A stretch of DNA of 64,000 nucleotides from an uncultured Bacteroidia bacterium. GTDB lineage: Bacteria; Bacteroidota; Bacteroidia; Bacteroidales; CAJPTX01. The stretch is from contig CAUUMS010000003.1 in NCBI GenBank assembly GCA_963546395.1, forward strand, positions 82,833 to 146,832. The letters are read 5' to 3'. This document shows positions 1 to 64,000 of the stretch, piece by piece. Numbering within the stretch: the first letter of the stretch is position 1; every line of letters begins with the position of its first letter. The translations under genes and the position numbers were made by a program. Under the pieces are notes generated by a model. The model was not told where the DNA came from, made no database searches, and was given only the letters and a program-made list of their open reading frames with translations.

Positions 1-2
1 AG

Positions 3-10
3 TATCTTTG
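3..10 (+). promoter_or_regulatory. Bacteroidota-type -7 promoter box (TAtcTTTG) upstream of tRNA-Gln
   Basis: Exact TAnnTTTG match ending 12 nt before the tRNA 5' end. The window edge prevents checking for a -33 element. Confidence 0.35.
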
Positions 11-21
11 CGCTGGGGAAC

Positions 22-92
22 TGACCCATGGTGTAATGGCAGCACAGCAGATTTTGGTTCTGTTAGTCTAGGTTCGAGTCCTGGTGGGTCAA
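22..92 (+). tRNA. tRNA-Gln (anticodon TTG)
   Basis: Hand-folded cloverleaf. The acceptor stem tgaccca/tgggtca is perfect over 7 bp. D stem is gtgt/gcac. Anticodon stem is gcaga/tctgt with loop ttTTGgt. T arm is ctagg-ttcgagt-cctgg. Length is 71 nt and CCA is not encoded. Confidence 0.85.
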
Positions 93-165
93 CTTTTAGG
101 ACAGGATTTTCGGGGGTGAGGCGCGGGGCGAGTTTTGTGGGTTACACACTAAAACAGCGACGTCT

Positions 166-978
166 ATGAAGCGAAATCTATCCTACCTTCTGCTTTCGGT
201 GGCCGCCGTGCTCGGGGCCGCCAGCGTGCATGCCCAGGAGGCAGACACCATTCCCAGCGGGCGCACGTGCCAGTCGTGCGTGAAGTTCGACTACAGCGTC
301 AAGTTCAAGTCGCGCCACGTGTGGAACGGCCACCAGAGCTGCAATGCGTGGAACTTCCAGCCCAATCTGAACATCTCCTTCAAGGGCCTCTACTTCAACG
401 TGTGGGCCTACACGCCGGTGGCGCCGCTGATGACGCGTAAGCGCATGCTCCCCGACGAGGTGGGCGGGCCAAGCCCCCTGAACACGGAGATCGATTTCAC
501 CCTGGGGTTCGCCTACGGGCCCTTCGCGGTGGAGTACTACGACTTCTTCTACATCGACGAGCAGACGCGGTTCAACTACCTGTTCCGCTGGCGCGAGGCC
601 GACAAGGGGAATCTCCATCAGCAGTGGGCGCAGGTGTGGTTCAACGGCGTGAAGCAATTCCCCGTCAGCATCACGGCCGGGATCTTCACCTTTGGGGACT
701 ACATCGTGCAGGATGGGCAGCTCAAGGAGTGGCACTCCATGTACATCGGCCTGGGGTACACGCACACGCTGCCCACGGGGCAGACGCTGCACTACGAGCT
801 GGGGGGCACGCCCTACAAGGGCTTCCTGGCCAACCAGGCCAACATCTGTAACGTGAAGTTCGCCATCTCGCAGCCGGTGCCCATCACCGATCGCTTTGGG
901 CTCAACCTGGGCGGGGAGCTGATCTTTAACCCTGCGCGTGAGAATGTCTACTTCATCTTCTCGCTAGGTCTGCTTTAG
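166..978 (+). CDS. Secreted or outer-membrane protein of unknown function
   Basis: 270-aa ORF with signal peptide MKRNLSYLLLSVAAVLGAASVHA/QE. Composition is aromatic/Gly-rich and strand-like. No family recognised. Confidence 0.6.
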   Translation: MKRNLSYLLLSVAAVLGAASVHAQEADTIPSGRTCQSCVKFDYSVKFKSRHVWNGHQSCNAWNFQPNLNISFKGLYFNVWAYTPVAPLMTRKRMLPDEVGGPSPLNTEIDFTLGFAYGPFAVEYYDFFYIDEQTRFNYLFRWREADKGNLHQQWAQVWFNGVKQFPVSITAGIFTFGDYIVQDGQLKEWHSMYIGLGYTHTLPTGQTLHYELGGTPYKGFLANQANICNVKFAISQPVPITDRFGLNLGGELIFNPARENVYFIFSLGLL

Positions 979-1110
979 GCGAGGCGGCAACATCGTTGCC
1001 TGGACAATGATACTCCCAGTCCCTCTTCCGCCTTGCGGGGGAGGGACTTCTTTTTGATCTCCTTCCGCATTTTGACAACGGGTATGCGGGACGCACGCCC
1101 CGAGGCGTGC

Positions 1111-1956
1111 TCAGGGTGCAAGGAGTAGCTCCACCTCCTTGAATGCGTAGAGACGTGGTGTGCCGTGACTATCGATGATGCACAGCCGGCCATCGTCTAG
1201 CACATGCGAGATGGTGCCTAGGCCCGTGCCATGCGCATCGCGAAAACGGAGCTGCTCACCGCGACCAAAGAGCCGTTGCTGGTACAGGTGCTGGATTCTG
1301 GGGTGGGCGGGCAACTGTTGGCGCACCATGAGCGCTTGCAGCCAGCGGGCAATGTTCAGCGCGCAGCCCACGGGCTGTGGGGGCTGTGAGGTCTCGAGGG
1401 CCATTGTCGTGGCGGGGTAGTGGTAGCTGAGCTGATGCGGAGCCCGGGGGGCCATGTTCAGCCCGATGCCCACGATAGCCGCCGCGGTGTGTGGGGCCGA
1501 TAGAAAGGTCTCGATGAGGATGCCTGCTATCTTGCGCCGCCGGACGAAGATGTCATTCGGCCACTTGATTTGCGCCTTGACACCCTGCGCTTGGAGCCAT
1601 TGCACCAGGGCCACGGACACCAGCTGCGAGAGGGCGAACAGGTGAGGGAGGCGCACATGCCGGAGGTAGATCGACATGGTGAGATCGCCGGGGAGCGATA
1701 CCCATACGTTGCCCCGCTGCCCTACGCCCGCGGTTTGGCGCCGTGCCACCACTAGGGTGTCGCTCTCAAGGGTGTGGCGACGGGCCCGGAACCACGCATT
1801 GGTGGAGCCCACCTCATCGAGCACAATGAGGCGGAGAGGGCATAGGGCGTAAGGACTTGCGTTGGGCCGTTCCATGGCGGCGAAGGTAGTTAGGTTTGGG
1901 CGACCGATTTCCCAAGGTATTATGTTGCCCCACATAGGGAGGTTATCTGTACGCAT
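1111..1956 (-). CDS. birA: Biotin--[acetyl-CoA-carboxylase] ligase
   Basis: BirA motifs LDEVGSTNAW, GRGQRGN-like (GVGQRGNVW) and KWPNDIF..KIAGILIE. The true start may be an internal Met (M8 or M28). Confidence 0.85.
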   Translation of the reverse strand: MRTDNLPMWGNIIPWEIGRPNLTTFAAMERPNASPYALCPLRLIVLDEVGSTNAWFRARRHTLESDTLVVARRQTAGVGQRGNVWVSLPGDLTMSIYLRHVRLPHLFALSQLVSVALVQWLQAQGVKAQIKWPNDIFVRRRKIAGILIETFLSAPHTAAAIVGIGLNMAPRAPHQLSYHYPATTMALETSQPPQPVGCALNIARWLQALMVRQQLPAHPRIQHLYQQRLFGRGEQLRFRDAHGTGLGTISHVLDDGRLCIIDSHGTPRLYAFKEVELLLAP

Positions 1957-2055
1957 TCTATAATCGGAGGGGGATGCAGAGCCCTATGCTAGCCTGTGCG
2001 GTACATTCCGCTCTGAGGGGCGGAAACTTGCGCATCGGAGTCATTGGGAAAACGC

Positions 2056-2063
2056 TACCTTTG
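2056..2063 (+). promoter_or_regulatory. -7 promoter box TAccTTTG upstream of korA
   Basis: Exact TAnnTTTG in the intergenic region, 120 nt upstream of the korA ATG. Confidence 0.45.
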
Positions 2064-2182
2064 CGGCGCGAATGGGGTGGGGGGAGTGCTCGGGAGGCGA
2101 GGGCCCCATTGGCTGATGCTACCTGGCAGAATATTCAAGCCCACGGGGTGCCCCGTGGAGCCAATAACTAGGATAGAGAGCT

Positions 2183-4030
2183 ATGGGATCAGATAAGCGT
2201 GCGCTGGAGCTCGAGAACGTGGTGATACGTTTCTCGGGGGACTCGGGCGACGGGATGCAGCTGACGGGGACGCTGTTTTCGGACTCGTCGGCCCTGATAG
2301 GCAACGGGGTGAGCACCTTCCCCGATTATCCGGCTGAGATCCGTGCCCCGCAGGGGACGATAGGCGGGGTGTCGGGATTCCAGGTTCACATCGGGAGTCA
2401 GAAGGTGTACACGCCGGGCGACTACTGCGATGTGCTCGTGGCGATGAACCCTGCGGCCCTGAAGGCGAATGCGAAGTGGATGAAGGTGGGCGGGACGATT
2501 CTGTTGGATGCCGACACGTTTATCTCCAAGTGGCTCACCAAGGCTGGTTTCCAGACGGAGGATCCCGTCACGGAGCTGCACCTGGAGGACTACAACGTGG
2601 TGTTTGCGCCCATCACTGAGCTCACCCGCGAGAGTCTGAAGGATTCAGGGCTGGATAACAAGAGCATCATTCGGTGTAAGAACATGTTTGCGCTGGGGAT
2701 GCTCTTCTTCATGTTCGACCGGCCCATGGAGCACGCTGAGCGTTACTTCGTGCAGAAGTTCCGCAAGCGCCCCGAGCTGGCTGAGGCGAACAAGAAGGTG
2801 CTGCACGACGGGTACAACTACGCATCCAACGTGCATGCGATAGCCAACACGTACGAGGTGCCACGGGCTGAGGTGCGGGAGCATGGTCGCTACCGTAACA
2901 TCAGCGGGAACGTGGCCACGGCCTGGGGGCTGATGGCCGCGGCGGAGAAGGCGCACCTGCCGCTCTTCTGCGGTTCGTACCCCATAACGCCTGCCACCGA
3001 CATCTTGGTGGAGCTGGCCAAGCGCAAGGATCTGGGCGTGAAAACGTTGCAGGCTGAGGATGAGATTGCCGGTATCTGCACGTCGATTGGCGCAGCCTTT
3101 GCGGGTAACTTTGCGGTGACGACCACCTCGGGGCCTGGCCTCTCGCTCAAGAGTGAGGCGTTGGGTTTGGCCGTGATGACGGAGCTGCCGCTCGTGGTGG
3201 TGGATGTGCAGCGCGGTGGGCCCTCCACGGGATTACCCACCAAGACGGAGCAGTCCGACCTATACCAGGCCCTCTGGGGACGCAACGGGGAGTGCCCCAT
3301 TGTGGTTATGGCGGCCAAGAGTCCTAGCGATTGCTTCGATATGGCCTTCATGGCGAGCCGGGTGGCGTTGGAGCGCATGACCCCGGTGGTGCTGCTGACG
3401 GACGGTTTCATAGCTAATGGGTCGCAGCCGTGGCGTATTCCCTCGATGAAGGATTACCCCGAGATTCATCCGCCCATTGCGGCACCGAATGAGGACGGGT
3501 CGCGCTTTATGCCCTACAAGCGTAATGAGAATCTGGCGCGCTCTTGGGCCTTCCCGGGCATCAAGGGCCTCGAGCACCGTATCGGTGGGCTGGAGAAGGA
3601 TGCGCTGAAGGGGTCGGTGTCGCACGATCCGCAGAACCACCAGGTGATGGTGGAGACCCGGGCGGCGAAGGTGGCAAAGGTGCAGGATATGCTGCCCAAG
3701 CAGGAGCTGGAGGGCGATTCCACGGGCGATGTGCTGGTGGTGAGCTGGGGGGGCACCTATGGTCACACGCTGAGCGCAGTGCGCGAGGTGCGGGCCAAGG
3801 GCAAGAAGGTGTCGCTGTGCCACATCTCGTTCATCAACCCGCTGCCGGCCAATCTGGGGGAAATCTTCAAAGGATTCAAGAAGATCCTGGTGTGCGAGCT
3901 CAACATGGGGCAGCTGGCCGGCTACCTGCGCATGGAGTTCCCGGGCTGCAATTTCGAGCAGCTCAACAAGGTGAAGGGGCTGCCATTCACGGTGGTAGAG
4001 ATCGCCGAGCGTATCAATCAAATGCTATAA
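2183..4030 (+). CDS. korA: 2-oxoglutarate/2-oxoacid:ferredoxin oxidoreductase, alpha subunit (fused gamma-alpha type)
   Basis: 615 aa with typical KorA/OorA sequence (FSGDSGDGMQLTG, GSYPITPATDIL, VVVDVQRGGPSTGLPTK). Immediately followed by the beta subunit. Confidence 0.9.
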   Translation: MGSDKRALELENVVIRFSGDSGDGMQLTGTLFSDSSALIGNGVSTFPDYPAEIRAPQGTIGGVSGFQVHIGSQKVYTPGDYCDVLVAMNPAALKANAKWMKVGGTILLDADTFISKWLTKAGFQTEDPVTELHLEDYNVVFAPITELTRESLKDSGLDNKSIIRCKNMFALGMLFFMFDRPMEHAERYFVQKFRKRPELAEANKKVLHDGYNYASNVHAIANTYEVPRAEVREHGRYRNISGNVATAWGLMAAAEKAHLPLFCGSYPITPATDILVELAKRKDLGVKTLQAEDEIAGICTSIGAAFAGNFAVTTTSGPGLSLKSEALGLAVMTELPLVVVDVQRGGPSTGLPTKTEQSDLYQALWGRNGECPIVVMAAKSPSDCFDMAFMASRVALERMTPVVLLTDGFIANGSQPWRIPSMKDYPEIHPPIAAPNEDGSRFMPYKRNENLARSWAFPGIKGLEHRIGGLEKDALKGSVSHDPQNHQVMVETRAAKVAKVQDMLPKQELEGDSTGDVLVVSWGGTYGHTLSAVREVRAKGKKVSLCHISFINPLPANLGEIFKGFKKILVCELNMGQLAGYLRMEFPGCNFEQLNKVKGLPFTVVEIAERINQML

Positions 4031-4042
4031 GGGGGCAATACC

Positions 4043-5065
4043 ATGGCAAATTGCAAGTACACGGTCAACGATTTCAAGAGTGACCAGGAGGTGCGGTGGT
4101 GCCCCGGGTGCGGGGATCATGCGATTCTTGCGTCGGTGCAGAAGGCGTTCCCGCATATTGCCGAGGCGCTGGGCTATGACAAAGAGCGTTTCGTGGTGAT
4201 CTCGGGTATCGGCTGCTCTAGCCGCTTCCCGTACTACATGGACACGTTTGGCTTCCACTCCATACATGGTCGTGCCACGGCCATCTCGACGGGGGTGAAG
4301 GTGGCGAATCCTCGCGAGAGCGTGTGGCAGGTGACCGGGGACGGGGATGCGCTCGCCATCGGTGGTAACCACTTCATCCATGCGGTGCGTCGCAACATCG
4401 ACATTAACATCCTGCTGTTCAACAACGAGATCTACGGTCTCACCAAGGGGCAGTATAGCCCCACCTCCAAGCTGGGGGCTGTGACGAAGACCTCGCCTTA
4501 CGGCACCGTGGAGCAGCCCTTTACGCCGGGCCAGCTGGTGATAGGTGCCAAGGGGAACTTCTTCGCCCGCTCGCTCGACGTGGAGATGGCCCTCTCGTCG
4601 GAGATTATGCTCGAGGCGGCGCGGCACGATGGGACATCGGTGATAGAGTTCCTCCAGAACTGCGTGATATTCAACGATGGAGCCTACTCATCGATCTCGG
4701 ATAAGGCGGTGCGTGAGGATCGGGTCATCTACCTGAAGCATGGGGAGCCGATGGTGTTCGGCAAGAATCGTGACAAGGGGCTCATCCTGGATGGCTTCTC
4801 GCTCCGGGCTGTGACGCTGGGGCAGGATGGCTACACGGAGGAGAATATTCTGCGGCACAATGCGCACGAGGTGAGCACGGGGCTTCACATGCTGCTGGCT
4901 GAGATGCAGTACCCCGATTTGCCCGTGGCGCTGGGCGTGATACGCGACGTGGCCTCGCCCACCTACGACGACCTGGTGGAGTTGCAGGTGCAGGAGGTGA
5001 AGGCTAAGTCGAAGCTCAGCTGCATGGATGATCTGCTCATGAGCGGGGAGACCTACGAGCTGTAA
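4043..5065 (+). CDS. korB: 2-oxoglutarate/2-oxoacid:ferredoxin oxidoreductase, beta (TPP-binding) subunit
   Basis: N-terminal WCPGCGDH and TPP motif GDGDALAIGGNHF...LLFNNEIYGLTKGQ. Lies 12 nt downstream of korA. Confidence 0.9.
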   Translation: MANCKYTVNDFKSDQEVRWCPGCGDHAILASVQKAFPHIAEALGYDKERFVVISGIGCSSRFPYYMDTFGFHSIHGRATAISTGVKVANPRESVWQVTGDGDALAIGGNHFIHAVRRNIDINILLFNNEIYGLTKGQYSPTSKLGAVTKTSPYGTVEQPFTPGQLVIGAKGNFFARSLDVEMALSSEIMLEAARHDGTSVIEFLQNCVIFNDGAYSSISDKAVREDRVIYLKHGEPMVFGKNRDKGLILDGFSLRAVTLGQDGYTEENILRHNAHEVSTGLHMLLAEMQYPDLPVALGVIRDVASPTYDDLVELQVQEVKAKSKLSCMDDLLMSGETYEL

Positions 5066-5112
5066 GCATGCGTCTTGGGTGCACCTGGTGCCCCGAGATT
5101 AGAATCGATAGA

Positions 5113-5145
5113 GGGGGTGTCCACCAACGGGTGGATGCCCCCTTT
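5113..5145 (+). terminator. Intrinsic terminator after korB
   Basis: 13-bp stem gggggtgtccacc/ggtggatgccccc (two G-U pairs), loop aacg, followed by ttt. Confidence 0.6.
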
Positions 5146-5228
5146 GCTGTCTTAAGACCATCGGAATGTGTGGATGGGAAAGGGGCGACTTCGGCGGGTG
5201 CGCAAACGGGAATCCCATGGGAAAGTGC

Positions 5229-5236
5229 TAGCTTTG
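5229..5236 (+). promoter_or_regulatory. -7 promoter box TAgcTTTG
   Basis: Exact TAnnTTTG 56 nt upstream of the 5292 ATG. Confidence 0.35.
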
Positions 5237-5291
5237 CACTGGTGAGGGTGTGGGCTCGGTGGGGAATGACTAACGCTGGGAGACCTGGGAG

Positions 5292-5870
5292 ATGAAGCTA
5301 TTGCTCGGTATCCTGATCACTGTCGGGGTGCTCGTGTATGAGGCCATGCAGAAGCGGGCCAAGTTGCAGCGTGCTAAGGAGGCTGAGGCTGCGCGGATGG
5401 ATGCCATGCTGCGGGAAGCCGAGGAAGAGGCCAGGCGGGAAATGTCATCTACCGCCTCGGAGCGTCTGGAGAGGCGCATTGTGAATCTGACAGAGGAGGA
5501 GCCCCAGCGCGCCGAGTCAGCGAGCATTGCATCGGGCATATCGGATTTTGAGGGGCAGGGGATCCTGTTCGAGTCGGTGGAGTCGCACCCCAGCGTGGAG
5601 TCGGCACCAGCCCTAGACAGGGCGGGAGAGTACGAGCGGCAGCAGGCGTACGATTTCTCTGGGCAGATGGAGGGGCGATGGCAGGCGGCTGCGTCGGAGG
5701 ACGCGAGCGAGCAGCCCGAGATGCATCCTGAGGTGGAGACGTTTGACGATGCGGCGGAGCCAGGCACTCGCTTCCGGATCAACCTGCGGGATGCCATACT
5801 TTACGATGCCATACTAAATCCGCCTTACACCCGGGCGCGGATGCTGCGCATGGGGCGACAGGCTGTTTAG
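5292..5870 (+). CDS. Membrane-anchored acidic protein, unknown function
   Basis: 192 aa. It has an N-terminal TM helix (LLLGILITVGVLVY), then a charged coiled-coil-like stretch and an acidic tail. Its stop overlaps the convergent comM stop (TTAG). Confidence 0.5.
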   Translation: MKLLLGILITVGVLVYEAMQKRAKLQRAKEAEAARMDAMLREAEEEARREMSSTASERLERRIVNLTEEEPQRAESASIASGISDFEGQGILFESVESHPSVESAPALDRAGEYERQQAYDFSGQMEGRWQAAASEDASEQPEMHPEVETFDDAAEPGTRFRINLRDAILYDAILNPPYTRARMLRMGRQAV

Positions 5871-7405
5871 CTGGCCCAGTTCTCCCGGTCGAGAGTTCGG
5901 TACTGAATGGCCTCGGCGAGGTGGGTGGCGTCTATGTTCTCCACGCCCTCGAGGTCGGCGATGGTGCGCGACACTTTCAGGATGCGATCGTAGGCCCTGG
6001 CGGAGAGGGAGAGCCGCTCCATGGCGTATTTTAGGAGCTTGAGGCAATCGGCATCGAGCTGGCACACCTGCTGGATGTGCGAGGTGGTCATCTGCGCATT
6101 GCAGGAGATGCCGGTGGACTGAAACCGCTCCTCTTGGATCTTTCGGGCCCGGACGACGCGCTCACGGATGGTGGCACTGGAGTCGCTGGTGGGGGTCTGC
6201 GCTAGCTTCTCGAAGGGGACGGGGATGACCTCGACGTGAATGTCGATGCGATCGAGGAGCGGGCCTGAGATCTTGTTGAGGTAACGTTGCACGATGCCCG
6301 GCGTGCAGACGCACTCTTTGGTGGGGTGGTTGAAGTAGCCGCAGGGGCAGGGATTCATGGAGGCGATGAGCATGAACGAGGCGGGGTACTCCACGCTGCT
6401 TTTGGCCCGTGAGATGGTGATGCATCGCTCCTCGAGGGGCTGCCGCATGACCTCCAGCACGGTGCGCTTGAATTCGGGTAGCTCATCGAGAAATAGCACC
6501 CCGTTGTGCGCTAGGGAGATTTCCCCGGGCTGAGGGAATGGCCCCCCGCCCACCAGGGCCACATCGCTGATGGTGTGGTGCGGATTGCGGAAGGGACGCT
6601 CTGTCATGAGGCCCTTGCCGGGTGGGAGTCGCCCTACCACGGAGTGTATCTTGGTGGTGTCGAGGGCCTCACGGAGGGTTAACGGGGGCAGTATCGTGGC
6701 CAAGCGTTTCGCCAGCATCGTCTTGCCAGCACCCGGAGGGCCCACCATGATGAGATTGTGACCGCCAGCCGCAGCCACCTCCATGGCTCGCTTGACATTC
6801 TCCTGCCCTTTGACGTCGGCAAAGTCGATGTCATACGAGTTGCAGTGGTCGGCGAAATGCTGTCGGGTGTCAGTCCTAACGAGCTCAAGCGCGGATTCTT
6901 CGCCGAGGAAAAAGCGTACGACTTGCGCAAGGTTATCGGCAGCGTACACGTTGAGGTTGTTGACTACGGCTGCTTCAGCCGCATTTTGCCGGGGGACGAT
7001 GAGGCCCTTGAAGGACTCCTCGCGGGCCTGTATGGCCATGGGAAGGACCCCTTTGATGGGCTGTAGGGTTCCGTCGAGCGAGAGTTCGCCCATGATGACG
7101 AAGCCCCCTAGCTGCTCGGCGGGGATCTGCTCTGAGGCCGCAAGAATGCCGATGGCGAGCGGGAGATCGTAGGCGGCCCCCTCTTTTCGGATGTCAGCTG
7201 GGGCCATGTTGATGACGATGGCTTTGCGGGGGAAGGCGTAGCCGTTGGAGGCGAACGAGGAGCGTATGCGATGCTCGCTCTCTTTGACGGCGTTGTCTGG
7301 GAGCCCCACGAGATAGAGCTTGATGCCCGGTGAGAGGACGACCTCGATGGTGATGGTGAGGGCCTTGATGCCGTGCACGGAACTCCCGAATGTCTTGACT
7401 AGCAT
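5867..7405 (-). CDS. comM: YifB/ComM family Mg-chelatase-like ATPase
   Basis: Family-typical N-terminus MLVKTFGSSVHGI, Lon-like domain, Walker A GPPGAGKT, and C-terminal ...AEAIQYR. The 662-aa track ORF is trimmed to Met151 because the upstream 150 aa are low-complexity and overlap the rsfS promoter region. Confidence 0.9.
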   Translation of the reverse strand: MLVKTFGSSVHGIKALTITIEVVLSPGIKLYLVGLPDNAVKESEHRIRSSFASNGYAFPRKAIVINMAPADIRKEGAAYDLPLAIGILAASEQIPAEQLGGFVIMGELSLDGTLQPIKGVLPMAIQAREESFKGLIVPRQNAAEAAVVNNLNVYAADNLAQVVRFFLGEESALELVRTDTRQHFADHCNSYDIDFADVKGQENVKRAMEVAAAGGHNLIMVGPPGAGKTMLAKRLATILPPLTLREALDTTKIHSVVGRLPPGKGLMTERPFRNPHHTISDVALVGGGPFPQPGEISLAHNGVLFLDELPEFKRTVLEVMRQPLEERCITISRAKSSVEYPASFMLIASMNPCPCGYFNHPTKECVCTPGIVQRYLNKISGPLLDRIDIHVEVIPVPFEKLAQTPTSDSSATIRERVVRARKIQEERFQSTGISCNAQMTTSHIQQVCQLDADCLKLLKYAMERLSLSARAYDRILKVSRTIADLEGVENIDATHLAEAIQYRTLDRENWAS

Positions 7406-7437
7406 GTGCAGGGAATCGTTGCGGAGTTGGACTCTTG

Positions 7438-7445
7438 CAAAGGTA
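7438..7445 (-). promoter_or_regulatory. -7 promoter box (TAccTTTG on the minus strand) for comM
   Basis: caaaggta on the plus strand, 33 nt upstream of the comM start at 7405. Confidence 0.4.
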
Positions 7446-7617
7446 GCCAAATCGGGCCGGATTACAAGGGGGAGAGCAATCGTATTTTGGGGCTCTGCCT
7501 TTGCGCCTCGCGGGAGGGACGCTTGTGAACCAGTGGGAGATATTTTCTGTTTGCTTGTAAAGTGCAAGAGGGGGCGCAGCGTCGCTATTGGCAAGCCGTC
7601 CAGTCTCGTTTTTTCGC

Positions 7618-7625
7618 TACCTTTG
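7618..7625 (+). promoter_or_regulatory. -7 promoter box TAccTTTG for rsfS-ftsH
   Basis: Exact TAnnTTTG 69 nt upstream of the rsfS ATG at 7694. Confidence 0.45.
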
Positions 7626-7693
7626 CATTTCGCATACTGGGGGTGGGTGCCCTGCGGTTTGCAGGATGTGGCATTGTCATTCGAAGAGACCCC

Positions 7694-8065
7694 ATGGTAG
7701 AGAAGCAGGAATCGCGTGTGCAGCAGCTCATACAGGAGGTGATATCGGCCATGCAGGCCAAAAAGGGGCAGCGTGTGGTGCTGCTTGACCTGCGGGGGAT
7801 CGAGAAGGCTGTGTGTGACTACTTTATCATCTGTAGCGCGGACACGCCCCCGCACATCAGGGCCCTAGCGGATGAGGCGGAAGATCGAGTGGCCTCGGCC
7901 ACTGGGGAATGGCCATGGCGCTCGTCGGGCCGCGAGGGGGCGCTGTGGATAGTGATCGATTACATCGACGTGGTGGTGCACGTGATGACGAACGAGACCC
8001 GAGAATTCTACGGCCTAGAGGATCTCTGGGCCGATGCGGTCCGCACGGAGTTTGCGGATGAGTAA
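7694..8065 (+). CDS. rsfS: Ribosome silencing factor RsfS (Iojap family)
   Basis: The 123-aa product from Met45 of the track ORF has RsfS-like sequence (LDLRGIEKAVCDYFIICSADTPPHIRALADE...WIVIDYIDVVVHVM). Confidence 0.85.
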   Translation: MVEKQESRVQQLIQEVISAMQAKKGQRVVLLDLRGIEKAVCDYFIICSADTPPHIRALADEAEDRVASATGEWPWRSSGREGALWIVIDYIDVVVHVMTNETREFYGLEDLWADAVRTEFADE

Positions 8066-8149
8066 GGGGGAACGGCCTCCAGACCTGCCGGGGAGCGCAC
8101 GACGTGGGGGCTTTCCGTTTCGGTGTTCAAATCCAAGTGGGACTGACCA

Positions 8150-10168
8150 ATGAGTAATAGCACGCAGACTCCAGATTCGCCAGGGGCGAAGAGTCGCCTG
8201 TTTCGTCGTAATAATATCTTCCTGTTCTACGCGCTCCTCCTCGTGGGGGTCTTTGCGGTCAATCTGTTCTACAATGACGCAAAGCCCGTGGAGACGAACT
8301 GGCCGGACGTGCGTCTGAAGATGCTCGATAGGGGCTACGTCTCCCGGCTGATCGGGGTGCGCAACAAGGGGATCATCGAGGTGTACCTCAGCGCGGAGGG
8401 CTTTGAGCACATGAAGGCGCAGCTGGGGAGTAAGCGGGCTTACGATGCGGATGCCCCTCAGTACTATTTCAATGTTGGCTCTTTCGATGCCTTTGAGCAG
8501 CAGCTGGCCGAGGCGCAGCGTGATGTGCCGGTGGAGAAGCAGGTGTACCCCGTGTATGAGGAGCGGCCGGATTACCTGTCGGGCATCCTGACGTGGGTGC
8601 TCCCCTTCCTGCTGATTATCGGGGTGTGGGTGTTTATCCTACGCCGAATGGGTAAGTCGGCAGGCGCAGGGGGCGGGGCGAATATCTTCAATATCGGTCG
8701 CTCCAAGGCTAAGCTGTTCAACAAGGAGGACTACGTGAAGGTAGACTTCAAGGATGTGGCTGGTCTGGAGGATGCAAAGATCGAGTTGCAGGAGATCGTG
8801 GATTTCCTGATGAACCCGAAGAGATATACCGACTTGGGCGGGAAGATCCCCAAGGGTGCGCTTCTGGTGGGCCCTCCTGGGACGGGTAAGACGCTTCTAG
8901 CGAAAGCGGTGGCTGGAGAGGCTAACGTGCCATTCTTCAGCCTGTCGGGATCCGATTTCGTGGAGATGTTCGTGGGGGTTGGGGCTTCCCGCGTGCGCGA
9001 CCTCTTCAAGCAGGCTAAGGAGAAGGCCCCATGCATCATCTTCATCGACGAGATAGATGCCATCGGCCGTTCGCGGACACGGAATGTGGCCTTCTCGAGT
9101 GCCGAGGAGCGGGAGAACACGCTGAACCAGCTGCTCACGGAGATGGATGGTTTCAGCACCAACCAGGGGGTGATAGTGCTTGCGGCCACCAACCGAGCCG
9201 ATGTGCTGGATGCGGCCCTACTGCGGGCTGGGCGATTCGACAGGCAGATTCATGTGGAGCTACCCGATATGGCTGAGCGTTTGGCGATCTTCCGGGTGCA
9301 CATGAGGCCGCTGCGATTGGCCCCCGACTTCGATCCGACCTTTTTGGCCAAACAGACCCCAGGGTTCTCGGGGGCCGATATTGCCAATGTGTGCAATGAG
9401 GCGGCACTGATAGCCGCGCGTAATAACCACGAGAGCGTGGGGCGCAAGGATTTCCTCGATGCGGTGGATCGCATTGTGGGCGGATTGGAGCGTAAGACCA
9501 AGATTCTGACCCCTGAGGAGCGGCGTAAGGTGGCCTTCCATGAGGCTGGACATGCCACGGTGAGCTGGCTGTTGGAGCATGCTAGCCCGCTGTTGAAGGT
9601 GTCGATAATACCTCGTGGTCGCTCGCTGGGGGCTGCATGGTATGTGCCTGAAGAGCGGCAGTTGACGACGACGGAGCAGATGTTTGAGGAGATGTGTGCT
9701 CTGCTCGGGGGTCGGGCTGCGGAGGATGTGGTGTTCGGGGAGATATCCACGGGGGCTCTGAATGACTTGGAGCGCGTGAACAAGATGGCCTACGCCATGG
9801 TGGCCTACTACGGCATGGCCGATGGGCTGCGCAACAGGAGCTATTTTGATTCGTCGGGGAATGCGGAGTACCCGTTCTCTAAGCCCTACAGCGAGAGCAC
9901 TGCGCAGCAGATAGATGCTAGGGTGGGTGAGCTGATAGACAAGGCTTACGCAAGGGCGGTGTCGATCCTTTCGGAGCACAGGGATGACCTGACAACCCTG
10001 GCGGAACGCTTGCTCAAGGAGGAGATCCTGTTTGCAGATGATCTTGAGCAGATCTACGGTAAGCGGCCCGGAGGGGGACAGATGGACACCTTCGTGACGG
10101 GCGCAGAGCCCGAGGGGGATAATTCGGCTGACACGGAGAAGGCATCTGATGGCACAGGGAACGATTGA
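8150..10168 (+). CDS. ftsH: ATP-dependent zinc metalloprotease FtsH
   Basis: Walker A GPPGTGKT, Walker [10 protein letters not shown], the SRH region, and zinc motif HEAGH. Confidence 0.95.
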
Positions 10169-10376
10169 TCATCAAGGCGATTGGGTGAAGCTCTGTGAGC
10201 TGCCAGATCGGGTGCGTGCCACGATGGCGCAGGATCTGCTGGCCTCGGGCGACATCGAGAGCATGCTGGTGGATCAGACGGATTCTATGTACCCCATGAT
10301 AGGCACGGTGAGCCTGTATGTGCGGGCTGGTGATCGGGAGTGTGCGCAACAACTATTGGAGGGCTTTCAGCATTGA
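10149..10376 (+). CDS. Small DUF2007-like (putative signal-transducing) protein
   Basis: 75 aa with the pattern W..L......A.....L...GI......D....P......V.V.........A..LL. It overlaps the ftsH end by 20 nt and the cdsA start region. Confidence 0.55.
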   Translation: MAQGTIDHQGDWVKLCELPDRVRATMAQDLLASGDIESMLVDQTDSMYPMIGTVSLYVRAGDRECAQQLLEGFQH

Positions 10377-11215
10377 ATACATTCGCCAAGCGTGCGGTGA
10401 GCGGGATTCTGTTCGTGTCTCTCACGGCGGCGTGCATACTGTTTAGCGGTTACACCTACGGGGCACTATTTCTGCTGCTGAGCCTGTTTTCGCTCAACGA
10501 GTTCTACCGCTTGGCAGAGAAGTTGCTGGAGGCCCGAATTGATCGGGTACCCGGACTTGCGGTAGGAGGTTTGCTGTTCCTTCACAGCTTTGCTCAGCGG
10601 TTCTTTCCCGAGACGGGGGATCTGCATTCCCTGATTCTGGTATTGCTCCTGGTGGGTATTGCTTGGACACCGGTGCGCGGAGTGCTGCGAGCTGATCATG
10701 GCTCATTCCTCAGCTGGGCCGGGCAGCTGCTGGGCATTGTGTACGTGGCACTGCCTTTTGCCCTCACTACACACCTGGTTACGCCGGCTCCCCCTAGCTC
10801 AGGGCAGTACAGCGGAATGGTGTTGCTGCTGGTGATGGCGTTCGTGTGGATAAATGACACTGGGGCGTACCTCTCGGGCTGGGCCTTCGGCCGGCACAAG
10901 ATGATAGAGCGCATTTCTCCCAAGAAGACCTGGGAGGGGTTTGTAGGGGGCCTCGTGCTGTCCGCAGCGTTGGGTTGGGCAGCTGGGCATTTCCTGTGGG
11001 ATGACAACGGCCTGCGCTGGCCATTGGTGGCCCTGCTTACAGCCTTCTCCTCGGTGCTGGGCGACCTCATTGAATCGCTGCTGAAACGCAGTGTGGGGGT
11101 GAAGGATTCGGGGCGTTTTCTACCTGGGCACGGGGGGTTCCTGGATCGGTTCGATGCCATGCTGCTGGCTGTGCCCGTGGCAGTGGTTGCAACGAGGGTG
11201 CTCGTAGTCTCGTAG
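10340..11215 (+). CDS. cdsA: Phosphatidate cytidylyltransferase
   Basis: C-terminal CdsA signature SLLKRSVGVKDSGRFLPGHGGFLDRFDA and multiple TM helices. The real start may be the TTG at 10373. Confidence 0.85.
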   Translation: MCATTIGGLSALNTFAKRAVSGILFVSLTAACILFSGYTYGALFLLLSLFSLNEFYRLAEKLLEARIDRVPGLAVGGLLFLHSFAQRFFPETGDLHSLILVLLLVGIAWTPVRGVLRADHGSFLSWAGQLLGIVYVALPFALTTHLVTPAPPSSGQYSGMVLLLVMAFVWINDTGAYLSGWAFGRHKMIERISPKKTWEGFVGGLVLSAALGWAAGHFLWDDNGLRWPLVALLTAFSSVLGDLIESLLKRSVGVKDSGRFLPGHGGFLDRFDAMLLAVPVAVVATRVLVVS

Positions 11216-11426
11216 TGGCACTACGCATGTGTGTGAAAAGGCCTGAGGGATAGCCTTGGGCGAGGGAGACGTGGTGCTTCCGTGCATGGTGAGGTAACTT
11301 GCAAGGGCCAGTTTACGTTATGGTGCTAACGGGCCGACTCTCCGTGTGCGATTTTTTGAAGGGATTCCCTGGTAATTAGGCTAGGTGCAGGGCGGGATGC
11401 GAAGAGGGGTCGGGGAATAAAATCGT

Positions 11427-11434
11427 TACCTTTG
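11427..11434 (+). promoter_or_regulatory. -7 promoter box TAccTTTG
   Basis: Exact TAnnTTTG 29 nt upstream of the ATG at 11463. Confidence 0.5.
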
Positions 11435-11462
11435 CCCGGTGTGATGGATAGGGATTTAAGAG

Positions 11463-12413
11463 ATGTTTTCAAAGAATAGGCTTTGCGCAACACTCGGGAT
11501 AGAGTATCCCGTTTTGCAGGGTGGCATGGTGTGGTGCAGCGGCTGGCGTTTGGCTGCCGCGGTGTCTCAGGCCGGCGGACTTGGAGTATTGGGCTCGGGG
11601 TCGATGACTCCCGAGCTGCTGCGTGAGCATATCGCCAAGCTACGTGAGGCTACGGATAAGCCGTTTGGGGTAAATGTGCCGCTGCTATACTCCTCGGCCG
11701 AGGAGTGCGCGCGCATTTGCATCGAGGAGAAGGTGCCGGTGCTTATCACATCGGCCGGATCGCCCAGCGTGTGGACGGCTAAGGCGCATGACGCAGGGCT
11801 AAAGGTGGGACACGTAGTGGCCAATGTGCGCTTTGCCCAGAAGGCCGAGTCCGCAGGTGTGGATTTCATTGTGGCTGAGGGCGTAGAGGCTGGAGGGCAT
11901 GATGGGGTAGAGGAGCTGACCACGCTAGTTTTAGCCCAGATGGTGCTACCACATGTGGGGATACCCGTGGCACTGGCTGGCGGATTCCGTGATGGCAATG
12001 GGCTTGCAGCGGCATTAGCTCTGGGGGCTGATGGTATCCAGATTGGGAGCCGCTTTGCCTGCACAGTTGAGTCGTCGGCCCATGGGTCATTCAAGCAGCA
12101 TCTGCTCGAGGTGGGGCGAATTGGCACCATGCTCACAGGTCGCGGATGGGGGCCCACACGTATGGTGCGCAACGCTTTTTGCGATGAGCTGCTAAAGCGT
12201 GAGTACTCGGGTGCCTCGCAGCAAGATCAGCTCGCATTCATAGGGACTGGGCGTGCCCGCCGGGGTATGTTTGAGGGCAATCTGGAGGAGGGCGAGCTGG
12301 AGATTGGCCAGATAGCGGCGACATTTACGGATGTCCCCACCGTGCAGCAAGTCTTTGACGATATCAAGGCAACATTTCAGCAGGCACTGGGACGGCTTGG
12401 GAATGCCCGCTGA
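11463..12413 (+). CDS. Nitronate monooxygenase family protein / FabK-like enoyl-ACP reductase II
   Basis: 316 aa with NMO/FabK-like N-terminus (IEYPVLQGGMVWCSGWRLAAAVSQAGGLGVLGSG) and a TIM-barrel FMN-binding pattern. Confidence 0.8.
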   Translation: MFSKNRLCATLGIEYPVLQGGMVWCSGWRLAAAVSQAGGLGVLGSGSMTPELLREHIAKLREATDKPFGVNVPLLYSSAEECARICIEEKVPVLITSAGSPSVWTAKAHDAGLKVGHVVANVRFAQKAESAGVDFIVAEGVEAGGHDGVEELTTLVLAQMVLPHVGIPVALAGGFRDGNGLAAALALGADGIQIGSRFACTVESSAHGSFKQHLLEVGRIGTMLTGRGWGPTRMVRNAFCDELLKREYSGASQQDQLAFIGTGRARRGMFEGNLEEGELEIGQIAATFTDVPTVQQVFDDIKATFQQALGRLGNAR

Positions 12414-12422
12414 CGAGAGAGT

Positions 12423-13655
12423 ATGATACCCTTCGAACGATTCACATTGTCCAATGGGCTCCGTGTTGTGGTGAACACGGATGTGCGAACGCCGCTCGTG
12501 GCGATGTCGCTCATGTACGATGTGGGATCACGGGATGAGGATGTTAGCGCCACGGGGTTTGCGCATCTGTTCGAACACCTGATGTTCGGGGGGAGTGTTA
12601 ATGTCCCGAATTTTGACACCCCCTTGCAGCTGGCTGGGGGCGTAAGCAATGCGTACACATCCAGTGATGTGACGTGTTTCTACTGCGTGCTGCCCGCTGA
12701 GAACGTGGAGACGGCATTCTGGCTTGAGAGCGATCGGATGCTGTCATTGGCATTCACGCCCAAGAGCCTGGAGGTGCAGCGTAAAGTCGTTATCGAGGAA
12801 TTTAAGCAGACGCACCTCAATGCGCCGTACGGTGATGTGTCGCATCTGCTACTGGATTTGGCCTACAAGGTACACCCGTACCGCTGGCCTACGATAGGCC
12901 TGGAGGTGCAGCACATAGAGCAGGCAACGATGGAGCAGGTGCGTGAGTTCTTTTTTGCGCACTACGCCCCGAATAATGCCGTGCTCGCCCTCTCGGGGAA
13001 TATCACTGCGGAGCGTGCTGCCGAATTGGCTGAGAAGTGGTTTGCCCCGGTACCACGGCGGCAAGTGATGTCTAGGCATCTTCCGCAGGAGCCGGCGCAG
13101 GCAGGGTTACGAGTATCGGAGGTGCATCGAGATGTGCCGGCGGATGCCGTCTTCATGGCCTTCCACATGTGCGATCGCCTGGGAGCAGATTACCCGATCT
13201 GCGATATCATCAGCGACGTGCTGTCGAATGGGCGTAGCGCACGTTTCCCCATTCGGCTCGTGGCGCAGAAGCAGCTGTTCTCATCGGCTGAAGCGTCGGT
13301 GCTTGGCTCTGTGGATCCGGGTCTGCTGATGGTGAGCGGAATGCTGAATCCCGGGGTCACCTTTGAGCAGGCTGAGGAAGCCATCTGGACTGAGCTGGCC
13401 GACTTGCGAACGGTCACAGCAGAGGAGGTGCTCAAGGTGCAGAATAAATTCGTGGCGGGGATCACATTTGAGGAGATCTCAGCGCATGCTCGCTCGTTGA
13501 CGCTGGCAGAGTTTGAGCTTCTGGGGGATGCCCACATGGCTAACGCACGAGAGAGCACACAACGTCGGGTCTCGCACCAGGATGTGATACGCTGTGCGGC
13601 TGAGATTCTACGCCCAGAGAATTGTTCCATATTGCGTTACCACGCTAATGCATGA
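12423..13655 (+). CDS. M16 (pitrilysin/insulinase) family zinc peptidase, catalytic subunit
   Basis: Inverted zinc motif HxxEH is present (HLFEHLMFGGS). 410 aa. Confidence 0.85.
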   Translation: MIPFERFTLSNGLRVVVNTDVRTPLVAMSLMYDVGSRDEDVSATGFAHLFEHLMFGGSVNVPNFDTPLQLAGGVSNAYTSSDVTCFYCVLPAENVETAFWLESDRMLSLAFTPKSLEVQRKVVIEEFKQTHLNAPYGDVSHLLLDLAYKVHPYRWPTIGLEVQHIEQATMEQVREFFFAHYAPNNAVLALSGNITAERAAELAEKWFAPVPRRQVMSRHLPQEPAQAGLRVSEVHRDVPADAVFMAFHMCDRLGADYPICDIISDVLSNGRSARFPIRLVAQKQLFSSAEASVLGSVDPGLLMVSGMLNPGVTFEQAEEAIWTELADLRTVTAEEVLKVQNKFVAGITFEEISAHARSLTLAEFELLGDAHMANARESTQRRVSHQDVIRCAAEILRPENCSILRYHANA

Positions 13656-15003
13656 TGCCACAGTGCCTGCGGTAGGATTGGACAGGAAGACGGCCCCACC
13701 TCTCCACTGGGGTGAGCGGGTGGACGTGCCCGCATACATTAGGCAGACCCTGCCCAATGGTGTTGAGCTGTGCTCGGTATTTGGGGCAGGGGATCCGGCC
13801 GTTAGGCTCATGCTCTACTTCCCGGTGGATCCACATAGGAGCTATCCACCATTGTGCAGGATGGCTGCGATGGAGCTCATGCCACGGGGCACAGTGAGAC
13901 GGAGTGAACAGCAGGTTTTTGATGCGATGGATTCCTGGGGCGCGATGCTCCAGTGTGATTCCACGCACGATTACTGCCTTATCTCCCTACAGTGCCTCAG
14001 GGATAGGTTTGCCGAATCACTGGATCTGCTCTACGAGATATTGACCGAGCCGGCTTACGCCGAGGAAGAGCTTCGGAGTTGGCAATTGGATCGTAAGGTC
14101 TCATTGCAGGCCTCACTACAGCAACCTAGCACACTGGCGACTCGGGGTGTATTTCAGAGTCTGTTCCCGGATGGGCACCCGTACGGGTGTTTCGCTGTAC
14201 CTGATGATTGTGACAGGCTGACGGGCGATGTGCTGCGGGAATTCCATGCGCACTACATCGGCTCGGTTAATTGTACCCTGATTTATACTGGTGCCCAGGA
14301 CGATGAGATCTTGGATTGCATCAAGAGCAAATTGGGGACATCGACCTGGGGGCAAGCTCAGCGGAGCCTCACCGATAATGGTATCTGGCCTAGTGGCAGC
14401 GGTGAGCCGCTGGTGAAGACTGTATCTGTGCAGCAGAATCAGGCTGCGGTTCGATTGGGGAGGCTGTTGCCAGCACGAACGCATTTGGATTACGTACCTC
14501 TCGATGCTGCCGTCACGTTGCTCGGAGGCTACTTCGGAAGCCGGCTGATTTCCAATCTGCGGGAGGAGCATGGATTCACGTATGGGGTGTCAGCCTTTAT
14601 CTCTTTCCGGCGGCATGGTATTTTGGTACAGATATACTCTGAGATAGGGAACCAGTACCTCGTGGAGGCTGTATGCCAAATCCAGTACGAGCTCGAACGG
14701 CTTCAGCATGAGGTTCCCTCGGAGGAGGAATTGGATGAGGTGAAGGCCAGCATGCTGGGAGAGGCATTGCGTCGCTATGACGGGGCATTCCGTTCGGCAT
14801 CGGCCCTATTGCCGCAGATTGTGTTCCCCACGTTGCCAGCCACTTACCCTGCTGAGAGACTGCAAGCTTTGTGGAATCTCACTGGAGAGGATTTTAGTGC
14901 AGTTGCCAAGGAGTGGCTTTCGCCATCCGATTTCACGCTGAGCGTGTCGGGGGCGGCTGATGTGATAGATCCCGTGCAATGGCCTACGAGCTGTGCACAG
15001 TAG
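13648..15003 (+). CDS. M16 family peptidase-like protein, non-catalytic partner
   Basis: M16-like length and layout but no HxxEH motif. The start ATG overlaps the upstream stop in ATGCATGA, consistent with translational coupling. Confidence 0.75.
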   Translation: MHDATVPAVGLDRKTAPPLHWGERVDVPAYIRQTLPNGVELCSVFGAGDPAVRLMLYFPVDPHRSYPPLCRMAAMELMPRGTVRRSEQQVFDAMDSWGAMLQCDSTHDYCLISLQCLRDRFAESLDLLYEILTEPAYAEEELRSWQLDRKVSLQASLQQPSTLATRGVFQSLFPDGHPYGCFAVPDDCDRLTGDVLREFHAHYIGSVNCTLIYTGAQDDEILDCIKSKLGTSTWGQAQRSLTDNGIWPSGSGEPLVKTVSVQQNQAAVRLGRLLPARTHLDYVPLDAAVTLLGGYFGSRLISNLREEHGFTYGVSAFISFRRHGILVQIYSEIGNQYLVEAVCQIQYELERLQHEVPSEEELDEVKASMLGEALRRYDGAFRSASALLPQIVFPTLPATYPAERLQALWNLTGEDFSAVAKEWLSPSDFTLSVSGAADVIDPVQWPTSCAQ

Positions 15004-15031
15004 GATGTACGTGTTGAGAGGAGGTAATACC

Positions 15032-16648
15032 ATGCGTATTCAGCGAACGATGCAAAGACTCTATTCCGTGGCCAGCCATTTGCAGCTGGTAATATTGCTG
15101 CTGGGGACTCTCGCCTCGTTTGCGCAGGGCCCAGTGGCCGATACAAAACCTCGTACGCCAACCCTTGTGCGTACCATCGTCAATCCCACCACGGGCGCAG
15201 TGACGATAGAGTGGAAAGCAGCCCCCTCTACACCCAATGCGCCGAATGCCACCGGCTATATCATCTACAAGCGGGTGAAAAATGCAGCGGGCATCGAGCA
15301 AAATGTCGTGGTAGAAGAGGTGGATGCTACCACATTTAGCTACGAGGATCTCAATGCTAAGGCTAATGAGGGGTCTGTGACGTATGCCATTGCGGCCAAA
15401 GGGCCAGATGAGCCAAGTGCGCTCACAGATTATCACCACACGATCTTCGTGAAGCTGGAGTACGAGGAGTGCCGTGACCGGGTCAAGCTTAGCTGGAATC
15501 CCTACGGAGGATGGGGCAACCGCGTGGAGCAGTACGTCATATACGGTGGCTCCAGCGCGGCCTGGGAAGATTTCACCCCTATCAAAGAGCTTAAGGGGAT
15601 CGAGACGGAGTACACGTTCTCGGTGCCGGTTAATAAGCAGCTCTACTATTATATCCACGCAAAGCGGAAAGGGGCTGACGACATCACGCGGTCTAATCTG
15701 GTAATGGTACGCACGCGCGAGCAACGCCTCCCTAGCAAGCTGGTAGTGGATACCATCTTTGGTCTCCCGCAGGCCAATCGTGTGACCTTTACAATTGACT
15801 CCACCTCGCGGTTGGCGTATTATAAAATGGTGCGCACCGATACCGAGAAAGAGCTGCAAGGGAAGCTAAACTCGGTGGAGGTGGCACGGTTCACATCGGC
15901 TAAGCTTACATCGATTTTGGACACCGTGAATGGGAGGGATATCCAGGTTCGCAGGAGATTTTATCACCTCGAGGCAGTTGATGACTGCGGCGAAGTCGTG
16001 GACACGTCCCGCGCTGTGAATAGCATCACCCTCCGCGTGCTCCATAAGAACAAGGAGGTGACCGTCACCTGGGACGAGCTGCATCTTTTGTCAGGGAATA
16101 CAGCCGAGTATCGGATCTACAGGAAGGCACTCGTGGGCAATACCTCGCCCAACGAGGATGGGGATGAGATAGCCACCGTGCACAGCTGGGAGCCCCTTAT
16201 CTACAAGGACGACCTGTCCTCGTACAAGGGAAAGGGATCCTCGGGGCGTTTCTGCTATTACATCAAAGGCTGGGAGCTGAAGGGCCAGGAGCGAATACGC
16301 TTGAGTATCTCCAGTGAGCAATGCACCAAGCTCAGACCGCAGGTGCTTTTGCCCACGGCCATTGCGCCGCTAGAGCGAGGGGTCGTGAATCCGTTCACCA
16401 CGAACACGCGTAACGTCTTCCGGCCTGTGACCTCGTACAAGTCCAAGTTTAAGCTCATCGTTTACAACCGCCAGGGGGCCGTCATCTACACGGGTGATAA
16501 TGTGGGCTGGAATGGCACTCTGGCCGATGGATCGTATGCGCCAGAGGGGGCCTACATCTACCGTATCGAGATCCTCTCGGAGGAGTACAGTCCGCAGGTA
16601 GAGACCGGCTCATTCATGGTAGTCTACCCCGAGAAGCAAAACAAGTGA
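15032..16648 (+). CDS. T9SS type-B sorting-domain (gliding-motility C-terminal domain) surface protein
   Basis: Signal peptide, Ig/FN3-like repeats, and a C-terminal segment FRPVTSYKSKFKLIVYNRQGAVIYTG..GWNGT..DGSYAPEGAYIYRIEI typical of the CHU_C / type-B T9SS domain. Start chosen at Met14 of the track ORF. Confidence 0.75.
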   Translation: MRIQRTMQRLYSVASHLQLVILLLGTLASFAQGPVADTKPRTPTLVRTIVNPTTGAVTIEWKAAPSTPNAPNATGYIIYKRVKNAAGIEQNVVVEEVDATTFSYEDLNAKANEGSVTYAIAAKGPDEPSALTDYHHTIFVKLEYEECRDRVKLSWNPYGGWGNRVEQYVIYGGSSAAWEDFTPIKELKGIETEYTFSVPVNKQLYYYIHAKRKGADDITRSNLVMVRTREQRLPSKLVVDTIFGLPQANRVTFTIDSTSRLAYYKMVRTDTEKELQGKLNSVEVARFTSAKLTSILDTVNGRDIQVRRRFYHLEAVDDCGEVVDTSRAVNSITLRVLHKNKEVTVTWDELHLLSGNTAEYRIYRKALVGNTSPNEDGDEIATVHSWEPLIYKDDLSSYKGKGSSGRFCYYIKGWELKGQERIRLSISSEQCTKLRPQVLLPTAIAPLERGVVNPFTTNTRNVFRPVTSYKSKFKLIVYNRQGAVIYTGDNVGWNGTLADGSYAPEGAYIYRIEILSEEYSPQVETGSFMVVYPEKQNK

Positions 16649-16652
16649 GGCC

Positions 16653-18875
16653 ATGGCTGTGGATGCGGCAGCAGAGGTCGTCATACAGCGTGAGTTTGAT
16701 GACCTGCTAAAGTCGCTCACGCTGAGCGGCGAGCCCAAGGATGTAGATCTGGTTCGCCGTGCCTTTGAGTTGGCCAAAGAGGCGCACGGGCAAGTTGTGC
16801 GCCGTTCGGGCGAGCCGTATATCCTGCACCCCATTGCAGTAGCTAAAATCGTCTCTCGTCTCATCCCGGGCGATACCGAGTCCGTGGTATGCGCCCTGCT
16901 GCACGATGTGGTGGAGGACACTCCGTACACCGTGGAGGATATCAAGGAGCGATTTAGCCCCACGGTGGCCAATATCGTCGATGGCCTCACGAAGATGGAG
17001 GAGCTGGCCCAGGAGGGCGAGACCCTCCAGGTGGTCAACTTCCAAAAGCTGCTGTTGACCATCGAGGACGATGTGCGGACGATCATCATCAAGCTGGCCG
17101 ATCGGCTGCACAACATGCGCACGCTCGATTCCATGCCGCCTGACAAGCAGCGAAAAATAGCCAGCGAGACCACCTATTTCTACGCCCCTATTGCCAATCG
17201 GCTTGGTCTGTACAACATCAAGACCGAGCTTGAGGATCTGAGCTTCCGGTACCGGAATCCGGCCGAGTACGAGGATATACATCGCAAGAGCTGCCGGAGC
17301 CGGGAGCAGCTCAACAATCAGATTAGCAGCTTCGCGCTCCCCATCATGGAGCGTCTCACCCGCAATGGCATTCAGTACAGCGTGGAGGGACGCCCGAAAT
17401 CCATCTTCTCCATTTGGAAGAAGATGCAGCGCAAGCACATCGCCTTTGAGGAGATATACGATCTCCTCGCCATGCGGATCATCTTCACCCCTATACCCGA
17501 TATACCCGAGAAGACGCAGTGCTGGTTCATTTACACGCTCATCACCGAAATTTACCCCGTCCAGATAGAGCGGACGCGTGACTGGGTGACGACCCCGAAG
17601 GTGAATGGCTACGAGGCGTTGCACTGCACATTACTCGGGCGGCATGGTGACTGGGTAGAGGTGCAGATACGGACGGTGCGCATGAATGAGGTCGCCGAGC
17701 GTGGCGTGGCAGCCCACTGGAAGTATAAGGGCGAGGATCCTACGAACGTGGCGCGCATGCGGACGGATATCCGTCAGGCTTATGCAGCACCGCACGGTGG
17801 GGCCACTGACTTCCTATCCAACATTCGGACAAACATACTCACCCCTCAGATCACAGTCTACGATACGGATAAGAAGCCGTACCAGCTAGAGAGGGGAGCC
17901 ACAGTGCTCGATTTTGCCTATGCCGTCTCATCCACCATGGGTGGGCGAGCCATTGGCGCCATGGTCAATGGGCAGCTCACGAACCTTGATCATGCCCTGC
18001 ATGGGGGAGATGCGGTGGAGATTCTGACGGCTCAGTCGCAGCATCCCACGCGCAAGTGGCTCGATTACGTGCGGACGGCCAAGGCGCAGAACTGCATCTC
18101 ACAGAGCTTAGCCGACCAGTATGCGCTCCTCATAGATAACGGGAGCCTGCGTGTCAAGTCTATATTCGATGAGCTCGGCATCACCTATTCAAGACCCCAG
18201 TTGCTGCGTATTATCCCATCGTTTCACGTTGACACGCTGAACGAATTCTACGCCGGTATTGCACAAGGCACCATCAATCCCTACATCCTGAGGCGTAGGC
18301 TGTCGTGGCTGAAGCATGGTCGCTACTTCCGTTACCGGATGCGCATGATCCAGCGTTCTGTCCATCGCCACCCAGCTGCCGAGCCCGTGGTGGATGACAC
18401 GTTGGCTCCGCTGCACGTCTCACCCAGCACCGAGCAAGCTGGCGCAACGGTAGAGTATAGGCAATCCCCGTGCTGTACTGCCCTTCCGGGTGATGAGGTG
18501 GTAGGCTACAAGCGTCCTGACGGGGTAGTGAGCGTCCACAAGGTCTCTTGCCCCGAGGCCGTGAGGCTTATGGCCCAGCAAGCCAGCAGCATCGTTCCTG
18601 TGCATTGGACTACCGATCCACGCCACCGATACATTGCCCACTTCTTCATCTCAGGAGGCGACCGTAAGGGATTGCTGGCCGACACATTTAGCACGCTGGG
18701 CGACTCGCTAGGGCTCAACATCACTCGGGTGAATATGCGGAGTGACGGCACAGCGTTTCGCGGTGTCATCTCCCTAGAGGTTCGCGATCTCAATGAGATC
18801 AACGTGGCCCTTCAGCGCACCAATGCCCTGCGAGGCATTCGCCGCGTCTACCGGCTCGACAACGAGCAAGTTTAG
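16653..18875 (+). CDS. Bifunctional RelA/SpoT homologue ((p)ppGpp synthetase/hydrolase)
   Basis: HD hydrolase motif (HPIAVA...LLHDVVEDT), RelA_SpoT synthetase region, then TGS and ACT-like C-terminal domains. 740 aa. Confidence 0.9.
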   Translation: MAVDAAAEVVIQREFDDLLKSLTLSGEPKDVDLVRRAFELAKEAHGQVVRRSGEPYILHPIAVAKIVSRLIPGDTESVVCALLHDVVEDTPYTVEDIKERFSPTVANIVDGLTKMEELAQEGETLQVVNFQKLLLTIEDDVRTIIIKLADRLHNMRTLDSMPPDKQRKIASETTYFYAPIANRLGLYNIKTELEDLSFRYRNPAEYEDIHRKSCRSREQLNNQISSFALPIMERLTRNGIQYSVEGRPKSIFSIWKKMQRKHIAFEEIYDLLAMRIIFTPIPDIPEKTQCWFIYTLITEIYPVQIERTRDWVTTPKVNGYEALHCTLLGRHGDWVEVQIRTVRMNEVAERGVAAHWKYKGEDPTNVARMRTDIRQAYAAPHGGATDFLSNIRTNILTPQITVYDTDKKPYQLERGATVLDFAYAVSSTMGGRAIGAMVNGQLTNLDHALHGGDAVEILTAQSQHPTRKWLDYVRTAKAQNCISQSLADQYALLIDNGSLRVKSIFDELGITYSRPQLLRIIPSFHVDTLNEFYAGIAQGTINPYILRRRLSWLKHGRYFRYRMRMIQRSVHRHPAAEPVVDDTLAPLHVSPSTEQAGATVEYRQSPCCTALPGDEVVGYKRPDGVVSVHKVSCPEAVRLMAQQASSIVPVHWTTDPRHRYIAHFFISGGDRKGLLADTFSTLGDSLGLNITRVNMRSDGTAFRGVISLEVRDLNEINVALQRTNALRGIRRVYRLDNEQV

Positions 18876-19069
18876 CCTTACCGTCTGAGTTCCATCTCTG
18901 GCGCAGGCCCGTATCGTTGGGCTCAGCAAGAGCTGTCCTCGTGCCACTCGAGTCGTGTGGCGCAGGGTGGCATGGCTCTCGTCGCACCCATCGGTTTACC
19001 CCTTTGACCTCTTCGTGCGCATCGTCCCGTGGTAGCTGGGGCGTATCGTTGCGGGAGGGGTGTATAAGC

Positions 19070-19110
19070 AGAGGGGTCAAGGGTGTATGATACACACCCT
19101 TGACCCCTCT
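19070..19110. terminator. Bidirectional hairpin terminator between the convergent RSH and dsbD genes
   Basis: Perfect 17-bp inverted repeat agaggggtcaagggtgt/acacccttgacccctct with a 7-nt loop. Confidence 0.7.
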
Positions 19111-19142
19111 ATTACGTTGCTCGCCTAGTGCGGCGAGGTGAA

Positions 19143-21173
19143 TTACTGCTGGATTTCCACCATGGGCTCCATGGCAGGAGCCGCAGGCTCAGCACTCTTA
19201 GCCAATCCGCTCTCTAGGAACTTGATGAACTCGTTAACGTCCGTGTTGAAAGCGTACGGGCCTGCGAGCACCTCTTCGTTGGGTGATACCACGAAGAAGT
19301 ATGGCTGCCCGCTAACATGGAATTTAGCCGCCTGCAAATCGAGGTTCTGCTTGCCGATGGTCTTCTTGGTCTTCCCATCGATGACCGACACGTACCACTC
19401 CGATTCGGGCAGCTCGTGCTTATCATCCACGTACAGGGCCGTTACGATGAACTTATCCATCAGCAGCTGCGCCACGTTGGGCTTGCTGAGCACCTGGGCC
19501 GCCATCACCTTGCAGTTGGAGCACCCATGCCCAGTGAATTCCACGAACAGCGGCTTGCCCTTCTCCTTAGCGCAGGCCAGAGCCTGCTTGTAGTCGCGAT
19601 ACCCGTCCAGGTTCGCCGGCATGTGAATGAAGTCGGCGTATTTGGGAGCCTCGCAGAGGGCCGCAGCCGGTTGTCCCATGGCCCCGCCGTGTGCGGGGGC
19701 CTGTGGGGCGTTGATGGTGAAATCGTCAGGCGATGGGGCCGGCATGAAGCCCGACAGTGAGGTCAGTGGTGCCCCAAACAGCCCCGTGCTCAGGTACATG
19801 GCGAACGCCAGCACCGCCGTGGCCAGGATCATGCGCAGGAATCCTACATGCTGCGTGGGCGAATCCATCTTGAACCGGATCAACCCTAGCAGGTAGAGCA
19901 CGAGCATGATGGAGAAGGCCACCCAGATGGCAATGTACACAGGCCGTGTCAGCAGGCCGAGCCCGAAGAAGGTATCCACGCCCAGCAAGAACTTCAAGCT
20001 GAATGCCAGGACGATATACCCGAGGACAATCTTCACCGAGTTCATCCACCCGCCCGACTTCGGCAGCTTGTTGAGCCAAGTTGGGAATATGGCGAACAGG
20101 GTGAATGGGAGCGAGAAGCCCAGCGAGAAGGCGAACATCCCCAGCACCGGTTTTGCCGCCGACCCCGTGGCACCCTCAATGAGCAAGCCGCCCACGATGG
20201 GGCCCACGCACGAGAGGCTCACAATCACCGTGGTGAGGGCGAAGAAGAAGGAGCCCAGGAATCCACCCCGGTCAACCTGCGAGTCGGTCTTGCTGGAGAG
20301 GCTGCTAGGCAGACGGATCTCGAACATCCCGAAGAACGCCGCGGCAAAGACGGCGAACAGCAGGAAGAAGATGAGATTCGTAATCCAGTGGGTCGTCACA
20401 TCGGTGATGAAGCCGGCCCCCAGCCCCGCGAGCGACACCAGGAACCCGAGCAGGGTGTAGATGGCCACGATGCTCAGCCCGAACGTCAGCGCGTTGAGCA
20501 GGGCGTTGAGGCGATTCTTCTTGCCCAGGAAGAAGGATACCGTCATGGGGATCATCGGGAACACGCAAGGAGTCAGCAAGCCAGCCAAACCAGCCAGGAA
20601 GCTGATGATCAGGAATACGAACATGGACGACTCCTCCGCCCCCCCCTCCTGGGTGGAGCTTGGTGCCGCCGTGGCCACCGCCTGGCTTGGGGTAGCACCC
20701 TCGGGAACTATCTCCACCGAGAGATCCTGCTCCCCAACATTGCAAGCCCCGTCATGGCACGTCTGGAACTCTGCCGTCACGCGCACGGTGAATGCCGATC
20801 CTCCCTCTGCCACAATGGGTTGCACGAATGTCACATTCCCCTCATACATGGTCAGGTCGAGGTTGAACACCTCATCATGCTCCGTCACCGCATGCCCCTC
20901 TTCACGCATGTCGCCATCCAGGCGATAGGCCGGGTCGGGCGCAAAGGTGAAGGTGGTGGGTGTGGGTCCCCCTTCCGGTAGCACCGTCGAGTACAGGTGC
21001 CACGAAGGGGCAATGGTGGCCGTGATCTGCACCTCGTAGCGATTCCCCTCAAGGTGAACCGCATTCGCGCTCCACGCCACCGTGTTGCTATTCGCACCCA
21101 TTCCCTGCGCCCCAGCCACCAACGGGAGGAACAGCAGGCACAGCGATGCAAGCAACGCACTCAGATTCCGCAT
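19143..21173 (-). CDS. dsbD: Thiol:disulfide interchange protein DsbD-like (N-terminal domain + TM core + thioredoxin)
   Basis: TM core motif LLTPCVFPMIPMT and a C-terminal thioredoxin fold with CxxC (GHGCSNCKVM). Start moved to MRNLSALLASLCLLF (signal peptide). Confidence 0.85.
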   Translation of the reverse strand: MRNLSALLASLCLLFLPLVAGAQGMGANSNTVAWSANAVHLEGNRYEVQITATIAPSWHLYSTVLPEGGPTPTTFTFAPDPAYRLDGDMREEGHAVTEHDEVFNLDLTMYEGNVTFVQPIVAEGGSAFTVRVTAEFQTCHDGACNVGEQDLSVEIVPEGATPSQAVATAAPSSTQEGGAEESSMFVFLIISFLAGLAGLLTPCVFPMIPMTVSFFLGKKNRLNALLNALTFGLSIVAIYTLLGFLVSLAGLGAGFITDVTTHWITNLIFFLLFAVFAAAFFGMFEIRLPSSLSSKTDSQVDRGGFLGSFFFALTTVIVSLSCVGPIVGGLLIEGATGSAAKPVLGMFAFSLGFSLPFTLFAIFPTWLNKLPKSGGWMNSVKIVLGYIVLAFSLKFLLGVDTFFGLGLLTRPVYIAIWVAFSIMLVLYLLGLIRFKMDSPTQHVGFLRMILATAVLAFAMYLSTGLFGAPLTSLSGFMPAPSPDDFTINAPQAPAHGGAMGQPAAALCEAPKYADFIHMPANLDGYRDYKQALACAKEKGKPLFVEFTGHGCSNCKVMAAQVLSKPNVAQLLMDKFIVTALYVDDKHELPESEWYVSVIDGKTKKTIGKQNLDLQAAKFHVSGQPYFFVVSPNEEVLAGPYAFNTDVNEFIKFLESGLAKSAEPAAPAMEPMVEIQQ

Positions 21174-21323
21174 AGCATTGAATGTTATGTGATGTATTAC
21201 AACCTGTAATAAAAATCTGCGAACCAAAAGCCAATCAGTAGCAACCGGTTATCGTGGAGGTAACCGCATTGCCTACCCATTTGTTTACCCCGTATCTATG
21301 AAGGGGGGCAGGATGCATGGGCT

Positions 21324-22949
21324 CTAAAGGGAGATCCGGTTGCCTGCGCTATCGTAGAATTTATAGTCAAGCATATTGCAGGAGGTGTCTGCCTGCACCG
21401 AGAGCTTACACCCCAGTTGCCGCGACACCTTGCGCCGCCGGCTCAGCAGCCCCTTGTTGTAGTATGCCGCCACGAACGGGTGGGCCCGCAGCGTCACGGG
21501 GCCATGTACTGCCTCGGCCACCACGGCGAGCTTACGCTCGATCTCATCCTCTAGCACTAGTGTCGACTCCACGCGCCCGCTCCCAGCGCAGCAGGGGCAA
21601 GCCTCCGAGGTGTCGATACGCTGCTCGGGGCGGTGCCGTTGCCGGGTGATCTGCATCAGACCGAAATCGGTGATCTCCAGGATGCGATGCGTCACGCGAT
21701 CTTTCGCCATCAGCTGCCGCATCTTCTCGTACACCTGCTTCCGATTGGCACTCTGGGCCATATCGATGAAGTCGATGACGATGATCCCCCCCATGTCCCG
21801 CAGCCGTAGCTGGCGGGCTATCTCATCGCAGGCTGCGAGGTTTACCTCTAGGGCCGTCTCCTCCGGCGAACCGGCATGCTTAGCCCCGCTACCGCTGTTG
21901 ACATCGATCACGTGAAAAGCCTCGGGGTGCTGAATGATCAGGTATGAGCCCTTGTGGAAGAACACCGTCTGTCCCAGGAGCCGCTTAAGCTGCTTGGTGA
22001 CATCGAAGTTGTCGAAGATGGGTACCCGGGGCGAGCTGTACAGCTTCACAATCTCCGCCTCCTGTGGCGCCACGGCCGTCAGGTAGGTGCGGAGCTCCTG
22101 ATACAGGGCCTTATCATTCACCTGAATGCTCGAGTAGGAGCCATTCAGGTTATCCCGCAGGATGGCCGAGGCACTCTTTATTTCACCCAGGAGCAACAGG
22201 GGTGGCTTGGGATGCTCTGAGAGCTGCGCGAGGCAGTGCTCCCAGCGTGCAAGGAGGCTCTGCAACTCGTTGTTGAGCGCCTCCACCCCTTTCCCCTCTG
22301 CTGCCGTGCGTACAATGACGCCGAAGCCCTGGGGCAGTATGCTGGCCAGTATGCGACGCAGGCGCGTCACCTCCTCCCGCGTGGAGATCTTCGATGACAT
22401 CATCACGCGGGTGCTGTAGGGGAGTAGCACCAGGTTGCGCCCCGCTAGCGAAATCTCCGTGGTGAGGCTCGGCCCCTTGTTGGAAAAGGGCTCACGCACC
22501 ACCTGCACCAAAATCACCTGGCCGCTCTTCACGAAGTCGGCAATCTTCCCATTCTTCTCCGGCAGTGGCTGCTCGGAGGGTGCGGTCGACGTGAGCTGGG
22601 GCTGCGTCTCCGTGGCCGTGGGCTCTGCGGAGGCAGCCTCCTTGCGTCCCCCTCCGCCACGGGTGCGTTTCCCCCCTTGCAGGGCCCGGCGCACCCCTTG
22701 CACCATGGTGCTGTAGTGCGGCCCCAGATCCTTAATGTGCAGGAAACCCTCCTTCTGCTGGCCGATGTCCACGAACGCAGCGTTGTGGTTCGGCATTACC
22801 CGGCGCACCACGCCGAGGTAGATGTCACCCACCGAAATGGTGTCCTGCTTGGTTACGCTCCGGTACTCCACCAGCTGCGCATCCTCCAGGAGAGCAATGC
22901 GCGACTCGCCAGAGCGATTGTTGACATCAATGATTAGCTGTGAATTCAC
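21324..22949 (-). CDS. rng: Ribonuclease G/E family endoribonuclease
   Basis: N-terminal S1 domain (GDIYLGVVRRVMPNHNAAFVDIG), catalytic core (HVIDVNSG, DMGGIIVIDFIDM). 541 aa. Confidence 0.9.
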   Translation of the reverse strand: MNSQLIIDVNNRSGESRIALLEDAQLVEYRSVTKQDTISVGDIYLGVVRRVMPNHNAAFVDIGQQKEGFLHIKDLGPHYSTMVQGVRRALQGGKRTRGGGGRKEAASAEPTATETQPQLTSTAPSEQPLPEKNGKIADFVKSGQVILVQVVREPFSNKGPSLTTEISLAGRNLVLLPYSTRVMMSSKISTREEVTRLRRILASILPQGFGVIVRTAAEGKGVEALNNELQSLLARWEHCLAQLSEHPKPPLLLLGEIKSASAILRDNLNGSYSSIQVNDKALYQELRTYLTAVAPQEAEIVKLYSSPRVPIFDNFDVTKQLKRLLGQTVFFHKGSYLIIQHPEAFHVIDVNSGSGAKHAGSPEETALEVNLAACDEIARQLRLRDMGGIIVIDFIDMAQSANRKQVYEKMRQLMAKDRVTHRILEITDFGLMQITRQRHRPEQRIDTSEACPCCAGSGRVESTLVLEDEIERKLAVVAEAVHGPVTLRAHPFVAAYYNKGLLSRRRKVSRQLGCKLSVQADTSCNMLDYKFYDSAGNRISL

Positions 22950-23541
22950 TGAAAAGTAGTCTGATAAACACCCCGTCCTGCTGGTCGATCCCCCGTGCGG
23001 GGGCGCAGCCAGATGTCGGGGGCTATGCCAGAGCCTTGGGTAAGACTCCCGGTGGGCTAGGGGCCTGGGAGCAGGTGCCCGCCACTCGGCCTGAGCCGCT
23101 CCCCATGCCGATAGGATCCCACCGCGAGGAGAGCAGGCCAGCGCAAATGCGCGCGCCGATCATGCGTCGATTATCCACCAGGCGCATGGTACAACTCCGT
23201 GCCCACAGCGCAGCGCGAGAGCCGCAGCATCTTGCGCTATTCGCATGGTAACCCCCGCCACGCAGGAGACCCCCTCAGCCGTCGCCTGCACTACGCCCGC
23301 AAACCCCGCATCCATCCACCCGTTATCCGGGACGTGGTGCGGAGCCTAACGGAATGCCCCCCTGCACCGACGGGTGCAAAGGGAGGGAGTGCGCTGACGG
23401 CAGGATGTGAGGTCTACCTCAAATACCCACAGCAACCCCCGCCAGGGGATCGATGATCCCCGGCAGGGACTGCGCAGACTCGAGCTCGGGATCCCCTTCG
23501 GGCACGCAGTGAGTCTATCCACCTAGTGCGGCCCGGGAGGA

Positions 23542-23631
23542 CTATTTCTTTTTATGACGATTCTTGCGGAGACGTTTCTTCCGCTTATGGGTTGCCATCT
23601 TATGACGCTTGCGCTTCTTACCGCTTGGCAT
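23542..23631 (-). CDS. 29-aa Lys/Arg-rich micro-protein (bTHX / AURKAIP1-COX24-like, probably ribosome-associated)
   Basis: Hand-translated minus-strand ORF MPSGKKRKRHKMATHKRKKRLRKNRHKKK*. It is too short for the ORF track. It lies 50 nt downstream of hup on the same strand. Confidence 0.65.
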   Translation of the reverse strand: MPSGKKRKRHKMATHKRKKRLRKNRHKKK

Positions 23632-23681
23632 AAGGCTCTCTCTTTATGGGGTTGATAATTATCGCGCTCGGGCCCGTGGGG

Positions 23682-23963
23682 CTAGCTGTTGCCCCGGATG
23701 CGACCCGATAGGATCCTGGACGGCTTGAATGCGGGCACCTTGTGGGCCGGGATGATGATGGGCACATCCTTCGAGATGTTACGGGCCACCTTCTCGGCGC
23801 GCTCGCGCACCATGAAGCTCCCGAATCCCCGCAGGTACACACTCTCGTTGCGAAGAAGGGCCCCGCTCACCGAGTCCATGAAGGCTTCTATGGTCCTCAG
23901 CACGGAGGCACGTTCGATGCCCGTCTTCTTTGCTATCTCATTCACCAGGTCTGCCTTCGTCAT
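23682..23963 (-). CDS. hup: HU family DNA-binding protein
   Basis: MTKADLVNEIAKKTGI...GFGSF..RERA.R.ARN. The pattern is typical of HU/IHF. 93 aa. Confidence 0.9.
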   Translation of the reverse strand: MTKADLVNEIAKKTGIERASVLRTIEAFMDSVSGALLRNESVYLRGFGSFMVRERAEKVARNISKDVPIIIPAHKVPAFKPSRILSGRIRGNS

Positions 23964-24041
23964 TGTCTACTCCTAAGCGTGGCCATTAAATGGGTACGTA
24001 GGACGCTCAGCACGCGCTATGCGTGCCACCCTACATCGCCG

Positions 24042-24049
24042 CAAAGGTA
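24042..24049 (-). promoter_or_regulatory. -7 promoter box (TAccTTTG on the minus strand) for hup
   Basis: caaaggta on the plus strand, 79 nt upstream of the hup start. Confidence 0.45.
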
Positions 24050-24196
24050 GCACCTTTTTTGTTATCCACCGCGGGGATAAATGCCCGAAAACGCAAGGCT
24101 AAAATCCTTGCCATTAGTTCATTGCGGTAGCCCCCTCGCCTGGGGGACGGCGATGCCGTGGTGCGATTGCGCACGATCATCCCCCCTACCACTGCT

Positions 24197-24257
24197 GCAC
24201 CAGCAAGGTACCAAGCCCGTATTTGGTAGGCTAAATACGGACTTGGTGCGGCGATGC
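24197..24257 (+). repeat. 61-nt palindromic intergenic element, copy A
   Basis: Core is CCGTATTT-N8-AAATACGG inside a roughly 17-bp imperfect hairpin. By hand alignment 44 of 61 positions are identical to copy B at 57496..57556. Confidence 0.5.
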
Positions 24258-24318
24258 TACGCGCTCGTCACGTCGCTGTAGCATGCTGGTGGGCCCGCAT
24301 GCGCATGCCATTTTTACA

Positions 24319-24326
24319 TACCTTTG
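24319..24326 (+). promoter_or_regulatory. -7 promoter box TAccTTTG
   Basis: Exact TAnnTTTG 51 nt upstream of the PAS gene ATG. Confidence 0.45.
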
Positions 24327-24376
24327 CCAAGGGGTGCCGGAGTGCGTGCTACCCGTAAGGAATAACCAGCAGCAAT

Positions 24377-24718
24377 ATGTTCGATTTACAGCAAGTGTTG
24401 GAGGAGCTTCCGCTCGCCATCACCATTACCGATCTCGAGGGCACCATCGTCTACATGAATGCGGCCTCAGCCCAGGTGAACGCTCAGGGCGGCGGTAAGG
24501 CTCTGGTGGGGAAGCAGGTGCGCGATTGCCACAATGAGCGTTCCAAGGCCATCATCGAGCGTCTCTTCCAGGGGGAGACGAATGTGTACACCATCAGTAA
24601 GCAGGGGCAACGCAAGCTCATCTACCAGTGCCCCTGGCGGGTGAATGGCGAGGTGCGGGGGCTCGTGGAGCTCTCGGCGGTGATACCTGAGGACATGCCG
24701 CACTACGTGCGGGGCTAA
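24377..24718 (+). CDS. Stand-alone PAS domain protein
   Basis: 113 aa with a PAS-like pattern (LPLAITITDLEGTIVYMNAA...VGKQVRDCH...). No output domain. Confidence 0.7.
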   Translation: MFDLQQVLEELPLAITITDLEGTIVYMNAASAQVNAQGGGKALVGKQVRDCHNERSKAIIERLFQGETNVYTISKQGQRKLIYQCPWRVNGEVRGLVELSAVIPEDMPHYVRG

Positions 24719-24760
24719 CGGGGGTGCCAATGCGCAGTGAACTGATAAATTTTGGGTGCA

Positions 24761-27700
24761 ATGAGTAGAATGGGTAGAATTATCGGGTTGATAGGCGTAA
24801 TGCTGGGGTTGCTAGTCGCAAAGGGCCACGCAGGGTACGAGCCGCTGTGGCTCGTCACGCCCTCCATTTCGCCGGATGGCACGCGGGTAGCATTCTCCTA
24901 CCGGGGCGTGCTGTACGTGGTGCCGACCTCTGGCGGCGAGGCGCAGCCCCTCACCACGGGGCGCGATTACGTCCGGGGGCCTGTGTGGTCGCCCGATGGC
25001 AAGCGCATCGCGTATGCTAGCGACATGTACGGCAATTTCGACGTGTACACGCTGTCGCTGGATGGTGGGGCCACGGAGCGTGTGACGACCGGATCGGCCG
25101 ATGAGTTCCCTTTCGCCTACACGCCGGCTGGCGACAGCCTCATCTACCGGGCGCAGGAGATGCCGGCCCACAAGTCGGCCCTATTCTACACGCGGTGGAC
25201 GAGCCAGCTCTATCGCATCGCCGTCTCAGGGGGGCGCGAGCAGCTCTACCTGCCGATGCCGGCTGCCAGCATGTCTTTTGCCCCGGATGGGAAGACAATC
25301 CTGTTCGAGGATGTGCGCGGCAATGAGGACGAGGCTCGTAAGCATCACACGAGCTCCATAGCGCGGGACATATGGCTCTACACCCCGGGCTCACCATCGG
25401 CGCGGCAGCTCATCGTGCGTGAGGGGGAGGATCGTAACCCCGTGTTCGGGGCCGATAGCGATCATTTCTACTTCCTCAGCGAGCGCGACGGGGGGTCGTT
25501 CAACGTCTACGCATCCTCTGTTTCAGCCCCGTCGCAGGTGCAGCAGCTGACGCGCTTTGCGCGCAACCCGGTGCGGGCTCTCACGGCGTCGCGGTCGGGC
25601 ATGCTGTGTTTTACCTACGATGGGCGCATCTACACCATGCCGGCGGCGGGAGGCGAGCCCCAGGTGCTCAACGTGAGCATTGCTCGGCCAGACGGTGCAC
25701 CCGACTCGGTGTTCATGCGTCTCAAGAGTGCCTCGGATGGGGTGATTTCGCCCAATGGCAAAGAGGTCGCCTTTGTGTCGCGGGGCGATGTGTACGTGAG
25801 CTCCATCGAGTTTGGCAACACGCGCCAGATCACCAACACGCCGGAGCAGGAACGCTCGGTGGATTGGGCCCCCGATGGTCGTTCGCTGGTGTACGCGGGT
25901 GAGCGTCATGGCAGCTGGAATCTCTACATGGCCTCGATAACGCGCAGCGATGAGCCCAGCTTTGCGGGGGCCACGTCCATCACGGAGAAACCGTTGCTGG
26001 TGACGGCGCAGGAGACCTTCCAGCCGCGCTTCTCGCCCGATGGCAAGGAGGTGGCCTTCATTGAGGATCGCACGAAGATTCGCGTTATCAATCTGGCCAC
26101 TAAGCAGGTGCGCTCAGTCACAGACGGTAGCCAGAATTACTCCTACCAGGATGGGGACATCTCCTACGAGTGGTCGCCCGACTCCAAGTGGATCGTCCTC
26201 TCGTTTGATGCTAAGCGTCGGTGGCCGAATTCCGACATCGGCCTTGTGCGCGCCTCGGGCACTGAGCCCATATTCAACCTGACCCAGAGTGGCTACACCG
26301 ACACGAATCCTCGCTTCATGATGAACGGCGATGTCATCATCTGGCACAGCGACCGCAACGGTTACCGCAGCCACGCGAGCTGGGGGGCGCAGGAGGATGT
26401 GTACGCCTTCTTCATCAACCGGGAGGCTTACGCGAAGTATAGGCTTACGCCCTTTGAGCTGGACGAGCTGAAGGCGGCGAAGGAGCAGGGGAGCGATAGC
26501 GTGAAGGATGCTAAGAAGGGTAAGGGGAAGAAGGAGGCGGCCAGCACCCCGAGCAAGACGAAGGATCTGGACATCGACCTGACGAATGTGGAGGATCGCA
26601 TCGTGCGCCTCACCATCCACAGCTCTAGCCTGGCAGATGCCATTGTCACGCCGGACGGCGAGAGCCTCTACTACCTGTGCAGCTTCGAGGGGAAGTTCAA
26701 CCTCTGGAAGACCGACCTCCGCAAGCGGAGCACTAAGCGGGTGCTCGATGTCAAGATGGATGGGGGAAGCCTTTCGCTCGACTCGAAGGGGGAGAATATG
26801 CTCATCGCCACGGGCGATAGGATGGTGAAGGTGAACCTTAAGTCGGAGAAGCAGACGGATGTGGCCATCTCTGCGCCGTTTACCCATCGGGGTGCTCAGG
26901 AGAGGGCATATATCTTCGACCACGCCTGGCGGCAGGTGATCAACAAGTTCTACCGCTCAGATCTGCATGGGGTCGATTGGAAGTACTACCGTGAAGTGTA
27001 CGAGAAGTTCCTCCCGTACATCAACAACAACTACGACTTCACCGACATGCTGAGCGAGCTGCTCGGCGAGCTGAATGCGTCGCACACGGGCTCGGGGTAC
27101 CGTTCTCCGGGTCTGCCTGGTGGGCCGCGCACGGCCTCGCTGGGGGTGTTCTACGATCGCTCTTTCGCGGGCCCTGGCATCCGCATCACGGAGGTGCTAC
27201 GGGGTGGGCCGCTGGATGAGACCAAGGTGAAGGTGAAGGCTGGCGCAGTGATTACATCCATCGATGGTGTGGCTGTGCGTGACTTTGCCGATCTGCCCAG
27301 GCTGCTCGATCGTAAGGAGGGTGAGCGCGTGCGGATCGAGCTGCGCGAAGGGGCCGCTACGCATAGCGAGGTGGTGAAACCCATATCGAGGGGCACGCTC
27401 AACAATCTCATGTACGAGCGTTGGGTGGAGCAGCGTCGCCGCGAGGTGGATAGCCTCTCGGGTGGCCGACTGGGGTATGTGCACATTCGGGGGATGAACG
27501 CTGGCAGCTTCCGCACGGTGTACTCTGACCTCTTCGGGCGGTATAACGACCGCGAGGGGGTGGTCATCGACACCCGTTACAACGGGGGCGGGCACCTGCA
27601 TGAGGATGTAGAGGTGCTGTTCAGCGGCCATAAGTACCTCGACCTAGTGCCTCGCGAGCAGGTGATATCGGAGCACCCGCGCAAGCGGTGGAAGAAGCCG

Positions 27701-28066
27701 TCGGTGATGCTCATTGGCGAGGCGAACTATAGCAATGCGCACGGCACGCCGTGGGTGTACAAGACGCAGGGATTGGGTAAGCTGGTGGGTAAACCCGTGC
27801 CGGGTACCATGACGTCGGTGTGGTGGGAGACGCAGGTCGACCCCACGATCTACTTCGGGGTGCCCATCGTGGGCTATGTGGATCGCAATGGTCGCTACCT
27901 GGAGAATCAGCAGCTTGAGCCCGATGTGGATGTGGCTCTCGACTACTTCAAGCTACAGCAGGGGCACGACACGCAGATAGAGAAGGCGGTGCAGGTGCTC
28001 CTCGAGGCTGCGGATGCGGCAAAGGCGGATAGCCCATGGCCGGAGATTGAGAAGAGGTTCCGTTAG
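24761..28066 (+). CDS. Tricorn-protease-like S41 peptidase (beta-propellers + PDZ + S41 domain)
   Basis: About 1100 aa. Signal peptide, repeated TolB/WD40-like PDG motifs (SPDGTRVAF, SPDGKRIAY, APDGKTILF, SPNGKEVAF, APDGRSLVY, SPDGKEVAF), then PDZ-like and C-terminal S41 regions. Start set at the first ATG (track start is TTG at 24752). Confidence 0.85.
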   Translation: MSRMGRIIGLIGVMLGLLVAKGHAGYEPLWLVTPSISPDGTRVAFSYRGVLYVVPTSGGEAQPLTTGRDYVRGPVWSPDGKRIAYASDMYGNFDVYTLSLDGGATERVTTGSADEFPFAYTPAGDSLIYRAQEMPAHKSALFYTRWTSQLYRIAVSGGREQLYLPMPAASMSFAPDGKTILFEDVRGNEDEARKHHTSSIARDIWLYTPGSPSARQLIVREGEDRNPVFGADSDHFYFLSERDGGSFNVYASSVSAPSQVQQLTRFARNPVRALTASRSGMLCFTYDGRIYTMPAAGGEPQVLNVSIARPDGAPDSVFMRLKSASDGVISPNGKEVAFVSRGDVYVSSIEFGNTRQITNTPEQERSVDWAPDGRSLVYAGERHGSWNLYMASITRSDEPSFAGATSITEKPLLVTAQETFQPRFSPDGKEVAFIEDRTKIRVINLATKQVRSVTDGSQNYSYQDGDISYEWSPDSKWIVLSFDAKRRWPNSDIGLVRASGTEPIFNLTQSGYTDTNPRFMMNGDVIIWHSDRNGYRSHASWGAQEDVYAFFINREAYAKYRLTPFELDELKAAKEQGSDSVKDAKKGKGKKEAASTPSKTKDLDIDLTNVEDRIVRLTIHSSSLADAIVTPDGESLYYLCSFEGKFNLWKTDLRKRSTKRVLDVKMDGGSLSLDSKGENMLIATGDRMVKVNLKSEKQTDVAISAPFTHRGAQERAYIFDHAWRQVINKFYRSDLHGVDWKYYREVYEKFLPYINNNYDFTDMLSELLGELNASHTGSGYRSPGLPGGPRTASLGVFYDRSFAGPGIRITEVLRGGPLDETKVKVKAGAVITSIDGVAVRDFADLPRLLDRKEGERVRIELREGAATHSEVVKPISRGTLNNLMYERWVEQRRREVDSLSGGRLGYVHIRGMNAGSFRTVYSDLFGRYNDREGVVIDTRYNGGGHLHEDVEVLFSGHKYLDLVPREQVISEHPRKRWKKPSVMLIGEANYSNAHGTPWVYKTQGLGKLVGKPVPGTMTSVWWETQVDPTIYFGVPIVGYVDRNGRYLENQQLEPDVDVALDYFKLQQGHDTQIEKAVQVLLEAADAAKADSPWPEIEKRFR

Positions 28067-28089
28067 TAGACGCTGGCGGTAGATAGCAT

Positions 28090-28128
28090 GCATCGGGGCT
28101 GGGTTTCCTGGCCCCGATGCTGTTTTTT
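28090..28128 (+). terminator. Intrinsic terminator after the tricorn-like protease gene
   Basis: Perfect 10-bp stem gcatcggggc/gccccgatgc followed by tgtttttt. Confidence 0.75.
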
Positions 28129-28344
28129 GTGGGGATTGCTCCGGGGTGTTACCCCTCGTGGCACGCTTTGGGATGTTGGGTAGTGGATGTGTAGGTTGCC
28201 ATTTGGCCCCTGGCCTTGCCCGCAAGCAGCGCAGGATATGATGCGTGTGCTACGCGAGAGGATGGATAGGATGGGTGACGTGAGTTGGATGGCAATATGA
28301 GGGCCGGGGTTGTCACGCATTGTGAGCCTTGCCCCCATGCATGT

Positions 28345-28383
28345 CGAAGGGCGGGATGCGCAAACGTCGCATCCCGCCCTTCG
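28345..28383 (-). terminator. Hairpin downstream of the LRR gene (putative terminator)
   Basis: Perfect 16-bp stem cgaagggcgggatgcg/cgcatcccgcccttcg with a 7-nt loop. There is no clear U-tract on the minus strand. Confidence 0.45.
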
Positions 28384-28482
28384 CGGTTTTCGCCCTCAGA
28401 TGGCCCGTTGTTTGCCTATGGGTGTGGCAATGTGGCCAGGGGGTGAGTGTGTCCCCAATGTGGGTTATATGCTCGCAGTGGA

Positions 28483-30009
28483 TTACTTACCCCAGTCCTC
28501 CTCCGTGGCCGGTAGGCAGCGGTTGTCTGTCTCGGATAGCTCCCGCAGCGAGGGGCACTTTTCCTGGCCCACCACCTCGGGGGTCGAGAGCAAGGCTCCG
28601 CTCTTGTACTGGAGCAGCGTCAGGGCTGGGCACTCACTGATGTCGAGGGTCTTGAGATTGTTGTTGCTGCAAAGGAGCCACTGCAACCCCGTGGGGTTTA
28701 GGCTGTCTAGCTTGTTGCCGCTACAGGCTAGCTTGGTGAGCTGCTTGCACGGGCGTAGGTCTAGCCTGGTGAGCTTGTTCTGCACGCACTCCAGCGTTGT
28801 GAGCTTGGGGCACGGGCGCAGATCCAGCGTGGCGATGCGGTTGAATGAGCAGTCGAGGTTCTCTAGGGCAGCGCACGGGCGCAAATCGAGAGCATCCATG
28901 CCGTTCTCGGCGCACTGGAGCTTCTTCAGGTTAGGGAAGGCCTTGAGGTCGAGATTGGCCAGGAGGTTCTTGCTGCACATGAGAGTGCTCAGCTTGTTGC
29001 CCTGGGCACTGGCAATGCGGGCAATTCGATTGGCTGAGCAGTTGAGCCAGCTGAGTGATGCGCACCCCTGTATGTCGATGGCGCTGAGGGTGTTGTTGCT
29101 GCAATTCAGCTCGGTGAGGTTGCGGCTGCTACTCAGGTTGAGGTTTGCGAGCGTGTTGTGCGAGCAGTTCAGCTGCCGTAGCAGCGCGCAGGGTTGCACG
29201 TTGAGCGCGGTGAGTTGATTGTGGTTGCAGTCCAGCCACCACAGGCGTGTGCAGGCTTTCAGGTCGAGGGCACGCAGACGGTTCTCGGCGCAGTTTAGCA
29301 CCTCCAGCGCAGCACTGGCGCTGAGGTTGAGGCTCTCCAGCTCATTGCCATTGCACTCCACGCGGCGGATCTTGGGGCATGGACGCAGGTCGAGGTGGCG
29401 CAGCTTGTTGCCAGCAACGTCCAGCTCACGCAGGTTGGGGCACCCCGAGAGGTTGATCCTATCGAGGCCTGCCGCACGGCCCGCCATTGAACTCGCCCTG
29501 GGGCACTTGAGCACTTCCAGCTTATTGCAGTTCTGAATATTCAGGTCTCCGGTAAGGCTGTGGTCGCACCACACCACGCGCAGGGATGAACCTTCGGGGA
29601 GTGAGAGCCACTGAATGAGGCTGGTACCATCTTCGTCCTGGGCACTGGAGCGGGTGGTGCCGCTGATTTTGTAGCCCATGGCCCGTAGCGTGCCCGAGGC
29701 CTGCATGTCGGCCAGGCTTTGTTCGCTCATGGCCACTAGGCTCACATGCCCGTACACCCGCAGGGTGTCGCAGCGCATGGCGATGTCGATGCGCTTAAGT
29801 TGCTGGCCGATGGTTTGCTGTTGTATGGAGTTGCAGCTCGAAAAGCTCACCGTGGTGCCTTCGCTGTCGGCAGCCAACCAGAGGGATACGGTGGGTTCGC
29901 TAGAGGTGAGCGTAAAGGCTAGCGGGCTCTTCTTTGCCTGCCCCAACGCAGGGTGTACACAGGAGAGCAGCAGGCATATCCCCGCAAGGATTGATGATAT
30001 ACGACGCAT
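28483..30009 (-). CDS. Leucine-rich-repeat lipoprotein with Cys-ladder repeats (InlJ-like)
   Basis: Lipobox LLLSC and about 14 tandem 21-22-aa repeats of the form LxCxxNxLxxLDLxxCxxLxx. 508 aa. Confidence 0.85.
   Translation of the reverse strand: MRRISSILAGICLLLSCVHPALGQAKKSPLAFTLTSSEPTVSLWLAADSEGTTVSFSSCNSIQQQTIGQQLKRIDIAMRCDTLRVYGHVSLVAMSEQSLADMQASGTLRAMGYKISGTTRSSAQDEDGTSLIQWLSLPEGSSLRVVWCDHSLTGDLNIQNCNKLEVLKCPRASSMAGRAAGLDRINLSGCPNLRELDVAGNKLRHLDLRPCPKIRRVECNGNELESLNLSASAALEVLNCAENRLRALDLKACTRLWWLDCNHNQLTALNVQPCALLRQLNCSHNTLANLNLSSSRNLTELNCSNNTLSAIDIQGCASLSWLNCSANRIARIASAQGNKLSTLMCSKNLLANLDLKAFPNLKKLQCAENGMDALDLRPCAALENLDCSFNRIATLDLRPCPKLTTLECVQNKLTRLDLRPCKQLTKLACSGNKLDSLNPTGLQWLLCSNNNLKTLDISECPALTLLQYKSGALLSTPEVVGQEKCPSLRELSETDNRCLPATEEDWGK
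28609..29547 (-). repeat. Tandem 63-66-nt coding repeats (LRR units)
   Basis: The periodic LRR units are visible at both protein and DNA level. They also create a long shadow ORF on the plus strand. Confidence 0.8.
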
Positions 30010-30181
30010 TGCTGTTTCGGTTTGATTAAGTTGGAAGTTAAGAGTTTAGAGACGGGTGGGAGACCCTGCGATTGGTTTCGTTAACGGCCCGATCCTGGTT
30101 ACAGTTACACATTGCGCACATTTTACGGATACGTAGGGAAATGCGCGAGTGGGTAATATGTCGGTCCCAAATGGGGGTGGG

Positions 30182-30712
30182 CTACAGCCCCTGTACCCAC
30201 TGGTAGGCCAATCGTGGCGAGCCGTCGAGCATGTGCACGATGCCGCAGTATTGGAATCCGTGAGACTCTAACAGCGTCACCATTGGACGATTGTCCTGGT
30301 GCGTATCGGCTCGTAGATTACCTAACTGATGCTTGCACCAGCTCAGGCAGCACTGTCCCACGCCGGGCGTTAGTCCCAGTGTGGCCAGCCGATGGATGGT
30401 GCCGTAGGGTAGGGGATTGAGCCATGCCCCCTCGATGTGCGCGTAGGTGGGCTCGGTGCCGGTTTGCAGGCAGAATGTCCCCTGCGGCTCATTTCCAAGG
30501 GTGATCAGGTAGCACTGCTGCTGGGTGATGTCGCGCTGCACATCTGCCATGGCCGGGTAGCCGTTCCCCCACTGGGCCATGTTCCCATGTTGTCGCATGG
30601 CGGCACGCCCAGCATCCAGTATGCGTAGCACGCACTCAGCGTCTGCCGCTGTTGCGCGCCGCACCGTCATGGGGGCGATCCCCCTGCTGGGGCTCAGGCT
30701 CTCGATGCTCAA
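30182..30712 (-). CDS. GNAT family N-acetyltransferase
   Basis: GNAT-like layout (ATAADAECVLRIL..., ...HRLATLG..GVGQ..L.W). The start may be Met15 (30670). Confidence 0.7.
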   Translation of the reverse strand: MSIESLSPSRGIAPMTVRRATAADAECVLRILDAGRAAMRQHGNMAQWGNGYPAMADVQRDITQQQCYLITLGNEPQGTFCLQTGTEPTYAHIEGAWLNPLPYGTIHRLATLGLTPGVGQCCLSWCKHQLGNLRADTHQDNRPMVTLLESHGFQYCGIVHMLDGSPRLAYQWVQGL

Positions 30713-30715
30713 GGG

Positions 30716-31501
30716 TTATTGGGGGAGACCCGCATGGGGGCTGTGGGCGATGCGCTTCCGGAATGTGATGGAGACTAGCACGTACTCGATGATGGCGAGG
30801 GCGAGGCCGCCCCACCCGAGCAGTATTACGCTGGGAATGGAGAGCACGATGAAAACGATGTGCGGAAGTATGGCTCCCAGGGTGAATTGCTTGATTTTGA
30901 GTGAGAACATCGGTATCTCGCTCACGAGCAATATGCCCTGCGCAAGCACGATGGGGATGAGGCTGTAGGGGCACATGGCCATGCACGCAAATGGGCCCGC
31001 AGGTTGCGGGGCACTCACGGCCAGCGTGAGCCCGCACGTGAACAGGGCACTGGCTGGGGTAGCCAGGCCGAGGAAGTGGCTCGTTTGCCGGGTGTCGATG
31101 TTGAATTTACCGAGCCGGTAGGCAGAGAAGGCCGCTAGCAACAGGGGGAATAGGGCCAGCCCGTATGCCAGGGGGACGGGCATGGTGCCGCATGACCCGG
31201 CGCTCTCTAGCAGACGGAATTGGAGCTGCACGTACAGGATGGATGGCGCGAGGCCAAAGGTGATGAGATCGGCCAGGGAGTCGAGCTGGACACCGAGCGG
31301 GGATTGCACTCGCAGCAGCCGGGCCGTGAAGCCGTCGAAGAAGTCGAAGAGTGCCCCTGCGAATATGCACAGGACGGGAAGGTAGGGCTGCGTGGCGCCG
31401 AGCTTTAGCGCGAGCACGACGGCGGTGCACCCGCTTAGCAGGTTGAGCAGTGTGATACCGTTCGGTATGAAGGCCCTGAGCGTGCTGAGTATCCGCCGCA
31501 T
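30716..31501 (-). CDS. pssA: CDP-diacylglycerol--serine O-phosphatidyltransferase
   Basis: CDP-alcohol phosphatidyltransferase motif [23 protein letters not shown], which fits DGx2ARx8Gx3Dx3D. Start trimmed to [20 protein letters not shown]. Confidence 0.85.
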
Positions 31502-31525
31502 GTGTGTACCTCGGTTTTGGTCTGG

Positions 31526-31533
31526 CAAAGTTA
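31526..31533 (-). promoter_or_regulatory. -7 promoter box (TAacTTTG on the minus strand) for pssA
   Basis: caaagtta on the plus strand, 25 nt upstream of the pssA start. Confidence 0.4.
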
Positions 31534-31620
31534 GCAAACCCGTCCGGTTGCGGGGGCGTAAAGCTGACAGGGTGTGTGGTGCGCTGCGCCGCATGGGTAG
31601 GGCGTTTCGGTGGAATCGGC

Positions 31621-31628
31621 TACCTTTG
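31621..31628 (+). promoter_or_regulatory. -7 promoter box TAccTTTG for lepA
   Basis: Exact TAnnTTTG 17 nt upstream of the lepA ATG at 31645. Confidence 0.5.
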
Positions 31629-31644
31629 TGCAAAACCCGAGTCC

Positions 31645-33432
31645 ATGGATCGCATACGGAATTTCTGCATCATTGCGCACATCGATCACGGCAAGAGCAC
31701 GCTGGCCGATAGGATGATCGACATTACGCATGCCATTAATGCGCGTGATGCGCAGGCGCAGGTGCTCGACAACATGGACCTGGAGCGCGAGAAGGGCATC
31801 ACCATCAAGAGCCATGCCATTCGCATGGAGTACGAGTATGAGGGGGTGCCGTATCAGCTCAACCTCATCGATACGCCAGGGCATGTGGACTTCTCCTACG
31901 AGGTGAGCCGTGCGATAGCCTCTTGTGAGGGGGCCCTGCTGGTGGTGGATGCGAGCCAGGGGATACAGGCCCAAACGATCTCTAATCTCTACCTGGCACT
32001 TAATCACGACCTGGAGATTATCCCCGTCCTCAACAAGATCGACATGGACTCGGCTAAGCCCGAGGAGGTGTCCGATCAGATTGTCGACCTGATAGGGTGC
32101 AAGCGGGAGGATATACTTCAGGTGAGTGCCAAGACGGGTAAGGGGGTTGAGGAGGTGTTGCAGGCCATTCTCAAGCGTATTCCCCCGCCAAAGGGCGATC
32201 CGGACGCTCCCCTTCAGGCCCTCGTGTTCGACTCGGTGTTCAACTCATTCCGGGGCATCATTGCCTATTTCCGGGTGATGAATGGCACCCTGCGCACGGG
32301 GGACAAGGTGAAGTTCTTCAGCTCTAATCACCAGTACGAGGCTGATGAGATAGGGGCCCTACGCCTGGGGCTCTCCCCCGAGAAGGCCATCTCGGCCGGC
32401 AGCGTGGGGTATATCATCTCGGGCATTAAGGATTCGGCCGAGGTGCGGGTGGGCGATACCATCACGCATGTGGAGAGCCCTTGCCAGGAGGCCATTGCGG
32501 GATTTGAGGAGGTGAAGCCCATGGTGTTTGCCGGTCTCTACCCCGTGGATTCGGACGAGTATGAGAACCTGCGCATGTCGCTCGACAAGCTGCGTCTTAA
32601 CGATGCATCGCTCTCCTTTGAGCCGGAGAGCTCGCTGGCCTTGGGCTTCGGGTTCCGCTGTGGCTTTCTGGGGCTGCTGCACATGGAGATTGTCCAGGAG
32701 CGGCTCTACCGTGAGTTTGACATGGATGTCATCACCACGGTGCCCAACGTTAGCTATCGGGTCTACACCACACGGGGTGAGATGGTGGAGGTGCACAACC
32801 CGAGCGGTTTGCCCGACGTGACGCTCATTGAGCGCATTGAGGAGCCGACGATCGCGGCGCAGGTTATCACCAATACCGATTCGCTGGGCGTGGTGGTGAA
32901 GCTTTGCATCGATAAGCGAGGGACGCTCGTGAACCAGGTGTTCCTCACCTCGGATCGCGTTGAGCTCACCTTTAACATGCCGCTGAGTGAGATTGTGTTC
33001 GATTTTTATGACAAGCTCAAATCCATCTCCCGCGGCTACGCATCGTTCGATTACCACATCAACGGGTTCCAGGCGGCCACGCTGGTGCGTCTCGACATCC
33101 TGCTGAATGGGGACAAGGTGGATGCGCTCTCGACGCTTATACATCGGGATTACGCATATAACTTTGGTCGGAAAATGTGCGAGAAGCTCAAGGAGCTGAT
33201 CCCACGGCAGCAGTTCGACATTGCCATACAGGCAGCCATTGGGGCCAAGATCATTGCCCGTGAGACGGTGAAAGCCGTCCGCAAGGATGTTACGGCTAAG
33301 TGCTACGGGGGCGATATCTCCCGTAAGCGCAAGCTACTAGAGAAGCAGAAGAAGGGTAAGAAGCGCATGCGTCAGGTGGGCAACGTGGAGGTTCCGCAGG
33401 AGGCCTTCCTGGCTGTGCTCAAGATGGATTAG
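31645..33432 (+). CDS. lepA: Elongation factor 4 (LepA)
   Basis: [35 protein letters not shown], and the LepA C-terminal domain. Track ORF trimmed to Met48. Confidence 0.95.
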
Positions 33433-33535
33433 CTGCGGTGCCACTGGGGCCGAGGCCTGCTGGCTGGTGCGCGGAAGTGGCTGAGTTTTGCACCTCAGGC
33501 GGAGATGGCCTGGAGGGTGCCAGCGTGGCGTAGGT

Positions 33536-34309
33536 ATGGGAGCTTTGAGTTGGCTGTTTCCCCGGCGTGGGGTTCGCTTGCAGGCTTACCAGCGAGGCAT
33601 CATGCGACGCTACCTTCGGGAGGGTGAGGGCTGGCAGTCGCACTTGCGCCAGTCGCAGTCGGCCATTCTCCGGTTCGTGCATAGGTATCGCCCATCGGGG
33701 CTCAACGTGCTTGGCAGCGGGTGGCTGCTCGATTTCCCCATGGAGTACCTCCTGCGCATGGGGCTCACGCTGCACCTCTACGATTTGGCGCATCCCCCGC
33801 AAGTGGTGGCCAGATATGCCGATGAGCCGCTGGTTCAGTTCCACACGCTCGATGTTACGGGCGGGTTGCTAGCCTTGCTGCGAGAGCTACCATCTAGCCG
33901 ATCGGCCCTACAGACCCTGGGGGAGCAGATGCAGCAGCTGCGTGTGCCCACCGATGAGCTTTGCACTCAGCACCCCGTGGTGTCGCTCAACCTGCTGAGC
34001 CAGTTGCCCTACCCATTGCTGGAGATGTGGGACAGTGCTCCCCAGCTCCCCGGAATGATAGAGACCCTCCAGTCTGCCCACCTTGCGCTCCTGAGGGCTT
34101 TCCCTGCGGCCCTGCTTATCAGCGATGTTGAGGAGCTGCATTACCCCAAAGGCTCTGGGGCTGTGCAATCGGTTGTCCCTACTGTGGTGGCCGATATACC
34201 CCCGCTCTGCGGTGAGAGGCGGTGGACTTGGCATTTCGATACTACGGGGAACTATTTGCCCGACATGCGGGTTGAATTGAATGTGGTGGCAGGCGTGTTG
34301 CAGCGATAA
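33536..34309 (+). CDS. Hypothetical protein (possibly a divergent SAM-dependent methyltransferase fold)
   Basis: 257 aa from the first ATG. The only hint is a weak motif-I-like NVLGSGWLLD. No confident family. Confidence 0.45.
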   Translation: MGALSWLFPRRGVRLQAYQRGIMRRYLREGEGWQSHLRQSQSAILRFVHRYRPSGLNVLGSGWLLDFPMEYLLRMGLTLHLYDLAHPPQVVARYADEPLVQFHTLDVTGGLLALLRELPSSRSALQTLGEQMQQLRVPTDELCTQHPVVSLNLLSQLPYPLLEMWDSAPQLPGMIETLQSAHLALLRAFPAALLISDVEELHYPKGSGAVQSVVPTVVADIPPLCGERRWTWHFDTTGNYLPDMRVELNVVAGVLQR

Positions 34310-34336
34310 CGCATGGCATCGCCTTCGGACTTTTCT

Positions 34337-34344
34337 TATCTTTG
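34337..34344 (+). promoter_or_regulatory. -7-like box TAtcTTTG
   Basis: Exact TAnnTTTG, but about 260 nt upstream of the recX start, so the assignment is uncertain. Confidence 0.25.
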
Positions 34345-34603
34345 CAGTATGGGCAGGGTGAATTGGAAGCTTGGGGCTCGGGGGGTGACAGGAATCGCCC
34401 GCATGAATCCCAGCAGAGTATGTCGCTTTTGGGAGGGATTGCCGTCATCGACGGGTTATGCTGCGACGATGGTGGTGAGTGCTTACGTGGCCCTGCCAGT
34501 GCTAGAATCGGGTGTATTTATGGGCCATTGTTCCCGTTGGGCTATCTGAGTGGGAGTCGAGAGCAGGAAGAGGTCTCCCATCGACCCTTTTGTGCAAGAC
34601 TGT

Positions 34604-35116
34604 ATGGATAGAAAAAGTCGTTACGCCAATAACACGTACGAGCAGTGGCTTGAACGGGCACAGCGTTTCTGCGCGAGCCGTGAGCGGTGTGCTAGCGAGG
34701 TGCTGCGCTACCTGGATGGATTTGACTGCCCCCCGGCACTCATGCAGCAGGTGGTGGCAGCCCTTACGAGTGATGGATTCATTGATGAGCTCCGATTTGC
34801 TCGAGCTTTTGCGCGCGATAAGGCTCGGCTCTCGGCGTGGGGTGAGATTAAGATTCGCCACGCGCTGGCAGCGCGCCGGGTGAGCCGTGAGGCCATCGAT
34901 GAGGTGCTGCGTGACCTGCACGAGTCGGGTGAGCTGCCCGATCTGTATGCGGTACTGTCCCGCAAGGTGGCCAATATGTATGTCAATGAGGAGGACACGG
35001 TGCTCTGGGCCCGCCTTTTGCGTTTTGCCTACAGCAGGGGGTTCCACCCCGAGGAGGCGCAGCGCATTGTTCGGCAGGTGATGCGTGAGCATGCGAGTCC
35101 GTCAAGTGAGGAGTAG
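34604..35116 (+). CDS. recX: Regulatory protein RecX
   Basis: RecX-like repeated three-helix pattern (RAQRFCASRERCASEVLRYL, ...FIDELRFARAFARDK....WG..KIRHAL..R.V). Start at MDRKS. Confidence 0.8.
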   Translation: MDRKSRYANNTYEQWLERAQRFCASRERCASEVLRYLDGFDCPPALMQQVVAALTSDGFIDELRFARAFARDKARLSAWGEIKIRHALAARRVSREAIDEVLRDLHESGELPDLYAVLSRKVANMYVNEEDTVLWARLLRFAYSRGFHPEEAQRIVRQVMREHASPSSEE

Positions 35117-35164
35117 ATTTGCACCCTGTTCAAACGGGGTCGGTAGCAATTAAAATCTAGTTGT

Positions 35165-35830
35165 ATGCGGCAGGATGCACCATTGCGTCGTATAGCACCG
35201 TCGCTCCTTTCGGCAGACTTCGGGCACCTGGCTCATGAGGTGGCTATGCTGGAGGATAGCGCGGCTGAGTGGATCCATCTCGACGTGATGGATGGCGTTT
35301 TTGTCCCGAATATCTCGTTCGGGTTCCCCGTTATTCAGGCTGTACGGGCACTGACCCGTAAGGTGTTGGATGCGCATCTGATGATTGTCCATCCGGAGCG
35401 TTATTTGAGCCAATTTGCCGATGCGGGGGTGAATTGCCTGACGGTGCACTACGAGGTTTGTCCCCACTTGCATCGGGTGCTTCAGCAGATCCGTCAGCTT
35501 GGTATGCAGGCCGGGGTGGCCATCAATCCGCACACGCCACCCGAGCTGCTGCGGGATGTGCTGCTAGATGCCGACCTGGTGCTACTGATGAGCGTGAACC
35601 CGGGGTTCGGGGGGCAGTCGTATATCCCGAGTTCCACGGAGCGTATACGGCGGCTCGCCACGCTGATTGCTGAGGCTGGTAGCAGTGCCCTCATAGAGGT
35701 GGATGGTGGCATCGGTGAGCAGAATGCTGCTGCTGTGTGGGCCGCGGGGGCTAATGTTCTCGTGGCGGGGAGTGCCGTCTTCGGTAGCCCTAATCCTGCG
35801 CAGGCCATCGAGGCCATGCTTAGGGCCTAG
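35165..35830 (+). CDS. rpe: Ribulose-phosphate 3-epimerase
   Basis: IAPSLLSADF..L, HLDVMDG.FVPN, MSVNPGFGGQ, EVDGG. All are canonical Rpe motifs. Confidence 0.9.
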   Translation: MRQDAPLRRIAPSLLSADFGHLAHEVAMLEDSAAEWIHLDVMDGVFVPNISFGFPVIQAVRALTRKVLDAHLMIVHPERYLSQFADAGVNCLTVHYEVCPHLHRVLQQIRQLGMQAGVAINPHTPPELLRDVLLDADLVLLMSVNPGFGGQSYIPSSTERIRRLATLIAEAGSSALIEVDGGIGEQNAAAVWAAGANVLVAGSAVFGSPNPAQAIEAMLRA

Positions 35831-35860
35831 TTGCTATTACACCTTACACCACGCGCAGTA

Positions 35861-36634
35861 ATGCCCACTTCCCTTTTTGAAGACATCATATTCGGCCCAG
35901 TGCGTAGCCGGCGGCTGGGCGTTTCGCTCGGTATCAACTTGTTGCCGCAGCACAACAAGTATTGCAATTTCAACTGCATCTACTGCGAATGTGGCTGGAC
36001 GAGTCGCAAGCAGCTACCCGACCTGCCCCCATTTCAGCTTGTGCACGAGCGGCTTGAGCAGCGACTGAGCACCATGCATCAGCAGGGTGAGCCGTTGGAT
36101 GTCATCACCTTTGCGGGCAATGGCGAGCCTACGATGCACCCGCATTTTGCGGATGTGGTCGATAGTGCTATAACGCTGCGGGACAGATATTACCCAGAGG
36201 CGAAGGTGGTGGTGCTGTCTAACGCTAGCATGCTGACGCACCCGCGGGTTGCGGAGGCCTTGCGACGGGTGGATAAGCCAGTGCTGAAGCTCGACTCGGC
36301 TATCGATAGCACTTTTCAGCTCATCAATGGCCCTCTCATGCCGCTCACGGCGCAGCAGGTTATCGGGCACCTGCTGGATTTTGGGCATGATTTTACCCTG
36401 CAAACTCTCTTCCTGCGGGGACAGTTCGATGGGCAACGCGTAGATAATACCACGGAGTTAGAAGTGGGGGCCTGGCTTGCCGCCGTGGAGAAGATACGCC
36501 CACGCGATGTGATGATTTATACGCTCGACCGTGATACGCCAGCCAGTGGCCTGGTGAAGGTGCCAATGGATGATCTCCAGTCCATTGCGCGACGAGTAGA
36601 GGCCCTAGGTATCCCTACGCAGGTGCGGGGGTAG
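35861..36634 (+). CDS. Radical SAM protein (small housekeeping-type, no SPASM domain)
   Basis: CNFNCIYC (Cx3Cx2C) after GPVRSRRLGVSLGINL. 257 aa from the first ATG. Abuts rpe. Confidence 0.75.
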   Translation: MPTSLFEDIIFGPVRSRRLGVSLGINLLPQHNKYCNFNCIYCECGWTSRKQLPDLPPFQLVHERLEQRLSTMHQQGEPLDVITFAGNGEPTMHPHFADVVDSAITLRDRYYPEAKVVVLSNASMLTHPRVAEALRRVDKPVLKLDSAIDSTFQLINGPLMPLTAQQVIGHLLDFGHDFTLQTLFLRGQFDGQRVDNTTELEVGAWLAAVEKIRPRDVMIYTLDRDTPASGLVKVPMDDLQSIARRVEALGIPTQVRG

Positions 36635-36834
36635 GGGGCTTGCTGCGCTTAGCAGCCAATATTGCCAGGGGTGGGCTGATTTGCGGCTTAGCGCAGTGCG
36701 TGTGCAAAGAGTAGAGCTGACGCACCACGTCCTCGGGCGAATGCGGTGCGGCGCACTCGTAAAGTGCTTGTGGCACTCGGCAGTGAAGACCGGTCTACAA
36801 TCTGTGACGACCGCTACGGTTGCGGTGGGGGCTG

Positions 36835-37608
36835 CTAGAGCAACTTGAGGTGAGTGGCTACTGCAATGGCCTCGGAGATGCTGCTAACGTTAAGTTTTGT
36901 AAAAATATTCTTGCGGTAGTATTTTACGGCATCCTTGGATTTATTGATTTTCAAGGCGATTTCGTTGATCGACAACCCCTGGTGGGCCATGCGAATCATG
37001 GCCAATTCATTCTCGGTCAGAAGAACGTGATCTACAGGCTTCCAGCTTTTGCTCTTCCGTGAGAAGTACCACATTTGTTGGCGATTGCAGGAGCAGATGC
37101 GGGCGGTGCGAGCTTTCCGCGATGGGGCCAATGACACCAGGCAAAGGGCTAGCCAGATGTTGCCATCCGCATCCAATTTCAGGGGGGTAATCTGGTGGTT
37201 GAGCAGGATGTTTACCTTGGGATTATCATCGAAAATGTGGAGGTTGTAGGATAGGGTGTATTTACAGCGATCGGAGATATCAAGGCGCGTGAAGAAGTCG
37301 AGGCCTGCCTTGTTGATCTGCATGAGGAAGTCGAGATCTTCTGCTAGCACATGCTTGTGATAGAAGTTGAACCCCTCCTGCAGCATCGTTTCCACGCTCT
37401 CCCCGCATAGAAAAAGCGGATTGCCGGATACGTGGAGGAAGTTTAGCCGGAAGAAGTCGATGATGTAAATGGACTGGTAGGTGACGCGTTCAAACGCTGA
37501 TGCACACTCGATGTGATGTCGTACCTCAGAGTATGCTTCTTCGGCAACCTGTGGACAAATTCCCGGCGGCAGTAGCGACCGGACGATGTCAGTGAGTCGT
37601 AGATCCAT
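36835..37608 (-). CDS. LuxR/GerE-family transcriptional regulator with an N-terminal PAS-like sensor domain
   Basis: C-terminal HTH LTENELAMIRMAHQGLSINEIALKINKSKDAVKYYRKNIFTKLNV. The gene is AT-rich compared with its neighbours. It is divergent from the peptide operon. Confidence 0.8.
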   Translation of the reverse strand: MDLRLTDIVRSLLPPGICPQVAEEAYSEVRHHIECASAFERVTYQSIYIIDFFRLNFLHVSGNPLFLCGESVETMLQEGFNFYHKHVLAEDLDFLMQINKAGLDFFTRLDISDRCKYTLSYNLHIFDDNPKVNILLNHQITPLKLDADGNIWLALCLVSLAPSRKARTARICSCNRQQMWYFSRKSKSWKPVDHVLLTENELAMIRMAHQGLSINEIALKINKSKDAVKYYRKNIFTKLNVSSISEAIAVATHLKLL

Positions 37609-37627
37609 GGCGTTATTGCTATAGTGG

Positions 37628-37635
37628 CAAATTTA
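37628..37635 (-). promoter_or_regulatory. -7 promoter box (TAaaTTTG on the minus strand) for the LuxR-type gene
   Basis: caaattta on the plus strand, 20 nt upstream of the start at 37608. Confidence 0.4.
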
Positions 37636-37974
37636 ATGGATCCGTCGGAGTTTAAGCGTTGCCAGCGCATGGGATTTGCGTTGCTCGAGGAGGCATGTAT
37701 GTTATGATTGCCTCGTTTGAATGCAAAGTCATGAATTTGCACTAGCCTCCTAGTCGTGTAAACGCTAAGATACCGGGCCTTAAGTGGATTCGCTACGAAT
37801 TGCAAGATCGTTGCCACCTAGTAATAAAATAGGACTTCATTTGATCCCTCTTAGGTGTAGATTGGGGTGATTGTGATTCTCCTTGCGCGAGAGGCCTTGC
37901 GCCCTGTGCTGTGATGCGGAGATGGAGAGTTTCATACTTTCTTGGTAAGCATTTTGAGAGGCAAAGGGCCGTGA

Positions 37975-38012
37975 TTACCCGATGGGGTAAAAGTGGCATT
38001 ATTACCCTTTTG
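37975..38012 (+). promoter_or_regulatory. Candidate operator/promoter of the peptide operon
   Basis: Palindrome TTACCC-gatg-GGGTAA (37975..37990) plus a third TTACCC half-site (38002..38007). The half-site overlaps a near-consensus -7 box TAcccTTTTG (38003..38012). Confidence 0.3.
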
Positions 38013-38296
38013 TGTATTGTGAGCGTTGAGGTGTGTTCCGAAATTTGCAATCGTAAAGGAGATGACGACGGTGCCAATGGGGCGCAAAAGTGGATTTCCT
38101 ATTACAAAATGGCAGGTTGCTGACGAGTGATTTGCTAGGCGTGGGGTGTGGGAGCACGTGATTCTGCACTTTCGCTTTCAGAGGGGAGGCTTACTTCGAA
38201 GGTTCCTTCTGAAAGATGAGGTCGGTAAATCCTCAACGCCAAAAGCCGCAGCGAATGGGTCGCTGTGAGGTGTTTCAATCGTAATTACTACGAGTA

Positions 38297-38500
38297 ATGA
38301 TAGAGAAATTGAATTTTGATGAGCTTCAGCCGTCAGCGTTTGAAGCTATCGTGGGTGGGGCTGATAATGATGCCCAGGTGCAAGGATTTTTCGGTCTGAT
38401 TATCTGCTGTAATGACAAAAAGAAGAAGCCGAAGCCGCCAGATCAAGTGGTGAAGCCAGATGCTGTCAGTGGAAATGGAGGAGATGGTGGTATCCAGTAA
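38297..38500 (+). CDS. RiPP/bacteriocin precursor peptide with a double-glycine leader
   Basis: 67 aa: MIEKLNFDELQPSAFEAIVGG / ADNDAQVQGFFGLIICCNDKKKKPKPPDQVVKPDAVSGNGGDGGIQ. The leader has hydrophobic residues at -4, -7, -12 and -15 and GG at -2/-1. It is the first gene of an operon that encodes a rSAM maturase and a C39-ABC exporter. Confidence 0.75.
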   Translation: MIEKLNFDELQPSAFEAIVGGADNDAQVQGFFGLIICCNDKKKKPKPPDQVVKPDAVSGNGGDGGIQ

Positions 38501-38535
38501 CTTTTAGGATACAAATCATGTCCTAGACAATGAGA

Positions 38536-38580
38536 GGGGGGAAGCTGGACTTCTCCAGTTTCCCCCCATTTTCTTTCATT
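38536..38580 (+). terminator. Hairpin attenuator/terminator between the precursor and maturase genes
   Basis: 14-bp stem ggggggaagctgga/tccagtttcccccc (one G-U pair), loop cttc, then the T-rich attttctttcatttc. Confidence 0.65.
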
Positions 38581-38601
38581 TCAGTCTGAAGGAGGTAGCC
38601 A

Positions 38602-39951
38602 ATGGAGGTGATAAGGTATCAGCTGGCCCCGTATTGGGTTTTGCGGCATGACGAGCACCGGCACGATTGCTATACCCTTTTCGATATCAGAGCTGCTAAG
38701 ATATACACCATTAACCGCTCCATTTTTCGCCTTCTCTCATTCATTGAGGCGAGTGGTAAGCGGCTCGACGAGGTGGTGGACTTCTTTGGGCAGGCAAACG
38801 AGATTGATTACAGCATGGTCTTTAGCAATCTCAACAAGCAGTGGGATGGTCTGGTGCTCAATACGAATGCAGAGGTGAGGGTTGCAGAGCATCCAAGACT
38901 CCAGTTCACTCCTCGGGTGCCGGTGTGCTCCTCGCCTCGGACCGCGGAGATTCAGCTTACCACGCGGTGCAATCTGGAGTGCTTGCACTGCCTCCACTCC
39001 TGTGGGCGCGATAGGCATGACGCGCTGATCTCGGGCCAGAAGTGGGTTAGAATTCTGCGTGAGCTAGAGGCTAATCGGATGCGAATTGTCACCCTTACCG
39101 GGGGTGAGCTCTTTACGCACCCCGACATCGATACGATAATCGAGGCCTTGGGTAAGATGCGGATGCAATTCGTCATCCTCACCAATGCGATGCTCATTAC
39201 CCCCGAGCGGGCCAGGATGCTAGCGCATCCTAATATTCTACTCTCCATCTCCCTGGATGGTAGCACGGAGGAGTCACATGACTTTCTGCGTGGCGCAGGG
39301 GCTTATCGGGTGCTTATGCGCAAGATGGAGCTGCTTGCTAGTTTGGGGGTGGAATGGGTGCTCTCCGTGACGCTGCATGCCCAGAATACCGGGCAGATAG
39401 AGGGTCTTGTGGAGTATGCGCTTGCGAGTAACGTGAAAGCACTGAACTTTACCATCTTGGACGACATAGGAAGGGCGCAGGACAATCGTATTTTGCATTT
39501 GACGAGGGCGCAGCGTCGGGACTGTAAGCAGCGGATACAACGCTTGCAAAAGCAGTATGCGCAGATACTTCCTATTGTTTTGCTTGATCCTGAGGAGGGT
39601 TTTGAATCCTCTGATTCTGGCTCGCCGCATGCGGCTGATGATGAGCCAGTGACGTGTACTGGTGCGATATCGCACATAGCCATTGCCACGGATGGGAGTG
39701 TGTACCCATGCGTGTATGCTTTTGGAGTAGACTCTCTTTTTGCTGGGCGTATGACGGAGCGTACGCTCGGCGAAATCTGGAATACCGATAAGTGGTCGCT
39801 GCTGAGAGGGGGCATTACGATGCAGGATCTGCATCAGTGCAAATCGTGCACCCTACGGAGTAGTTGTCAGACAAAAAGCTGTAGGGTACGTGCGCTGAAG
39901 TATAAGGGCGACCTCTACGCAGCGCCGAAGTGTGTGGTCTTTCCCCATTAA
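38602..39951 (+). CDS. Radical SAM/SPASM peptide maturase with an N-terminal RRE (PqqD-like) domain
   Basis: Cx3Cx2C at C123/C127/C130 (TTRCNLECLHC) and GGE-like TLTGGEL. SPASM cysteines are C352-x12-G-x4-C370, C413-x2-C416-x5-C422-x4-C427 and C444. About 100 aa precede the core. Confidence 0.85.
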   Translation: MEVIRYQLAPYWVLRHDEHRHDCYTLFDIRAAKIYTINRSIFRLLSFIEASGKRLDEVVDFFGQANEIDYSMVFSNLNKQWDGLVLNTNAEVRVAEHPRLQFTPRVPVCSSPRTAEIQLTTRCNLECLHCLHSCGRDRHDALISGQKWVRILRELEANRMRIVTLTGGELFTHPDIDTIIEALGKMRMQFVILTNAMLITPERARMLAHPNILLSISLDGSTEESHDFLRGAGAYRVLMRKMELLASLGVEWVLSVTLHAQNTGQIEGLVEYALASNVKALNFTILDDIGRAQDNRILHLTRAQRRDCKQRIQRLQKQYAQILPIVLLDPEEGFESSDSGSPHAADDEPVTCTGAISHIAIATDGSVYPCVYAFGVDSLFAGRMTERTLGEIWNTDKWSLLRGGITMQDLHQCKSCTLRSSCQTKSCRVRALKYKGDLYAAPKCVVFPH

Positions 39952-39962
39952 AAGTTTAGACG

Positions 39963-42245
39963 ATGAGACATTTTTTACTTCTCTTGACCATAGTCCTCTG
40001 CACGTCTCCCGCCTGGGGACAGCAAGGTATCAATGCGTTGGTGTTGGATCTCGATGGCAAGCCGCTTGAGTATTGCAATGTGGTGGGATACACCAAGGAC
40101 AGCGTCTTTATGCGGGGTACCATAACCGACAGCCTGGGGCGTTTCAACATTTCCAATGTCGACAGCCTCTTTTACCTGCGTTTTAGCAGCTTGGGCTATG
40201 CCACGCAGGATGTGCCTGTGCTGAATTTTCCCGCCCAGGTACGTATGGCCCCAGAGAATATCGCTGTGGATGGTGTTGTGGTGGAGGGGCGTAGGCCTCG
40301 TCTGACGATGGAGCGAGGGAAGCTCAAAATGAATGTTAGGGGAACCATCCTATCGGAGCGTCCCCATGTTGGCAAAGTGCTATCGCAGATACCAGGCCTT
40401 ACGGCAGAGAGTAACGGTGAGGCCTCGCTGATTGGTGGGGGAACTCTCGTTACGTTTATCGATGGCCGAAAGGTGCTAAGCTCTGACGAATTGCAAGCCT
40501 TGGATCCCAAGGACATTGAATCGATAACTCTGGATCGTGCGCCGGGTACACGTTATGGCAGTGGGGTTCGGGCTGTGCTCAATATTCGGACTGTACACCG
40601 ATTCGATCAGATATCCGTTCTCGCAAGGAGTTGGGCCGATTTCAATCATCTGGTCTCTTATGGGGGGAGTGCGCAGGTGGGGTACTACACCAAAAACACC
40701 AAGTTCCTCTTTTACATCTGGCATCGCAACGATAGGGAGTTAAAAACTGAGCTGATGGATGCCAAGAGTGCGCCATTCAAGCAGCTCCTCGTGCGGAGAA
40801 TTGACACGACGCACTACCTAAAGAATTATGCCCGTGTGCAGATGGATGTTCTCCCGAATGAGAAGCTTAGTACAGGGGTGCGGTATAATTTCTCGTGGAA
40901 CAGAGAGACAACATCCGATCTTACCCGGACGCTGTTCAACCCAGGGCATGCCGCTTGGGAAAGGGTTGACGCAACCGGAGATGTGAGGGGTAATTCGCCG
41001 TCGCACCATGTCAGCGGCTACGTGACCTACAAGCCTACCAAGGACTGGGAAATTGAGCTTAATGCCGATGTGTTTGCCAGAGATATGCGCAGGCGACAGC
41101 TTACCCATGAGCGCAGTGCAGCCGTTCATCGGGATATCAACTGGAAGACAGATGCGCACTACCTACTCTGGCAGCTTTCGCCACGTGTGAGCTACAGCTT
41201 CACCAAGGAGCAAGCGCTCGAGGCGGGGGCCGATATCAACCATATCACGGGCGATAGGCAGCAGTATAAGGAGAACCGGATGAGCGTTGATGGGCGTAAT
41301 GGGGAGGCTCTCTATGCTGCGTACACCAATTACACCTATGCGCTGTCCGAGAAATGGAATCTCTCAGCAGGGCTTCGTTATGAGCATGCCGCTAGCCGGC
41401 TCAGCGATGCGCGGGTGCCTGCGAACGATGTTAGTAGAACGTATGACAACCTTTTCTTCTCTGGGAAGGTCTCTGGCCAGATAGGGAATGCCATGCACGT
41501 ATTCGACGTGAGCTCCGGCACCCAGCGCCCAGCGTTGGAGGATCTGAGTAATAACAGCTACTACTCTAGTCGATTCATATTGCAGGAGTCCAACCCCAAG
41601 CTAATACCGGCGAAGATCTATCGGGCCAACTATGCGTTCAATTATGGCCCCATATTCGCCGGGCTAAGCTACCGCTACACTCGTGACCACATCGACCATC
41701 TCATACACCAGAATTCCAATGATCCTGATGGGTATGTATTCGCCAAGGCCAACTTTAAGCACCATCATTCAGGCCAGGCCATGCTGGGAATGCAGATGTC
41801 GTTGGCGAAATGGTACACTATCGATATCTCGGGGCTAGCGCAGCTCGAGCGGATTGATGGAAAGCAGTATGGGCTCGCCCTCAAGGCTCGTCCGCTCTAC
41901 TACGGCAAGATATCACAGACATTCTCGTTCTCGTGGGTTAACTTCGAAATCGAGTATGCCTATCAGAGCCCCCTCACTGCGGGAACATTCGAAGCGCGTG
42001 AGCAGCATACGCTTGAGGCATCTGTTTGGCGATCCTTTTTCAAGGACAGGCTGTATGTATACATCGAGGCATCCAATATACTTGCTGCCAGGGATGTTGC
42101 GTACACTCGTGTTGGAGGGCTCTCCCTACTGCATGACGATTACCGGGATACACGAAAGATCAAGTTGTTCATTCGTTACCGGTTTAACAAAGCGACGAGC
42201 AAGAACCGAACGAGTGCTGCTTCGGAGTCTATAGATCGCCTATAG
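39963..42245 (+). CDS. Outer-membrane beta-barrel protein with an N-terminal CarboxypepD_reg-like domain (TonB-dependent-receptor-like), paralogue 1
   Basis: Signal peptide MRHFLLLLTIVLCTSPAWG/QQ, Carb-reg-like domain (VLDLDGKPLEYCNVVGY...GTITDSLGRFNI), plug-like segment (VLSQIPGL...IESITLDRAPGTRYGS), and a long barrel ending ...LFIRYRF plus a basic tail. 760 aa. Confidence 0.8.
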   Translation: MRHFLLLLTIVLCTSPAWGQQGINALVLDLDGKPLEYCNVVGYTKDSVFMRGTITDSLGRFNISNVDSLFYLRFSSLGYATQDVPVLNFPAQVRMAPENIAVDGVVVEGRRPRLTMERGKLKMNVRGTILSERPHVGKVLSQIPGLTAESNGEASLIGGGTLVTFIDGRKVLSSDELQALDPKDIESITLDRAPGTRYGSGVRAVLNIRTVHRFDQISVLARSWADFNHLVSYGGSAQVGYYTKNTKFLFYIWHRNDRELKTELMDAKSAPFKQLLVRRIDTTHYLKNYARVQMDVLPNEKLSTGVRYNFSWNRETTSDLTRTLFNPGHAAWERVDATGDVRGNSPSHHVSGYVTYKPTKDWEIELNADVFARDMRRRQLTHERSAAVHRDINWKTDAHYLLWQLSPRVSYSFTKEQALEAGADINHITGDRQQYKENRMSVDGRNGEALYAAYTNYTYALSEKWNLSAGLRYEHAASRLSDARVPANDVSRTYDNLFFSGKVSGQIGNAMHVFDVSSGTQRPALEDLSNNSYYSSRFILQESNPKLIPAKIYRANYAFNYGPIFAGLSYRYTRDHIDHLIHQNSNDPDGYVFAKANFKHHHSGQAMLGMQMSLAKWYTIDISGLAQLERIDGKQYGLALKARPLYYGKISQTFSFSWVNFEIEYAYQSPLTAGTFEAREQHTLEASVWRSFFKDRLYVYIEASNILAARDVAYTRVGGLSLLHDDYRDTRKIKLFIRYRFNKATSKNRTSAASESIDRL

Positions 42246-42246
42246 C

Positions 42247-42311
42247 GTGGAGTTCCTCAAGCAGCGTGATACGATAGATTGCGGCCCATAATGTCTGGCT
42301 TCCCGCATTAA
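42247..42311 (+). pseudogene. Duplication scar: 5' relic of the C39-ABC gene fused to a 3' relic of the rSAM gene
   Basis: 42247..42299 matches 44604..44656 at 46 of 53 nt by hand count (VEFLKQRDTIDCGP*) but carries an in-frame TAA. 42300..42311 (ttcccgcattaa) matches the last codons of the rSAM gene (tttccccattaa at 39940..39951). Confidence 0.7.
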
Positions 42312-42322
42312 AAGTTTGAGTA

Positions 42323-44602
42323 ATGAGACGCTGTTTACTTCTCCTAATCATAGTGCTTTGCACCTCTTCTGCGTGGGCTCAGCAAGGCATTAGCGCACGG
42401 GTCATCGATTTCGATGGTAAACCGCTCGAGTACTGCAATGTGGTGGGCTACACCAGGGACAGCGTGTTCGTGCGGGGGACAATAACCGATAGCCTCGGGA
42501 ATTTCAACATAGCCAACGTCGATAGCCTGTTCTACCTGCGCTTTACCAGCCTTGGTTATACCACCCAGGACGTGCCAGTGATGAATTTTCCCGCCCAGGT
42601 GCGCATGGCTGCCGAAAATATTGCTGTGGGCGATGTGGTGGTAGAGGGGCGTAGGCCCAAGCTGGTCATGCAGGGTGGGAAGCTCAGGATGAATGTTAAG
42701 GGGACAATCCTGTCCGAGCGTCCCACCGTTGACAAAGTGCTATCGCAGATACCGGGGCTTACGGCAAATAACGAGGGTGCATCACTGATCGGCGGTGGCA
42801 CCCTCGTTACGCTTATTGATGGGAGGCGAGTTCTTAACGCGAGCGAACTTCAGGCTTTGGATCCCAAGGATATCGAGTCTATAACGATGGATCGTGCTCC
42901 TGGGGCACGTTATGGCAGCGAGGTGAGGGCTGTGCTGAATATTCGCACCGTGCATCGCTTCGATCAGCTATCTGTGCTCGTGAGGGGTAGAGCCGCATTC
43001 AACCACTTGTTCTCGCACTGGGAAAGTGCGCAAGTGGGGTATCACACCAAGAAAGCCAAGTTCCTTTTCTATGCTAGCGGTAACGATAAGAGAGTGCTGG
43101 AGACGCAGCGGTTAGATGCCACAATTGTACCTGCTAAGGAGTTGCGTACAAATCTTGTCGATACGACTGCTTACAGGGGGTACTATACCTTCCTTCAGGT
43201 AGATCTCTTTCCTAGTAAGAAGATCAATGCTGGTGTGTCGTATCACTTCATTATGCGCCTCCTGGGGATGGGTGTTATTAGTCGCCTGCGATTCAATCCA
43301 GGGCATGCTGCTTGGGAGGATGTCATCTCGAGTGGCAGCTTGAAGGACAACTCACCCTCCCACCATGTCAATAGCTACGTAACCTACAAGCCCACCTCAG
43401 CCTGGGAGATAGAGCTTGAGACCGACGTGTTTACCCGGAACATGCATCGGCGCCAGTACACGCACGAGCGTGAGGCCGTGCGTGAGCGGGATGTCAACTT
43501 GCGCACCGATACCCACTATCTTCTCTGGCAGCTTTCGCCACGTGCTAGTTACAGCTTTACCGAGAGCCAGAAGCTCGAGGTTGGTGTTCATGTCAACCGC
43601 ATTACTGGCGATCGGAAGCAATATGTGGCGAATTGGATCAGCTCCGAAGGACGCAATAATGAGGAACTCTATGCGGCTTACACCAACTACAGCTATGCCC
43701 CTTCCGAAAAGTGGAGCCTTAGTGCTGGCCTGCGCTATGAGCGGGCTAATAGCCGTCTCAATGATTTGCGAGTGCTAGGTGCTGATGTAGATCGGACATT
43801 CGACAACCTCTTTTTCTCGGGAAAGATCGCTGGCCAGATCGGAAAAACCACGCACCAGTTCGACGTGAGCTCTGGCACGCAGCGCCCTTTGTTGGAGGAG
43901 CTTAGCAATCACAGCGTTTACATCAACAAGTTCCTGATACAAGAGTCCAACCCAAATCTGATTCCCTCCAAGATTTATCGTGCCAATTACACATTCAATT
44001 ACGGGCCCCTGTTTGCGGGGATAAACTACCAGTACACCCGCAATCACATTGCCGGTTACATGCAGATTAATCCCAAAGATCCCGATGGCTATGTGCTCTC
44101 CAATACCAACTACAAGCACCACCATCGTGGGCAGGTGCTGCTGGGCATGGAGATGTCGCTGGCAAAGTGGTACTCGTTTAGCATCAATGGATTGGGGCAA
44201 ATGGAGCGAATCGATGGCAGGCAGTATGGCCTCTCCATTAAGATGCGCCCGCTCTACTACGGAAAGATCACACACACCTTCACGTTCCCGTGGTTTAACT
44301 TTAGTGTGGAGTACTCTTACCGGAGTGCACATACCATGAATGTCAACGAGACGGGGGAGCAGCACATGCTCGAAGCCTCCGTCTGGAAATCTTTCTTCGA
44401 CGGACGGCTTTACGTGAACATCGTGGGCGAGGATCTTTTGGCAGCTAGAAACGTTACCTACACACGCATTGGAGGCCTTGCCGTCCAAGCCGAGGAATAC
44501 AGTGATACACGGTGCGTTGCCCTGTTTCTGCGATACCGGTTTAATGCGTCCACGAGCAAGAATCGAAAGAGTGCTGCCTCGGAGTCTATAGATCGCCTAT
44601 AG
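42323..44602 (+). CDS. Outer-membrane beta-barrel protein with an N-terminal CarboxypepD_reg-like domain, paralogue 2
   Basis: 759 aa and collinear with paralogue 1. The N-terminal roughly 210 aa and the C-terminal tail (SKNR.SAASESIDRL) are near-identical, while the central barrel/loop regions are much more diverged. Confidence 0.8.
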   Translation: MRRCLLLLIIVLCTSSAWAQQGISARVIDFDGKPLEYCNVVGYTRDSVFVRGTITDSLGNFNIANVDSLFYLRFTSLGYTTQDVPVMNFPAQVRMAAENIAVGDVVVEGRRPKLVMQGGKLRMNVKGTILSERPTVDKVLSQIPGLTANNEGASLIGGGTLVTLIDGRRVLNASELQALDPKDIESITMDRAPGARYGSEVRAVLNIRTVHRFDQLSVLVRGRAAFNHLFSHWESAQVGYHTKKAKFLFYASGNDKRVLETQRLDATIVPAKELRTNLVDTTAYRGYYTFLQVDLFPSKKINAGVSYHFIMRLLGMGVISRLRFNPGHAAWEDVISSGSLKDNSPSHHVNSYVTYKPTSAWEIELETDVFTRNMHRRQYTHEREAVRERDVNLRTDTHYLLWQLSPRASYSFTESQKLEVGVHVNRITGDRKQYVANWISSEGRNNEELYAAYTNYSYAPSEKWSLSAGLRYERANSRLNDLRVLGADVDRTFDNLFFSGKIAGQIGKTTHQFDVSSGTQRPLLEELSNHSVYINKFLIQESNPNLIPSKIYRANYTFNYGPLFAGINYQYTRNHIAGYMQINPKDPDGYVLSNTNYKHHHRGQVLLGMEMSLAKWYSFSINGLGQMERIDGRQYGLSIKMRPLYYGKITHTFTFPWFNFSVEYSYRSAHTMNVNETGEQHMLEASVWKSFFDGRLYVNIVGEDLLAARNVTYTRIGGLAVQAEEYSDTRCVALFLRYRFNASTSKNRKSAASESIDRL

Positions 44603-44603
44603 C

Positions 44604-46805
44604 GTGGAGTTCCTCAAGCAGCGTGATGCGATGGATTGTGGCCCGTCGTGCCTGGCAATGATCGCTGGGCACTATGGGCTGCGTCCTGATCGTGATCATC
44701 TGCGTCGTATCTGTGCCCTCGGCAAAGAGGGCGTATCACTCCTTGGGATCAGCAAGGCGGCTGAGGCCATCGGATTTCGTACTGTGGGCGGGCGTATGGG
44801 GGTAGAGACGCTCACTACGGAGATCCCCCTCCCTTGTATTGTACACTGGAATCAGAATCACTTCGTTGTCGTCTACAAGGTAAAGCGCATACGCCCTGGC
44901 TTGCGCATGATACATGTGGCCGATCCTGCGAAGGGCCTGCTGACCTACACGGAGCAGGAGTTCTGTGAGCATTGGGTTAGCACGCAGGATCACGGCGAAG
45001 GGAAGGGGATAGCCCTTCTCCTTGAACCCTCCGAGGGCTTTTACAGCGGGCAGGATGCTGGTGCAATTGCCAAGAGGGGCTCCCGCCTCGTCTTCCTCTG
45101 GCGATATCTCCGGAGGTACAAGCGATTCTTCTCGCAGCTCATCCTGGGCCTACTGCTGGGGTCGCTCCTTCAGCTCGTGTTCCCATTCCTCACGCAGGCC
45201 ATTGTGGATACAGGCGTGGGAGGGCGCGATCTTAGCTTTGTGTGGCTCGTGCTTTTGGCACAGCTGATGCTTCTTTTCAGTCGCACCGCCATCACATTTA
45301 TCCGCTCCAAGATCCTCCTGCACATCTCCACGCGCATTAACATTTCGCTCGTCTCGGATTTCTTCATCAAGCTCATGAAGCTCCCCATGAAGTTCTTCGA
45401 TACCAAGCTCATGGGCGATCTCTTGCAGCGCATTGAGGATCACCATCGGGTGGAGCAGTTCCTCACCTCTAGTAGCCTTAGCCTGCTTTTCTCCTTTTTC
45501 ACATTCGTAGTCTTTGGGGTAGTGCTAGCGAGCTACAACCTGGGCATCTTCATCGTCTTCCTCCTGGGCACGCTCCTGTATGCTGGCTGGATAGTCCTAT
45601 TCCTGCGCAAGCGTAGGCTACTCGATTATAAGTACTTCGATCAGGCTGGGCGTAACCGTAATGTCACCTACCAGCTCGTTAATGGAATGCAGGAGATCAA
45701 GCTCCAGGGGTGCGAGCAGCGTAAACGTTGGGAGTGGGAGGATGTGCAGGCCGACCTGTTCAAGGTGAATCTCCAGTCGCTCAACCTTAGCCAGGTGCAG
45801 CAGGCTGGGAGCGTTGCCATCAACGAGGTAAAGAATATCCTCACCACCGTGCTTGCCGCCGCGGCGGTCATCCAGGGGCACATGACCCTCGGGATGATGC
45901 TTGCCGTGCAGTACATCATCGGGCAGCTCAATAGCCCTGTGGAGCAGCTCATCCAGTTCATCTACTCCTGGCAGGATGTGAGCATCAGCCTCGACCGTAT
46001 GAGCGAGATCCACACCGAGGCCAATGAGGAGAACAGCGAGCGCATGCGGAGTGGCTACACTGCTGAACCCTCGCTCACAGTGGAGGGCCTCTCGTTCAAA
46101 TACGACCCCTATAGCTCCCGGGACATCCTTGCCGACATCCATCTCACCATCCCTCATGGCCAGGTGACGGCCATCGTTGGGGCTAGTGGCAGCGGAAAAA
46201 CAACGCTCATCAAGCTTTTGCTCGGATTCTACGAGCCGCTGGCTGGTTGCATTCGGGTCGGTGATACGCCCCTCAGTGAGTATAACCTTGCGTGGTGGCG
46301 TGGCCAGTGCGGGGCCGTGATGCAGGATGGCTACCTCTTCTCCGACACTATAGCGCGCAATATCGCCATCTCTGATGATGAGCCAGACATCGAGCGCATA
46401 CGTAACGCAGCGCGCATTGCAAATATCGCTGACTACATCGAGGCCCTGCCGTTGGGGTACAACACGATGATAGGGCAGGATGGGCAGGGCATCAGCCAGG
46501 GGCAACGTCAGCGCATCCTCATCGCCCGTGTTGTCTACAAGAACCCCACGTTTGTCTTTCTCGATGAGGCGACCAATGCTCTCGATGCCCGCAACGAGCG
46601 TAGCATCACCGAGCGACTGGCGGAGTTCTACCGTGGGAAGACGGTAGTGGTGGTTGCGCATCGTCTATCCACCGTTCGTAATGCCGATCAGATCGTGGTC
46701 TTAGATGCAGGTAAGATCGTTGAGGTCGGCACGCATGAAGAGTTGACAGCAAGCGAGGGACAGTACTTCCATCTGGTCAAGAATCAGCTGGAGCTCGGGA
46801 GTTGA
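44604..46805 (+). CDS. Peptidase-C39-domain ABC transporter (PCAT; bacteriocin/RiPP leader-cleaving exporter)
   Basis: C39 catalytic Cys in QRDAMDCGPSCLAM, with His (NQNHFVVVY) and Asp (HVADP). Six-TM ABC membrane domain. Walker A GASGSGKTT, signature ISQGQRQR, Walker B FVFLDEAT. GTG start lies 1 nt after the upstream stop. Confidence 0.9.
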   Translation: MEFLKQRDAMDCGPSCLAMIAGHYGLRPDRDHLRRICALGKEGVSLLGISKAAEAIGFRTVGGRMGVETLTTEIPLPCIVHWNQNHFVVVYKVKRIRPGLRMIHVADPAKGLLTYTEQEFCEHWVSTQDHGEGKGIALLLEPSEGFYSGQDAGAIAKRGSRLVFLWRYLRRYKRFFSQLILGLLLGSLLQLVFPFLTQAIVDTGVGGRDLSFVWLVLLAQLMLLFSRTAITFIRSKILLHISTRINISLVSDFFIKLMKLPMKFFDTKLMGDLLQRIEDHHRVEQFLTSSSLSLLFSFFTFVVFGVVLASYNLGIFIVFLLGTLLYAGWIVLFLRKRRLLDYKYFDQAGRNRNVTYQLVNGMQEIKLQGCEQRKRWEWEDVQADLFKVNLQSLNLSQVQQAGSVAINEVKNILTTVLAAAAVIQGHMTLGMMLAVQYIIGQLNSPVEQLIQFIYSWQDVSISLDRMSEIHTEANEENSERMRSGYTAEPSLTVEGLSFKYDPYSSRDILADIHLTIPHGQVTAIVGASGSGKTTLIKLLLGFYEPLAGCIRVGDTPLSEYNLAWWRGQCGAVMQDGYLFSDTIARNIAISDDEPDIERIRNAARIANIADYIEALPLGYNTMIGQDGQGISQGQRQRILIARVVYKNPTFVFLDEATNALDARNERSITERLAEFYRGKTVVVVAHRLSTVRNADQIVVLDAGKIVEVGTHEELTASEGQYFHLVKNQLELGS

Positions 46806-46806
46806 C

Positions 46807-47292
46807 ATGGAAAAGCAGCAGGGGCAAGACCAGAGCTTCGAGCTCCGTAGTGAGAAAGTCCGAAGCGTTGTGGGGCAGATGCCCCCATCCATTCTCCGGT
46901 ACGGCATAGCCGTTATTGGGGTCGCCTTGCTTTGCCTATTGATAGTGGCCTATTTCCTGCCCTATAAGCAGGTCTACCGAGGAACCCTTACGGTGTATGG
47001 CACTCAATCCGAGGGGGCATTCGACAGTGTGGATATCGCCGTTTTGCTCAAGTTCGAGAATCGGCCCTCAGGGCCCGTGAGTGGTCAGCAGCTTTACCTA
47101 CAGTCTTCCGTGGGGTGCTTTGCTGGGCAGCTCCTTCAGCTCTCCGCCGAGCGTGATACCATCGAGAGGCAAGCTGCCCTCTGCCGATTCAGGGCAACCG
47201 AGATCAGAGCGATAGAAAATCAGACGGTCGACTTCCAGCTCGTGCACTCATCGGGCAATCTCTTGCAGAAGATGCTTGGTAGGGGCATGTGA
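46807..47292 (+). CDS. Truncated HlyD-like membrane-fusion protein (mini-MFP)
   Basis: 161 aa. The N-terminus resembles Bacteroidota HlyD proteins (LRSEKVRSVVGQMPPSILRYGIAVIGVALLCLL, one TM). There is no room for the coiled-coil/lipoyl hairpin. The ATG lies 1 nt after the PCAT stop. Confidence 0.6.
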   Translation: MEKQQGQDQSFELRSEKVRSVVGQMPPSILRYGIAVIGVALLCLLIVAYFLPYKQVYRGTLTVYGTQSEGAFDSVDIAVLLKFENRPSGPVSGQQLYLQSSVGCFAGQLLQLSAERDTIERQAALCRFRATEIRAIENQTVDFQLVHSSGNLLQKMLGRGM

Positions 47293-47547
47293 TTTGCCCA
47301 CTAACGAAGCCCGTATTCCTGTCATTTCCCAGCGTTATCGAGAGGTGTTGTAGCCTCGTGTAAGATTACCATCGTGGCTCTTTCTACTTGGTCGTATAGG
47401 CCGAGGCATTGCGCCCAACAGTAGCCTAGGCGTGTGTAGGCTTCAGCCTTCTAGGGCTCTTGTTGCCACCGAGATCTCACGCCTCACGAGCGCATCTCTC
47501 AGGGTCGATTACCATCATGTGCCAGCTCCAGCAGCGGTCTATATAGA

Positions 47548-47586
47548 GTTTGGGCTGGGCTCGTTTTACACGAGCCCAGCCCAAAC
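47548..47586. terminator. Bidirectional hairpin terminator between the peptide operon and creD
   Basis: Perfect 16-bp stem gtttgggctgggctcg/cgagcccagcccaaac with loop ttttaca. Confidence 0.7.
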
Positions 47587-47612
47587 TGCATGGTCAGGGC
47601 TACCCCCCCTCG

Positions 47613-48917
47613 TTACCACTCGAGTCGCTGCGATAGGTACATCACCACCGACAGCACCAGGAACAGGAACAGGCTACCCACTAGCAGCGGGAAGTTCGCC
47701 ATCTGGAGTATGATGTACAGGAACGTGTACAGTATCACCAGTATCCCTGCGCATATCAGCACCGGCTTCAATCGCTTGATAAAGCCGTGCATGTACAGCG
47801 AAATCATCACCGTGATCGCCCCGGCCGCTATCAGGTAGGACAGCCCGAAGTTCATGTACTCCGAGATAGACAGCAGTAGGGTGTAGAACAGCAGAATGGC
47901 CAGCCCCGTCAGCACGTAGCCTATCATGGGGATCGGCTTCTTCAGCAGGCTATCCGTGAAGAAGAATGTCAGGAACGTGAAGACGATCATCAGCACGGCG
48001 AACTTCACGGCACGCTCCACCTTGTCGTAATGGTCGATGCCCATGAGCAGCTTCACACCGAACTCCTCGCTGGAGGAGAATACATTATCACTCTCGTAGT
48101 CGTAGTAGCTGTGATTGGCTCTCACAGCCCACGACAGGCTTTGTGACGTGTTGGCACTCAGCACCGTCCAGTGCGCTGTGGTCAGGCTATCTGTCAGCGT
48201 CCGCTCATCGGGCAGGAATTTGCCAGTAAACGAGGGCTTATCCCATAGCAGAGACAGATCGACATTCGTAATCGCCGCGCTGGGATGGAAGTTGAGCTCC
48301 TGGCTCCCATTCACTGCGTATTCGTAGCTGAATTCGTAACGTCCGTCCTTTCTTACCCGTAGGGGCGATGACAGCGTCGACCAGTTTGGGGCCATCCCAT
48401 CCACCCTATTACCCGACTCCAGCAGCAATGTTGTATCACGCAGCTGAACCTTTGGGATAGCCTTCAGGCCCACCACATCCTTCACGGGCTGCACCAGTTT
48501 CATCTCATCCCACTCGATCCACTCATTTGCAGGGAAGAGCGTCTTATCTATCCCCGTGAAAACGCCACGCACCTCGATCTTGGTGCGGTAGAGCATCACG
48601 GAGAATATACCCCGTGTGCGCTCTTCGGGAATGGCTCGCACGGCAATGGTGACGCTATCGGGCTGAAAGAAGGCTATGTACTCCTCAAAACCGCTAGACT
48701 CCTTATCCTTCACATAGTAAGGCACAGAAATCAGGGGCCCGCATAACGTCTGCTCTTCCCCCCATGGCTCCGCAATCTCCCGTGCGGCCCGTGCGGCCGT
48801 CGAGCTTCGGTCGTCGACAAGTAATGAGATTAGCACCTGTGGTATCAGCAGCAGCACTGTCATCACGAGCAGTAGCAGCAGCCGGAGACCCATCGAAAAC
48901 TCCTTGCGTTGTTCCAT
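47613..48917 (-). CDS. creD: Cell-envelope integrity inner-membrane protein CreD
   Basis: 434 aa. N-terminal TM helix, a large periplasmic region, and a C-terminal cluster of TM helices. The CreD-like N-terminus is ...LLIPQVLISLLVDDRSSTAARAAREI. Confidence 0.75.
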   Translation of the reverse strand: MEQRKEFSMGLRLLLLLVMTVLLLIPQVLISLLVDDRSSTAARAAREIAEPWGEEQTLCGPLISVPYYVKDKESSGFEEYIAFFQPDSVTIAVRAIPEERTRGIFSVMLYRTKIEVRGVFTGIDKTLFPANEWIEWDEMKLVQPVKDVVGLKAIPKVQLRDTTLLLESGNRVDGMAPNWSTLSSPLRVRKDGRYEFSYEYAVNGSQELNFHPSAAITNVDLSLLWDKPSFTGKFLPDERTLTDSLTTAHWTVLSANTSQSLSWAVRANHSYYDYESDNVFSSSEEFGVKLLMGIDHYDKVERAVKFAVLMIVFTFLTFFFTDSLLKKPIPMIGYVLTGLAILLFYTLLLSISEYMNFGLSYLIAAGAITVMISLYMHGFIKRLKPVLICAGILVILYTFLYIILQMANFPLLVGSLFLFLVLSVVMYLSQRLEW

Positions 48918-48958
48918 TTCTCTACGTGTTAGTACAGAGGCACCCGAATCGCACTCAA

Positions 48959-49531
48959 CTACGGCTTGTAAAACTTCTTGGCGTTAATCTCCACCTTGAG
49001 GATGAAGAACAGGTAGTCGCCATCGAGCTGCAGAAACTGGTATTCGAGCTCCTCGCCCGTCTTGCGTGCAATGTCGATGAGCCCGAGTCCTGCCCCGCCT
49101 CGCTCCGAGATACGACCATTACGAATCTGATCCTTGTACATCTGGTTCAGCTCCTCCGGCGTGGCATTGTTCACCGACAGCAAGGCCCGCTCCAGATTCT
49201 CACGGTGCGCGCTCGCCACCTTATTCGAGGTGATGATACAGTACGTGTCATCCATCTTCCCGATGATGAAGAGCCCGTTTCCAATGCCGTCCTCTTTGAA
49301 CTCGTCCGAGTGCTTGTTCATGTTCTGCAACGTTTCCACCATCACGTGGTAGACCCGCCGCTGAACCGAACGCTCCTCGTTGTTACGCTCCATGTCCGAC
49401 TCGGCCATCGACGTGAACATCTTCGTGATCTCATGGCTGAACTCGCCGAGGTAGACTAGCGAGAAGCCATTGCGGATCATCTCATCGTAGATGATAGAGA
49501 CCGACTTGGTAAAATTGAACGTCAAACTCAT
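48959..49531 (-). CDS. SiaB-like / DUF6272-type HATPase-fold protein (putative Ser/Thr kinase or anti-sigma-like)
   Basis: Pattern FSLVYLGEFSHEIT...RRVYHVMVETLQNMNKH...GGAGLGLIDIARKTG resembles RsbW/SiaB-type GHKL proteins. Start set at MSLTFNF. Confidence 0.6.
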   Translation of the reverse strand: MSLTFNFTKSVSIIYDEMIRNGFSLVYLGEFSHEITKMFTSMAESDMERNNEERSVQRRVYHVMVETLQNMNKHSDEFKEDGIGNGLFIIGKMDDTYCIITSNKVASAHRENLERALLSVNNATPEELNQMYKDQIRNGRISERGGAGLGLIDIARKTGEELEYQFLQLDGDYLFFILKVEINAKKFYKP

Positions 49532-49602
49532 CGCTCCTGATGTGTTATCTGGCCTCGGTGGATGGCGCACCCTGCGTGGCGGTCACCCATTCATTTTGGC
49601 AG

Positions 49603-51258
49603 CTAGCGTGCTGGCTCTAGCCCGAGCTGCTCGGGCCCTTGCGTGAATCGGATGTCTATCGGGATATTAGCCGCAGCTATCCGATCCAAATCGCTCTGTA
49701 GGACTGGATCTACCACCCCTTGCTCTGCCAGCATCGTCTTAGCCTTCTGGTAGTCGCCATCGCCCTGAATCATCAGTATGGCAGCCGCCAGTTGTGCCAC
49801 ACCCTCGTGCATCTTCTCCGCATCCACGCGGTAGAGCCCCGTCTTCTCATCCCGGCTGATGGCCCCGCAATCCTGGAAGTAATGGAAACGCACCATGTTC
49901 GCCTTCCCGTGCGCTGAGGCTGCGCCAAAGCGCACTGAGCGGAAGATGCCCGCCAGGAAGGTCACGTAGTTATCCATTATGTCATGCTCTGTGAGCTCAC
50001 CCTGGGCCACTAGCTGCTCAATCATGAAGATACCCAGGATGTCGGCCTTTCCCTCCTCTAGGGCGGAGTACGTCTCAGCCAGAGCCTCACGGGCCGTGGC
50101 ACGCCCATCGAGCGTGCGCTTTACGCCCAGGCCGTGCGCCACCTCGTGGAACATCGTGTTCTCAAAGAAGGCATTGAACTTCACGTGGCTCTGCTGCTCA
50201 GGCACTATCAGTAGCTTAGCGATCGGCTCCATGATGTGCTCAAACTTATACTGCATCGCATTGCGCAGTTGCAGCTTGCGCGAGCCCTTCTTCAGCTGCA
50301 CCTCTGGGTCGTTGGGCAGGTTGATAGCAATGGTCTTGCTCCCCGCGTTGCAATCGCCGGCGTAGTACACCACGTCATACACCCCGAGGTCGGAATCGCT
50401 CCCTGGCTCCTCCCGCTTGTAGGCCTCTTCCACCGGCAGCGAGCGTTGCAGGGCCGGCAGCAGCGTCATGTAACGCGCCAACCGCTGGCTCCACTCCATA
50501 TCCTTTATGAGGACGAAAGCCTCATGCGCCGCCTTCGTGCCGTAGAGGTGATCCTCGTAGTTCTCGATAGGGCCCACCACCAGGTCGATCCGATTGCTCT
50601 TCATATCCATCCAGGCGAAATCGCTCGGCTGGTAGTTATCCGTGCGCAGTGCCTCAGCCCGCAGGGTGAGGTAGTTCTTTAGTCCCGCATCCTCAGCTAG
50701 CGCGGCGGCCTGCTCAAGCAGCGCGGCAGCCTCATCTATCTTCGCCTTGAATGCCTCATGGTAGGGTACCACCGTCAGCTTGCCCGTGGCATTCCGACGC
50801 AGCAGCGTGTACATGCTCGTCTTGGCCGGATCCTCACAGGCATCGAACTCGGCTTTAGTCATGTCCACGGGGTAGAAATTAGCTCCCGCGGGCTTCTCCC
50901 CATACCCCTCCACGAAGGGGGCGTTACCATTCAGCCGCTCCCAGGGGCCGTAGTTTATCTGTGCGAACTGCCGGTGCGCATCGCTCGGCAGTGAGTCCAG
51001 GAACGGGGCCTTGTCCCCATACGCCTCCATCCAGAAGATGTCATCCATCAGCGTCGCCACCCGGTACAGCAGCGGAAGCATGGCGCGCTCCGATTCCGTC
51101 AGGTGGCTAATGTCCGCCGTCAGGCGTGCCACTGCGAATTGCTCCACCTTGTGGGCCACCTCGGCCTCTGCGTTGGGAACCTCCACGGTGGCCCCACCAC
51201 CGCAACCACCCAGCAGCACCACCGCGGGTAGCACAAAAAGGAATAGACGTGAACTCAT
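49603..51258 (-). CDS. M49 (dipeptidyl-peptidase III)-like zinc hydrolase with a pentapeptide HExxH motif
   Basis: Signal/lipoprotein-like N-terminus (VVLLGGC). Zinc motifs HEVAH and EEGKAD have the spacing expected for the DPP3 family. Confidence 0.7.
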   Translation of the reverse strand: MSSRLFLFVLPAVVLLGGCGGGATVEVPNAEAEVAHKVEQFAVARLTADISHLTESERAMLPLLYRVATLMDDIFWMEAYGDKAPFLDSLPSDAHRQFAQINYGPWERLNGNAPFVEGYGEKPAGANFYPVDMTKAEFDACEDPAKTSMYTLLRRNATGKLTVVPYHEAFKAKIDEAAALLEQAAALAEDAGLKNYLTLRAEALRTDNYQPSDFAWMDMKSNRIDLVVGPIENYEDHLYGTKAAHEAFVLIKDMEWSQRLARYMTLLPALQRSLPVEEAYKREEPGSDSDLGVYDVVYYAGDCNAGSKTIAINLPNDPEVQLKKGSRKLQLRNAMQYKFEHIMEPIAKLLIVPEQQSHVKFNAFFENTMFHEVAHGLGVKRTLDGRATAREALAETYSALEEGKADILGIFMIEQLVAQGELTEHDIMDNYVTFLAGIFRSVRFGAASAHGKANMVRFHYFQDCGAISRDEKTGLYRVDAEKMHEGVAQLAAAILMIQGDGDYQKAKTMLAEQGVVDPVLQSDLDRIAAANIPIDIRFTQGPEQLGLEPAR

Positions 51259-51307
51259 GGCAAAATGGTTTTATACGTTCCCAACAGGCGATCCCGCAGG
51301 CGGTAAA

Positions 51308-52075
51308 CTACCCGCGCACGTCGTCATCATTGAACATGAAGCCTAGCCGTTTACCGGTCTGTATACGGGCACTCTCCACCTTGGTGTTCACCTGCGACAC
51401 GGTGACAATCTTCACCATGTCGTACGGCGGCACCAGCAGGTCGAAATCCAGCGTGTACTGCATCGCCGTCTGTATGATGTCGGTCAAGAGCTCCTTGCTG
51501 CACACCTGCTGGCCAAACTGGCTGCAAGCGTGCCCCAGCTGCCGTTTGCCCTCCACAAAGTAGTGCTTGTTCCGGTTGATGAAAAGGCGGCCCACCAGGT
51601 AGCCCAGATCGTCTACCCGGTTGAACTTAAACGAGTCCGACAGGAAATTGTACATGTTGATGACCCCGCAGTACGAGTTCATCGCATCCTGCTCCACGTA
51701 GTGCAATTTCCACACGCTGTGCCCCCGATCGAATTCGAACACGTTGGTGTGCATGCTGAATAGCAGCACGTCGCCCGCCAGGCGCACCTCGGCCTCGAAT
51801 TTACCTCGGTCGCGGTACTCCAGCCGCACGCGACGATCTGTTTGCTGGAGATGCGGATTGATGTCGTTCACCAGCTCATGCAGAATCTCCTTCACGAGGT
51901 TGAACGTCTCGAAGGTGTTGTCATACACGGCCACCCGCATCGTGGCCTTCTCCCGGAGCGTGTCTACTATCTGCTGGCTCTTGGTATCCAGCACCTGGTT
52001 CGGGGCCATATTCCCGCCCTGCAAAGCATCGCCTCGAGGATCCATAACGCTTCTATTGTTTTCGAAAGATAGCAA
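51308..52075 (-). CDS. Conserved-looking hypothetical protein
   Basis: 255-aa ORF abutting the proS stop. Composition is normal for a globular protein. No family recognised. Confidence 0.5.
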   Translation of the reverse strand: MLSFENNRSVMDPRGDALQGGNMAPNQVLDTKSQQIVDTLREKATMRVAVYDNTFETFNLVKEILHELVNDINPHLQQTDRRVRLEYRDRGKFEAEVRLAGDVLLFSMHTNVFEFDRGHSVWKLHYVEQDAMNSYCGVINMYNFLSDSFKFNRVDDLGYLVGRLFINRNKHYFVEGKRQLGHACSQFGQQVCSKELLTDIIQTAMQYTLDFDLLVPPYDMVKIVTVSQVNTKVESARIQTGKRLGFMFNDDDVRG

Positions 52076-53551
52076 TTAATACGCTCTCGCGAAGAGGACT
52101 CGCTGCGTGGATGGCTGCCCCGTGCGTATGCACGCACCAGCCTCCTGCGGATTGTCCAGCGGAATGCAGCGTATAGTCGCCTTCGTCTCCTCCTTGATGA
52201 GGGCCTCAGTCTCCGCCGTCCCATCCCAGTGCGCCGACACAAAGCCGCCCTTCTCGTCCAGCACGCGCTTGAACTCTTCGTAGGTATCCACCCGGGTAGT
52301 ATGCTCTTGCTGATAGGCTAGCGCGCGGCTGTACAGGTTGGCCTGAATGGCCTCTAGCAGCTCGGGTACCATGCCCACCACCTTCTCCTGGGGCACAACC
52401 TCCTTGGTCAGGGTATCTCGTCGAGCCATCTCCACGGTGCCGCCCGCCAGATCACGTGGCCCCATGGCAATGCGCACGGGGATCCCATGCAGCTCGTGCT
52501 CCGCGAATTTGAATCCAGGTTTCAGGTTGTCCCTATCGTCCAGCAGCACGCCCAGGCCCTGCTTGCGTAGTGCCTCCACCATGGGTGTCATGGCCTCCAC
52601 CAGGCTTGCGCGCTCCTCCTGGCTCTTGTATATCGGCACGAACACCACATGCACCGGGGCCAATTTAGGTGGCACCACTAGCCCGTTGTCATCGGAGTGC
52701 GCCATGATCAACGCCCCCATCAGGCGCGTAGAAACGCCCCATGAGCTGGCCCACACGTAGTCCAAACGCCCCTCCTGGTCGGCGAACTGCACATCGAACG
52801 CTTTGGCGAAATTCTGTCCCAGGAAGTGCGAGGTGCCGGCCTGCAATGCGCGCCCATCCTGCATCAGGGCCTCGATGCACAGCGTATCTAGTGCCCCCGC
52901 AAAACGCTCGGTGGGGGTCTTGCGGCCCACGATGACGGGCAGTGCTAGCCAGTCTCGCGCAAACGTCTCGTAGACCCGCACCATGCGCATGGCCTCCTCT
53001 TCCGCCTCAGCCCGCGTGGCGTGCGCCGTGTGCCCCTCCTGCCACAGAAACTCGGCCGTGCGCAGGAATAGCCGCGTGCGCATCTCCCAGCGCACCACGT
53101 TCGCCCACTGGTTCACCAGGATAGGCAAATCACGGTACGACTGGATCCACCCGCGGTAGGTATTCCATATAATGGTCTCCGAGGTGGGGCGTACCACCAG
53201 CTCTTCCTCCAGGCGAGCGTCGGGATCCACCACCACGCCGCTCCCGTCGGGGTTAGTCTTCAGCCGGTAGTGCGTCACCACGGCACACTCTTTGGCGAAA
53301 CCCTCCACGTGCTCGGCCTCGCGGCTCAGGTACGACTTGGGGATGAACAGCGGGAAGTAGGCATTCTGGTGCCCTGTGGCTTTGAACATTGCGTCCAGGG
53401 CCGCCTGCATCTTCTCCCAGATGGCATAGCCCCGAGGCTTGATCACCATGCATCCACGCACCGACGAGTGGTCGGCCAGGCCCGCCTTCACCACCACGTC
53501 GTTGTACCACTGCGAATAGTCAGTCGCCCGGAGCGTTATGTCTCGTGCCAT
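52076..53551 (-). CDS. proS: Proline--tRNA ligase (archaeal/eukaryote-like type)
   Basis: 491 aa with class II aaRS motifs and a ProRS C-terminal domain (..[23 protein letters not shown]...RVLFARAY). Confidence 0.95.
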
Positions 53552-53575
53552 CTTTTGGAATTATGGTAATTATGC

Positions 53576-53583
53576 TACTTTTG
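53576..53583 (+). promoter_or_regulatory. -7 promoter box TActTTTG for the 53686 lipoprotein gene
   Basis: Exact TAnnTTTG in the divergent intergenic region. Confidence 0.4.
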
Positions 53584-53632
53584 CCAGAACGCTGGGTATG
53601 TACCCCGCCGCTACGTAGTCCAGAAACAAAGG

Positions 53633-53640
53633 CAAAAGTA
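53633..53640 (-). promoter_or_regulatory. -7 promoter box (TActTTTG on the minus strand) for proS
   Basis: caaaagta on the plus strand, 82 nt upstream of the proS start. Confidence 0.4.
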
Positions 53641-53685
53641 GCCAAAATGAGGGGATCACAGCTCAAACACGGAAAGGGAAGCAGC

Positions 53686-54984
53686 ATGAGAAGGCACATC
53701 GTACTACTGACTATGGTCGCTGGGGCATTTGCCGCGGCGGGCTGTGCCATGGGCGGGCTGGGCCTAACCTCCCAGAACGCGTATAGCGACACTTATTACA
53801 ATGCCAGCGATGCATCGCGCGATGCGGAGCGCGCTGCGCAGGAACGTATTGAAGCCGAAAAGGCTGAGCAGCAAATGCGCCTGGCCGAAGCCCAACGGGC
53901 CAAAGAGTTGGCCGAGCAGGAGGCGAAGCAGCCGAAGGCCACGTCGACCACCAGAGTTCTCGGGCCTAATGATTTTGCCACCTACCAGGAGTACCGCGAC
54001 TACGTGGATCGCCTTGGCGAATCCAAACGGAAACCAGCGAATAGCACCAGCGAGACTTCTGCGGCGCAACCCAACAACACGCAGGCCTCTGTGGTGAATA
54101 ACTACTACATCGGCTCATCCAACACCCCCTACGAGCCGGCCTGCGTCACCACCTCCTACGTCTACTACGAGACCCCGAGTCTGTGGTGGGATGTGCTCTT
54201 CGACCCCTGGTTCTGCGTGTCGTACCGCCGGCATTACAGCTGGTGGCCTTACTATTATGGCTACTACGGCTCGTACTACGATCCCTACTGGCATTACGCC
54301 TGGAGCCCATGGCCCTATCACTCACCTTACCACCACTGGTATGGCGGCTACTGGGACGGTTACCATCAGGGGTGGTATGATGGCTACTACGGCGGCTGGC
54401 ACGGTGGCTACTGGGAGTCGTACCCCGTGCCCCCGGTCTACCAGTCCAACGATCGCATCCAGCTCTCTCGCAGCTCGGAGATGTCATCCATGAGCAGCTA
54501 CGGCCGTGCCCAACGCTCGGCTTATGCCCAGACGCGCGGGAGCTCAGAATTCTCCGACATCAACTCCCGCAGGGAGGATCTCAACAGGGCCTCGGAGTAT
54601 TCCCGCTCGCAGGCCAATGAGTACAACTCCTATAACACCCGTCGTGCGGACTACGAGTCGCCCCGCAGCACCTCACGCCGTGACGACTCGTACTCTTACC
54701 CGTCGCAGCGTTCCTACACGGGCACCGAATCCACGCGCAGCACGCCGAGCTATACGGCCCCGTCGCGCTCTAGCAATAGCTACGTGCCGCAGTACAACAC
54801 GGATCGGCAGTCCAACACATCGAGGCGCATGGAGAGCCAGCCCAGCAGCTACTCGAGCCCCACACGCTCTAGCTACGATGCGCCGGCCAGCTCGTCCTAC
54901 AACTCACGGAGCTCGGAGGGGGCCACCTCCACGCGCTCATCCTCACCCTCCACGGTGGGCACATCGTCCACGCGGAGACAGTAG
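53686..54984 (+). CDS. Low-complexity lipoprotein: coiled coil + Tyr/Trp/His/Gly-rich block + Ser/Arg/Tyr-rich tail
   Basis: Lipobox FAAAGC. ERAAQERIEAEKAEQQMRLAEAQRAKELAEQEAKQ. Aromatic block YYGYYGSYYDPYWHYAWSPWPYHSPYHHWYGGYWDGYHQGWYDGYYGGWHGGYWESY. Start chosen at MRRHIV. Confidence 0.65.
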   Translation: MRRHIVLLTMVAGAFAAAGCAMGGLGLTSQNAYSDTYYNASDASRDAERAAQERIEAEKAEQQMRLAEAQRAKELAEQEAKQPKATSTTRVLGPNDFATYQEYRDYVDRLGESKRKPANSTSETSAAQPNNTQASVVNNYYIGSSNTPYEPACVTTSYVYYETPSLWWDVLFDPWFCVSYRRHYSWWPYYYGYYGSYYDPYWHYAWSPWPYHSPYHHWYGGYWDGYHQGWYDGYYGGWHGGYWESYPVPPVYQSNDRIQLSRSSEMSSMSSYGRAQRSAYAQTRGSSEFSDINSRREDLNRASEYSRSQANEYNSYNTRRADYESPRSTSRRDDSYSYPSQRSYTGTESTRSTPSYTAPSRSSNSYVPQYNTDRQSNTSRRMESQPSSYSSPTRSSYDAPASSSYNSRSSEGATSTRSSSPSTVGTSSTRRQ

Positions 54985-55072
54985 GCTCGCCTGACAAACC
55001 CATCGCTACTGGCTCCTACCTCCCCCTCTTCACCACCGAAGGGTTGGGGTATCTAACGTGACTCGCAAAAAC

Positions 55073-56611
55073 ATGAAACGTAAAACTTTTGCGCTACTCG
55101 TTAGCGCCATGCTCTGCCTCCCCCTGTGGCTCCATGCGCAGGAGATGGACGATCTGCTGCGTTACTCCCAGGAGAACCCTGCCTCCACAGCGCGCAGCCT
55201 CAGCATGGGGAATGCCACCGGGGCCATCGGGGGCGATCTCGGTACGCTGAGTAATAATCCGGCCGGCTTGGGCATGTACCGCTCGTCCGACATCGGTATC
55301 GCTGGCGGCCTCGGCATGCAGTACACGCGCACCGACTACCTGGGCATGCGCAACGCCACGGCCAACTTCAACGCCTCGCTGAACTCCCTCGGCATGGTGC
55401 TCTCATTCCACGCATCGCCCGAGAAGCAGGAGGGCCTCTTGGCATTGAACTTCGGGATTGCCTACAATCAGCTCAACAACTTCTCGGGCCGTCTTTCGGC
55501 CAACGCGCATAACCCCACGAGCTCCTTCTCCGACCGTCTGGCTCAGGTGGCCAACCAGCGGGGGCTACTCCCCAACGATCTGCTGGCTAAGGATGCCTAC
55601 AGCCGCCAGAACTGGTATCTGGTGACCGGCTTTGGCAGCTACATCTTCAACGATTCGCTCGATGCGAGCCGTCGCTTTGTGCAGTTCCTAAGCCCGCTCC
55701 GGGGCGGCGAGACAGTGTACCAGAGGCTGCGAATCGAGTCCTCGGGCCACCTCTCGGAGTTGGCCCTCTCGGCCGGCATCAATGTCTCGAACCGGCTATA
55801 CGTAGGGAGTACGCTCGGCATCCCGTTCCTCTCCTACCGCGTCGTGCGCCGTTATCAGGAGGAGAATGACTCGCGCGTTCGGCGTAGCACATTCCAGTCG
55901 CTGCGTTTCGATGATCAGATGCGTGAAACGGGAACGGGCGTCAACCTCAAGGTGGGCCTCATTGCCAGCCCGACATCCTTCCTGCGGATTGGTGCAGCAT
56001 TCCACACCCCCACCTTTATGAGCATCCACCGCAAAAAGTTGCTCGAGGCCAGGGCTGAGTACAACGAGACGAACGGCTCCAAGTACACCAAGTCTCCCGA
56101 GGGCGAGATCAATTACACTCTGACGACTCCATTTCGCGCCCGGGGATCGGTGGCGGTGCTTTTCCAGAAGTACGGTTTGCTCTCGGTGGATTACTCCTTC
56201 GATTACTACCCCTTCGCCCATCTGGACGGCGATGATGGCTTTGATGATGTGAATCAGGCTGCGCGCGACAGGCTTCAGAGCACGCACAATGTCAATGCGG
56301 GTCTAGAGCTCTTCGCAGGCCCCTTGGCCATGCGTCTGGGCGGTGGCATCAGCACCAGCCCCTACAAGGAGCAAGCGTTGGCTAGCGGCGAGAAGCAGGT
56401 GGCCCCCTGGGGGTTCCGCTATTTCGCCACGGCCGGCTTTGGGGTCTCCAGCTCGGTGGTGTACGTGGATGTGGCCTATCGGTTCATGCGCCAGGACGGC
56501 AACTCGCGGCTCTACTCCTTCGAGCATGACCGGGGGCAATTTTGGCATTATGACTATGCGCACGCCACCTTCCAGCATCTATTCGTGGTGGGAATTGGGG
56601 TGCGCTTCTAG
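55073..56611 (+). CDS. Outer-membrane beta-barrel protein (FadL/TodX-like; family tentative)
   Basis: Signal peptide MKRKTFALLVSAMLCLPLWLHA/QE, strand-like periodicity, and a C-terminal ...GIGVRF ending in Phe. Confidence 0.6.
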   Translation: MKRKTFALLVSAMLCLPLWLHAQEMDDLLRYSQENPASTARSLSMGNATGAIGGDLGTLSNNPAGLGMYRSSDIGIAGGLGMQYTRTDYLGMRNATANFNASLNSLGMVLSFHASPEKQEGLLALNFGIAYNQLNNFSGRLSANAHNPTSSFSDRLAQVANQRGLLPNDLLAKDAYSRQNWYLVTGFGSYIFNDSLDASRRFVQFLSPLRGGETVYQRLRIESSGHLSELALSAGINVSNRLYVGSTLGIPFLSYRVVRRYQEENDSRVRRSTFQSLRFDDQMRETGTGVNLKVGLIASPTSFLRIGAAFHTPTFMSIHRKKLLEARAEYNETNGSKYTKSPEGEINYTLTTPFRARGSVAVLFQKYGLLSVDYSFDYYPFAHLDGDDGFDDVNQAARDRLQSTHNVNAGLELFAGPLAMRLGGGISTSPYKEQALASGEKQVAPWGFRYFATAGFGVSSSVVYVDVAYRFMRQDGNSRLYSFEHDRGQFWHYDYAHATFQHLFVVGIGVRF

Positions 56612-56640
56612 CGGCGGTCATGCCGTAGAATCCTCTCAAA

Positions 56641-56666
56641 GCCTCGGGCCTGGCCCGGGGCTTTTT
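56641..56666 (+). terminator. Intrinsic terminator
   Basis: 8-bp GC-rich stem gcctcggg/cccggggc, loop cctgg, then ttttt. Confidence 0.7.
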
Positions 56667-56738
56667 CATTTGCCGCGCGTACGGCGATAAATCGCTACCT
56701 TGCGTGCGCTGGATGACCTCCCCATCCGCGCATCGTAG

Positions 56739-57392
56739 ATGGCGACCGTCATGAAAACGCTTCGAATTCTTACCCTCTCCCTGCTCATCGTCTCTGCCTG
56801 GGGCCTGAGCCAGTGCACCATGCCCGGCTCGAATGCCCCTGAGCCTGAGACCACCGATATTGATACGGCCATCATGGGCCGCTGGCAGCGGTGCGAGTCC
56901 ATGGATCGTTTCGAGGGCCTCTCCGAGGACGATTGGCGAGAGCTGGGGCTACAGGGCGATCCTGTTATTGAGGATGCGGAGGAATTCCTGCGGGCCAGCT
57001 TGCGCCTCATGGAGAACCACACGGGCCTCATCTACGCGCAGCCCAACTACACGGGCGACTGCGCAGAGATGGAGTGGGCCGTTCGGCAGGGCTACGATGC
57101 GCCGAAGCTAGAGGGGAGCATCTTCGAAATCTCCACCACGCGCAACGGTGAGCACGAGGCGTACCCGCACGCCATCATGCTGGAAGACAGCATTCTCTAT
57201 CTGAGCGCCATCTATAAGGCCCGGTTTGTCGGCTCGCTACAGGCGGATTTGGCCAGTCTGAAACTCGAGCTCGAGCAGGCAGAGCCAAGCAAGCGGGAGT
57301 TCCTGCAAAAGGCCATGACGGAGACGCAGGAGGCTCTTAGGATGCTCGACGCAGCCCCCAACTTCACCATCTGGCGAGCCTACCAGCGATAG
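56739..57392 (+). CDS. Lipoprotein of unknown function
   Basis: Lipobox GLSQC after a hydrophobic signal. 217 aa. Confidence 0.55.
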   Translation: MATVMKTLRILTLSLLIVSAWGLSQCTMPGSNAPEPETTDIDTAIMGRWQRCESMDRFEGLSEDDWRELGLQGDPVIEDAEEFLRASLRLMENHTGLIYAQPNYTGDCAEMEWAVRQGYDAPKLEGSIFEISTTRNGEHEAYPHAIMLEDSILYLSAIYKARFVGSLQADLASLKLELEQAEPSKREFLQKAMTETQEALRMLDAAPNFTIWRAYQR

Positions 57393-57495
57393 GCCCCCGG
57401 CGATTGGCCTTCCGGCCGTAGCATCTCCCTCATACCACCCAGCTTATCACTCCCGATCGGCAATGGTCGAGCGGGGGCGTAGTCGTGCCGTTGTC

Positions 57496-57556
57496 GTACC
57501 AACGCCGTATCAAGTCCGTATTTGGTGCCGCAAATATGGGTTTGGTACGTCGATGC
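57496..57556 (+). repeat. 61-nt palindromic intergenic element, copy B
   Basis: Aligns with copy A at 24197..24257. The stem arms are conserved and the central 5 nt differ completely. Stem substitutions keep pairing through G-U pairs on the plus strand. Confidence 0.5.
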
Positions 57557-58013
57557 GGTGTAGTTTCTACGCCCAATGTGGCGCATTATTTGTGCTGGCT
57601 ATCAATTCATTGGGCCCTTCGTGGAGGAGCAATTCCACTGCGTTACGTGCGCCCATTGGGGTACCCTATCATGATGTGAAATATTTTGCCCGGTTTTGCA
57701 CCCTTTACTCGGGTGCGATGCATGTCTTACGGGTCGCTAAGGTGCCATGCGTGCCAGTGCGTCGCGATAGCCATTTAGTCAAATTACGCGCTTTCGGCCT
57801 AAAATGCGGCATTGCGTGCAACAGGGGACGGTGGGGAACCGTTTACCGGGAACATTGCAGTTCACTGCCTGCTGCTCCGCGGCGTTCCACCCTCTCTTGC
57901 GGCTTCTGGTGCTGGCTCTGATAAGGGCGCAGCATCTATCGGTCTGCGGGTAGGGTTTTCTTGTTGGGCAGTGATATTGCGGATGATCTGTAGCGTATTC
58001 TAAATAGTACATA

Positions 58014-60947
58014 ATGGAGCTTGTGAGTCGGTTTCCAAGGTCGGTGGGCCGTGCCCTGCTAGTGGTGGCACTGCTTGTGGGCATCGTCGGGGGCGCTGCG
58101 GCGCAAAATGCCCGCCCCTTCGTCACGAAGTGGAGTGCCAAGAAGAAAAATGAGGTCATCAAGGTGCCCATCGCGGGGGCTAACTATCAGCTCACCTGGT
58201 ATGAGGTGGGAAGCACCGACAAGCATACCGAGACGGTGGAGCAGACCACTCCCCAAAAACCCTACACCTTTACGGCTCCTACGCCGGGCGATTACGTGGT
58301 GGAGATAGGCCCCGCGGGCGTGGAGCGCATCCAGATGCTCAACTGGGATCGGACGCGGAAAAAGGGCAAAGAGCTTGGCAGCTGCAAGGCGTTGACGGCT
58401 GTGATGCAGTGGGGCGATGTGCGCTGGACGAGCATGGCGCACGCCTTTCATGGGTGCCAGAATATGACCGTGGAGGCCAATGCGGGCCGTCCCGACCTGT
58501 CGCAGGTGACGAGCCTGGAGTACATGTTCTGTGGATGTAGCAAATTCGATGGGGCTGTCGGCGACTGGGATGTGTCGAATGTGACCAACCTGGCGCACAT
58601 GTTCGAGGATTGCCATGCGTTCAACCAGCCACTCTTGGGCTGGAAGGTGTCGAAGGTGACGGATATGACATCCCTATTCGCGGGGTGCCATTCGTTCAAC
58701 AAGCCCCTTGGGAGCTGGGATGTGTCGCAGGTGACGAGCATGCGATGGATGTTTTCCTACTGTGAGAATTTCGATCAGCCGCTGGAGGGTTGGGACGTGG
58801 GGAAGGTGACCAAGATGGATGGCATGTTCTGGGGCTGCCACACGTTCAGCCAGTCGCTTACGAACTGGCGGATGAATCACGTGGTGTCCATGCTCCACAT
58901 GTTTAGGGATTGCAAGTCGTTCGATCAGCCCCTGGGCTCCTGGCAATTTCAGCATGCCACGTCGCTAGGGCTTAGCGGGAGCGGGATAAGCGTGGAGAAT
59001 TACTCTGTGTCGCTGCTTGGCTGGGCCACGCATACCAACGTGGAGGAGAGCTTCATTTTGGAGGCCGAGGGCATGGTGTACACCGAGGGGAGCCTCGAGG
59101 CGCGGAACAAGCTCATTGGGGAAGAAAAACCGGCGGTTACGCAGTGGAAGATAATAGGCGATCGCCAGCTGACGCTCGCTTTCCAGCGAAGCAACATGCT
59201 GATTTACGAGGGCGATGAGGCCACACTCAAGGTGCTGCTGGCCGAGGGGCTCACGCAGGGCACGCTCACTTGCGAGAGTAGCAACACATCTAGGGTAAGC
59301 GTCCTGCGCGTGGATGGACAGGCGGTGCGCATCAAGGGCGTGGGGGCTGGTGAGGCTATCCTGAAGGTGAAGATGGCTGCCGCAGGCTCGCAGCCCGCCA
59401 TGGTGGCAACCTGTAAGGTGCTGGTGAAGACGATTCCTGTGGAGTCGGTGGAGCTCAATGAGAGCTCCCTGCGTATCAAGGTGGGAGAATCGAAAAAGCT
59501 CATAGCCACGGTGAAGCCCGATAAGGCTAGCAAGAAGGCGGTGACCTGGAGTGCCGACCCGGCGGGGATTGTCTCCCTGGGGAATGATGGCACCGTCATA
59601 GGATTTAAGGCTGGTAAGACTACCGTTGTGGCAACCACGCACAACCAGAAGACGGCCTCATGCGCCGTCACGGTGGTTCAGGATGCCACCGACATTACCC
59701 TCGAGCCCTCCTCGCTGACTATGGCGGTGGGCGATACACCGGTGCAGCTCGTGGCGACCGTGCTGCCAGCGGATGCCACAGACAAGAGCGTGAAGTGGAC
59801 GGTGGAGCAGACCGAAGGGTTCATATCGGTGAATGAGGAGGGATTCGTAACGGCCATCAAGGCGGGTGAGGCGAAGGTGACGGCTACCACCCACAATGGT
59901 CTGAAGGCCACGTGCACGGTGAAGATTACCCAAGGCGTGGAGAGTGTCACTGTGGAGCCTGTTGCCCTGACCATGTCGGTGGGGGATGAGCCCAAGCAGC
60001 TCACGGCCATCGTGCTGCCCAAGGATGCTACCCACCGTGAGGTTACGTGGAGCGTGGAGCCCGAAGGGATTGTCTCGGTGGATACCGAGGGCAAGGTGAC
60101 TCCCATTAAGGGCGGGAAGGCCAAGGTAACCGCCACGGTACCCAATGGGAAGTCGGCCTCGTGCGCTGTGACGGTGGTGCAAGAGGTGACGGGTCTCATT
60201 GTGACCCCATCCAGCCTCACGATGCAGGTGGGCGACGAGCCTAAGATGCTCATCGTGGAGGTGCAACCAGCGGATGCCACAGACAGGGATGTGATCTGGA
60301 GCGTTGAGCCTGAGGGGATTGTCTCCGTGAGCGGGGCGGGGCAGGTGACCCCGGTGAGGGCCGGGGTGGCCAAGGTGGTTGCCACGTCGAAGAATGGCAA
60401 GCGGGCCGAGTGCGAGGTGACGGTGACGCAGGTGGTTACGGGAATCTCCGTGGAGCCGTCGACCCTGACTATGCGCCTTGGCGATGCGCCAGTTCCGCTA
60501 GAGGCCAAGGTGTTGCCGGCCGATGCCACAGATAAATCTGTGAGCTGGGTGACGGTGCCTGATGGCATTGTGAACGTGGATCTCCAGGGGGTGGTAACGG
60601 CCCTGAAGATCGGGAAGGCCAGGGTGATTGCCACGACCCACAATGGCAAGTCCGATGAGTGCGAGGTGACGGTGGTGAGCCCATCCGACGCATCGTCTCT
60701 CACGGCGGTGGAGGCTCTGCCGAGTGTCACGGTGAGCCCCAATCCGTTCGGCGCCATGCTGACGGTGCACAATGCGGGCGAAGTGCTACGCTACGCGCTG
60801 ATTGGCACCGATGGTCACACGGTGGCTCAGGGGCAACATAACGGCGGTGAGCTGCTTATCATCAGCACAGCGCATTTGCCCAGCGGCATGTACATCTTGC
60901 AGCTGCACGGGCGCCACGGGGCCCGGAGTATCAAGCTGGTGAAGTAG
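58014..60947 (+). CDS. Surface protein: DUF285/BspA-like repeats + Big_2 Ig-like array + T9SS C-terminal sorting domain
   Basis: Repeats of the form F..C..FNQPL..WDVS.VT.M..MF (aa 125-315). One divergent and five canonical Big_2 units of about 83 aa. CTD is SVTVSPNPFGAMLTV...GMYILQL....ARSIKLVK. Confidence 0.85.
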   Translation: MELVSRFPRSVGRALLVVALLVGIVGGAAAQNARPFVTKWSAKKKNEVIKVPIAGANYQLTWYEVGSTDKHTETVEQTTPQKPYTFTAPTPGDYVVEIGPAGVERIQMLNWDRTRKKGKELGSCKALTAVMQWGDVRWTSMAHAFHGCQNMTVEANAGRPDLSQVTSLEYMFCGCSKFDGAVGDWDVSNVTNLAHMFEDCHAFNQPLLGWKVSKVTDMTSLFAGCHSFNKPLGSWDVSQVTSMRWMFSYCENFDQPLEGWDVGKVTKMDGMFWGCHTFSQSLTNWRMNHVVSMLHMFRDCKSFDQPLGSWQFQHATSLGLSGSGISVENYSVSLLGWATHTNVEESFILEAEGMVYTEGSLEARNKLIGEEKPAVTQWKIIGDRQLTLAFQRSNMLIYEGDEATLKVLLAEGLTQGTLTCESSNTSRVSVLRVDGQAVRIKGVGAGEAILKVKMAAAGSQPAMVATCKVLVKTIPVESVELNESSLRIKVGESKKLIATVKPDKASKKAVTWSADPAGIVSLGNDGTVIGFKAGKTTVVATTHNQKTASCAVTVVQDATDITLEPSSLTMAVGDTPVQLVATVLPADATDKSVKWTVEQTEGFISVNEEGFVTAIKAGEAKVTATTHNGLKATCTVKITQGVESVTVEPVALTMSVGDEPKQLTAIVLPKDATHREVTWSVEPEGIVSVDTEGKVTPIKGGKAKVTATVPNGKSASCAVTVVQEVTGLIVTPSSLTMQVGDEPKMLIVEVQPADATDRDVIWSVEPEGIVSVSGAGQVTPVRAGVAKVVATSKNGKRAECEVTVTQVVTGISVEPSTLTMRLGDAPVPLEAKVLPADATDKSVSWVTVPDGIVNVDLQGVVTALKIGKARVIATTHNGKSDECEVTVVSPSDASSLTAVEALPSVTVSPNPFGAMLTVHNAGEVLRYALIGTDGHTVAQGQHNGGELLIISTAHLPSGMYILQLHGRHGARSIKLVK
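59430..60677 (+). repeat. Tandem coding repeats of about 250 bp (five Big_2 domains)
   Basis: Repeated LTM.VGD.P..L.A.V.PADATDK.V.W.V.P.GIVSV...G.VT..K.G.AKV.AT..NGK.A.C.VTV units. Confidence 0.8.
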
Positions 60948-60974
60948 TCTGAGACCCTTTGATGGGGTGTGTGG

Positions 60975-61011
60975 GCAGGCGATGGGCTCGTTCGGCGGGG
61001 CCATCGCCTGC
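60975..61011 (+). terminator. Hairpin terminator after the surface-protein gene
   Basis: 11-bp stem gcaggcgatgg/ccatcgcctgc followed by ttgcgttt. Confidence 0.5.
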
Positions 61012-61371
61012 TTGCGTTTACCTCGAGGGCATCAGGAATCTGCGGGTGATGCTCGTATGGCTCTAGTGTCCATCATCCGTGGCCATTGCACTCGCACTCC
61101 CTGCACCCTTTGCGCGGTGACGTCGCCTATTGCTGGGGGACTAGCGTTACAGCCCTTTGACCCATTTCGCATTTCGACTGTTTTCCATTTGGCAGGCGTA
61201 TATGCTGTGGGGATAGGGTGGCATGGCCCGGAAGAGGTCGGCAAGGGCGATTGGGGGAGCCTCAAAGGAAGTGGCGGAAGGCGAAGATGAGAGTCCCAGG
61301 GGGCGGGTGTGGATGTGCCTGCGAGGGTTATTCTGAGTTCAGTTGGCTAATTAGTTGTCCCGAATTGAAAT

Positions 61372-61959
61372 ATGAGTGAGAAGGCGTGTGATAAGCGGTC
61401 AGGGGAGGGCAATCCCGAGGTGTTGATAGGCGGGCTCATTGCGCAGTCCCGACGTGGTATGTCGCGTCCTGAGGGGGCATTCTTCCTCGTGTGGGGTTAC
61501 GCATCGATGGGGGTGTCGTGGCTCATCGGGAGCCTGGCCTTGCATCGGGGCGGCATGCAGGGGCCGGGGTGGATGTGGATGATACTCCCAACTGTGGGTC
61601 TGCTGGGGACTATATGCGCGCGGAGGCTCCTACGAGACTGGGGCAAACCCTTTGGGGCTATGCGCCTTCAGGTGGCGATGCTCTGGGCCATTGTGGGGCC
61701 ATCGATAGGTGCCATGGGTGTTGCGTCCCCGGGACACCCGTTGCCGGCACAGCTCTTGCTCGCAGGGTGCGGCATAGCCATTAATGGCACTCTCGTTCGC
61801 TGGAGGCCGTTGATGCTCTTTGGGATTGCGGCGATCCTTACGGGCATCGGTCTGCGTTGGGTCGATGCGGAGTGGCAGCCCTTCGCTTTTGGGCTTATTC
61901 TGGGCATTTGCATGTGTATTCCGGGTCATCTTCTCTTTGCCCGTAAGAGGAGGGCGTGA
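61372..61959 (+). CDS. Small polytopic membrane protein, unknown function
   Basis: 195 aa with 4-5 hydrophobic helices. Confidence 0.5.
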   Translation: MSEKACDKRSGEGNPEVLIGGLIAQSRRGMSRPEGAFFLVWGYASMGVSWLIGSLALHRGGMQGPGWMWMILPTVGLLGTICARRLLRDWGKPFGAMRLQVAMLWAIVGPSIGAMGVASPGHPLPAQLLLAGCGIAINGTLVRWRPLMLFGIAAILTGIGLRWVDAEWQPFAFGLILGICMCIPGHLLFARKRRA

Positions 61960-62029
61960 GCGTGGTAGGCTAGGGCATGAATCGATGTCTTCTCCGGGGT
62001 CTGGGCTGAAGGCCTCCGGGTATAACAGA

Positions 62030-62071
62030 TCAGGTAGCCCCTCATTCCAAATGGAACAAGAGGCTACCTGA
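62030..62071. terminator. Hairpin between convergent genes
   Basis: 10-bp stem tcaggtagcc/ggctacctga. The large loop contains a mini-hairpin ttcc-aaat-ggaa. Confidence 0.4.
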
Positions 62072-62121
62072 TTGAGGTTTAATCGGACGCTAGTAGGTGC
62101 CGGGGTGGCACGCAGGGCATC

Positions 62122-63615
62122 CTACCAGACGAATAGACCGTAGATGATGAGTGCCGCGTTGCCGATTCCGAGTCCTGCTGCCGCAATGAGGAGCCCGAAA
62201 CGCTCCATGTGCTTTACGTCAATAAAGCCTGTGGAGTGCGCAATGGCGTTGGGCGGTGTGCTGACAGGGAGCATCATAGCCAGCGAGGCAGACATGGCGA
62301 CCCCAATCAGCAGGGTCGTGATTCCACCAAATGGAACGAGCGTTTTGGACATACCGATGCCGACGGCCGTGAGGATGGGCATGAGCAGGGCCGCAGTGGC
62401 GGTGTTGCTGATGAAGGTGGAGAGCACCCAGCAAATGATGCCCGAGGTGATGATGACCACTAGCGCGGGCCAGGTGTCGAATGGGATGGAGGAGACGATG
62501 GTTTTTGCAAGTCCTGTGGCATTGAGGGCTTCGCCGATGGCAAAACCTCCTGCCACGAGCCAGAGCACGCTCCAGTTAATCTTTCCCAAATCGTCCTTCG
62601 TGATGACGCCGGTGAGGCTGAAGATGCCTACGGGAACAAGTGCGGCTACGCCTGCCTGCACGCCGGTGAGCTTATCGAACATCCAGAGGAATATGGTGAC
62701 GAGGAAGGTCACCTTCACCACGGTGGTACGCCACCCTTTTTTCATCTCACCCTCGATGACTAGGTGAATGCGCTTCTGCTTGAAGGGGAACAGGCGCTTG
62801 AGGATGAACCATGAGATGAATAGGAGCAGAAACGTGAGTGGCAGTAGGCACATGACCCATTCGCCAAAGCCGATGTTGAGGTTGAGCCCGGTGGGTGAGT
62901 TTAGGTACTTCAGCGCAATGGCGTTGGGGGGAGTGCCGATGGGGGTACCCATCCCCCCCAGGTTGGCCCCGGCCGGGATGGCGAGGGCGAGGGCTATGCG
63001 CCCCTTCCCATCCTTGGGGAGCGTCTGGAGCACGGGGGCGAGTATGGTGAGCATCATCGCCGCGGTGGCGGTGTTGCTGATGAACATGGAGAAGAGCCCC
63101 GTGATGAGGATGAAGGCTAGCAGCACGTGTTCCGATTTGGTGCCGAAGGGCTTGAGCAGAAGCCTAGCCATGGCAATGTCTAGCCCCACATGGCTGGCCC
63201 CCATGGCGAGCACGAAGCCTCCGAGGAAGAGCATGATGGTGGGATCGGCGAAGGCGTGGAGTAGGCTCTTATAGTCCACAAGCTCCCCGAGAGGGAGGAT
63301 GGCCTCATCGGCACGGAATATGGAGATGGCACTATCGGACACGGTGAGCAACAGCGTGACCAGGACGACGATGGAGGTGGTCCAGGCCGGGATGGGCTCA
63401 AAGATCCAGAGGAGTGCCGCGTAGATGAGTAGGGCAATGACGCGGTGTTGTGTCAGTGGCAGCTCGGGCAGGCCGAATGCGCTGGAGGGTATCCACCAGC
63501 AGATCAGCATGACCAGCGTGCACAGCAGGAAGTAGAGGAGTTTGCGAATGGCCCGTCCACGGGCGGTTTTATTATCACCGAACAGATGGACGGACAGGCG
63601 CTGTAGGGTAGTCAT
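62122..63615 (-). CDS. DASS/SLC13 family anion:sodium symporter (dicarboxylate or sulfate type)
   Basis: 497 aa and polytopic. It has two SNT hairpin-tip motifs (FISNTATAAMMLTIL and FISNTATAALLMPIL), characteristic of DASS transporters. Confidence 0.85.
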   Translation of the reverse strand: MTTLQRLSVHLFGDNKTARGRAIRKLLYFLLCTLVMLICWWIPSSAFGLPELPLTQHRVIALLIYAALLWIFEPIPAWTTSIVVLVTLLLTVSDSAISIFRADEAILPLGELVDYKSLLHAFADPTIMLFLGGFVLAMGASHVGLDIAMARLLLKPFGTKSEHVLLAFILITGLFSMFISNTATAAMMLTILAPVLQTLPKDGKGRIALALAIPAGANLGGMGTPIGTPPNAIALKYLNSPTGLNLNIGFGEWVMCLLPLTFLLLFISWFILKRLFPFKQKRIHLVIEGEMKKGWRTTVVKVTFLVTIFLWMFDKLTGVQAGVAALVPVGIFSLTGVITKDDLGKINWSVLWLVAGGFAIGEALNATGLAKTIVSSIPFDTWPALVVIITSGIICWVLSTFISNTATAALLMPILTAVGIGMSKTLVPFGGITTLLIGVAMSASLAMMLPVSTPPNAIAHSTGFIDVKHMERFGLLIAAAGLGIGNAALIIYGLFVW

Positions 63616-64000
63616 AGTTGTTGATTATTACTGTACGATAGGCTTGCAGTTCGTCCCACTTTGGGTGGTGCATGCCCCCCCCTCGGGAGGATCTCCACCC
63701 CACCGAAGGTAATGATAATATGGGAGCGCAAAGGATTTTCTTTGTAAGACCCCTATTGTAACACCTCTTTTGGAATAGCGTTAGTCGCTTACAAGTGGCG
63801 ATAAATCTACGGTTTTGGCACAATTGACGTACTAAGCGTAGGCCGCTAACTTAGAATCATAGTGCATAGGGAGTACGGATGCCCCGTGGGTGCGGTGCTT
63901 CCATGTTCAGGCTCGTACTGGAGGGCTTTTACTGGCATGCGCAGCGCAAGGGCTATGCGATACGTTGGGTTCGCATGGCCTCGCTTGCTGGGGGCCTGGA

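What the first reader, a model, noticed from the sequence alone, without database searches (positions are those of the whole stretch)
36835..47292. Uncharacterised double-glycine RiPP/bacteriocin locus with built-in outer-membrane components
Seven co-oriented, tightly packed genes follow a divergent LuxR-type regulator. In order they are a 67-aa GG-leader peptide, a hairpin attenuator, an RRE-rSAM-SPASM maturase, two paralogous CarboxypepD_reg-type outer-membrane barrels, a C39-peptidase ABC exporter (PCAT) and a 161-aa HlyD-like protein. Gaps are 11 nt (rSAM to OM1), 1 nt (OM2 to PCAT) and 1 nt (PCAT to mini-MFP), which indicates one operon. The precursor, rSAM/SPASM and PCAT together form the canonical logic of a radical-SAM-modified, leader-cleaved secreted peptide. 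Placing two OM barrels between the maturase and the exporter, paired with a truncated MFP, is not part of any characterised RiPP system I know. From memory, TIGRFAMs/NCBIfam describes a bioinformatically defined GG-Bacteroidales rSAM maturase/precursor pairing with no characterised product. I cannot verify whether this locus belongs to it.
Basis: partly seen in the sequence, partly recalled or inferred. Interest (0 to 1): 0.9.

Follow-up and report, generated by a model that had tools for sequence, protein, structure and literature searches.

The report
CCN-core radical-SAM peptide operon, Bacteroidales
This is a real operon for a small peptide that a radical-SAM enzyme modifies; the peptide family (an invariant Cys-Cys-Asn motif) has not been described, and the operon carries an outer-membrane barrel, exporter and mini-adaptor module that recurs in Bacteroidales and may be how these bacteria move such peptides across the outer membrane.

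Summary
The described genes are all present at the stated coordinates. There are six co-oriented genes plus a hairpin, not seven genes.

Relatives of the radical-SAM/SPASM enzyme are rare: about 10 protein clusters among 5.8 billion, and 6 of 185,579 species genomes. In 13 locus types the enzyme sits next to a small ORF with a double-glycine-type leader and an invariant "CCN" core motif. No curated family matches, and the locus is not the GG-Bacteroidales system.

The two "barrels" have the TonB-dependent-transporter fold: N-terminal extension, TonB-box-like motif, plug and about 22 strands. The 161-aa protein belongs to a genuine ~160-aa family related to short HlyD adaptors and has no alpha-hairpin.

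Barrel, PCAT and mini-adaptor form a module. It accompanies many unrelated GG-leader peptide cassettes in Prevotella-like contigs (at least 36 of 39 evaluable loci). So the architecture is not unique to this locus, but it is uncharacterised.

Two conspecific strains differ only in a cassette covering the core peptide and the rSAM gene. A conserved palindrome pair marks the likely LuxR operator.

Best reading: a new RiPP family exported by a TolC-independent route that uses the barrel. The direction of transport through the barrel is not shown.

The parts
36835..37608 (-). Divergent LuxR/GerE-type regulator, 257 aa. The C-terminal HTH covers residues 197-251; the N-terminal ~190-aa sensor-like domain is of unknown type.
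   Evidence: Pfam GerE 44.7 bits. PDB 3clo, a 258-aa LuxR-type regulator, matches at E 1.3e-8 over residues 111-257. Orthologues with 50-55% identity lie in the same divergent position in L009 and L018. 257-aa ORFs with the same conserved N-terminal motif lie beside other cargo cassettes in L140, L147 and L103.
37975..37990 (.). Palindromic operator-like site A (TTACCCGATGGGGTAA). Probably a binding site of the LuxR-type regulator.
   Evidence: It is the only exact match to TTACCC-N4-GGGTA in the 64-kb window. The same palindrome lies ~265-385 nt upstream of the precursor ATG in every locus that has the 257-aa regulator, and in none of the CCN loci without it.
38002..38016 (.). Operator-like site B (TTACCCTTTTGTGTA, one mismatch to the palindrome), 27 nt after site A.
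   Evidence: In L018, L140, L147, L103 and L009 site B reads AATTACCC-TT(T/C/G)(T/G)-GGGTATTG, and where site A is present it follows it at 38-49 nt.
38297..38500 (+). Precursor peptide, 67 aa. The leader is MIEKLNFDELQPSAFEAIVGG (nt 38297-38359), with hydrophobic residues at -4, -7, -12 and -15. The core is ADNDAQVQGFFGLIICCN followed by a Lys/Pro-rich tail. The invariant C37-C38-N39 is encoded at nt 38405-38413.
   Evidence: ORF. 15 distinct homologous or analogous peptides lie next to family rSAM genes, and all have a GG/AG-type leader and CCN. The ORF is called as a gene in public assemblies (P0400). No NCBIfam or Pfam hit.
38536..38577 (+). Stem-loop (14 bp) plus T-rich tail between precursor and maturase. 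Probably a partial terminator (attenuator) that sets the precursor-to-enzyme transcript ratio.
   Evidence: A stable hairpin in the same position, but with a different sequence, occurs in L001, L009, L018, L006, L011, L017 and L023, with z from -1.8 to -6.4. It is degraded in L014.
38602..39951 (+). Radical-SAM/SPASM peptide maturase, 449 aa. It has CX3CX2C at C123/C127/C130 and seven invariant SPASM cysteines. A conserved ~105-aa N-terminal extension sits where an RRE would be.
   Evidence: Pfam. Family alignment with invariant Cys. Nearest solved relatives are SkfB (1.2e-30), SuiB, PqqE, CteB and anSME. Below all NCBIfam cut-offs. RRE not detected by sequence.
39963..42245 (+). OM1: a TonB-dependent-transporter-fold outer-membrane protein. 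Parts are a signal peptide, a CarboxypepD_reg-like N-terminal extension (22-95), a TonB-box-like VDGVVVEG in a disordered linker (99-109), a plug (114-210) and a barrel of about 22 strands.
   Evidence: Pfam PF14905 130.9 bits. AF2 model with pLDDT 80 and pTM 0.71. Foldseek gives 224 PDB hits at E<=1e-3, led by PhuR (4.8e-20), PirA, HasR, ChuA, Cir, FecA and OprC. The TonB-box-like motif is conserved across barrel families.
42323..44602 (+). OM2: a paralogue of OM1 (67% identity) with the same architecture. Its stop codon is 1 nt from the PCAT start.
   Evidence: It is 99.5% identical in strain L001, where OM1 carries an in-frame stop.
44604..46805 (+). Peptidase-containing ABC transporter (PCAT), 733 aa, with C39 domain, six-helix TMD and NBD. 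The C39 catalytic-type motifs are visible (QRDAMDCGPSC, NHFVVV, VADPA).
   Evidence: Pfam Peptidase_C39 98 bits, ABC_membrane 96.8, ABC_tran 100.7. 73-80% identical to Prevotella PCATs that serve other cargos.
46807..47292 (+). Mini periplasmic adaptor, 161 aa. It has a conserved cytoplasmic ELRSEKVRS-VGQ-P motif, one TM helix (27-50) and a ~110-aa six-stranded beta domain. There is no lipoyl domain and no alpha-hairpin.
   Evidence: AF2 pLDDT 73. Foldseek top hits are weak but mostly MFPs, led by BesA at E 0.011, then SP_1110, MexA, MacA, ZneB and EmrA. 884 representative clusters, mostly 155-168 aa. 205-285-aa relatives that share the N-terminus carry HlyD_3/HlyD_2 above the Pfam cut-off. 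The gene always lies directly after a PCAT.

Best explanation
The locus is a LuxR-controlled operon that makes a ribosomal peptide natural product of a previously undescribed family, and probably exports it.

Proposed sequence of events:
1. The 67-aa precursor is transcribed in excess, because a hairpin after its stop codon terminates part of the transcripts.
2. The radical-SAM/SPASM enzyme binds the leader and modifies the invariant Cys-Cys-Asn segment of the core. A Cys-derived thioether cross-link is the most likely chemistry, by analogy with its nearest relatives.
3. The PCAT cuts after the double glycine and pumps the peptide out of the cytoplasm.
4. The hairpin-less mini-adaptor and the TonB-box-bearing, TonB-dependent-transporter-like barrel(s) then take the peptide across the periplasm and outer membrane. 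They stand in for the usual HlyD-TolC pair, in the way Oar does for PopC in Myxococcus.

What is shown: the gene content, the domain and fold assignments, the co-conservation, the module's recurrence, and the co-variation of peptide and maturase.

What is inferred: the chemistry, the regulation, actual secretion, and above all the outward direction of transport through the barrel. I put that last step alone at about 0.5.
For: Precursor and enzyme are linked.
- All 13 locus types with a family rSAM have an adjacent small ORF with a GG/AG-type leader and a CCN core.
- Two conspecific strains are 96-100% identical at the nucleotide level across the locus, except for one cassette covering the core-peptide codons and the rSAM gene (68-90%; the core-coding part cannot be aligned).
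- The rSAM has CX3CX2C and 7 invariant SPASM Cys. Its nearest solved relatives are peptide cross-linkers: SkfB, SuiB, PqqE and CteB.

The cleavage and export logic is present.
- The PCAT has a C39 domain.
- The leader has the GG pattern.

Barrel, PCAT and mini-adaptor form one unit.
- Stop and start codons are 1 nt apart.
- A barrel follows the rSAM in every Bacteroidales CCN locus with enough DNA.
- Of 39 evaluable PCAT-p161 loci, 34 have a TBDT-like barrel on the same strand within 9 kb upstream. Two more have a PF14905 barrel that my HMM missed, and two are degraded.
- The cargo cassettes in these loci are diverse, and one peptide has no maturase at all.

The adaptor is a reduced MFP.
- An adaptor without a hairpin fits a partner other than TolC.

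There is precedent and an open question.
- A TBDT with the same NTE-plug-barrel architecture is required, together with TonB/ExbBD, for secretion of PopC (PMC6434023).
- How Bacteroidales PCAT substrates cross the outer membrane is unresolved (PMC6671954; PMC10352776).
- PF14905 barrels in Bacteroidetes graspetide loci were already predicted to act in export (PMC8939145).

Regulation.
- A conserved palindrome pair occurs only in loci that have the LuxR-type gene.
Against: - No experiment of any kind was available: no transcript, no peptide mass, no secretion assay.
- TonB-dependent transporters are importers in all but one documented case, and the conserved TonB-box-like motif fits import equally well.
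- Duplicated barrels (window, L003, L023) look more like diversification of a receptor than of a duct.
- One sub-family (L003-5, L020) has two barrels but no PCAT within 10 kb.
- A distant member outside Bacteroidales (L022) has neither barrel nor PCAT.
- The MFP fold match of p161 is weak (best E 0.011, none <=1e-3).
- The RRE is not detectable by sequence.
- No immunity gene is evident, so antibacterial activity is unsupported.
Confidence: 0.6

Rival explanations
1. The biosynthetic part is the same, but the TBDT-like barrels are uptake receptors. The peptide would leave via the PCAT (plus the mini-adaptor and an unlinked exit route) and be taken back into the periplasm by its cognate TonB-dependent receptor. 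It could then act as a self-signal (autoinducer) or as a scavenging 'public good' such as a thiol-based metallophore, as in methanobactin/MbnT or siderophore operons.
For: - The barrels have the canonical importer fold, with closest structural matches to haem, siderophore, copper and PQQ importers.
- The TonB-box-like motif is conserved.
- Biosynthetic operons that embed their own TBDT are the hallmark of metallophores (established knowledge).
- The invariant Cys-Cys could ligate metal.
- Barrels are duplicated and diverge faster than the PCAT: 23-38% identity against 53-80% over the same loci. Each cargo family has its own barrel family. Both would fit ligand specificity.
- A transcription regulator sits next to the operon.
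Against: - No inner-membrane importer, periplasmic binding protein or sigma/anti-sigma pair is present in any of the loci.
- When the core peptide was swapped between strains, OM1, OM2 and LuxR stayed 97-99.5% identical. Neither candidate receptor co-varies with the ligand.
- The reduced, hairpin-less adaptor co-occurs with barrels almost without exception, and import alone does not explain that.
- rSAM/SPASM enzymes of this clade usually consume the Cys thiols (inference).
- The same module serves very different peptides, including an unmodified Thr-rich one.
Confidence: 0.25
2. The barrels are not transport partners of the peptide at all. They would be either a resistant 'replacement' copy of an outer-membrane target that gives self-immunity, as with the receptor-swap loci next to Bacteroidales BSAP toxins (from memory), or ordinary nutrient TBDTs that travel with the mobile module.
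For: - No dedicated immunity gene is visible in the locus.
- One paralogue (OM1) carries an in-frame stop in strain L001/L002, so it is dispensable.
- The Prevotella versions of the module lie beside integrase and mobilisation genes.
- The GC content of the window locus is 51-55%, against 59-61% in the flanks.
Against: - The barrel is tightly coupled to the PCAT (1-nt spacing).
- It keeps its position in at least 36 of 39 module loci and in every Bacteroidales CCN locus, despite only 22-38% sequence identity. That is hard to reconcile with a passenger gene.
- A barrel is present even for cargo cassettes of entirely different sequence.
Confidence: 0.08
3. The product is not a secreted peptide but a small cofactor-like molecule cut out of the CCN segment, as PQQ or mycofactocin are cut out of their precursors. 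The variable N- and C-terminal core parts would be discarded.
For: - Mycofactocin MftC and PqqE are among the best NCBIfam hits for the rSAM (112 and 102 bits), and PqqE is among the best PDB hits.
- Only CCN is invariant.
- In several precursors CCN lies 0-2 residues from the C-terminus (L021, L011, L022, L140), while others carry long, unconserved tails.
Against: - No additional tailoring enzymes or peptidases of the kind such pathways need are present in the locus.
- All scores are far below the family cut-offs.
- The GG leader, the PCAT and the hydrophobic FGL-x-x stretch before CCN, which is conserved in many members, all fit a peptide product.
Confidence: 0.05

Closest known systems
Radical-SAM/SPASM thioether RiPPs (sactipeptides and ranthipeptides: SkfB/SkfA, CteB/CteA, PapB, NxxcB)
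   Same: An rSAM enzyme with CX3CX2C and a 7-Cys SPASM domain sits next to a short Cys-containing precursor. SkfB and CteB are among the nearest solved relatives. Asn is a known thioether acceptor in ranthipeptides (PMC8939145).
   Different: The enzyme is below every curated family cut-off. The CCN motif with adjacent donor and acceptor residues is not one of the described motifs. The product chemistry is unknown. The host is a diderm and the operon carries its own outer-membrane component.
NCBIfam/TIGRFAM GG-Bacteroidales system (rSAM TIGR04148, precursor TIGR04149)
   Same: A Bacteroidales rSAM maturase paired with a GG-leader precursor, defined bioinformatically, with no known product.
   Different: The rSAM has no hit near the cut-off: TIGR04148 is not among the 25 best hits, the best of which scores 123 bits. 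The precursor has no NCBIfam hit at E<=10. It is therefore a different family.
Class II microcin / colicin V type I secretion (CvaB PCAT, CvaA MFP, TolC)
   Same: The GG leader is cleaved by a C39-ABC exporter, and a single-pass membrane adaptor is encoded directly after the PCAT.
   Different: The adaptor is only 161 aa and has no lipoyl or alpha-hairpin domains. The co-encoded outer-membrane protein is a plugged TBDT-fold barrel, not a TolC-type channel.
Oar-dependent secretion of PopC in Myxococcus xanthus
   Same: The outer-membrane protein has the same architecture: a CarboxypepD_reg N-terminal extension, a TonB box, a plug and a barrel. It works outward, with TonB/ExbBD (PMC6434023).
   Different: The cargo there is a 50-kDa protease that reaches the periplasm by another route, not a PCAT substrate. 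No adaptor is known there. No experimental link exists here.
Bacteroidales RiPP clusters with PCAT and OMP but 'no MFP' (BGC6-9 of PMC10352776), and Bacteroidetes graspetide loci with PF14905 barrels (PMC8939145)
   Same: Both have the same recurring layout, noted in silico. The authors asked whether a distinct transport mechanism is at work or the MFP had simply been missed, and predicted an export role for the barrels.
   Different: The maturases differ (YcaO, LanM, ATP-grasp) and so do the precursors. The ~160-aa adaptor family and the CCN/rSAM family were not described in the passages I read.
Bacteroidetocin loci (class IIf bacteriocins)
   Same: Bacteroidales GG-leader, Cys-containing peptides with a dedicated PCAT. 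The Prevotella module also occurs with a C39+VKOR thiol-oxidoreductase cassette.
   Different: Bacteroidetocin regions have a 5-TM protein and a thiol oxidoreductase, with no rSAM and no barrel. How those peptides cross the outer membrane is unknown (PMC6671954).

Membership tests
GG-Bacteroidales rSAM/precursor system (TIGR04148/TIGR04149) | Maturase scores above the curated cut-off of the family HMM | tested here: not met
   NCBIfam scan. The best hit is ScmE at 123 bits (cut-off 400). TIGR04148 is not among the 25 best, so it scores below 58 bits.
GG-Bacteroidales rSAM/precursor system (TIGR04148/TIGR04149) | Precursor matches the family precursor HMM | tested here: not met
   No NCBIfam or Pfam hit for the 67-aa peptide, even at E<=10.
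Radical-SAM/SPASM peptide maturases | CX3CX2C cluster motif and Radical_SAM domain | tested here: met
   C123-x3-C127-x2-C130 is invariant in 11 family members. PF04055 68.5 bits.
Radical-SAM/SPASM peptide maturases | SPASM domain with about 7 Cys for two auxiliary clusters | tested here: met
   PF13186 37.8 bits. C352, C370, C413, C416, C422, C427 and C444 are invariant.
Radical-SAM/SPASM peptide maturases | N-terminal RiPP recognition element (PqqD-like wHTH) | tested here: inconclusive
   A ~105-aa extension has conserved W12/L14/R15/L26. There is no PqqD Pfam hit in any of the 11 members at E<=1, and no PDB hit for the domain profile (best E 0.33, unrelated proteins).
Sactipeptide/ranthipeptide | Cys-to-carbon thioether in the mature peptide | not testable with these tools
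   This needs LC-MS/MS or NMR of the modified peptide. Only the invariant Cys-Cys-Asn is seen.
Peptidase-containing ABC transporter (PCAT) | N-terminal C39 peptidase with catalytic Cys/His, plus ABC TMD and NBD | tested here: met
   PF03412 98 bits, PF00664 96.8, PF00005 100.7. The DCGPSC and NHFVV motifs are visible in the translation. The protein is below the NCBIfam equivalog cut-offs (TIGR03796 452 against 853).
Double-glycine leader peptides | GG (or GA/GS/AG) at -2/-1 with hydrophobic residues at -4, -7, -12 and -15 | tested here: met
   In the leader ...F(-15)DEL(-12)QPSAF(-7)EAI(-4)VGG. The equivalent pattern is present in 12 other locus types.
TonB-dependent transporter | Plug domain inside a 22-stranded beta-barrel | tested here: met
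   AF2 model with pLDDT 80. Foldseek gives 224 PDB hits at E<=1e-3, and all 50 matches shown are TBDTs, with the best at 4.8e-20. Pfam TonB_dep_Rec_b-barrel scores 27.0 bits, exactly at the cut-off, for OM1. Plug is below the cut-off.
TonB-dependent transporter | Functional TonB box and TonB-dependent import of a ligand | not testable with these tools
   A conserved (L)xE/D-V-V-V-like motif lies in the disordered linker before the plug in all barrel families. Function and direction are untested.
HlyD/membrane-fusion (periplasmic adaptor) proteins | N-terminal TM anchor followed by a beta-barrel/membrane-proximal domain | tested here: inconclusive
   TM helix at 27-50 plus a six-stranded beta domain. 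The Foldseek top hits are mostly MFPs but weak (BesA E 0.011, none <=1e-3). Longer relatives reach HlyD_3/HlyD_2 above the cut-off.
HlyD/membrane-fusion (periplasmic adaptor) proteins | Lipoyl domain and alpha-helical hairpin that reaches the outer-membrane factor | tested here: not met
   The protein is 161 aa. The AF2 model has no long helices after the TM helix. There are no Pfam HlyD hits. The family length mode is 155-168 aa, so this is not a truncation.
Canonical type I secretion system | TolC-type outer-membrane factor as the exit duct | tested here: not met
   No locus gene has an OEP/TolC domain. The only outer-membrane proteins encoded are TBDT-fold barrels. A TolC encoded elsewhere cannot be excluded.
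Metallophore operons with cognate TBDT (for example methanobactin) | Dedicated uptake chain (TBDT plus periplasmic binding protein or inner-membrane importer) and metal-binding chemistry | tested here: not met
   Only the TBDT is present. None of the loci examined has a binding protein, importer or MbnBC-type enzyme. Metal binding is untestable here.

The most novel reading that the evidence does not exclude
The TBDT-like barrel, the PCAT and the ~160-aa hairpin-less adaptor together form a previously unrecognised peptide secretion apparatus of Bacteroidales. It would not use TolC and would be powered by TonB. It would act as a general two-membrane export route for GG-leader peptides, with a cargo-matched barrel. 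The window locus would use it for a new RiPP class whose hallmark is a radical-SAM-modified Cys-Cys-Asn motif.
Probability: 0.4. Interest if true: 0.85.

Novelty: new variant of a known kind. Interest (0 to 1): 0.66.

Why it matters
First, it defines a rare, host-associated RiPP family with a sharp and testable signature: an invariant CCN motif next to a dedicated rSAM/SPASM enzyme. One member is in a cultured strain, Dysgonomonas termitidis CCUG 66188. Naturally swapped cassettes of peptide plus enzyme point to diversifying selection.

Second, it bears on an acknowledged gap, namely how Bacteroidales move PCAT-processed peptides across the outer membrane. The authors of the bacteroidetocin work and of a Bacteroidales RiPP survey both left this open. 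The nearly obligatory trio of barrel, PCAT and mini-adaptor, found with many unrelated cargos in oral and gut Prevotella-like genomes, gives a concrete set of three genes to delete and test. If the barrels do export, that would extend outward transport by TonB-dependent-transporter-like proteins from the single Oar/PopC case to a whole class of peptide systems.

Tried and rejected
- Membership in curated families. The NCBIfam scan puts the rSAM, the PCAT and the precursor below all cut-offs, or gives no hit. I rejected GG-Bacteroidales membership.
- RRE detection. A Pfam scan of 11 family members at E<=1 and a PDB profile search with the N-terminal 110 aa gave nothing meaningful.
- Sequence search of OM1 against the PDB gave no hit. 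The fold search was needed instead.
- p161 against the PDB by sequence gave only noise.
- I looked for full-length (~400 aa) HlyD proteins among p161 relatives. There are none in the best 150 representatives and none in the fetched loci. Only 205-285-aa short HlyD-domain relatives turned up.
- Organism identity. The window holds no rRNA, only tRNA-Gln. Its exact proteins lie on an unnamed NCBI contig of 157,061 bp. Two contig look-ups returned 'not on record'. The species-representative scan found no close (>55%) copy. The host remains an unidentified Bacteroidales with ~60% GC.
- Literature. Eight full-text searches found no description of a CCN-core family, or of a TBDT/PCAT/mini-MFP apparatus, beyond the two in-silico notes cited. 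Two large RiPP surveys have nothing relevant.
- An early impression that the barrel is specific to the CCN rSAM (0 of 74 loci with distant rSAMs had one) had to be corrected. Other rSAM families in Prevotella-like contigs also carry the module.
- Sigma-70 promoter scan: no more sites than expected by chance (11 found against 8.9 expected), and the scan is unsuited to Bacteroidota. It was not used.

Full report
**1. What is in the window**

The ORF list confirms every gene at the stated coordinates:
- a divergent 257-aa regulator (36835-37608, minus strand)
- a 67-aa ORF (38297-38500)
- a 449-aa enzyme (38602-39951)
- two 760/759-aa proteins (39963-42245 and 42323-44602)
- a 733-aa transporter (44604-46805)
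- a 161-aa protein (46807-47292)

That makes six co-oriented genes, not seven. The intergenic gaps of 11, 1 and 1 nt are correct. OM1 to OM2 is 77 nt.

The 101-nt spacer after the small ORF holds a 14-bp G+C-rich stem followed by ATTTTCTTTC. It folds far better than shuffled sequence (-43.1 kcal/mol, z = -4.8).

Pfam gives GerE, Radical_SAM plus SPASM, OMP_b-brl_3 (131 and 127 bits) with sub-threshold CarboxypepD_reg and Plug, and Peptidase_C39 plus ABC_membrane plus ABC_tran. The small ORF and the 161-aa protein hit nothing, even at E<=10.

The locus has 51-55% G+C against 59-61% in the flanks.

**2. The small ORF is a real precursor, and the enzyme family is rare**

Among 5.8 billion protein clusters, the rSAM has only about ten full-length relatives with E<1e-65 (31-95% identity). 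Among 185,579 species-representative genomes, only six carry one:
- an uncultured Prevotella
- a Porphyromonas
- an oral Bacteroidia MAG
- Dysgonomonas termitidis CCUG 66188
- Ca. Amulumruptor caecigallinarius
- one unclassified MAG

I fetched the neighbourhoods and scanned them for small ORFs. Every locus has a 48-69-aa ORF next to the rSAM. Each has a double-glycine-type leader and a core that always contains Cys-Cys-Asn:
- window: ...GFFGLIICCNDKKKK...
- L001: ...GSSNCCNVVV...
- L003: ...VFGLIICCNEVG...
- L006: ...GVNNCCNQSG...
- L009: ...CFGLVVCCNDTT...
- L011: ...FGLGVCCNLN (end)
- L017: ...WSHCCNVKM...
- Dysgonomonas: three tandem copies ending ...GLNVCCNF, ...GLNVCCNL and ...GISACCNPT
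- L022: ...GVVVCCNAE
- L023: ...GAYNCCNTTQ...
- L140, a more distant member (rSAM 263 bits)...GSTDCCNSW

That is fifteen distinct peptides from thirteen locus types, sharing a tripeptide that would turn up by chance in well under 1% of such peptides. The tails after CCN are variable or absent.

**3. The enzyme**

The family alignment shows an invariant CX3CX2C (C123/C127/C130) and seven invariant SPASM cysteines. The nearest solved relatives by profile are SkfB (1.2e-30), SuiB, PqqE, CteB and anSME.

All NCBIfam hits are far below their cut-offs. The best is ScmE at 123 bits against 400. The GG-Bacteroidales model is not among the 25 best. The locus is therefore not a member of that system, nor of any curated maturase family.

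A conserved ~105-aa N-terminal extension sits where an RRE would be. I could not confirm an RRE by sequence.

**4. Peptide and maturase co-vary**

Locus L001 comes from a conspecific strain. Its flanks are 98-100% identical at the nucleotide level. LuxR is 98%, OM1 97%, OM2 99.5% and PCAT 99.6% identical at the protein level.

Identity collapses only between window 38363 and about 39950:
- the core-peptide codons cannot be aligned
- the rSAM gene is 68-90% identical per 200 nt, and 78% at the protein level
- the leader is unchanged

This natural cassette swap is direct evidence that the core and the rSAM work together, while the leader answers to the unchanged PCAT. It also shows that neither LuxR nor the barrels track the core sequence.

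**5. The barrels are TonB-dependent-transporter-fold proteins**

The AlphaFold2 model of OM1 (pLDDT 80, pTM 0.71) shows:
- a signal peptide
- a beta-sandwich N-terminal extension (22-95)
- a disordered linker (99-109) containing VDGVVVEG
- a plug (114-210)
- a barrel of about 22 strands

Foldseek finds 224 PDB matches at E<=1e-3. All 50 matches shown are TBDTs: PhuR (4.8e-20), PirA, HasR, ChuA, Cir, FecA, FyuA, OprC, XusA and PqqU.

The linker motif, a Bacteroidota-style TonB box (L-x-E/D-V-V-V), is conserved in all barrel families that I aligned. The domain architecture is that of Oar, the Myxococcus TBDT needed for outward transport of PopC (PMC6434023).

**6. The 161-aa protein is a reduced periplasmic adaptor, not a truncated gene**

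It has 558 relatives at E<=1e-3 in the 90%-identity clusters. Most are ~65% identical 'hypothetical proteins' of oral Prevotella. A profile search of 1.84 billion representatives finds 884 clusters, with lengths mostly 155-168 aa.

The AF2 model (pLDDT 73) has a TM helix (27-50) and a six-stranded beta domain, with no helical hairpin. The Foldseek hits are weak, with none at E<=1e-3, but periplasmic adaptors dominate them. The list is led by BesA (E 0.011), which from memory is itself a hairpin-less MFP, followed by SP_1110, MexA, MacA, ZneB and EmrA.

A 205-285-aa subgroup shares the cytoplasmic ELRSEKVRS motif and the TM segment. It includes the 229-aa protein after the Dysgonomonas PCAT. 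Several of its members reach the Pfam HlyD_3 or HlyD_2 cut-offs. The protein fails the family's defining lipoyl and hairpin features.

**7. Barrel, PCAT and mini-adaptor form a general module**

In Prevotella sp. C561 and related contigs, the same PCAT (73% identical) and adaptor follow an unrelated 864-aa CarboxypepD_reg barrel (no BLAST similarity to OM1). They serve a different cassette: a 69-aa GG peptide, a C39+VKOR protein and a Porph_ging protein. This lies next to integrase and mobilisation genes.

A metagenome scan with the adaptor profile returned 80 loci. Of the 39 with enough upstream DNA:
- 34 have a TBDT-like barrel on the same strand within 9 kb upstream
- 2 more have a PF14905 barrel that my HMM missed
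- 2 are visibly degraded

The cassettes in front of the barrel are very diverse:
- Cys-rich peptides with other rSAM families
- a DC[NT]CGS[GA]NSN repeat peptide
- a CGCGCG peptide
- a Thr-rich peptide with no enzyme at all

Across CCN loci the PCAT is much better conserved (53-80%) than the barrel (22-38%). The barrel is therefore the cargo-matched part.

Two publications had noticed pieces of this. PF14905/SusC-like barrels are among the recurrent families in Bacteroidetes graspetide loci and were predicted to export (PMC8939145). Bacteroidales RiPP clusters BGC6-9 have a PCAT and an OMP but 'no MFP', which prompted the question of a distinct mechanism (PMC10352776). The bacteroidetocin study left outer-membrane passage open (PMC6671954).

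**8. Regulation**

The regulator resembles a 258-aa Bacteroidales-type LuxR protein of known structure (3clo).

Every locus that has this regulator, whatever its cargo, has the TTACCC-N4-GGGTAT palindrome (site B) ~245-345 nt upstream of the precursor ATG, and most also have a second one, TTACCC-N4-GGGT(A/G)A (site A), 27-49 nt before it. Several loci have a second pair next to the regulator gene. CCN loci without the regulator lack the palindromes.

In the window the sites are at 37975-37990 (an exact palindrome) and 38002-38016 (one mismatch). The pattern with up to one mismatch occurs four times in 64 kb. Three of those matches are these two sites, and only 0.5 matches are expected by chance.

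A hairpin directly after the precursor stop codon recurs in most CCN loci, with a different sequence each time. This fits a conserved partial terminator.

**9. Interpretation**

Shown:
- a co-conserved precursor and maturase pair of a new family
- an intact GG-leader and PCAT logic
- TBDT-fold barrels and a reduced adaptor, in a recurrent and tightly coupled module
- a conserved operator candidate

Inferred:
- the chemistry, for which a Cys-derived thioether is most likely
- operon-level attenuation
- secretion
- the role of the barrel

I favour export, at about 0.5 for that step, for three reasons. A hairpin-less adaptor is almost always paired with a barrel. The module serves very different peptides. 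And the barrels did not change when the core peptide was swapped.

The importer reading (a signal or metallophore receptor) stays serious, at about 0.25. It rests on the fold, the TonB box, the barrel duplications and the fast evolution of the barrels. No uptake partners are encoded. An immunity or passenger role, and a cofactor-like product, are minor alternatives.

**10. Verdict**

- there are six genes, not seven
- the RRE is unverified
- the barrels are TBDT-like
- the architecture is not unique to this locus, and had been noticed in silico

The locus is a new variant of a known kind: an rSAM/SPASM GG-leader RiPP. It has an undescribed precursor signature and an uncharacterised, widespread envelope module, and that module makes an open question about Bacteroidales peptide export directly testable.

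Noticed in passing
window 37975-37990 and 38002-38016; also L009 2013, L018 8672/8721 and 9444/9482, L140 3448/3497, L147 1980/2029 and 2750/2788, L103 2703/2752 and 3515: A conserved pair of TTACCC-N4-GGGTA palindromes occurs only in loci that carry the divergent 257-aa LuxR-type regulator, whatever the peptide cargo. Some loci have a second pair next to the regulator gene, which suggests autoregulation.
   Followed up: partly
window 38363-39950 compared with L001 9820-11350: Two conspecific strains (flanks 98-100% identical) differ by a swapped cassette of core-peptide codons plus rSAM gene. The leader, LuxR, barrels and PCAT are unchanged. P0002 looks like a mosaic of the two rSAM alleles.
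   Followed up: partly
L001 11362-13641 and L002 2542-4821: The OM1 orthologue carries an in-frame stop: it is called as 635 aa, while tblastn aligns 96.7% identity over all 760 aa. This is seen in two independent assemblies. OM2 is intact, so one paralogue seems dispensable. A 209-kb contig also holds fragmented rSAM and OM2 copies.
   Followed up: no
L003-L005 13868-14449; L020: A ParE/YoeB-type toxin gene with a putative antitoxin gene is inserted on the opposite strand between the two barrel genes of an oral Bacteroidia CCN locus. That locus has no PCAT within 10 kb.
   Followed up: no
L098-L101 (Prevotella sp. C561 and relatives): A different peptide system uses the same PCAT and 160-aa adaptor. 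It consists of a 69-aa GG-leader two-Cys peptide, a 263-aa protein, a C39+VKOR fusion (497 aa), a Porph_ging/GLPGLI protein and an 864-aa CarboxypepD_reg barrel. It is directly followed by MobC_2, DUF3408, HTH_17 and two integrase genes, so it is on or beside a mobile element.
   Followed up: partly
L110 743-1015, L126 840-1052, L103 3793-3969, L133 3812-3985, L147 3053-3238, L116 5116-5292, L118 3638-3829: Further uncharacterised GG-leader precursors lie in front of barrel-PCAT-adaptor modules. Examples are a DC[NT]CGS[GA]NSN repeat peptide, ...HACGCGCGCAGG..., ...GGLGCDCGC, and a Thr-rich peptide with no maturase. Several have their own rSAM/SPASM families.
   Followed up: no
L021 (Dysgonomonas termitidis CCUG 66188) 3554-16606: This cultured strain has three tandem CCN precursors, one rSAM, one barrel and two PCAT-plus-short-adaptor pairs (183 and 229 aa), one of them on the opposite strand. 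It is the obvious experimental entry point.
   Followed up: partly
L022 3413-5047: An unclassified MAG has gene content that does not look like Bacteroidales. It carries a family rSAM (346 bits) followed by a 68-aa peptide with a long helical leader, ending ...GMGVVVCCNAE, but no barrel and no PCAT. So the rSAM/CCN pair exists without the envelope module.
   Followed up: no
L100/L119 and L175: These are degraded copies of the module in large Prevotella-like contigs: an IS insertion, a barrel fragment, and a PCAT split into 2-3 ORFs. L100 shares the TetR and KAS-III genes found upstream of the intact CCN locus L015.
   Followed up: no
window 38570-38594: A second predicted stem, just before the rSAM start, pairs the GAAGGAGG stretch with upstream CUUUCAUUUC. 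It might limit translation of the maturase, but it was not tested across loci.
   Followed up: no
window 36000-48000 compared with the flanks: G+C falls to 51-55% across the locus from 59-61% on either side. No integrase or tRNA gene is adjacent. The neighbours are housekeeping-type genes (RecX, Rpe and an rSAM upstream; CreD, DUF6272 and M49 peptidase downstream). This suggests an old horizontal acquisition.
   Followed up: no

Follow-up and report, generated by a model that had tools for sequence, protein, structure and literature searches.

A small open reading frame ahead of a radical SAM gene

Does the 67-aa open reading frame at 38297..38500 of the window, the 64,000-nucleotide stretch of DNA analysed here, encode a real peptide precursor, and what would become of its product? 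The initial annotation proposed a RiPP precursor with a double-glycine leader, an assignment now supported by the operon partners and by 16 homologues that keep the leader pattern. We divide the frame as follows:

38297..38500, + strand: precursor ORF, ATG start, 67 aa, TAA stop
38297..38359, + strand: double-glycine leader M1-G21 (MIEKLNFDELQPSAFEAIVGG)
38360..38413, + strand: conserved core A22-N39 (ADNDAQVQGFFGLIICCN), ending in G33-x-x-x-C37-C38-N39
38414..38500, + strand: hypervariable hydrophilic tail D40-Q67 (DKKKKPKPPDQVVKPDAVSGNGGDGGIQ) and stop codon

The translation of the 67-aa ORF agrees letter for letter with the one given earlier. Its ATG is the first start past an in-frame stop, the stop-to-stop frame opening at 38285. 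When a regular expression for the leader pattern (Met, hydrophobic residues at -15, -12, -7 and -4, then GG) was run against the 659 small ORFs in the six frames of the window, the precursor was the only hit, compared with a mean of 0.15 hits in 20 shuffles. No minus-strand ORF of at least 40 aa overlaps the precursor ORF, and the same 67-aa product is annotated as a gene in independent assemblies. Additionally, homologous small ORFs occupy the same position and frame 5' of the same enzyme family at every related locus examined that had upstream DNA present and a recognisable small ORF. Together, these observations make a chance origin of the ORF unlikely. Loss of conservation or of frame at syntenic loci had been named beforehand as the result that would speak against a gene; both conservation and frame were found intact.

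A GG...CCN scan of all six frames found no second precursor copy in the window, which has a G+C content of 58%. The precursor has no match in Pfam or NCBIfam, even at E <= 10. Rfam, searched with the whole window, returned only a tRNA at 22-92; neither the 690-nt intergenic region nor the vicinity of the precursor gave a match. A second intergenic ORF of 46-50 aa (about 37970-38123), predicted by gene callers, is likely not a gene, because the sequence around it is better conserved and its product has many amino-acid changes between strains.

One could regard the precursor ORF as untranslated and as having arisen by chance within a long intergenic stretch, since it is short (67 aa), lacks a Pfam or NCBIfam match and has no recognisable promoter. 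However, frame, position and motif are kept across genera, the leader pattern is unique within the window, and the leader is under purifying selection while the tail is free to vary. On these comparative sequence data we regard a chance frame as effectively refuted and give it next to no probability.

A precursor family defined by G-x-x-x-C-C-N

We recovered 16 precursors, each directly 5' of a homologue (28-100% identity) of the rSAM enzyme in the window. All hosts are Bacteroidales, and the sources are Prevotella, Porphyromonas, oral Bacteroidia, Dysgonomonas and Muribaculaceae genomes and metagenomes. The cultured strain Dysgonomonas termitidis CCUG 66188 has three precursors in tandem, of a minimal type in which CCN is followed by 1-2 residues.

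In the window leader, G21 and G20 occupy positions -1 and -2, I18 is at -4, F15 at -7, L10 at -12 and F7 at -15. The hydrophobic spacing was thus read correctly at the outset, and across the family it is kept in 16/16 precursors at -4, 13/16 at -7, 16/16 at -12 and 12/16 at -15. Glycine is present at -1 in 16/16 and at -2 in 15/16, the exception being AAG. An AAG site instead of GG characterises the subfamily of loci L007-L010, which have barrel genes and no PCAT in the locus. The curated leader models TIGR01847 and PF10439 did not match the window peptide at E <= 10 and matched only 3/16 and 2/16 relatives, respectively, all below threshold. A scan of all 16 relatives against curated families likewise gave only sub-threshold generic GG-leader matches.

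Only six positions are invariant across the 16 precursors: M1, Gly -1, G33, C37, C38 and N39. G33 is encoded at nt 38393-38395, C37-C38 at nt 38405-38410 and the CCN triplet at nt 38405-38413. The invariant glycine, four residues ahead of the first cysteine, had gone unremarked. The initial annotation had named CC-N-D as plausible donor and acceptor sites of thioethers, a chemistry that it called speculation; of these residues C37, C38 and N39 are indeed invariant and D40 is not conserved. C37 and C38 are the only cysteines of the window core, as had been noted; with two cysteines and no NCBIfam precursor match, the peptide is unlike six-Cys SCIFF and other multi-Cys precursors, again in line with the first description. 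The core A22-N39, which ends in this motif, is the presumed site of rSAM modification.

Past N39, the window tail consists of D40, KKKKPKPP and a Gly/Asp-rich end whose two GG dipeptides are present in the translation as described. Tails range from 1 to 40 aa across the family, and in six precursors CCN stands just 1-2 residues short of the C-terminus. The window tail has an identity of 31-36% (unalignable) to those of strains with 95-100% identical flanks. Compared with L180, its pN of 0.25 is about equal to its pS of 0.26, and the two micro-variants of the window allele, S58C and D62G, both fall within it. Because residues following CCN cannot be aligned even when strains of one species are compared, KKKKPKPP belongs to an allele-specific tail and is not a family feature; the oligo-Lys-Pro tract had been taken for part of the core, a view we abandon. 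Similarly, a 46-aa core had been predicted, and while its start at nt 38360 holds, the hypervariability past N39 and the conservation of G-x-x-x-C-C-N indicate a functional core of about 18 aa (A22-N39).

By sequence comparison, then, this is a rare, uncharacterised, Bacteroidales-specific precursor family with G-x-x-x-C-C-N as its hallmark. The kind is already known, namely Bacteroidales rSAM RiPPs; the invariant motif, the putative reduced membrane-fusion protein (MFP) and the allelic variation described below are new. Our literature search found nothing linking a 'CCN motif' with radical SAM. The string 'CCN' is absent from the text of a Bacteroidales RiPP survey (PMC10352776), and a large human-microbiome RiPP survey (PMC11953309) has no family-level description.

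Divergent core and tail alleles within one species

The DNA directly ahead of the start codon is strongly conserved:

38200..38296, + strand: ultra-conserved 5' region of the precursor (promoter or 5'UTR)

In four alleles from one species, this region is 99-100% identical at the nucleotide level and the leader is identical save for residue 2, whereas cores and tails are unalignable. The flanks of the allelic cassette are 95-100% identical (pS 0.06-0.10, pN 0.001-0.01). Divergence covers core and tail in the strains compared and extends to the enzyme gene in one of them, L003, against which the rSAM gene gives a pS of 0.48 and a pN of 0.12. Between strains with unalignable cores and tails, pN was 0.003-0.010 for the LuxR-type regulator gene and 0.001 for PCAT, and the second barrel protein (OMP2) differed by 5 changes in 759 aa. 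A pherotype would predict that LuxR, barrels or PCAT vary together with the peptide alleles; no such co-variation was found.

Divergent alleles of core and tail, sometimes with the enzyme, within a single species are the pattern expected of an antagonistic (bacteriocin-like) or strain-recognition peptide. A leader that stays identical beside cores and tails too different to align points to competition or recognition among strains, which is relevant to microbiome ecology. Bacteroidales dominate human gut and oral communities.

The radical SAM/SPASM enzyme falls outside curated families

The precursor is the first gene of an operon, and the gene 3' of it begins after a gap of 101 nt:

38602..39951, + strand: rSAM/SPASM peptide maturase, 449 aa, with an N-terminal RRE-like domain (residues ~1-90); Radical_SAM 1e-18, SPASM 2.4e-9

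The rSAM cluster motif C123-x3-C127-x2-C130 is invariant across 11 homologues, as are the seven SPASM cysteines (C352, C370, C413, C416, C422, C427 and C444). In an AF2 model with a pLDDT of 76, residues 1-90 (pLDDT about 80) form a beta-beta-beta-alpha-alpha-alpha domain. We call this predicted domain RRE-like at the level of fold only, as Pfam PqqD was not detected. Foldseek placed SuiB first (full length, TM 0.70), followed by SkfB, CteB and TigE, and sequence matches among solved structures were to SkfB (E = 1e-30), SuiB, PqqE and CteB. When compared with curated NCBIfam rSAM equivalogs (ScmE, MftC, WgkB, PqqE, StsB, SkfB, AlbA, PapB, CbpB and others), all 25 listed matches were far below their cutoffs, the best being ScmE with 123 bits against 400. 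Because the enzyme is so far below every curated cutoff, its reaction type cannot be read from homology; by the same token, it may plausibly carry out new peptide chemistry. With its fixed signature of four residues, G-x-x-x-C-C-N, and an enzyme outside curated families, the locus represents a compact, testable family.

Our best guess is thioether formation from the invariant cysteines. NxxcB forms a thioether between Cys sulfur and the beta-carbon of Asn and TqqB joins adjacent residues (PMC9389541), while PapB is able to crosslink even a directly adjacent Cys-Asp pair (PMC9413430). Alternatively, the adjacent cysteines could bind a metal or a cluster, or be joined in a vicinal disulfide.

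A divergent regulator and a hairpin behind the precursor

Three features may bear on expression of the precursor and its neighbours:

36835..37608, - strand: LuxR/GerE-family regulator, 257 aa, divergent from the precursor (Pfam GerE E = 1e-11)
37628-37635, - strand: Bacteroidetes -7 box TAAATTTG, serving the LuxR gene
38536..38577, + strand: 14-bp G+C-rich hairpin followed by a T-rich run, found by terminator scan in the gap between precursor stop and rSAM start

The N-terminal ~190 aa of the regulator contain no recognised domain. The same 257-aa LuxR gene is found divergent and 5' of the precursor in L003, L179, L005 and L006. It is not universal, as a TetR takes its place in L017 and a two-component system (histidine kinase and OmpR-type regulator) in Dysgonomonas. 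A motif search 5' of the precursor found no convincing sigma-70-like site and no TAnnTTTG box.

The RNA of 38495-38605 folds with -43.1 kcal/mol (z = -4.3), and 0 of 200 shuffles were equally stable. A hairpin is present in this gap in 11 of 12 family loci, with unrelated sequences. The structure at 38536..38577 looks like an intrinsic terminator or attenuator.

Putative export genes: two barrels, a PCAT and a small candidate adaptor

The operon continues past the hairpin and the RRE-rSAM/SPASM gene with two PF14905 barrels, a PCAT and a 161-aa protein:

39963..42245, + strand: outer-membrane barrel 1 (OMP1), 760 aa; signal peptide, CarboxypepD_reg, weak Plug, PF14905 8.6e-38
42323..44602, + strand: outer-membrane barrel 2 (OMP2), 759 aa; PF14905 1.5e-36; tandem paralogue, 67% identical to OMP1
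44604..46805, + strand: PCAT, 733 aa, GTG start; Peptidase_C39 5e-28, ABC_membrane 2.3e-27, ABC_tran 1.3e-28
46807..47292, + strand: 161-aa single-pass membrane protein, TM helix at residues 33-51, translationally coupled to PCAT

A homologous barrel gene lies directly 3' of the rSAM gene in every family locus. Against TonB_dep_Rec_b-barrel, OMP1 scored 27.0 bits, equal to the cutoff of 27.0, and OMP2 fell below it with 22.4; the Plug matches of the barrels (19-21 bits) were below the cutoff of 23.9. A conserved L-x-E-V-x-V-x-G-x-R-P-like stretch lies near residue 100, its likeness to a TonB box judged by eye only. No OEP/TolC domain was found in the operon, where the outer-membrane genes are the PF14905 barrels. 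Because these are closer to plugged TonB-dependent importers than to known export ducts, an export role for them would be unprecedented.

The PCAT has an intact C39 catalytic set, with Q6 and C12 (DCG) in its N-terminus VEFLKQRDAMDCGPSC and the His and Asp in NHFVVV and ADP motifs. Its GTG start is kept in L003.

The 161-aa protein looks like a reduced HlyD-type membrane-fusion (adaptor) protein. It belongs to a family of 419 cluster representatives, and its N-terminal 50-60 aa are common to short HlyD_3/HlyD_D23 proteins. Pfam HlyD models did not match the window protein. The positional equivalent in Dysgonomonas, however, carries HlyD_2/HlyD_3, and hhalign aligned the window protein to this 229-aa HlyD-domain protein from the same operon slot with 98.5% probability. 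An AF2 model (pLDDT 90) consists of the TM helix and a six-strand beta domain and shows neither a hairpin nor a lipoyl domain; the top Foldseek list was rich in adaptor beta-barrel domains, none at E < 1e-3. A PDB sequence search gave no meaningful match for the barrels or the 161-aa protein. The pN of the 161-aa protein was slightly elevated (0.035), and only in its periplasmic part; coming from a single strain pair, this signal is too weak for interpretation. Distant members of its family likewise lie 3' of ABC/PCAT genes, and the three-gene combination of PCAT, small protein and PF14905 barrel was seen again at a locus whose small protein shares just 30% identity. The repeated grouping of a PCAT with a pared-down HlyD-like adaptor and a PF14905 barrel suggests an outer-membrane route for Bacteroidales peptide export. 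No immunity gene was recognised.

A proposed pathway and its alternatives

We propose that the ORF is the precursor gene of a ribosomally synthesised, rSAM-modified and secreted peptide, belonging to a small Bacteroidales-specific family with a GG leader and a G-x-x-x-C-C-N core, and give this reading a probability of roughly 0.75. The precursor would be transcribed from the conserved 5' region, probably under the divergent LuxR-type regulator, and the hairpin after its stop codon would limit read-through into the enzyme and export genes, leaving the precursor in excess. The RRE-like domain of the rSAM/SPASM enzyme would then bind the leader, and the invariant Cys-Cys-Asn region would be modified, most likely through one or two thioethers that join Cys sulfur to a carbon in the adjacent Asn or the invariant upstream Gly. 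Given the intact catalytic residues and the conserved leader, we infer that the C39 domain of the PCAT cleaves after G21 and that its ABC part exports the product. The recurrent three-gene module suggests that the 161-aa adaptor and one or both PF14905 barrels would complete the crossing of the outer membrane, although roles of the barrels in import or immunity are also possible. The Lys/Pro/Gly/Asp-rich tail would be a strain-variable, probably disordered appendage that is either trimmed or tunes target range.

The mature peptide could instead be a strain-specific signal (a pheromone, or 'pherotype') sensed through the LuxR protein or the two-component system, possibly after re-uptake by a barrel. 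A regulator is always nearby (LuxR in Porphyromonas/Prevotella-type loci, kinase and OmpR-type regulator in Dysgonomonas), the module of peptide and processing enzyme exists as divergent alleles inside conserved flanks in a manner that resembles agr/com pherotype loci, the plugged barrels are importer-like and an immunity gene was not found. What renders a signal unlikely in our view is that the candidate receptors (LuxR, OMP2 and PCAT) do not vary along with the peptide, that the operon has no inner-membrane importer and that LuxR is missing in several family loci. The missing importer, together with the lack of a metal-responsive regulator and a periplasmic binding protein in the operon, also speaks against a RiPP metallophore, in which the modified Cys-Cys peptide would leave through the PCAT and return metal-loaded through the two barrels. 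The invariant vicinal Cys pair would fit such a role, as would the CarboxypepD_reg-PF14905 barrel 3' of the enzyme gene in every locus, even those without a PCAT, and the acidic and Gly-rich parts of the tail could supply ligands; methanobactin operons also carry a dedicated TonB-dependent transporter. However, barrels also accompany a PCAT and small adaptor in unrelated loci, and PF14905-type barrel genes are found in Bacteroidetes graspetide loci as well (PMC8939145), which speaks for barrels that serve transport in general and not as receptors for one particular peptide. Hypervariable alleles would also be unexpected for a metallophore, and we consider it quite improbable.

More improbable again is a class II (double-glycine) bacteriocin that carries no modification and is processed by the PCAT only, with the rSAM enzyme acting elsewhere. 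The leader type is common to unmodified bacteriocins, a few family members match TIGR01847, ComC or Bacteriocin_IIc weakly and below threshold, and one Dysgonomonas homologue bears the UniRef automatic name 'Class IIb bacteriocin'. Yet precursor and rSAM gene adjoin in every locus, at enzyme identities of 28-100% and even without a PCAT, and in L003 the two diverge as one allele block. The enzyme also bears a leader-binding domain of predicted RRE-like fold, and the sole invariant residues of the core, Cys, Cys, Asn and Gly, are typical of a modification site. An rSAM-modified, secreted peptide is thus the reading that we carry forward.

To our knowledge, radical-SAM-modified peptides of Bacteroidales are almost entirely uncharacterised. 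A broader and more speculative proposal joins the strands above: a new rSAM/SPASM subfamily would make an unseen RiPP structure from G-x-x-x-C-C-N; export through the envelope would use three parts, namely PCAT, an HlyD-like adaptor of minimal size and, replacing TolC, a plugged PF14905 barrel; and core, tail and enzyme would form a diversifying specificity cassette that sets strain compatibility or killing groups in human-associated Bacteroidales. The structure may be a tiny thioether ring between adjacent or next-but-one residues, for which a thiomorpholine-like backbone ring, by analogy with the morpholine of TqqB, may be a candidate, or it may be a Cys-Cys-derived warhead. That all of this holds together is possible but doubtful.

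Comparison with known systems

Allelic 'specificity group' loci are known from agr (AgrD/AgrB) and the com/blp pherotypes. The locus described here resembles them by analogy, in that leader and flanks are conserved while the mature peptide, and in one strain the enzyme, appears in what would be old, divergent alleles. The proteins of those systems are not related to the ones found here, and neither a co-varying receptor nor an immunity gene was identified at the window locus.

Closer in kind are TIGR04149 (GG-Bacteroidales rSAM-target) and PF14406 (Bacteroid_pep), likewise Bacteroidetes GG-type leaders beside rSAM enzymes. Each model matches 1 of the 16 relatives, below threshold (E about 0.06), and neither matches the window peptide at E <= 10. 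As far as our searches show, the CCN motif is absent from these models, and their partner rSAM models do not appear among the matches listed for the window enzyme. An uncharacterised RaS-RiPP cluster of Parabacteroides distasonis (Clark, Bushin, Seyedsayamdost 2022, PMC9389541), compared by gene order, has the same arrangement of regulator, ~60-aa precursor, rSAM enzyme, TonB-dependent-type receptor and PCAT. Our scan of species-representative genomes gave no match in Parabacteroides among the rSAM relatives.

Sactipeptides and ranthipeptides, including the NxxC group (SkfA/SkfB, CteA/CteB, PapA/PapB and NxxcA/NxxcB), share with the CCN family a leader-core precursor adjoining an rSAM/SPASM gene and have their counterpart in its invariant cysteines as obvious sulfur donors. 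The CCN family differs in having two adjacent cysteines, without repeated CxxxD or NxxC motifs or a six-Cys SCIFF pattern, and in placing its motif at or near the C-terminus. Its enzyme is below every curated cutoff for sactipeptide and ranthipeptide maturases, and its hosts, Bacteroidales, are Gram-negative and carry outer-membrane genes in the operon. The streptide enzyme SuiB, which acts on SuiA, gave the best structural match over the full length; at a TM of 0.70 over about 457 columns, the two enzymes have a common three-domain layout of RRE, rSAM barrel and SPASM, with a sequence identity of 16-18%. SuiB makes a Lys-Trp C-C bond rather than a C-S bond, and the CCN family core has no conserved Lys or Trp.

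For export, the model systems are HlyB/HlyD/TolC, CvaB/CvaA/TolC and MacAB-TolC, in which, as here, an ABC transporter or PCAT is followed by a membrane-anchored periplasmic protein. The candidate adaptor of the window is cut down to 161 aa and, in its predicted structure, lacks the long coiled-coil hairpin, and the outer-membrane partner is a PF14905 barrel of the TonB-dependent-receptor type rather than a duct of the TolC family. Bacteroidales GG-leader peptides have been described as generally associated with a PCAT and an outer-membrane protein and with no recognised MFP (PMC10352776). The small protein encoded after the PCAT may be the MFP missing from earlier surveys.

The precursor ORF and its locus

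The initial annotation had placed a 67-aa precursor ORF at 38297-38500 (+), and our own translation was identical. Its leader, MIEKLNFDELQPSAFEAIVGG, carries Gly-Gly at -2/-1 and I, F, L and F at -4, -7, -12 and -15 as claimed, and the proposed core start at nt 38360 agrees with our reading. Across all six frames of the window, this leader pattern matched 1 of 659 small ORFs, the precursor itself, while shuffled sequence gave a mean of 0.15 matches (n = 20 shuffles). An ORF scan of the window found no minus-strand ORF of at least 40 aa overlapping the precursor, and the same product is predicted, unchanged, in independent assemblies. The observation of a double-glycine precursor ORF is confirmed. 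A block of co-directional genes starts with the precursor:

36835-37608 (-): LuxR/GerE regulator, divergent, with a 690-nt spacer to the precursor
38297-38500 (+): precursor, ATG start, 67 aa
38602-39951 (+): RRE-radical SAM (rSAM)/SPASM enzyme, 449 aa
39963-42245 (+): PF14905 outer-membrane barrel 1
42323-44602 (+): PF14905 outer-membrane barrel 2, 67% identical to barrel 1
44604-46805 (+): PCAT (C39-peptidase ABC transporter)
46807-47292 (+): 161-aa membrane protein, translationally coupled

The G+C content of the cluster (36835-47292) is 52.9% versus 59.1% in the remaining window, with 46% in the precursor and 47.5% in the LuxR-precursor spacer; the low cluster value is consistent with horizontal acquisition. 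In L005, a related locus whose enzyme is 55% identical, the block from LuxR to the 161-aa gene is intact and flanked by unrelated genes, and the block is therefore a unit. Upstream of LuxR, rpe and a small radical SAM gene, and downstream CreD, are ordinary neighbours. The small radical SAM protein (267 aa, 35831-36634 (+), beside rpe) has weak viperin-like and MoaA-like matches, all below cutoffs; its gene is found in same-species strains and is missing from the transplanted cluster of L005, and thus lies outside the peptide operon. A 46-50-aa ORF in the LuxR-precursor spacer (37970-38123 (+); L001:175-327 and L003:9440-9580 in related loci) was rejected as a probable non-gene, with conservation of 77-93% versus 98-100% around it and predicted products that vary at many residues across strains.

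A 14-bp G+C-rich hairpin with a T-run (38536-38577) separates the precursor stop from the enzyme start, and 11 of 12 family loci have a hairpin in this gap, the sequences being unrelated. Leaky terminators that lift the precursor:enzyme ratio are a common design in bacteriocin operons, and the hairpin would fit such a role. The near-invariant 5' region holds an 11-nt inverted repeat (38175-38185 / 38205-38215 (+), CTTTCAGAGGG / CCTTCTGAAAG, 19 nt apart), for which an operator or 5'UTR hairpin role is conceivable; the fold of the region is just moderately more stable than those of shuffled sequence (z = -2.5). Rfam gave no match in the 5' region or precursor area, and its sole match in the window is a tRNA gene at 22-92 (+).

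A family of precursors sharing a CCN motif

Used as a query against 5.8 billion proteins, the peptide returned just 3 relatives. Others were reached via enzyme homologues, by reading the DNA upstream of each. The initial annotation had proposed searching for small ORFs with such a leader beside rSAM genes; an ORF of this type lies directly before the enzyme gene in all loci with a recognisable small upstream ORF. All hosts belong to the Bacteroidales: an uncultured Prevotella, one MAG each from Porphyromonas and an oral Bacteroidia bacterium, Dysgonomonas termitidis (three precursor copies in tandem), Candidatus Amulumruptor (Muribaculaceae) and several metagenomes. When 16 distinct precursors were aligned, M1, Gly at -1, G33, C37, C38 and N39 were invariant, and Gly at -2 was present in 15. 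The hydrophobic leader positions -4, -7, -12 and -15, also put forward for checking, are kept in 16, 13, 16 and 12 of the 16 after correction of four AGG mis-splits. The family signature is thus a double-glycine leader followed 17-27 residues on by G-x-x-x-C-C-N.

A profile of all 16 precursors found 12 proteins only in the 5.8-billion set, either hypothetical or automatically named bacteriocin. The window peptide has no Pfam or NCBIfam match, and its relatives gave generic GG-leader matches, all sub-threshold. The CCN family is rare and uncurated. Two loci with enzyme identity of 27-28% (L107:5756-5902 and L108:5755-5901) encode a precursor with K-C-C-V-N-N instead of CCN, a leader ending AG and two additional upstream Cys, which may mark the family's edge. 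Distant CCN subfamilies have two additional upstream genes (L011:4699-6884; L013:5324-7605; L015:1511-3792; L024:9219-9602), one for a ~545-600-aa protein with a faint TPR match and one for a secreted protein of ~120-130 aa that itself has a conserved Cys-Cys (…DDPCCDIPPM…). An oral Bacteroidia locus (L007:13868-14449; also L008-L010) has two genes inserted between its two barrel genes, for a ParE/YoeB-type toxin and for a small partner, is without a PCAT and has a leader ending AAG.

A variable cassette within a constant frame

Residues after CCN show no conservation across the 16 precursors. The precursors of Dysgonomonas (L022:9260-9781 in the cultured D. termitidis CCUG 66188) end CCNF, CCNL and CCNPT, one metagenome clade ends CCNG or CCNGD and another CCNLN, and hydrophilic tails of 10-40 residues, rich in Pro/Lys/Asp/Gly, are found in the Porphyromonas/Prevotella-type and Muribaculaceae-type clades. 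The oligo-Lys-Pro tract noted initially is therefore present but is not a core feature: KKKKPKPP and the Gly/Asp end are one allele of an unconserved tail. Similarly, the proposed 46-aa core begins correctly at A22 but extends too far, the conserved core being A22-N39, and D40, named initially as part of a plausible CC-N-D donor/acceptor site, is not conserved across the family. With this one correction, the interpretation as a double-glycine RiPP precursor is supported.

Compared with the window, the flanking genes of two same-species loci, L003 and L179, are 95-100% identical in DNA, with silent differences (pS) of 0.06-0.10 and amino-acid-changing differences (pN) of 0.001-0.01; LuxR, barrel 2 and PCAT are nearly unchanged between strains. 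Four alleles have essentially the same nucleotides over the leader and the ~100 nt preceding the start codon, whereas tail identity among them falls to 31-36%. In L179 the core differs too (pS 0.46, pN 0.14) though the enzyme is ~99% identical, and the L003 enzyme gene is an old allele (78% amino-acid identity, pS 0.48, pN 0.12) whose changes cluster in the stretch that links the SAM barrel to the SPASM domain (residues about 270-360). The tail of the allele nearest to the window's (L180) has pN 0.25 and pS 0.26, about equal and both several-fold over background, and the window-allele micro-variants, S58C and D62G, are both in the tail. Because flanks and leader are conserved while core, tail and sometimes enzyme diverge, the locus combines an unchanging leader and export machinery with a variable cassette. 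Such a pattern would be expected where diversifying or balancing selection acts on a peptide, or where recombination shuffles it, and is unlike that of a housekeeping cofactor. Barrel 1 also carries a patch of strain changes at residues 688-711 (~42024-42095; V688I, S691T, K694N, D695K, R696S, Y700S, I706L, D711N), the remainder of the barrel being conserved; this is possibly a surface loop under selection.

The enzyme and its candidate chemistry

The enzyme contains CX3CX2C (C123, C127, C130) and seven invariant SPASM cysteines. Its AlphaFold2 model (pLDDT 76) has N-terminal strands then three helices, the topology of a RiPP recognition element, and in Foldseek the full chain aligns to SuiB (TM 0.70), then SkfB, CteB and TigE. 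The top-ranking proteins of solved structure in sequence-profile comparison were SkfB (E = 1e-30), SuiB, PqqE, CteB and anSME, and every NCBIfam match is far below cutoff (best ScmE, 123 bits versus 400). The enzyme is therefore a peptide-modifying rSAM/SPASM maturase of an uncurated subfamily, whose reaction cannot be assigned from homology.

The only invariant core side chains are Cys, Cys and Asn, with a Gly four residues upstream. Invariant Cys in rSAM RiPPs normally donate sulfur to thioethers. NxxcB joins Cys to the beta-carbon of Asn and TqqB creates a backbone ring by joining two neighbouring residues (PMC9389541), and PapB is able to join directly adjacent Cys and Asp (PMC9413430). 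Since six precursors have only 1-2 residues after CCN, any acceptor downstream of the Cys pair must be the Asn; alternatively, the acceptor may lie upstream, for example at the invariant Gly. We give a thioether at the CCN motif a tentative probability of roughly 40-45%, the remainder falling to other radical chemistry or to a ligand or disulfide role of the Cys pair.

Predicted processing and export

The PCAT N-terminus reads VEFLKQRDAMDCGPSC..., followed by NHFVVV and ADP motifs; its GTG start is conserved in L003 and is needed to include the catalytic Cys. Because of these motifs and the conserved leader, the C39 domain would be expected to cleave after G21. The L003 PCAT call (L003:16059-18206, 715 aa) begins at a later ATG and loses the catalytic Cys, which a GTG 54 nt upstream restores; wrong start calls may be frequent for PCAT genes in loci of this kind.

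The 161-aa protein has a TM helix (residues 33-51) and belongs to a family of ~160-aa proteins (419 cluster representatives). Its first 60 residues are common to short proteins with HlyD_3/HlyD_D23 domains, and Dysgonomonas encodes a 229-aa HlyD_2/HlyD_3 protein at the same gene position (N-termini matched by hhalign at 98.5% probability). An AlphaFold2 model (pLDDT 90) consists of the TM helix and a six-strand beta domain, for which Foldseek gave weak matches, none with E < 1e-3, mostly to adaptor beta-barrel domains (BesA, MacA, EmrA, ZneB, MexA, AcrA). Family members 27-30% identical also directly follow ABC transporter genes, in one case with a PF14905 barrel next. From this HlyD likeness and recurrent gene order, our conclusion is that a recurrent module is probably made up of the PCAT, a reduced HlyD-like adaptor and a PF14905 barrel. 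The CCUG 66188 locus has a two-component system, one barrel, two PCAT genes and the 229-aa HlyD-domain adaptor, and this strain is a convenient experimental model. Bacteroidales RiPP clusters with PCAT and OMP genes are described without an MFP (PMC10352776), and Bacteroidetes graspetide loci contain PF14905 barrels with export predicted (PMC8939145).

A signal peptide and a CarboxypepD_reg domain are present in both barrels, which match Plug and TonB-receptor models weakly and share a conserved C-terminal extension ending SESIxRL. This extension (~20 aa after the last strand, ...RYRFN...; 42170-42245, 44530-44602 and in L005, L007, L011, L013 and L016) ends (S/A)E(S/A)Ix(R)L; it is expected on the periplasmic side, where it might touch the adaptor or PCAT. 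The barrels resemble TonB-dependent importers, which would make them an unusual route for export, and uptake or immunity is a reading of lesser but real probability; on balance we lean towards a role in export. Barrel 1 of L003 is ended at 635 aa by a premature stop (L003:11362-13269) with barrel 2 intact, which suggests that the paralogues are redundant.

Function and comparison with known systems

A secreted, strain-variable antagonistic peptide is the most likely product of the locus; a signalling role is unlikely, and a metallophore very improbable. The find is solid and testable, with new chemistry likely and a new export module possible. Uncharacterised rSAM RiPP clusters are numerous, and this locus does not overturn current understanding.

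The locus shares the RaS-RiPP logic of leader, RRE-rSAM-SPASM enzyme and PCAT, and by Pfam and NCBIfam matches belongs to no curated precursor or enzyme family. It is unlike SCIFF, CxxxD and NxxC systems, whose precursor patterns are absent, in keeping with the initial view that the precursor differs from six-Cys SCIFF. An uncharacterised Parabacteroides distasonis cluster pointed out in 2022 shares its gene order (PMC9389541). New here are the G-x-x-x-C-C-N signature, the C-terminal position of the motif, the hypervariable tail, the allelic cassette and the reduced adaptor.

Follow-up and report, generated by a model that had tools for sequence, protein, structure and literature searches.

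TonB-receptor-like barrel genes conserved in a modified-peptide operon of Bacteroidales, and their possible role in peptide export

Outer-membrane barrels of the TonB-dependent transporter (TBDT) type belong, as far as gene order can tell, to the conserved core of a modified-peptide operon that occurs in gut and oral Bacteroidales. In the stretch analysed here (the window, 64,000 nucleotides from an uncultured Bacteroidia bacterium) two of them lie between a radical-SAM/SPASM (rSAM) maturase and a C39-ABC exporter (PCAT). No better candidate has emerged for the route of such peptides over the outer membrane, and the barrels may be the outer-membrane partner of a TolC-independent export route for an rSAM-modified peptide with a Cys-Cys-Asn (CCN) core, a reading that we place a little short of an even chance.

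That genes for outer-membrane proteins occur in Bacteroidales RiPP clusters is already known. The family pfam14905 is among those linked to Bacteroidetes ATP-grasp RiPP (graspetide) loci, with a predicted role in export (PMC8939145). Other Bacteroidales RiPP clusters contain a PCAT and an outer-membrane protein gene with "no MFP identified", and the same authors ask whether such clusters follow a distinct mechanism (PMC10352776). The association is of the same kind as the one described here, made in short, purely bioinformatic remarks on other RiPP classes; text searches of the two papers show no mention of the CCN-peptide/rSAM family, of a mini-MFP, of near-universal linkage or of recurrent barrel duplication. 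Literature on PF14905 (OMP_b-brl_3) or TonB-type receptors in Bacteroidota RiPP clusters yielded passing mentions only. The present locus and survey define a compact, genetically tractable module of barrel, PCAT and mini-MFP (a 161-residue adaptor), in which the barrel is near-universal in PCAT/mini-MFP clusters, independent of peptide chemistry, and the adaptor has no hairpin for docking to TolC.

The operon and the fold of its two barrels

The features of the locus are as follows (the parts of barrel 1 have approximate boundaries).

36835..37608, minus strand: LuxR/GerE-type regulator, divergently oriented (Pfam GerE, E 1e-11)
38297..38500, plus strand: precursor peptide from the ORF listing, with GG leader MIEKLNFDELQPSAFEAIVGG, core ADNDAQVQGFFGLIICCN and then a variable Lys/Pro-rich tail
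38536..38567, plus strand: strong stem-loop followed by a T-tract, between precursor and maturase (terminator scan; 14 bp stem, 9 GC)
38602..39951, plus strand: rSAM/SPASM maturase, 449 aa (Pfam Radical_SAM E 1e-18, SPASM E 2.4e-9)
39963..42245, plus strand: barrel 1, 760 aa (ORF, domain searches, AF2 model and profile alignment)
Parts of barrel 1: putative signal peptide, aa 1-19; CarboxypepD_reg N-terminal extension, aa 22-96; TonB-box-like linker NIAVDGVVVEG, aa 99-109 (nt 40257-40289); putative plug, aa 113-212; barrel, aa 216-741; conserved disordered tail, aa 742-760
40626..40985, plus strand: most divergent block between the two barrels, aa 222-341 of barrel 1, 30-55% identity (sliding-window identity and dN/dS)
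42323..44602, plus strand: barrel 2, 759 aa, paralogue of barrel 1 (67% identity) with the same architecture
44604..46805, plus strand: PCAT (Pfam Peptidase_C39 5e-28, ABC_membrane 2.3e-27, ABC_tran 1.3e-28)
46807..47292, plus strand: mini-MFP, 161 aa (AF2 model, pLDDT 82)

The first-pass annotation, made from the letters alone, had described two barrel ORFs of 760 and 759 aa, set with very small gaps between maturase and exporter in a RiPP operon. Both ORFs are present, and the gaps are 11 nt (rSAM to barrel 1), 77 nt (barrel 1 to barrel 2) and 1 nt (barrel 2 to PCAT), with 1 nt again between the PCAT and the next gene. The RiPP context holds as well: the GG-leader precursor was found, and the rSAM/SPASM and C39-ABC assignments stand.

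A core motif G-L-x-V/I-C-C-N is kept throughout the family, with a CCN precursor 5' of every homologous rSAM gene. The precursor peptides matched no Pfam or NCBIfam model, one of them reaching 13 bits with TIGR04149 against a cut-off of 25 bits. The maturase has its CX3CX2C motif at C123/C127/C130 and reaches the cut-off of none of the NCBIfam maturase families; its highest score is 123 bits, with ScmE, where 400 would be needed. Judged by these motifs, precursor and maturase are members of an rSAM-modified peptide family with an invariant Cys-Cys-Asn core, so far undescribed, which the analysis delimits. The stem-loop between them keeps its stem in locus L003 and, in altered form, in L006; it may act as an attenuating terminator and would then control the ratio of precursor to enzyme transcript. 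Rfam assigns no RNA family to the long leader that separates the LuxR gene from the precursor; its sole match in the window is a tRNA at 22-92. A scan for sigma-70 promoters was uninformative (11 sites, 9.4 expected), and the consensus may not fit, as Bacteroidota promoters deviate from it.

For both barrel proteins the first-pass annotation had also proposed a signal peptide, a carboxypeptidase-regulatory-like domain, a plug-like segment and a long barrel, an architecture related to TonB-dependent receptors, and here Pfam, structural matches and profile comparisons agree. PF14905 matches the two proteins with 130.9 and 126.8 bits (E 8.6e-38 and 1.5e-36; gathering score 27 bits). CarboxypepD_reg (PF13620) comes out at 29.5 and 30.3 bits, slightly below its gathering score of 32.3, TonB_dep_Rec_b-barrel at 27 and 22 bits, and Plug at 19.2 and 21.3 bits, below 23.9. 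In SusC and RagA the barrel-family profile matches the solved N-terminal extensions with E 5e-11 to 2e-7 (8aa4, a SusC homologue, at 5e-11 and 6sli, RagA, at 2e-7); its residues 138-337 align with the plug and first strands of Cir (E 6e-6), and a conserved motif NPGxKYG...AVxxIxT occurs in the family. The N-termini (MRHFLLLLTIVLCTSPAWG, then QQ) look like signal peptides.

The AF2 model of the barrel (pLDDT 80.8, pTM 0.71) was built on a shallow alignment of 24 sequences, because the word-indexed homologue search with the barrel alignment missed orthologues from related loci. It has a beta-sandwich at residues 23-95 and unbroken strand hairpins from residue 216 to 741, and its PDB matches are TonB-dependent transporters only (E 1e-19 to 1e-16, TM about 0.55-0.65). 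The predicted structure is thus a TBDT-type beta-barrel, probably of 22 strands, in which a CarboxypepD_reg extension precedes a TonB-box-like linker, as in the Oar subclass. The linker is disordered in the model, and the conserved stretch L-G-x-A-x-V-x-G-x-R-P (NIAVDGVVVEG in barrel 1) aligns with LDEVVVVG of a SusC homologue, which follows the N-terminal extension there and which we take to be the region of its TonB box. SusC and RagA have the homologous extension, followed by a TonB box of the L-x-E-V-V-V type to which the linker here may correspond; the barrels here differ in that they belong to PF14905 and not to the SusC family, are about 240 residues shorter, and have no gene for a SusD/RagB-like lipoprotein partner in their loci.

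Conservation of the barrel with the transport genes

The order of GG-leader CCN peptide, rSAM and barrel is kept in ten divergent Bacteroidales lineages, over a range of maturase identity from 95% to 26%. The loci come from Prevotella, Prevotellamassilia, Dysgonomonas, Muribaculaceae and oral Bacteroidia, and their genomic neighbourhoods differ. Wherever a homologous locus was examined, the gene directly 3' of the maturase is a barrel, which either overlaps it or starts within 51 nt. PCAT and mini-MFP come next in 7 of the 10 lineages, and in two further ones the contig stops before they would appear; at P0026/L185 it ends within an unannotated 710-aa ORF that begins 1 nt past the barrel. In one lineage (L008-L011, L022) the precursor and the rSAM gene are kept along with two barrels, but neither PCAT nor mini-MFP is present within 10 kb. 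No barrel accompanies the generic SPASM maturases from other phyla that the same scan brought up. Among the representative genomes of the collection, the nearest locus is that of a Prevotella MAG (55%) and the exact locus occurs in none; a single-protein search of genome contigs with barrel 1 gave no match, and exact look-ups of barrel 1 and of P0002 returned no contigs.

When the survey is entered from the transport genes, the barrel is again found. The scan for PCAT/mini-MFP loci used a narrower mini-MFP alignment, the first one being too diverse, and at least 23 of 26 non-redundant loci from metagenomes have a TBDT-type barrel: a PF14905-like barrel immediately 5' of the PCAT in 15, elsewhere in the cluster in 6, and in 2 a divergent barrel seen by profile-profile comparison only. 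An intact barrel was not found in 2-3 of the 26. The maturases of these loci vary (CCN-rSAM, another rSAM, Lant_dehydr_C, unknown), and the barrel, by this pattern of co-occurrence, tracks the transport module and not one maturation chemistry. Related clusters contain 49 barrels where the flanks would lead one to expect 3.7, a 13-fold enrichment, and 48 of them share the operon strand. Barrel, PCAT and mini-MFP are spaced by 1 nt from stop to start or overlap, resembling the operons of tripartite pumps.

These data bear first on the idea that the barrels are ordinary nutrient transporters, unrelated in function to the peptide, which chance or hitch-hiking has placed in the operon. PF14905 proteins are often stand-alone genes in Bacteroidota, as such an origin would have it. 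However, the synteny in 10 lineages, the 13-fold enrichment and the 48 of 49 barrels on the operon strand argue that the placement is not chance, as do the presence at 23 or more of 26 loci, the gaps of 1-51 nt and a barrel identity that drops broadly alongside maturase identity (55/38, 44/30, 37/22 and 31/23%). On these comparisons the idea is close to refuted, and we regard it as scarcely credible. The first-pass annotation had allowed for a chance insertion if homologous RiPP loci never contained such barrels; all of those examined do, which disposes of that case decisively. Its argument that the barrels work with the peptide is upheld as conserved operon membership, from which a functional link seems probable.

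Outward or inward transport

Double-glycine peptides are secreted by type I systems of PCAT, MFP and TolC, for example CvaB/CvaA/TolC for microcin V (PMC12219008, PMC10352776). The present locus has the GG-leader substrate and the ABC exporter with an N-terminal C39 peptidase that such secretion calls for, with the adaptor gene directly 3'. It departs from the scheme in its other two parts, since the clustered outer-membrane gene encodes a TBDT fold with a putative plug and not a TolC-type channel, and the adaptor is not of the HlyD type with lipoyl and hairpin domains. In its AF2 model the mini-MFP consists of a cytoplasmic N-terminal ELRSEKVR motif, one TM helix (aa 27-50) and just one beta domain, which has six strands and resembles those of periplasmic adaptors; both the alpha-hairpin and the lipoyl domain are absent.

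The mini-MFP has no match in Pfam (including HlyD) or NCBIfam. At E<=1e-10 its family comprises 91 clusters (50% identity), the proteins being about 155-168 aa long. A relative of 229 aa matches HlyD_2/HlyD_3, and the best folds are BesA, EmrA, MexA, MacA and ZneB, with weak E-values of 0.015-0.3; the proposed homology to HlyD comes from that relative and these fold matches only. BesA of Borrelia, the best structural match of the beta domain (E 0.015, a weak value), is likewise a periplasmic adaptor without an alpha-hairpin, and its partner is the TolC-like BesC. It has several adaptor domains (262-275 residues in crystal structures), where the mini-MFP has one. Such a family probably explains the "missing MFP" of the clusters in PMC10352776. 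No TolC/OEP-type gene was found in any cluster examined, although a TolC may be encoded elsewhere in the genome. In a single example, Dysgonomonas L023, a PCAT without a barrel adjoins a full-length HlyD with a coiled-coil match, and the PCAT that has a barrel carries the 229-aa adaptor.

The export route that we propose would run as follows. The maturase would modify the core of the precursor, and the PCAT would cleave the leader after Gly-Gly and pump the peptide over the inner membrane together with the 161-aa mini-adaptor. An adaptor with no alpha-hairpin could not dock to TolC, so the peptide would be released to the periplasm or passed to the periplasmic N-terminal domain of the barrel. 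It would then traverse the outer membrane via the plugged 22-strand barrel, the plug probably being displaced by TonB acting on the TonB-box-like linker, as for Oar and PopC in Myxococcus. The scheme starts from four observations, namely the fold of the barrels, their place in the operon, their family-wide linkage with PCAT and mini-MFP, and the missing hairpin; the direction of transport, the dependence on TonB and the physical contacts between the parts are what we infer.

Oar of Myxococcus xanthus is a TBDT with a CarboxypepD_reg extension that is needed to secrete the protease PopC (PMC6434023). Oar has a signal peptide, a CarboxypepD_reg extension, a TonB box, a plug and a 22-strand barrel, and the same layout is predicted for the barrels here, with a putative plug and a candidate TonB box. 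Its outward role has experimental support and is dependent on the TonB box. In Pfam, Oar falls in the classical Plug and TonB_dep_Rec families, where the barrels here are PF14905 with a sub-threshold Plug; its cargo is a folded protein, where a peptide of about 25-45 residues would be carried here; and no PCAT or adaptor gene goes with it. Oar aside, we know of no experimentally characterised member of the TBDT fold that is not an importer, and this speaks against the export reading. Against it also count the ECF/FecR paralogues, the lineage without a PCAT, the 2-3 of 26 loci without an intact barrel and the weak fold matches of the mini-MFP.

It is thus necessary to consider that the barrels may be TonB-dependent receptors which re-import the cell's own or a kin peptide, for signalling or for a cargo such as a metal, the outward passage being served by an unlinked TolC or other channel. 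The fold, the putative plug and the TonB-box-like linker are typical of importers. The nearest non-orthologous paralogues (24% identity) adjoin ECF sigma/FecR pairs, a signalling cassette, or in other cases stand alone, and none of those checked had a RiPP context. Regulators also occur at the loci themselves: a LuxR gene accompanies the cluster in 3 of 10 lineages (the present one, the Prevotella-type lineage and L156), with homologues at the same position in L003, L006, L012, L021 and L156, and there are a histidine kinase and response regulator at the Dysgonomonas loci and TPR/DUF6377-like proteins at L014, L017 and L024. The PCAT-less lineage retains two barrels, and the adjacent Cys pair of the conserved core could bind metal. 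There are precedents too: MbnT, a TonB-dependent transporter encoded in methanobactin operons, serves re-uptake, and TonB-dependent transporters are also found in some (isopeptidase-type) lasso-peptide clusters, in both cases a TBDT-fold gene within a RiPP operon with cysteine-containing cores. Periplasmic binding proteins, importers or enzymes of degradation are encoded there as well, plus a separate exporter.

The module described here, by contrast, has neither an inner-membrane importer nor a periplasmic binding protein among its conserved genes, which would leave the cytoplasmic LuxR protein out of reach, and the barrel is coupled to the genes of the exporter. The regulators vary between lineages while barrel, PCAT and mini-MFP stay, and this coupling holds across unrelated maturase classes. 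The barrels are unchanged when the core peptide is swapped between strains (see below), and re-uptake would explain neither how the peptide gets out over the outer membrane nor why the adaptor is hairpin-less. On balance we take re-uptake to be the main rival and somewhat less likely than export. Three roles had been offered at first sight, an exit duct, a decoy or immunity receptor, and a sensing receptor feeding the LuxR regulator. The exit duct gains specific support, because the barrel travels with the PCAT and the hairpin-less mini-adaptor across maturase classes; decoy or immunity gains none, and the LuxR link is weak because the gene is kept in only 3 of 10 lineages.

If the barrel is the exit, secretion by a TonB-type barrel would have a second example besides Oar, with a mechanism of its own. 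It would answer how double-glycine peptides such as bacteroidetocins and RiPPs leave Bacteroidales cells, for which lysis has been left as a possibility (PMC6671954), and it would provide a handle for the heterologous production of gut-microbiome peptides. The more general claim, that gut and oral Bacteroidales possess a widespread TolC-independent three-gene peptide exporter made up of PCAT, a hairpin-less mini-adaptor of about 160 aa and a "reverse" barrel of PF14905 and TBDT fold, is slightly more tentative than the reading of the present locus. If the barrel is an uptake receptor instead, the module would represent peptide signalling or cargo recovery over the outer membrane in dominant gut bacteria.

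Variation between strains and between the two copies

Between strains, the core peptide and maturase are swapped (78% identity) while the barrels (97-99%) and PCAT (99.7%) are unchanged. Locus L023 has three precursors for one barrel, and the present locus has one precursor and two barrels. The swap and these unequal numbers argue that the barrel is not paired one-to-one with the peptide sequence. In L003 the precursor is broken and the barrels are intact; in L006 there is a nonsense codon in barrel 1, with precursor and maturase intact. In comparison with Prevotella, barrel identity is 38% and PCAT identity 80%, and no large protein of the module evolves faster than the barrel.

Such rapid evolution might be expected if the barrels protected the producer, as a decoy or altered surface receptor or by pumping out peptide that re-enters. 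The cluster has no recognisable immunity gene, and peptide toxins of Bacteroidales are known to have outer-membrane proteins as targets or receptors, BamA being named in the work on bacteroidetocins that PMC12219008 cites. Self-protection presupposes an antimicrobial peptide, however, and this one is only putatively so. The states of L003 and L006 misfit a strict coupling of toxin and immunity, the barrel does not co-vary with the core peptide, and an 80-kDa plugged barrel with N-terminal extension and TonB-box-like linker would be an odd immunity device. We regard this role as very unlikely.

The two barrels of the present locus are 67% identical overall. Identity is about 82% over residues 1-220 (72-81% at the nucleotide level), about 44% over 221-340, about 65% over 341-740 and 85% in the last 20 residues. 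The direction of the pattern was therefore as first described, and the central segments quoted at that time are present, but "nearly identical" is too strong for the first 210 or so residues. The divergent block spans roughly the first six predicted barrel strands, including a long hairpin of strands 246-269 and 273-296 (DSSP of the model). Diversification of exposed loops, as had been suggested, thus fits in part: the block contains loops, but it covers whole predicted strands too. The dN/dS between the paralogues is at most 0.38 everywhere, which gives no support for positive selection on the block, although saturated dS makes this a weak test.

Gene conversion at the ends, the other explanation that had been offered, is rejected because synonymous sites are saturated throughout, with pS at 0.39-0.94 across all 40-codon windows and 0.39-0.70 in the conserved N-terminal part; the nucleotide identity of that part likewise rules conversion out. 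Its conservation is thus attributable to purifying selection. Within the proposed export model, barrel 2 may be a diverged, partly redundant copy of barrel 1, a view we hold at slightly under even confidence. Barrel duplication recurs among related clusters, and an independent duplication in another lineage gives the same identity profile (r = 0.64), so that the pattern reflects a family-wide constraint and no event special to this pair.

The peptide operon and its relatives

The two outer-membrane barrels sit within an operon for a radical-SAM (rSAM)-modified peptide, whose genes are laid out as follows (positions in the window).

36835-37608, divergent from the operon: LuxR/GerE regulator (Pfam GerE)
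38297-38500, +: precursor peptide, 67 aa, MIEKLNFDELQPSAFEAIVGG / ADNDAQVQGFFGLIICCNDKKKKPKPP...
38602-39951, +: radical-SAM/SPASM maturase (Pfam Radical_SAM and SPASM)
39963-42245, +: barrel 1, 760 aa (PF14905)
42323-44602, +: barrel 2, 759 aa (PF14905)
44604-46805, +: PCAT, a C39-peptidase ABC exporter (Pfam Peptidase_C39 and ABC)
46807-47292, +: mini-MFP, a 161-aa adaptor-like single-pass membrane protein

From the maturase onward the intergenic gaps are 11, 77, 1 and 1 nt. Between the precursor gene and the maturase there is a strong 14-bp GC-rich hairpin with a T-tract (38536-38567), conserved in sister strains, which is likely an attenuator that would leave the precursor transcript in excess; a scan for terminators gave no candidate on the operon strand in the later gaps. 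Just upstream of the cluster, a second radical-SAM protein of 267 aa (35831-36634) is 100% conserved between strains. The matching clusters in other genera (L012, L021) do not have it; it lies within a block of housekeeping genes and is probably outside the RiPP system.

Homologues of the maturase were traced and their contigs read, and scanning representative genomes with a profile brought in Prevotella, Prevotellamassilia, Dysgonomonas termitidis, Ca. Amulumruptor and an oral Bacteroidia MAG. The ten lineages so obtained have neighbouring genes that are unrelated, and their maturases range in identity from 95% to 26%. Each of the ten has the order one to three GG-leader peptides with a Cys-Cys-Asn (CCN) core, then the maturase, then a PF14905 barrel that starts 3-51 nt past the maturase or overlaps it; PCAT and the mini-MFP come next where the sequence runs far enough. 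One exception is the lineage of the oral Bacteroidia locus L008, which has two barrels, with PCAT and mini-MFP absent within 10 kb. Barrel identity declines broadly with maturase identity (55/38, 44/30, 37/22 and 31/23%), and for generic SPASM enzymes of other phyla the same scan found no barrel. The first-pass annotation had regarded a consistent lack of such barrels from homologous RiPP loci as the mark of a chance insertion. That question is answered by the presence of a barrel in every homologous locus read: chance placement finds little support and is extremely unlikely, and the barrels are a real, non-random feature of the peptide operon.

The precursors have a GG (or AG/GA) leader, a near-invariant core ...G-L-x-(V/I)-C-C-N and a variable tail of 1 to ~30 residues. 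Core endings in the ten lineages include ...FGLIICCN, ...FGLVVCCN, ...GLNVCCNF and ...VNNCCN. Precursor genes lie at the following positions.

Window: 38297-38500
L006 (conspecific contig): 9754-9909
L008: 9751-9933
L012: 2258-2419
L014 (distant member): 7995-8150
L017 (distant member): 9727-9936
L023 (Dysgonomonas termitidis): 9248-9778
L185 (further homologous locus): 1284-1433

The CCN precursor matches nothing in NCBIfam or Pfam, and the maturase falls below the cut-off of every named NCBIfam family; the CCN precursors are apparently an undescribed RiPP family. The distant members L014 (2404-4707, 4879-6510, 6678-7064), L017 (7324-9605) and L024 (6503-9602) share an upstream gene pair encoding proteins of ~560 aa (faint TPR/DUF6377 matches) and ~125 aa, and L014 has one extra barrel. 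These upstream genes may be a lineage-specific regulator set.

Architecture and divergence of the barrels

Both barrels match PF14905 (E about 1e-37) and, more weakly, the Pfam families CarboxypepD_reg, TonB_dep_Rec_b-barrel and Plug, while no NCBIfam model matches either. A profile of eight cluster-linked barrels matches the N-terminal extension domains of the solved SusC and RagA (E 5e-11 to 2e-7) as well as Cir over its plug and first strands (E 6e-6). The conserved 'LGxAxVxGxRP' stretch of the barrels aligns with 'LDEVVVVG' after the extension domain of a SusC homologue, which we take to be the region of its TonB box. In an AlphaFold2 model of barrel 1 (pLDDT 80.8, pTM 0.71), a beta-sandwich (residues 23-95), a disordered linker (103-107) and a small mixed alpha/beta domain (113-212) are followed by uninterrupted strand hairpins (216-741). 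The top PDB matches of this model are all TonB-dependent transporters (E 1e-19 to 1e-16), including PhuR, Cir bound to microcin V, PfeA, FecA, OprC and Bacteroides XusA. The plug-barrel architecture related to TonB-dependent receptors that had been proposed for these proteins is therefore borne out, with the plug and the TonB box as supported but putative elements.

The last 20 codons of each gene (42186-42245 and 44543-44602) encode a tail after the final strand that is disordered in the model. Its pattern, ...RYRFN-x(8-10)-A-A/G-E/Q-S-E-x-I-x-R-L, is 85% identical between the two barrels and recognisable in all cluster-linked barrels. The closest non-RiPP relatives (24% identity, 841-861 aa) occur as two copies in locus L001 (8858-12586 and 15205-18929), each preceded by genes for an ECF sigma factor and a FecR-like anti-sigma; these gene sets look like PF14905-based trans-envelope signalling cassettes.

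Overall, barrels 1 and 2 are 67% identical: ~82% over residues 1-220, ~44% over 221-340, ~65% over 341-740 and 85% over the last 20. The N-terminal parts had been called nearly identical, which is too strong, as nucleotide identity in the conserved N-terminal third is only 72-81%. Synonymous differences have reached saturation in this third (pS 0.39-0.70), as in the rest of the gene (overall dS about 1.6), which rules out recent gene conversion between the paralogues, including the conversion at the ends suggested earlier. Between the paralogues dN/dS is at most 0.38. A second, independent duplication is found in the L008 lineage, where the copies are 53% identical and closer to each other than to the window barrels. 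The profile of this pair is the same (~76% over residues 21-220, ~38% over 221-340), and identity in 20-residue windows correlates between the two pairs (r = 0.64). Because an independent duplication repeats the profile, the divergence pattern reflects a constraint common to the family, which acts on the periplasmic N-terminal extension, linker and plug and leaves the first barrel hairpins room to vary. In L008, the two barrels are separated by an insertion (13868-14449, -) that encodes a ParE/YoeB-type toxin and a small partner.

The transport module and the role of the barrels

The 161-aa mini-MFP matches nothing in Pfam or NCBIfam. At E<=1e-10 its family counts 91 clusters at the 50% identity level; almost all are 155-168 aa long, and an extra class of 225-235 aa has the same N-terminus. 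A conserved ELRSEKVR motif precedes the TM helix, and the model (pLDDT 82) has this helix followed by one six-stranded beta domain. The best structural matches, all weak, are adaptor domains of BesA, EmrA, MexA, MacA, ZneB and AcrA; BesA is a periplasmic adaptor without a hairpin. A 229-aa Dysgonomonas member matches HlyD_2/HlyD_3. Judged from its predicted fold, the 161-aa protein is a putative adaptor after loss of the lipoyl and TolC-docking hairpin domains. In Dysgonomonas termitidis (L023) there is a second PCAT without a barrel, and the adaptor 3' of it is a full-length HlyD type with a coiled-coil match (2801-4105, -; 183 + 247 aa with one in-frame stop). The stop may mark a pseudogene or a split gene, or may be a sequencing error.

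Scanning metagenomes with the mini-MFP yielded 80 loci, and the survey set was the 26 non-redundant PCAT/mini-MFP loci in which the upstream sequence reached 5.2 kb or more. A PF14905-like barrel lies directly upstream of PCAT in 15 of these and elsewhere in the same-strand cluster in 6; among the other five, two have divergent barrels by profile-profile comparison (probability 98-99%) and one has barrel fragments. Relative to the flanks, the cluster zone shows a 13-fold excess of barrels (49 observed against 3.7 expected), all but one of them co-oriented (48 of 49). As the maturases differ among these loci (CCN-type rSAM, rSAM without SPASM, a Lant_dehydr_C protein, unknown proteins), the barrel travels with the transport genes, whatever the peptide chemistry.

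The best-supported reading, quite possibly correct, makes the barrel the outer-membrane leg of the peptide export route. This reading draws on the barrel being the sole outer-membrane gene of the module, on its tight coupling to PCAT and mini-MFP, on an adaptor that, as modelled, could not reach TolC, and on Oar of Myxococcus, which has the same architecture and is needed for secretion, with dependence on its TonB box (PMC6434023). The main rival, TonB-dependent re-uptake or sensing of the peptide, follows the canonical direction of the fold, and the closest paralogues lie in ECF-sigma/FecR contexts, regulators are present in several loci, and the L008 lineage has its barrels without a nearby PCAT. 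It appears less likely; it leaves the outward crossing of the outer membrane and the hairpin-less adaptor unexplained, and an import partner is conserved in none of the loci. A split of the two barrels into exit and entry functions is conceivable. Immunity or a decoy function, also suggested in the first-pass annotation, finds little support and is improbable.

The locus belongs to known kinds, peptide export of the type-I-like sort and RiPP clusters that carry TonB-type barrels, and the association of barrels with RiPPs had in part been noted before. In a survey of graspetides, pfam14905 is one of the families associated with ATP-grasp RiPP loci of Bacteroidetes, with a predicted role in export (PMC8939145). 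RiPP mining in Bacteroidales turned up clusters that had PCAT and a gene for an outer-membrane protein but 'no MFP identified', and asked about a distinct mechanism (PMC10352776); the mini-MFP family probably explains this missing MFP. The bacteroidetocin paper left outer-membrane passage open (PMC6671954), and literature searches found no experimental work on these barrels. New here are the CCN-peptide/rSAM family, the mini-MFP family, the near-universal three-gene transport module (barrel, PCAT, mini-MFP), the recurrent independent barrel duplication with its repeated constraint profile, and the rejection of gene conversion between barrels.

Variation between strains and origin of the cluster

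Against a Prevotella MAG, PCAT is 80% identical and the other cluster genes 38-58%, the barrel being at 38%; given 38% against 80%, the barrels are the fastest-evolving large component. This spread, together with a G+C content of 51-56% in the cluster region (36000-50000) against ~60% in the flanks, suggests an acquired island whose parts have different histories.

The window and L006 share 94-100% identity in the flanks, 97% and 99% in the barrels and 99.7% in PCAT but only 78% in the maturase, and the L006 core peptide is replaced (ASDAKMQGAAGSSNCCNVVVTIPV...) behind an unchanged leader. Because core and maturase were replaced while the barrels were kept at 97-99%, the barrels are not adapted to the peptide's variable part. 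The locus appears dispensable: the precursor is frameshifted in the compared loci L003 (1-nt deletion, about 9790) and L005, barrel 1 of L006 has a nonsense codon at 13267-13269, and fragmented barrels and maturase occur on another contig, of 209 kb (cluster members P0262, P0263, P0274 and P0287). The exchange itself is a cassette-like mosaic (window 38363-39951, L006 9820-11350), with core peptide and maturase swapped within DNA that is 97-100% identical.
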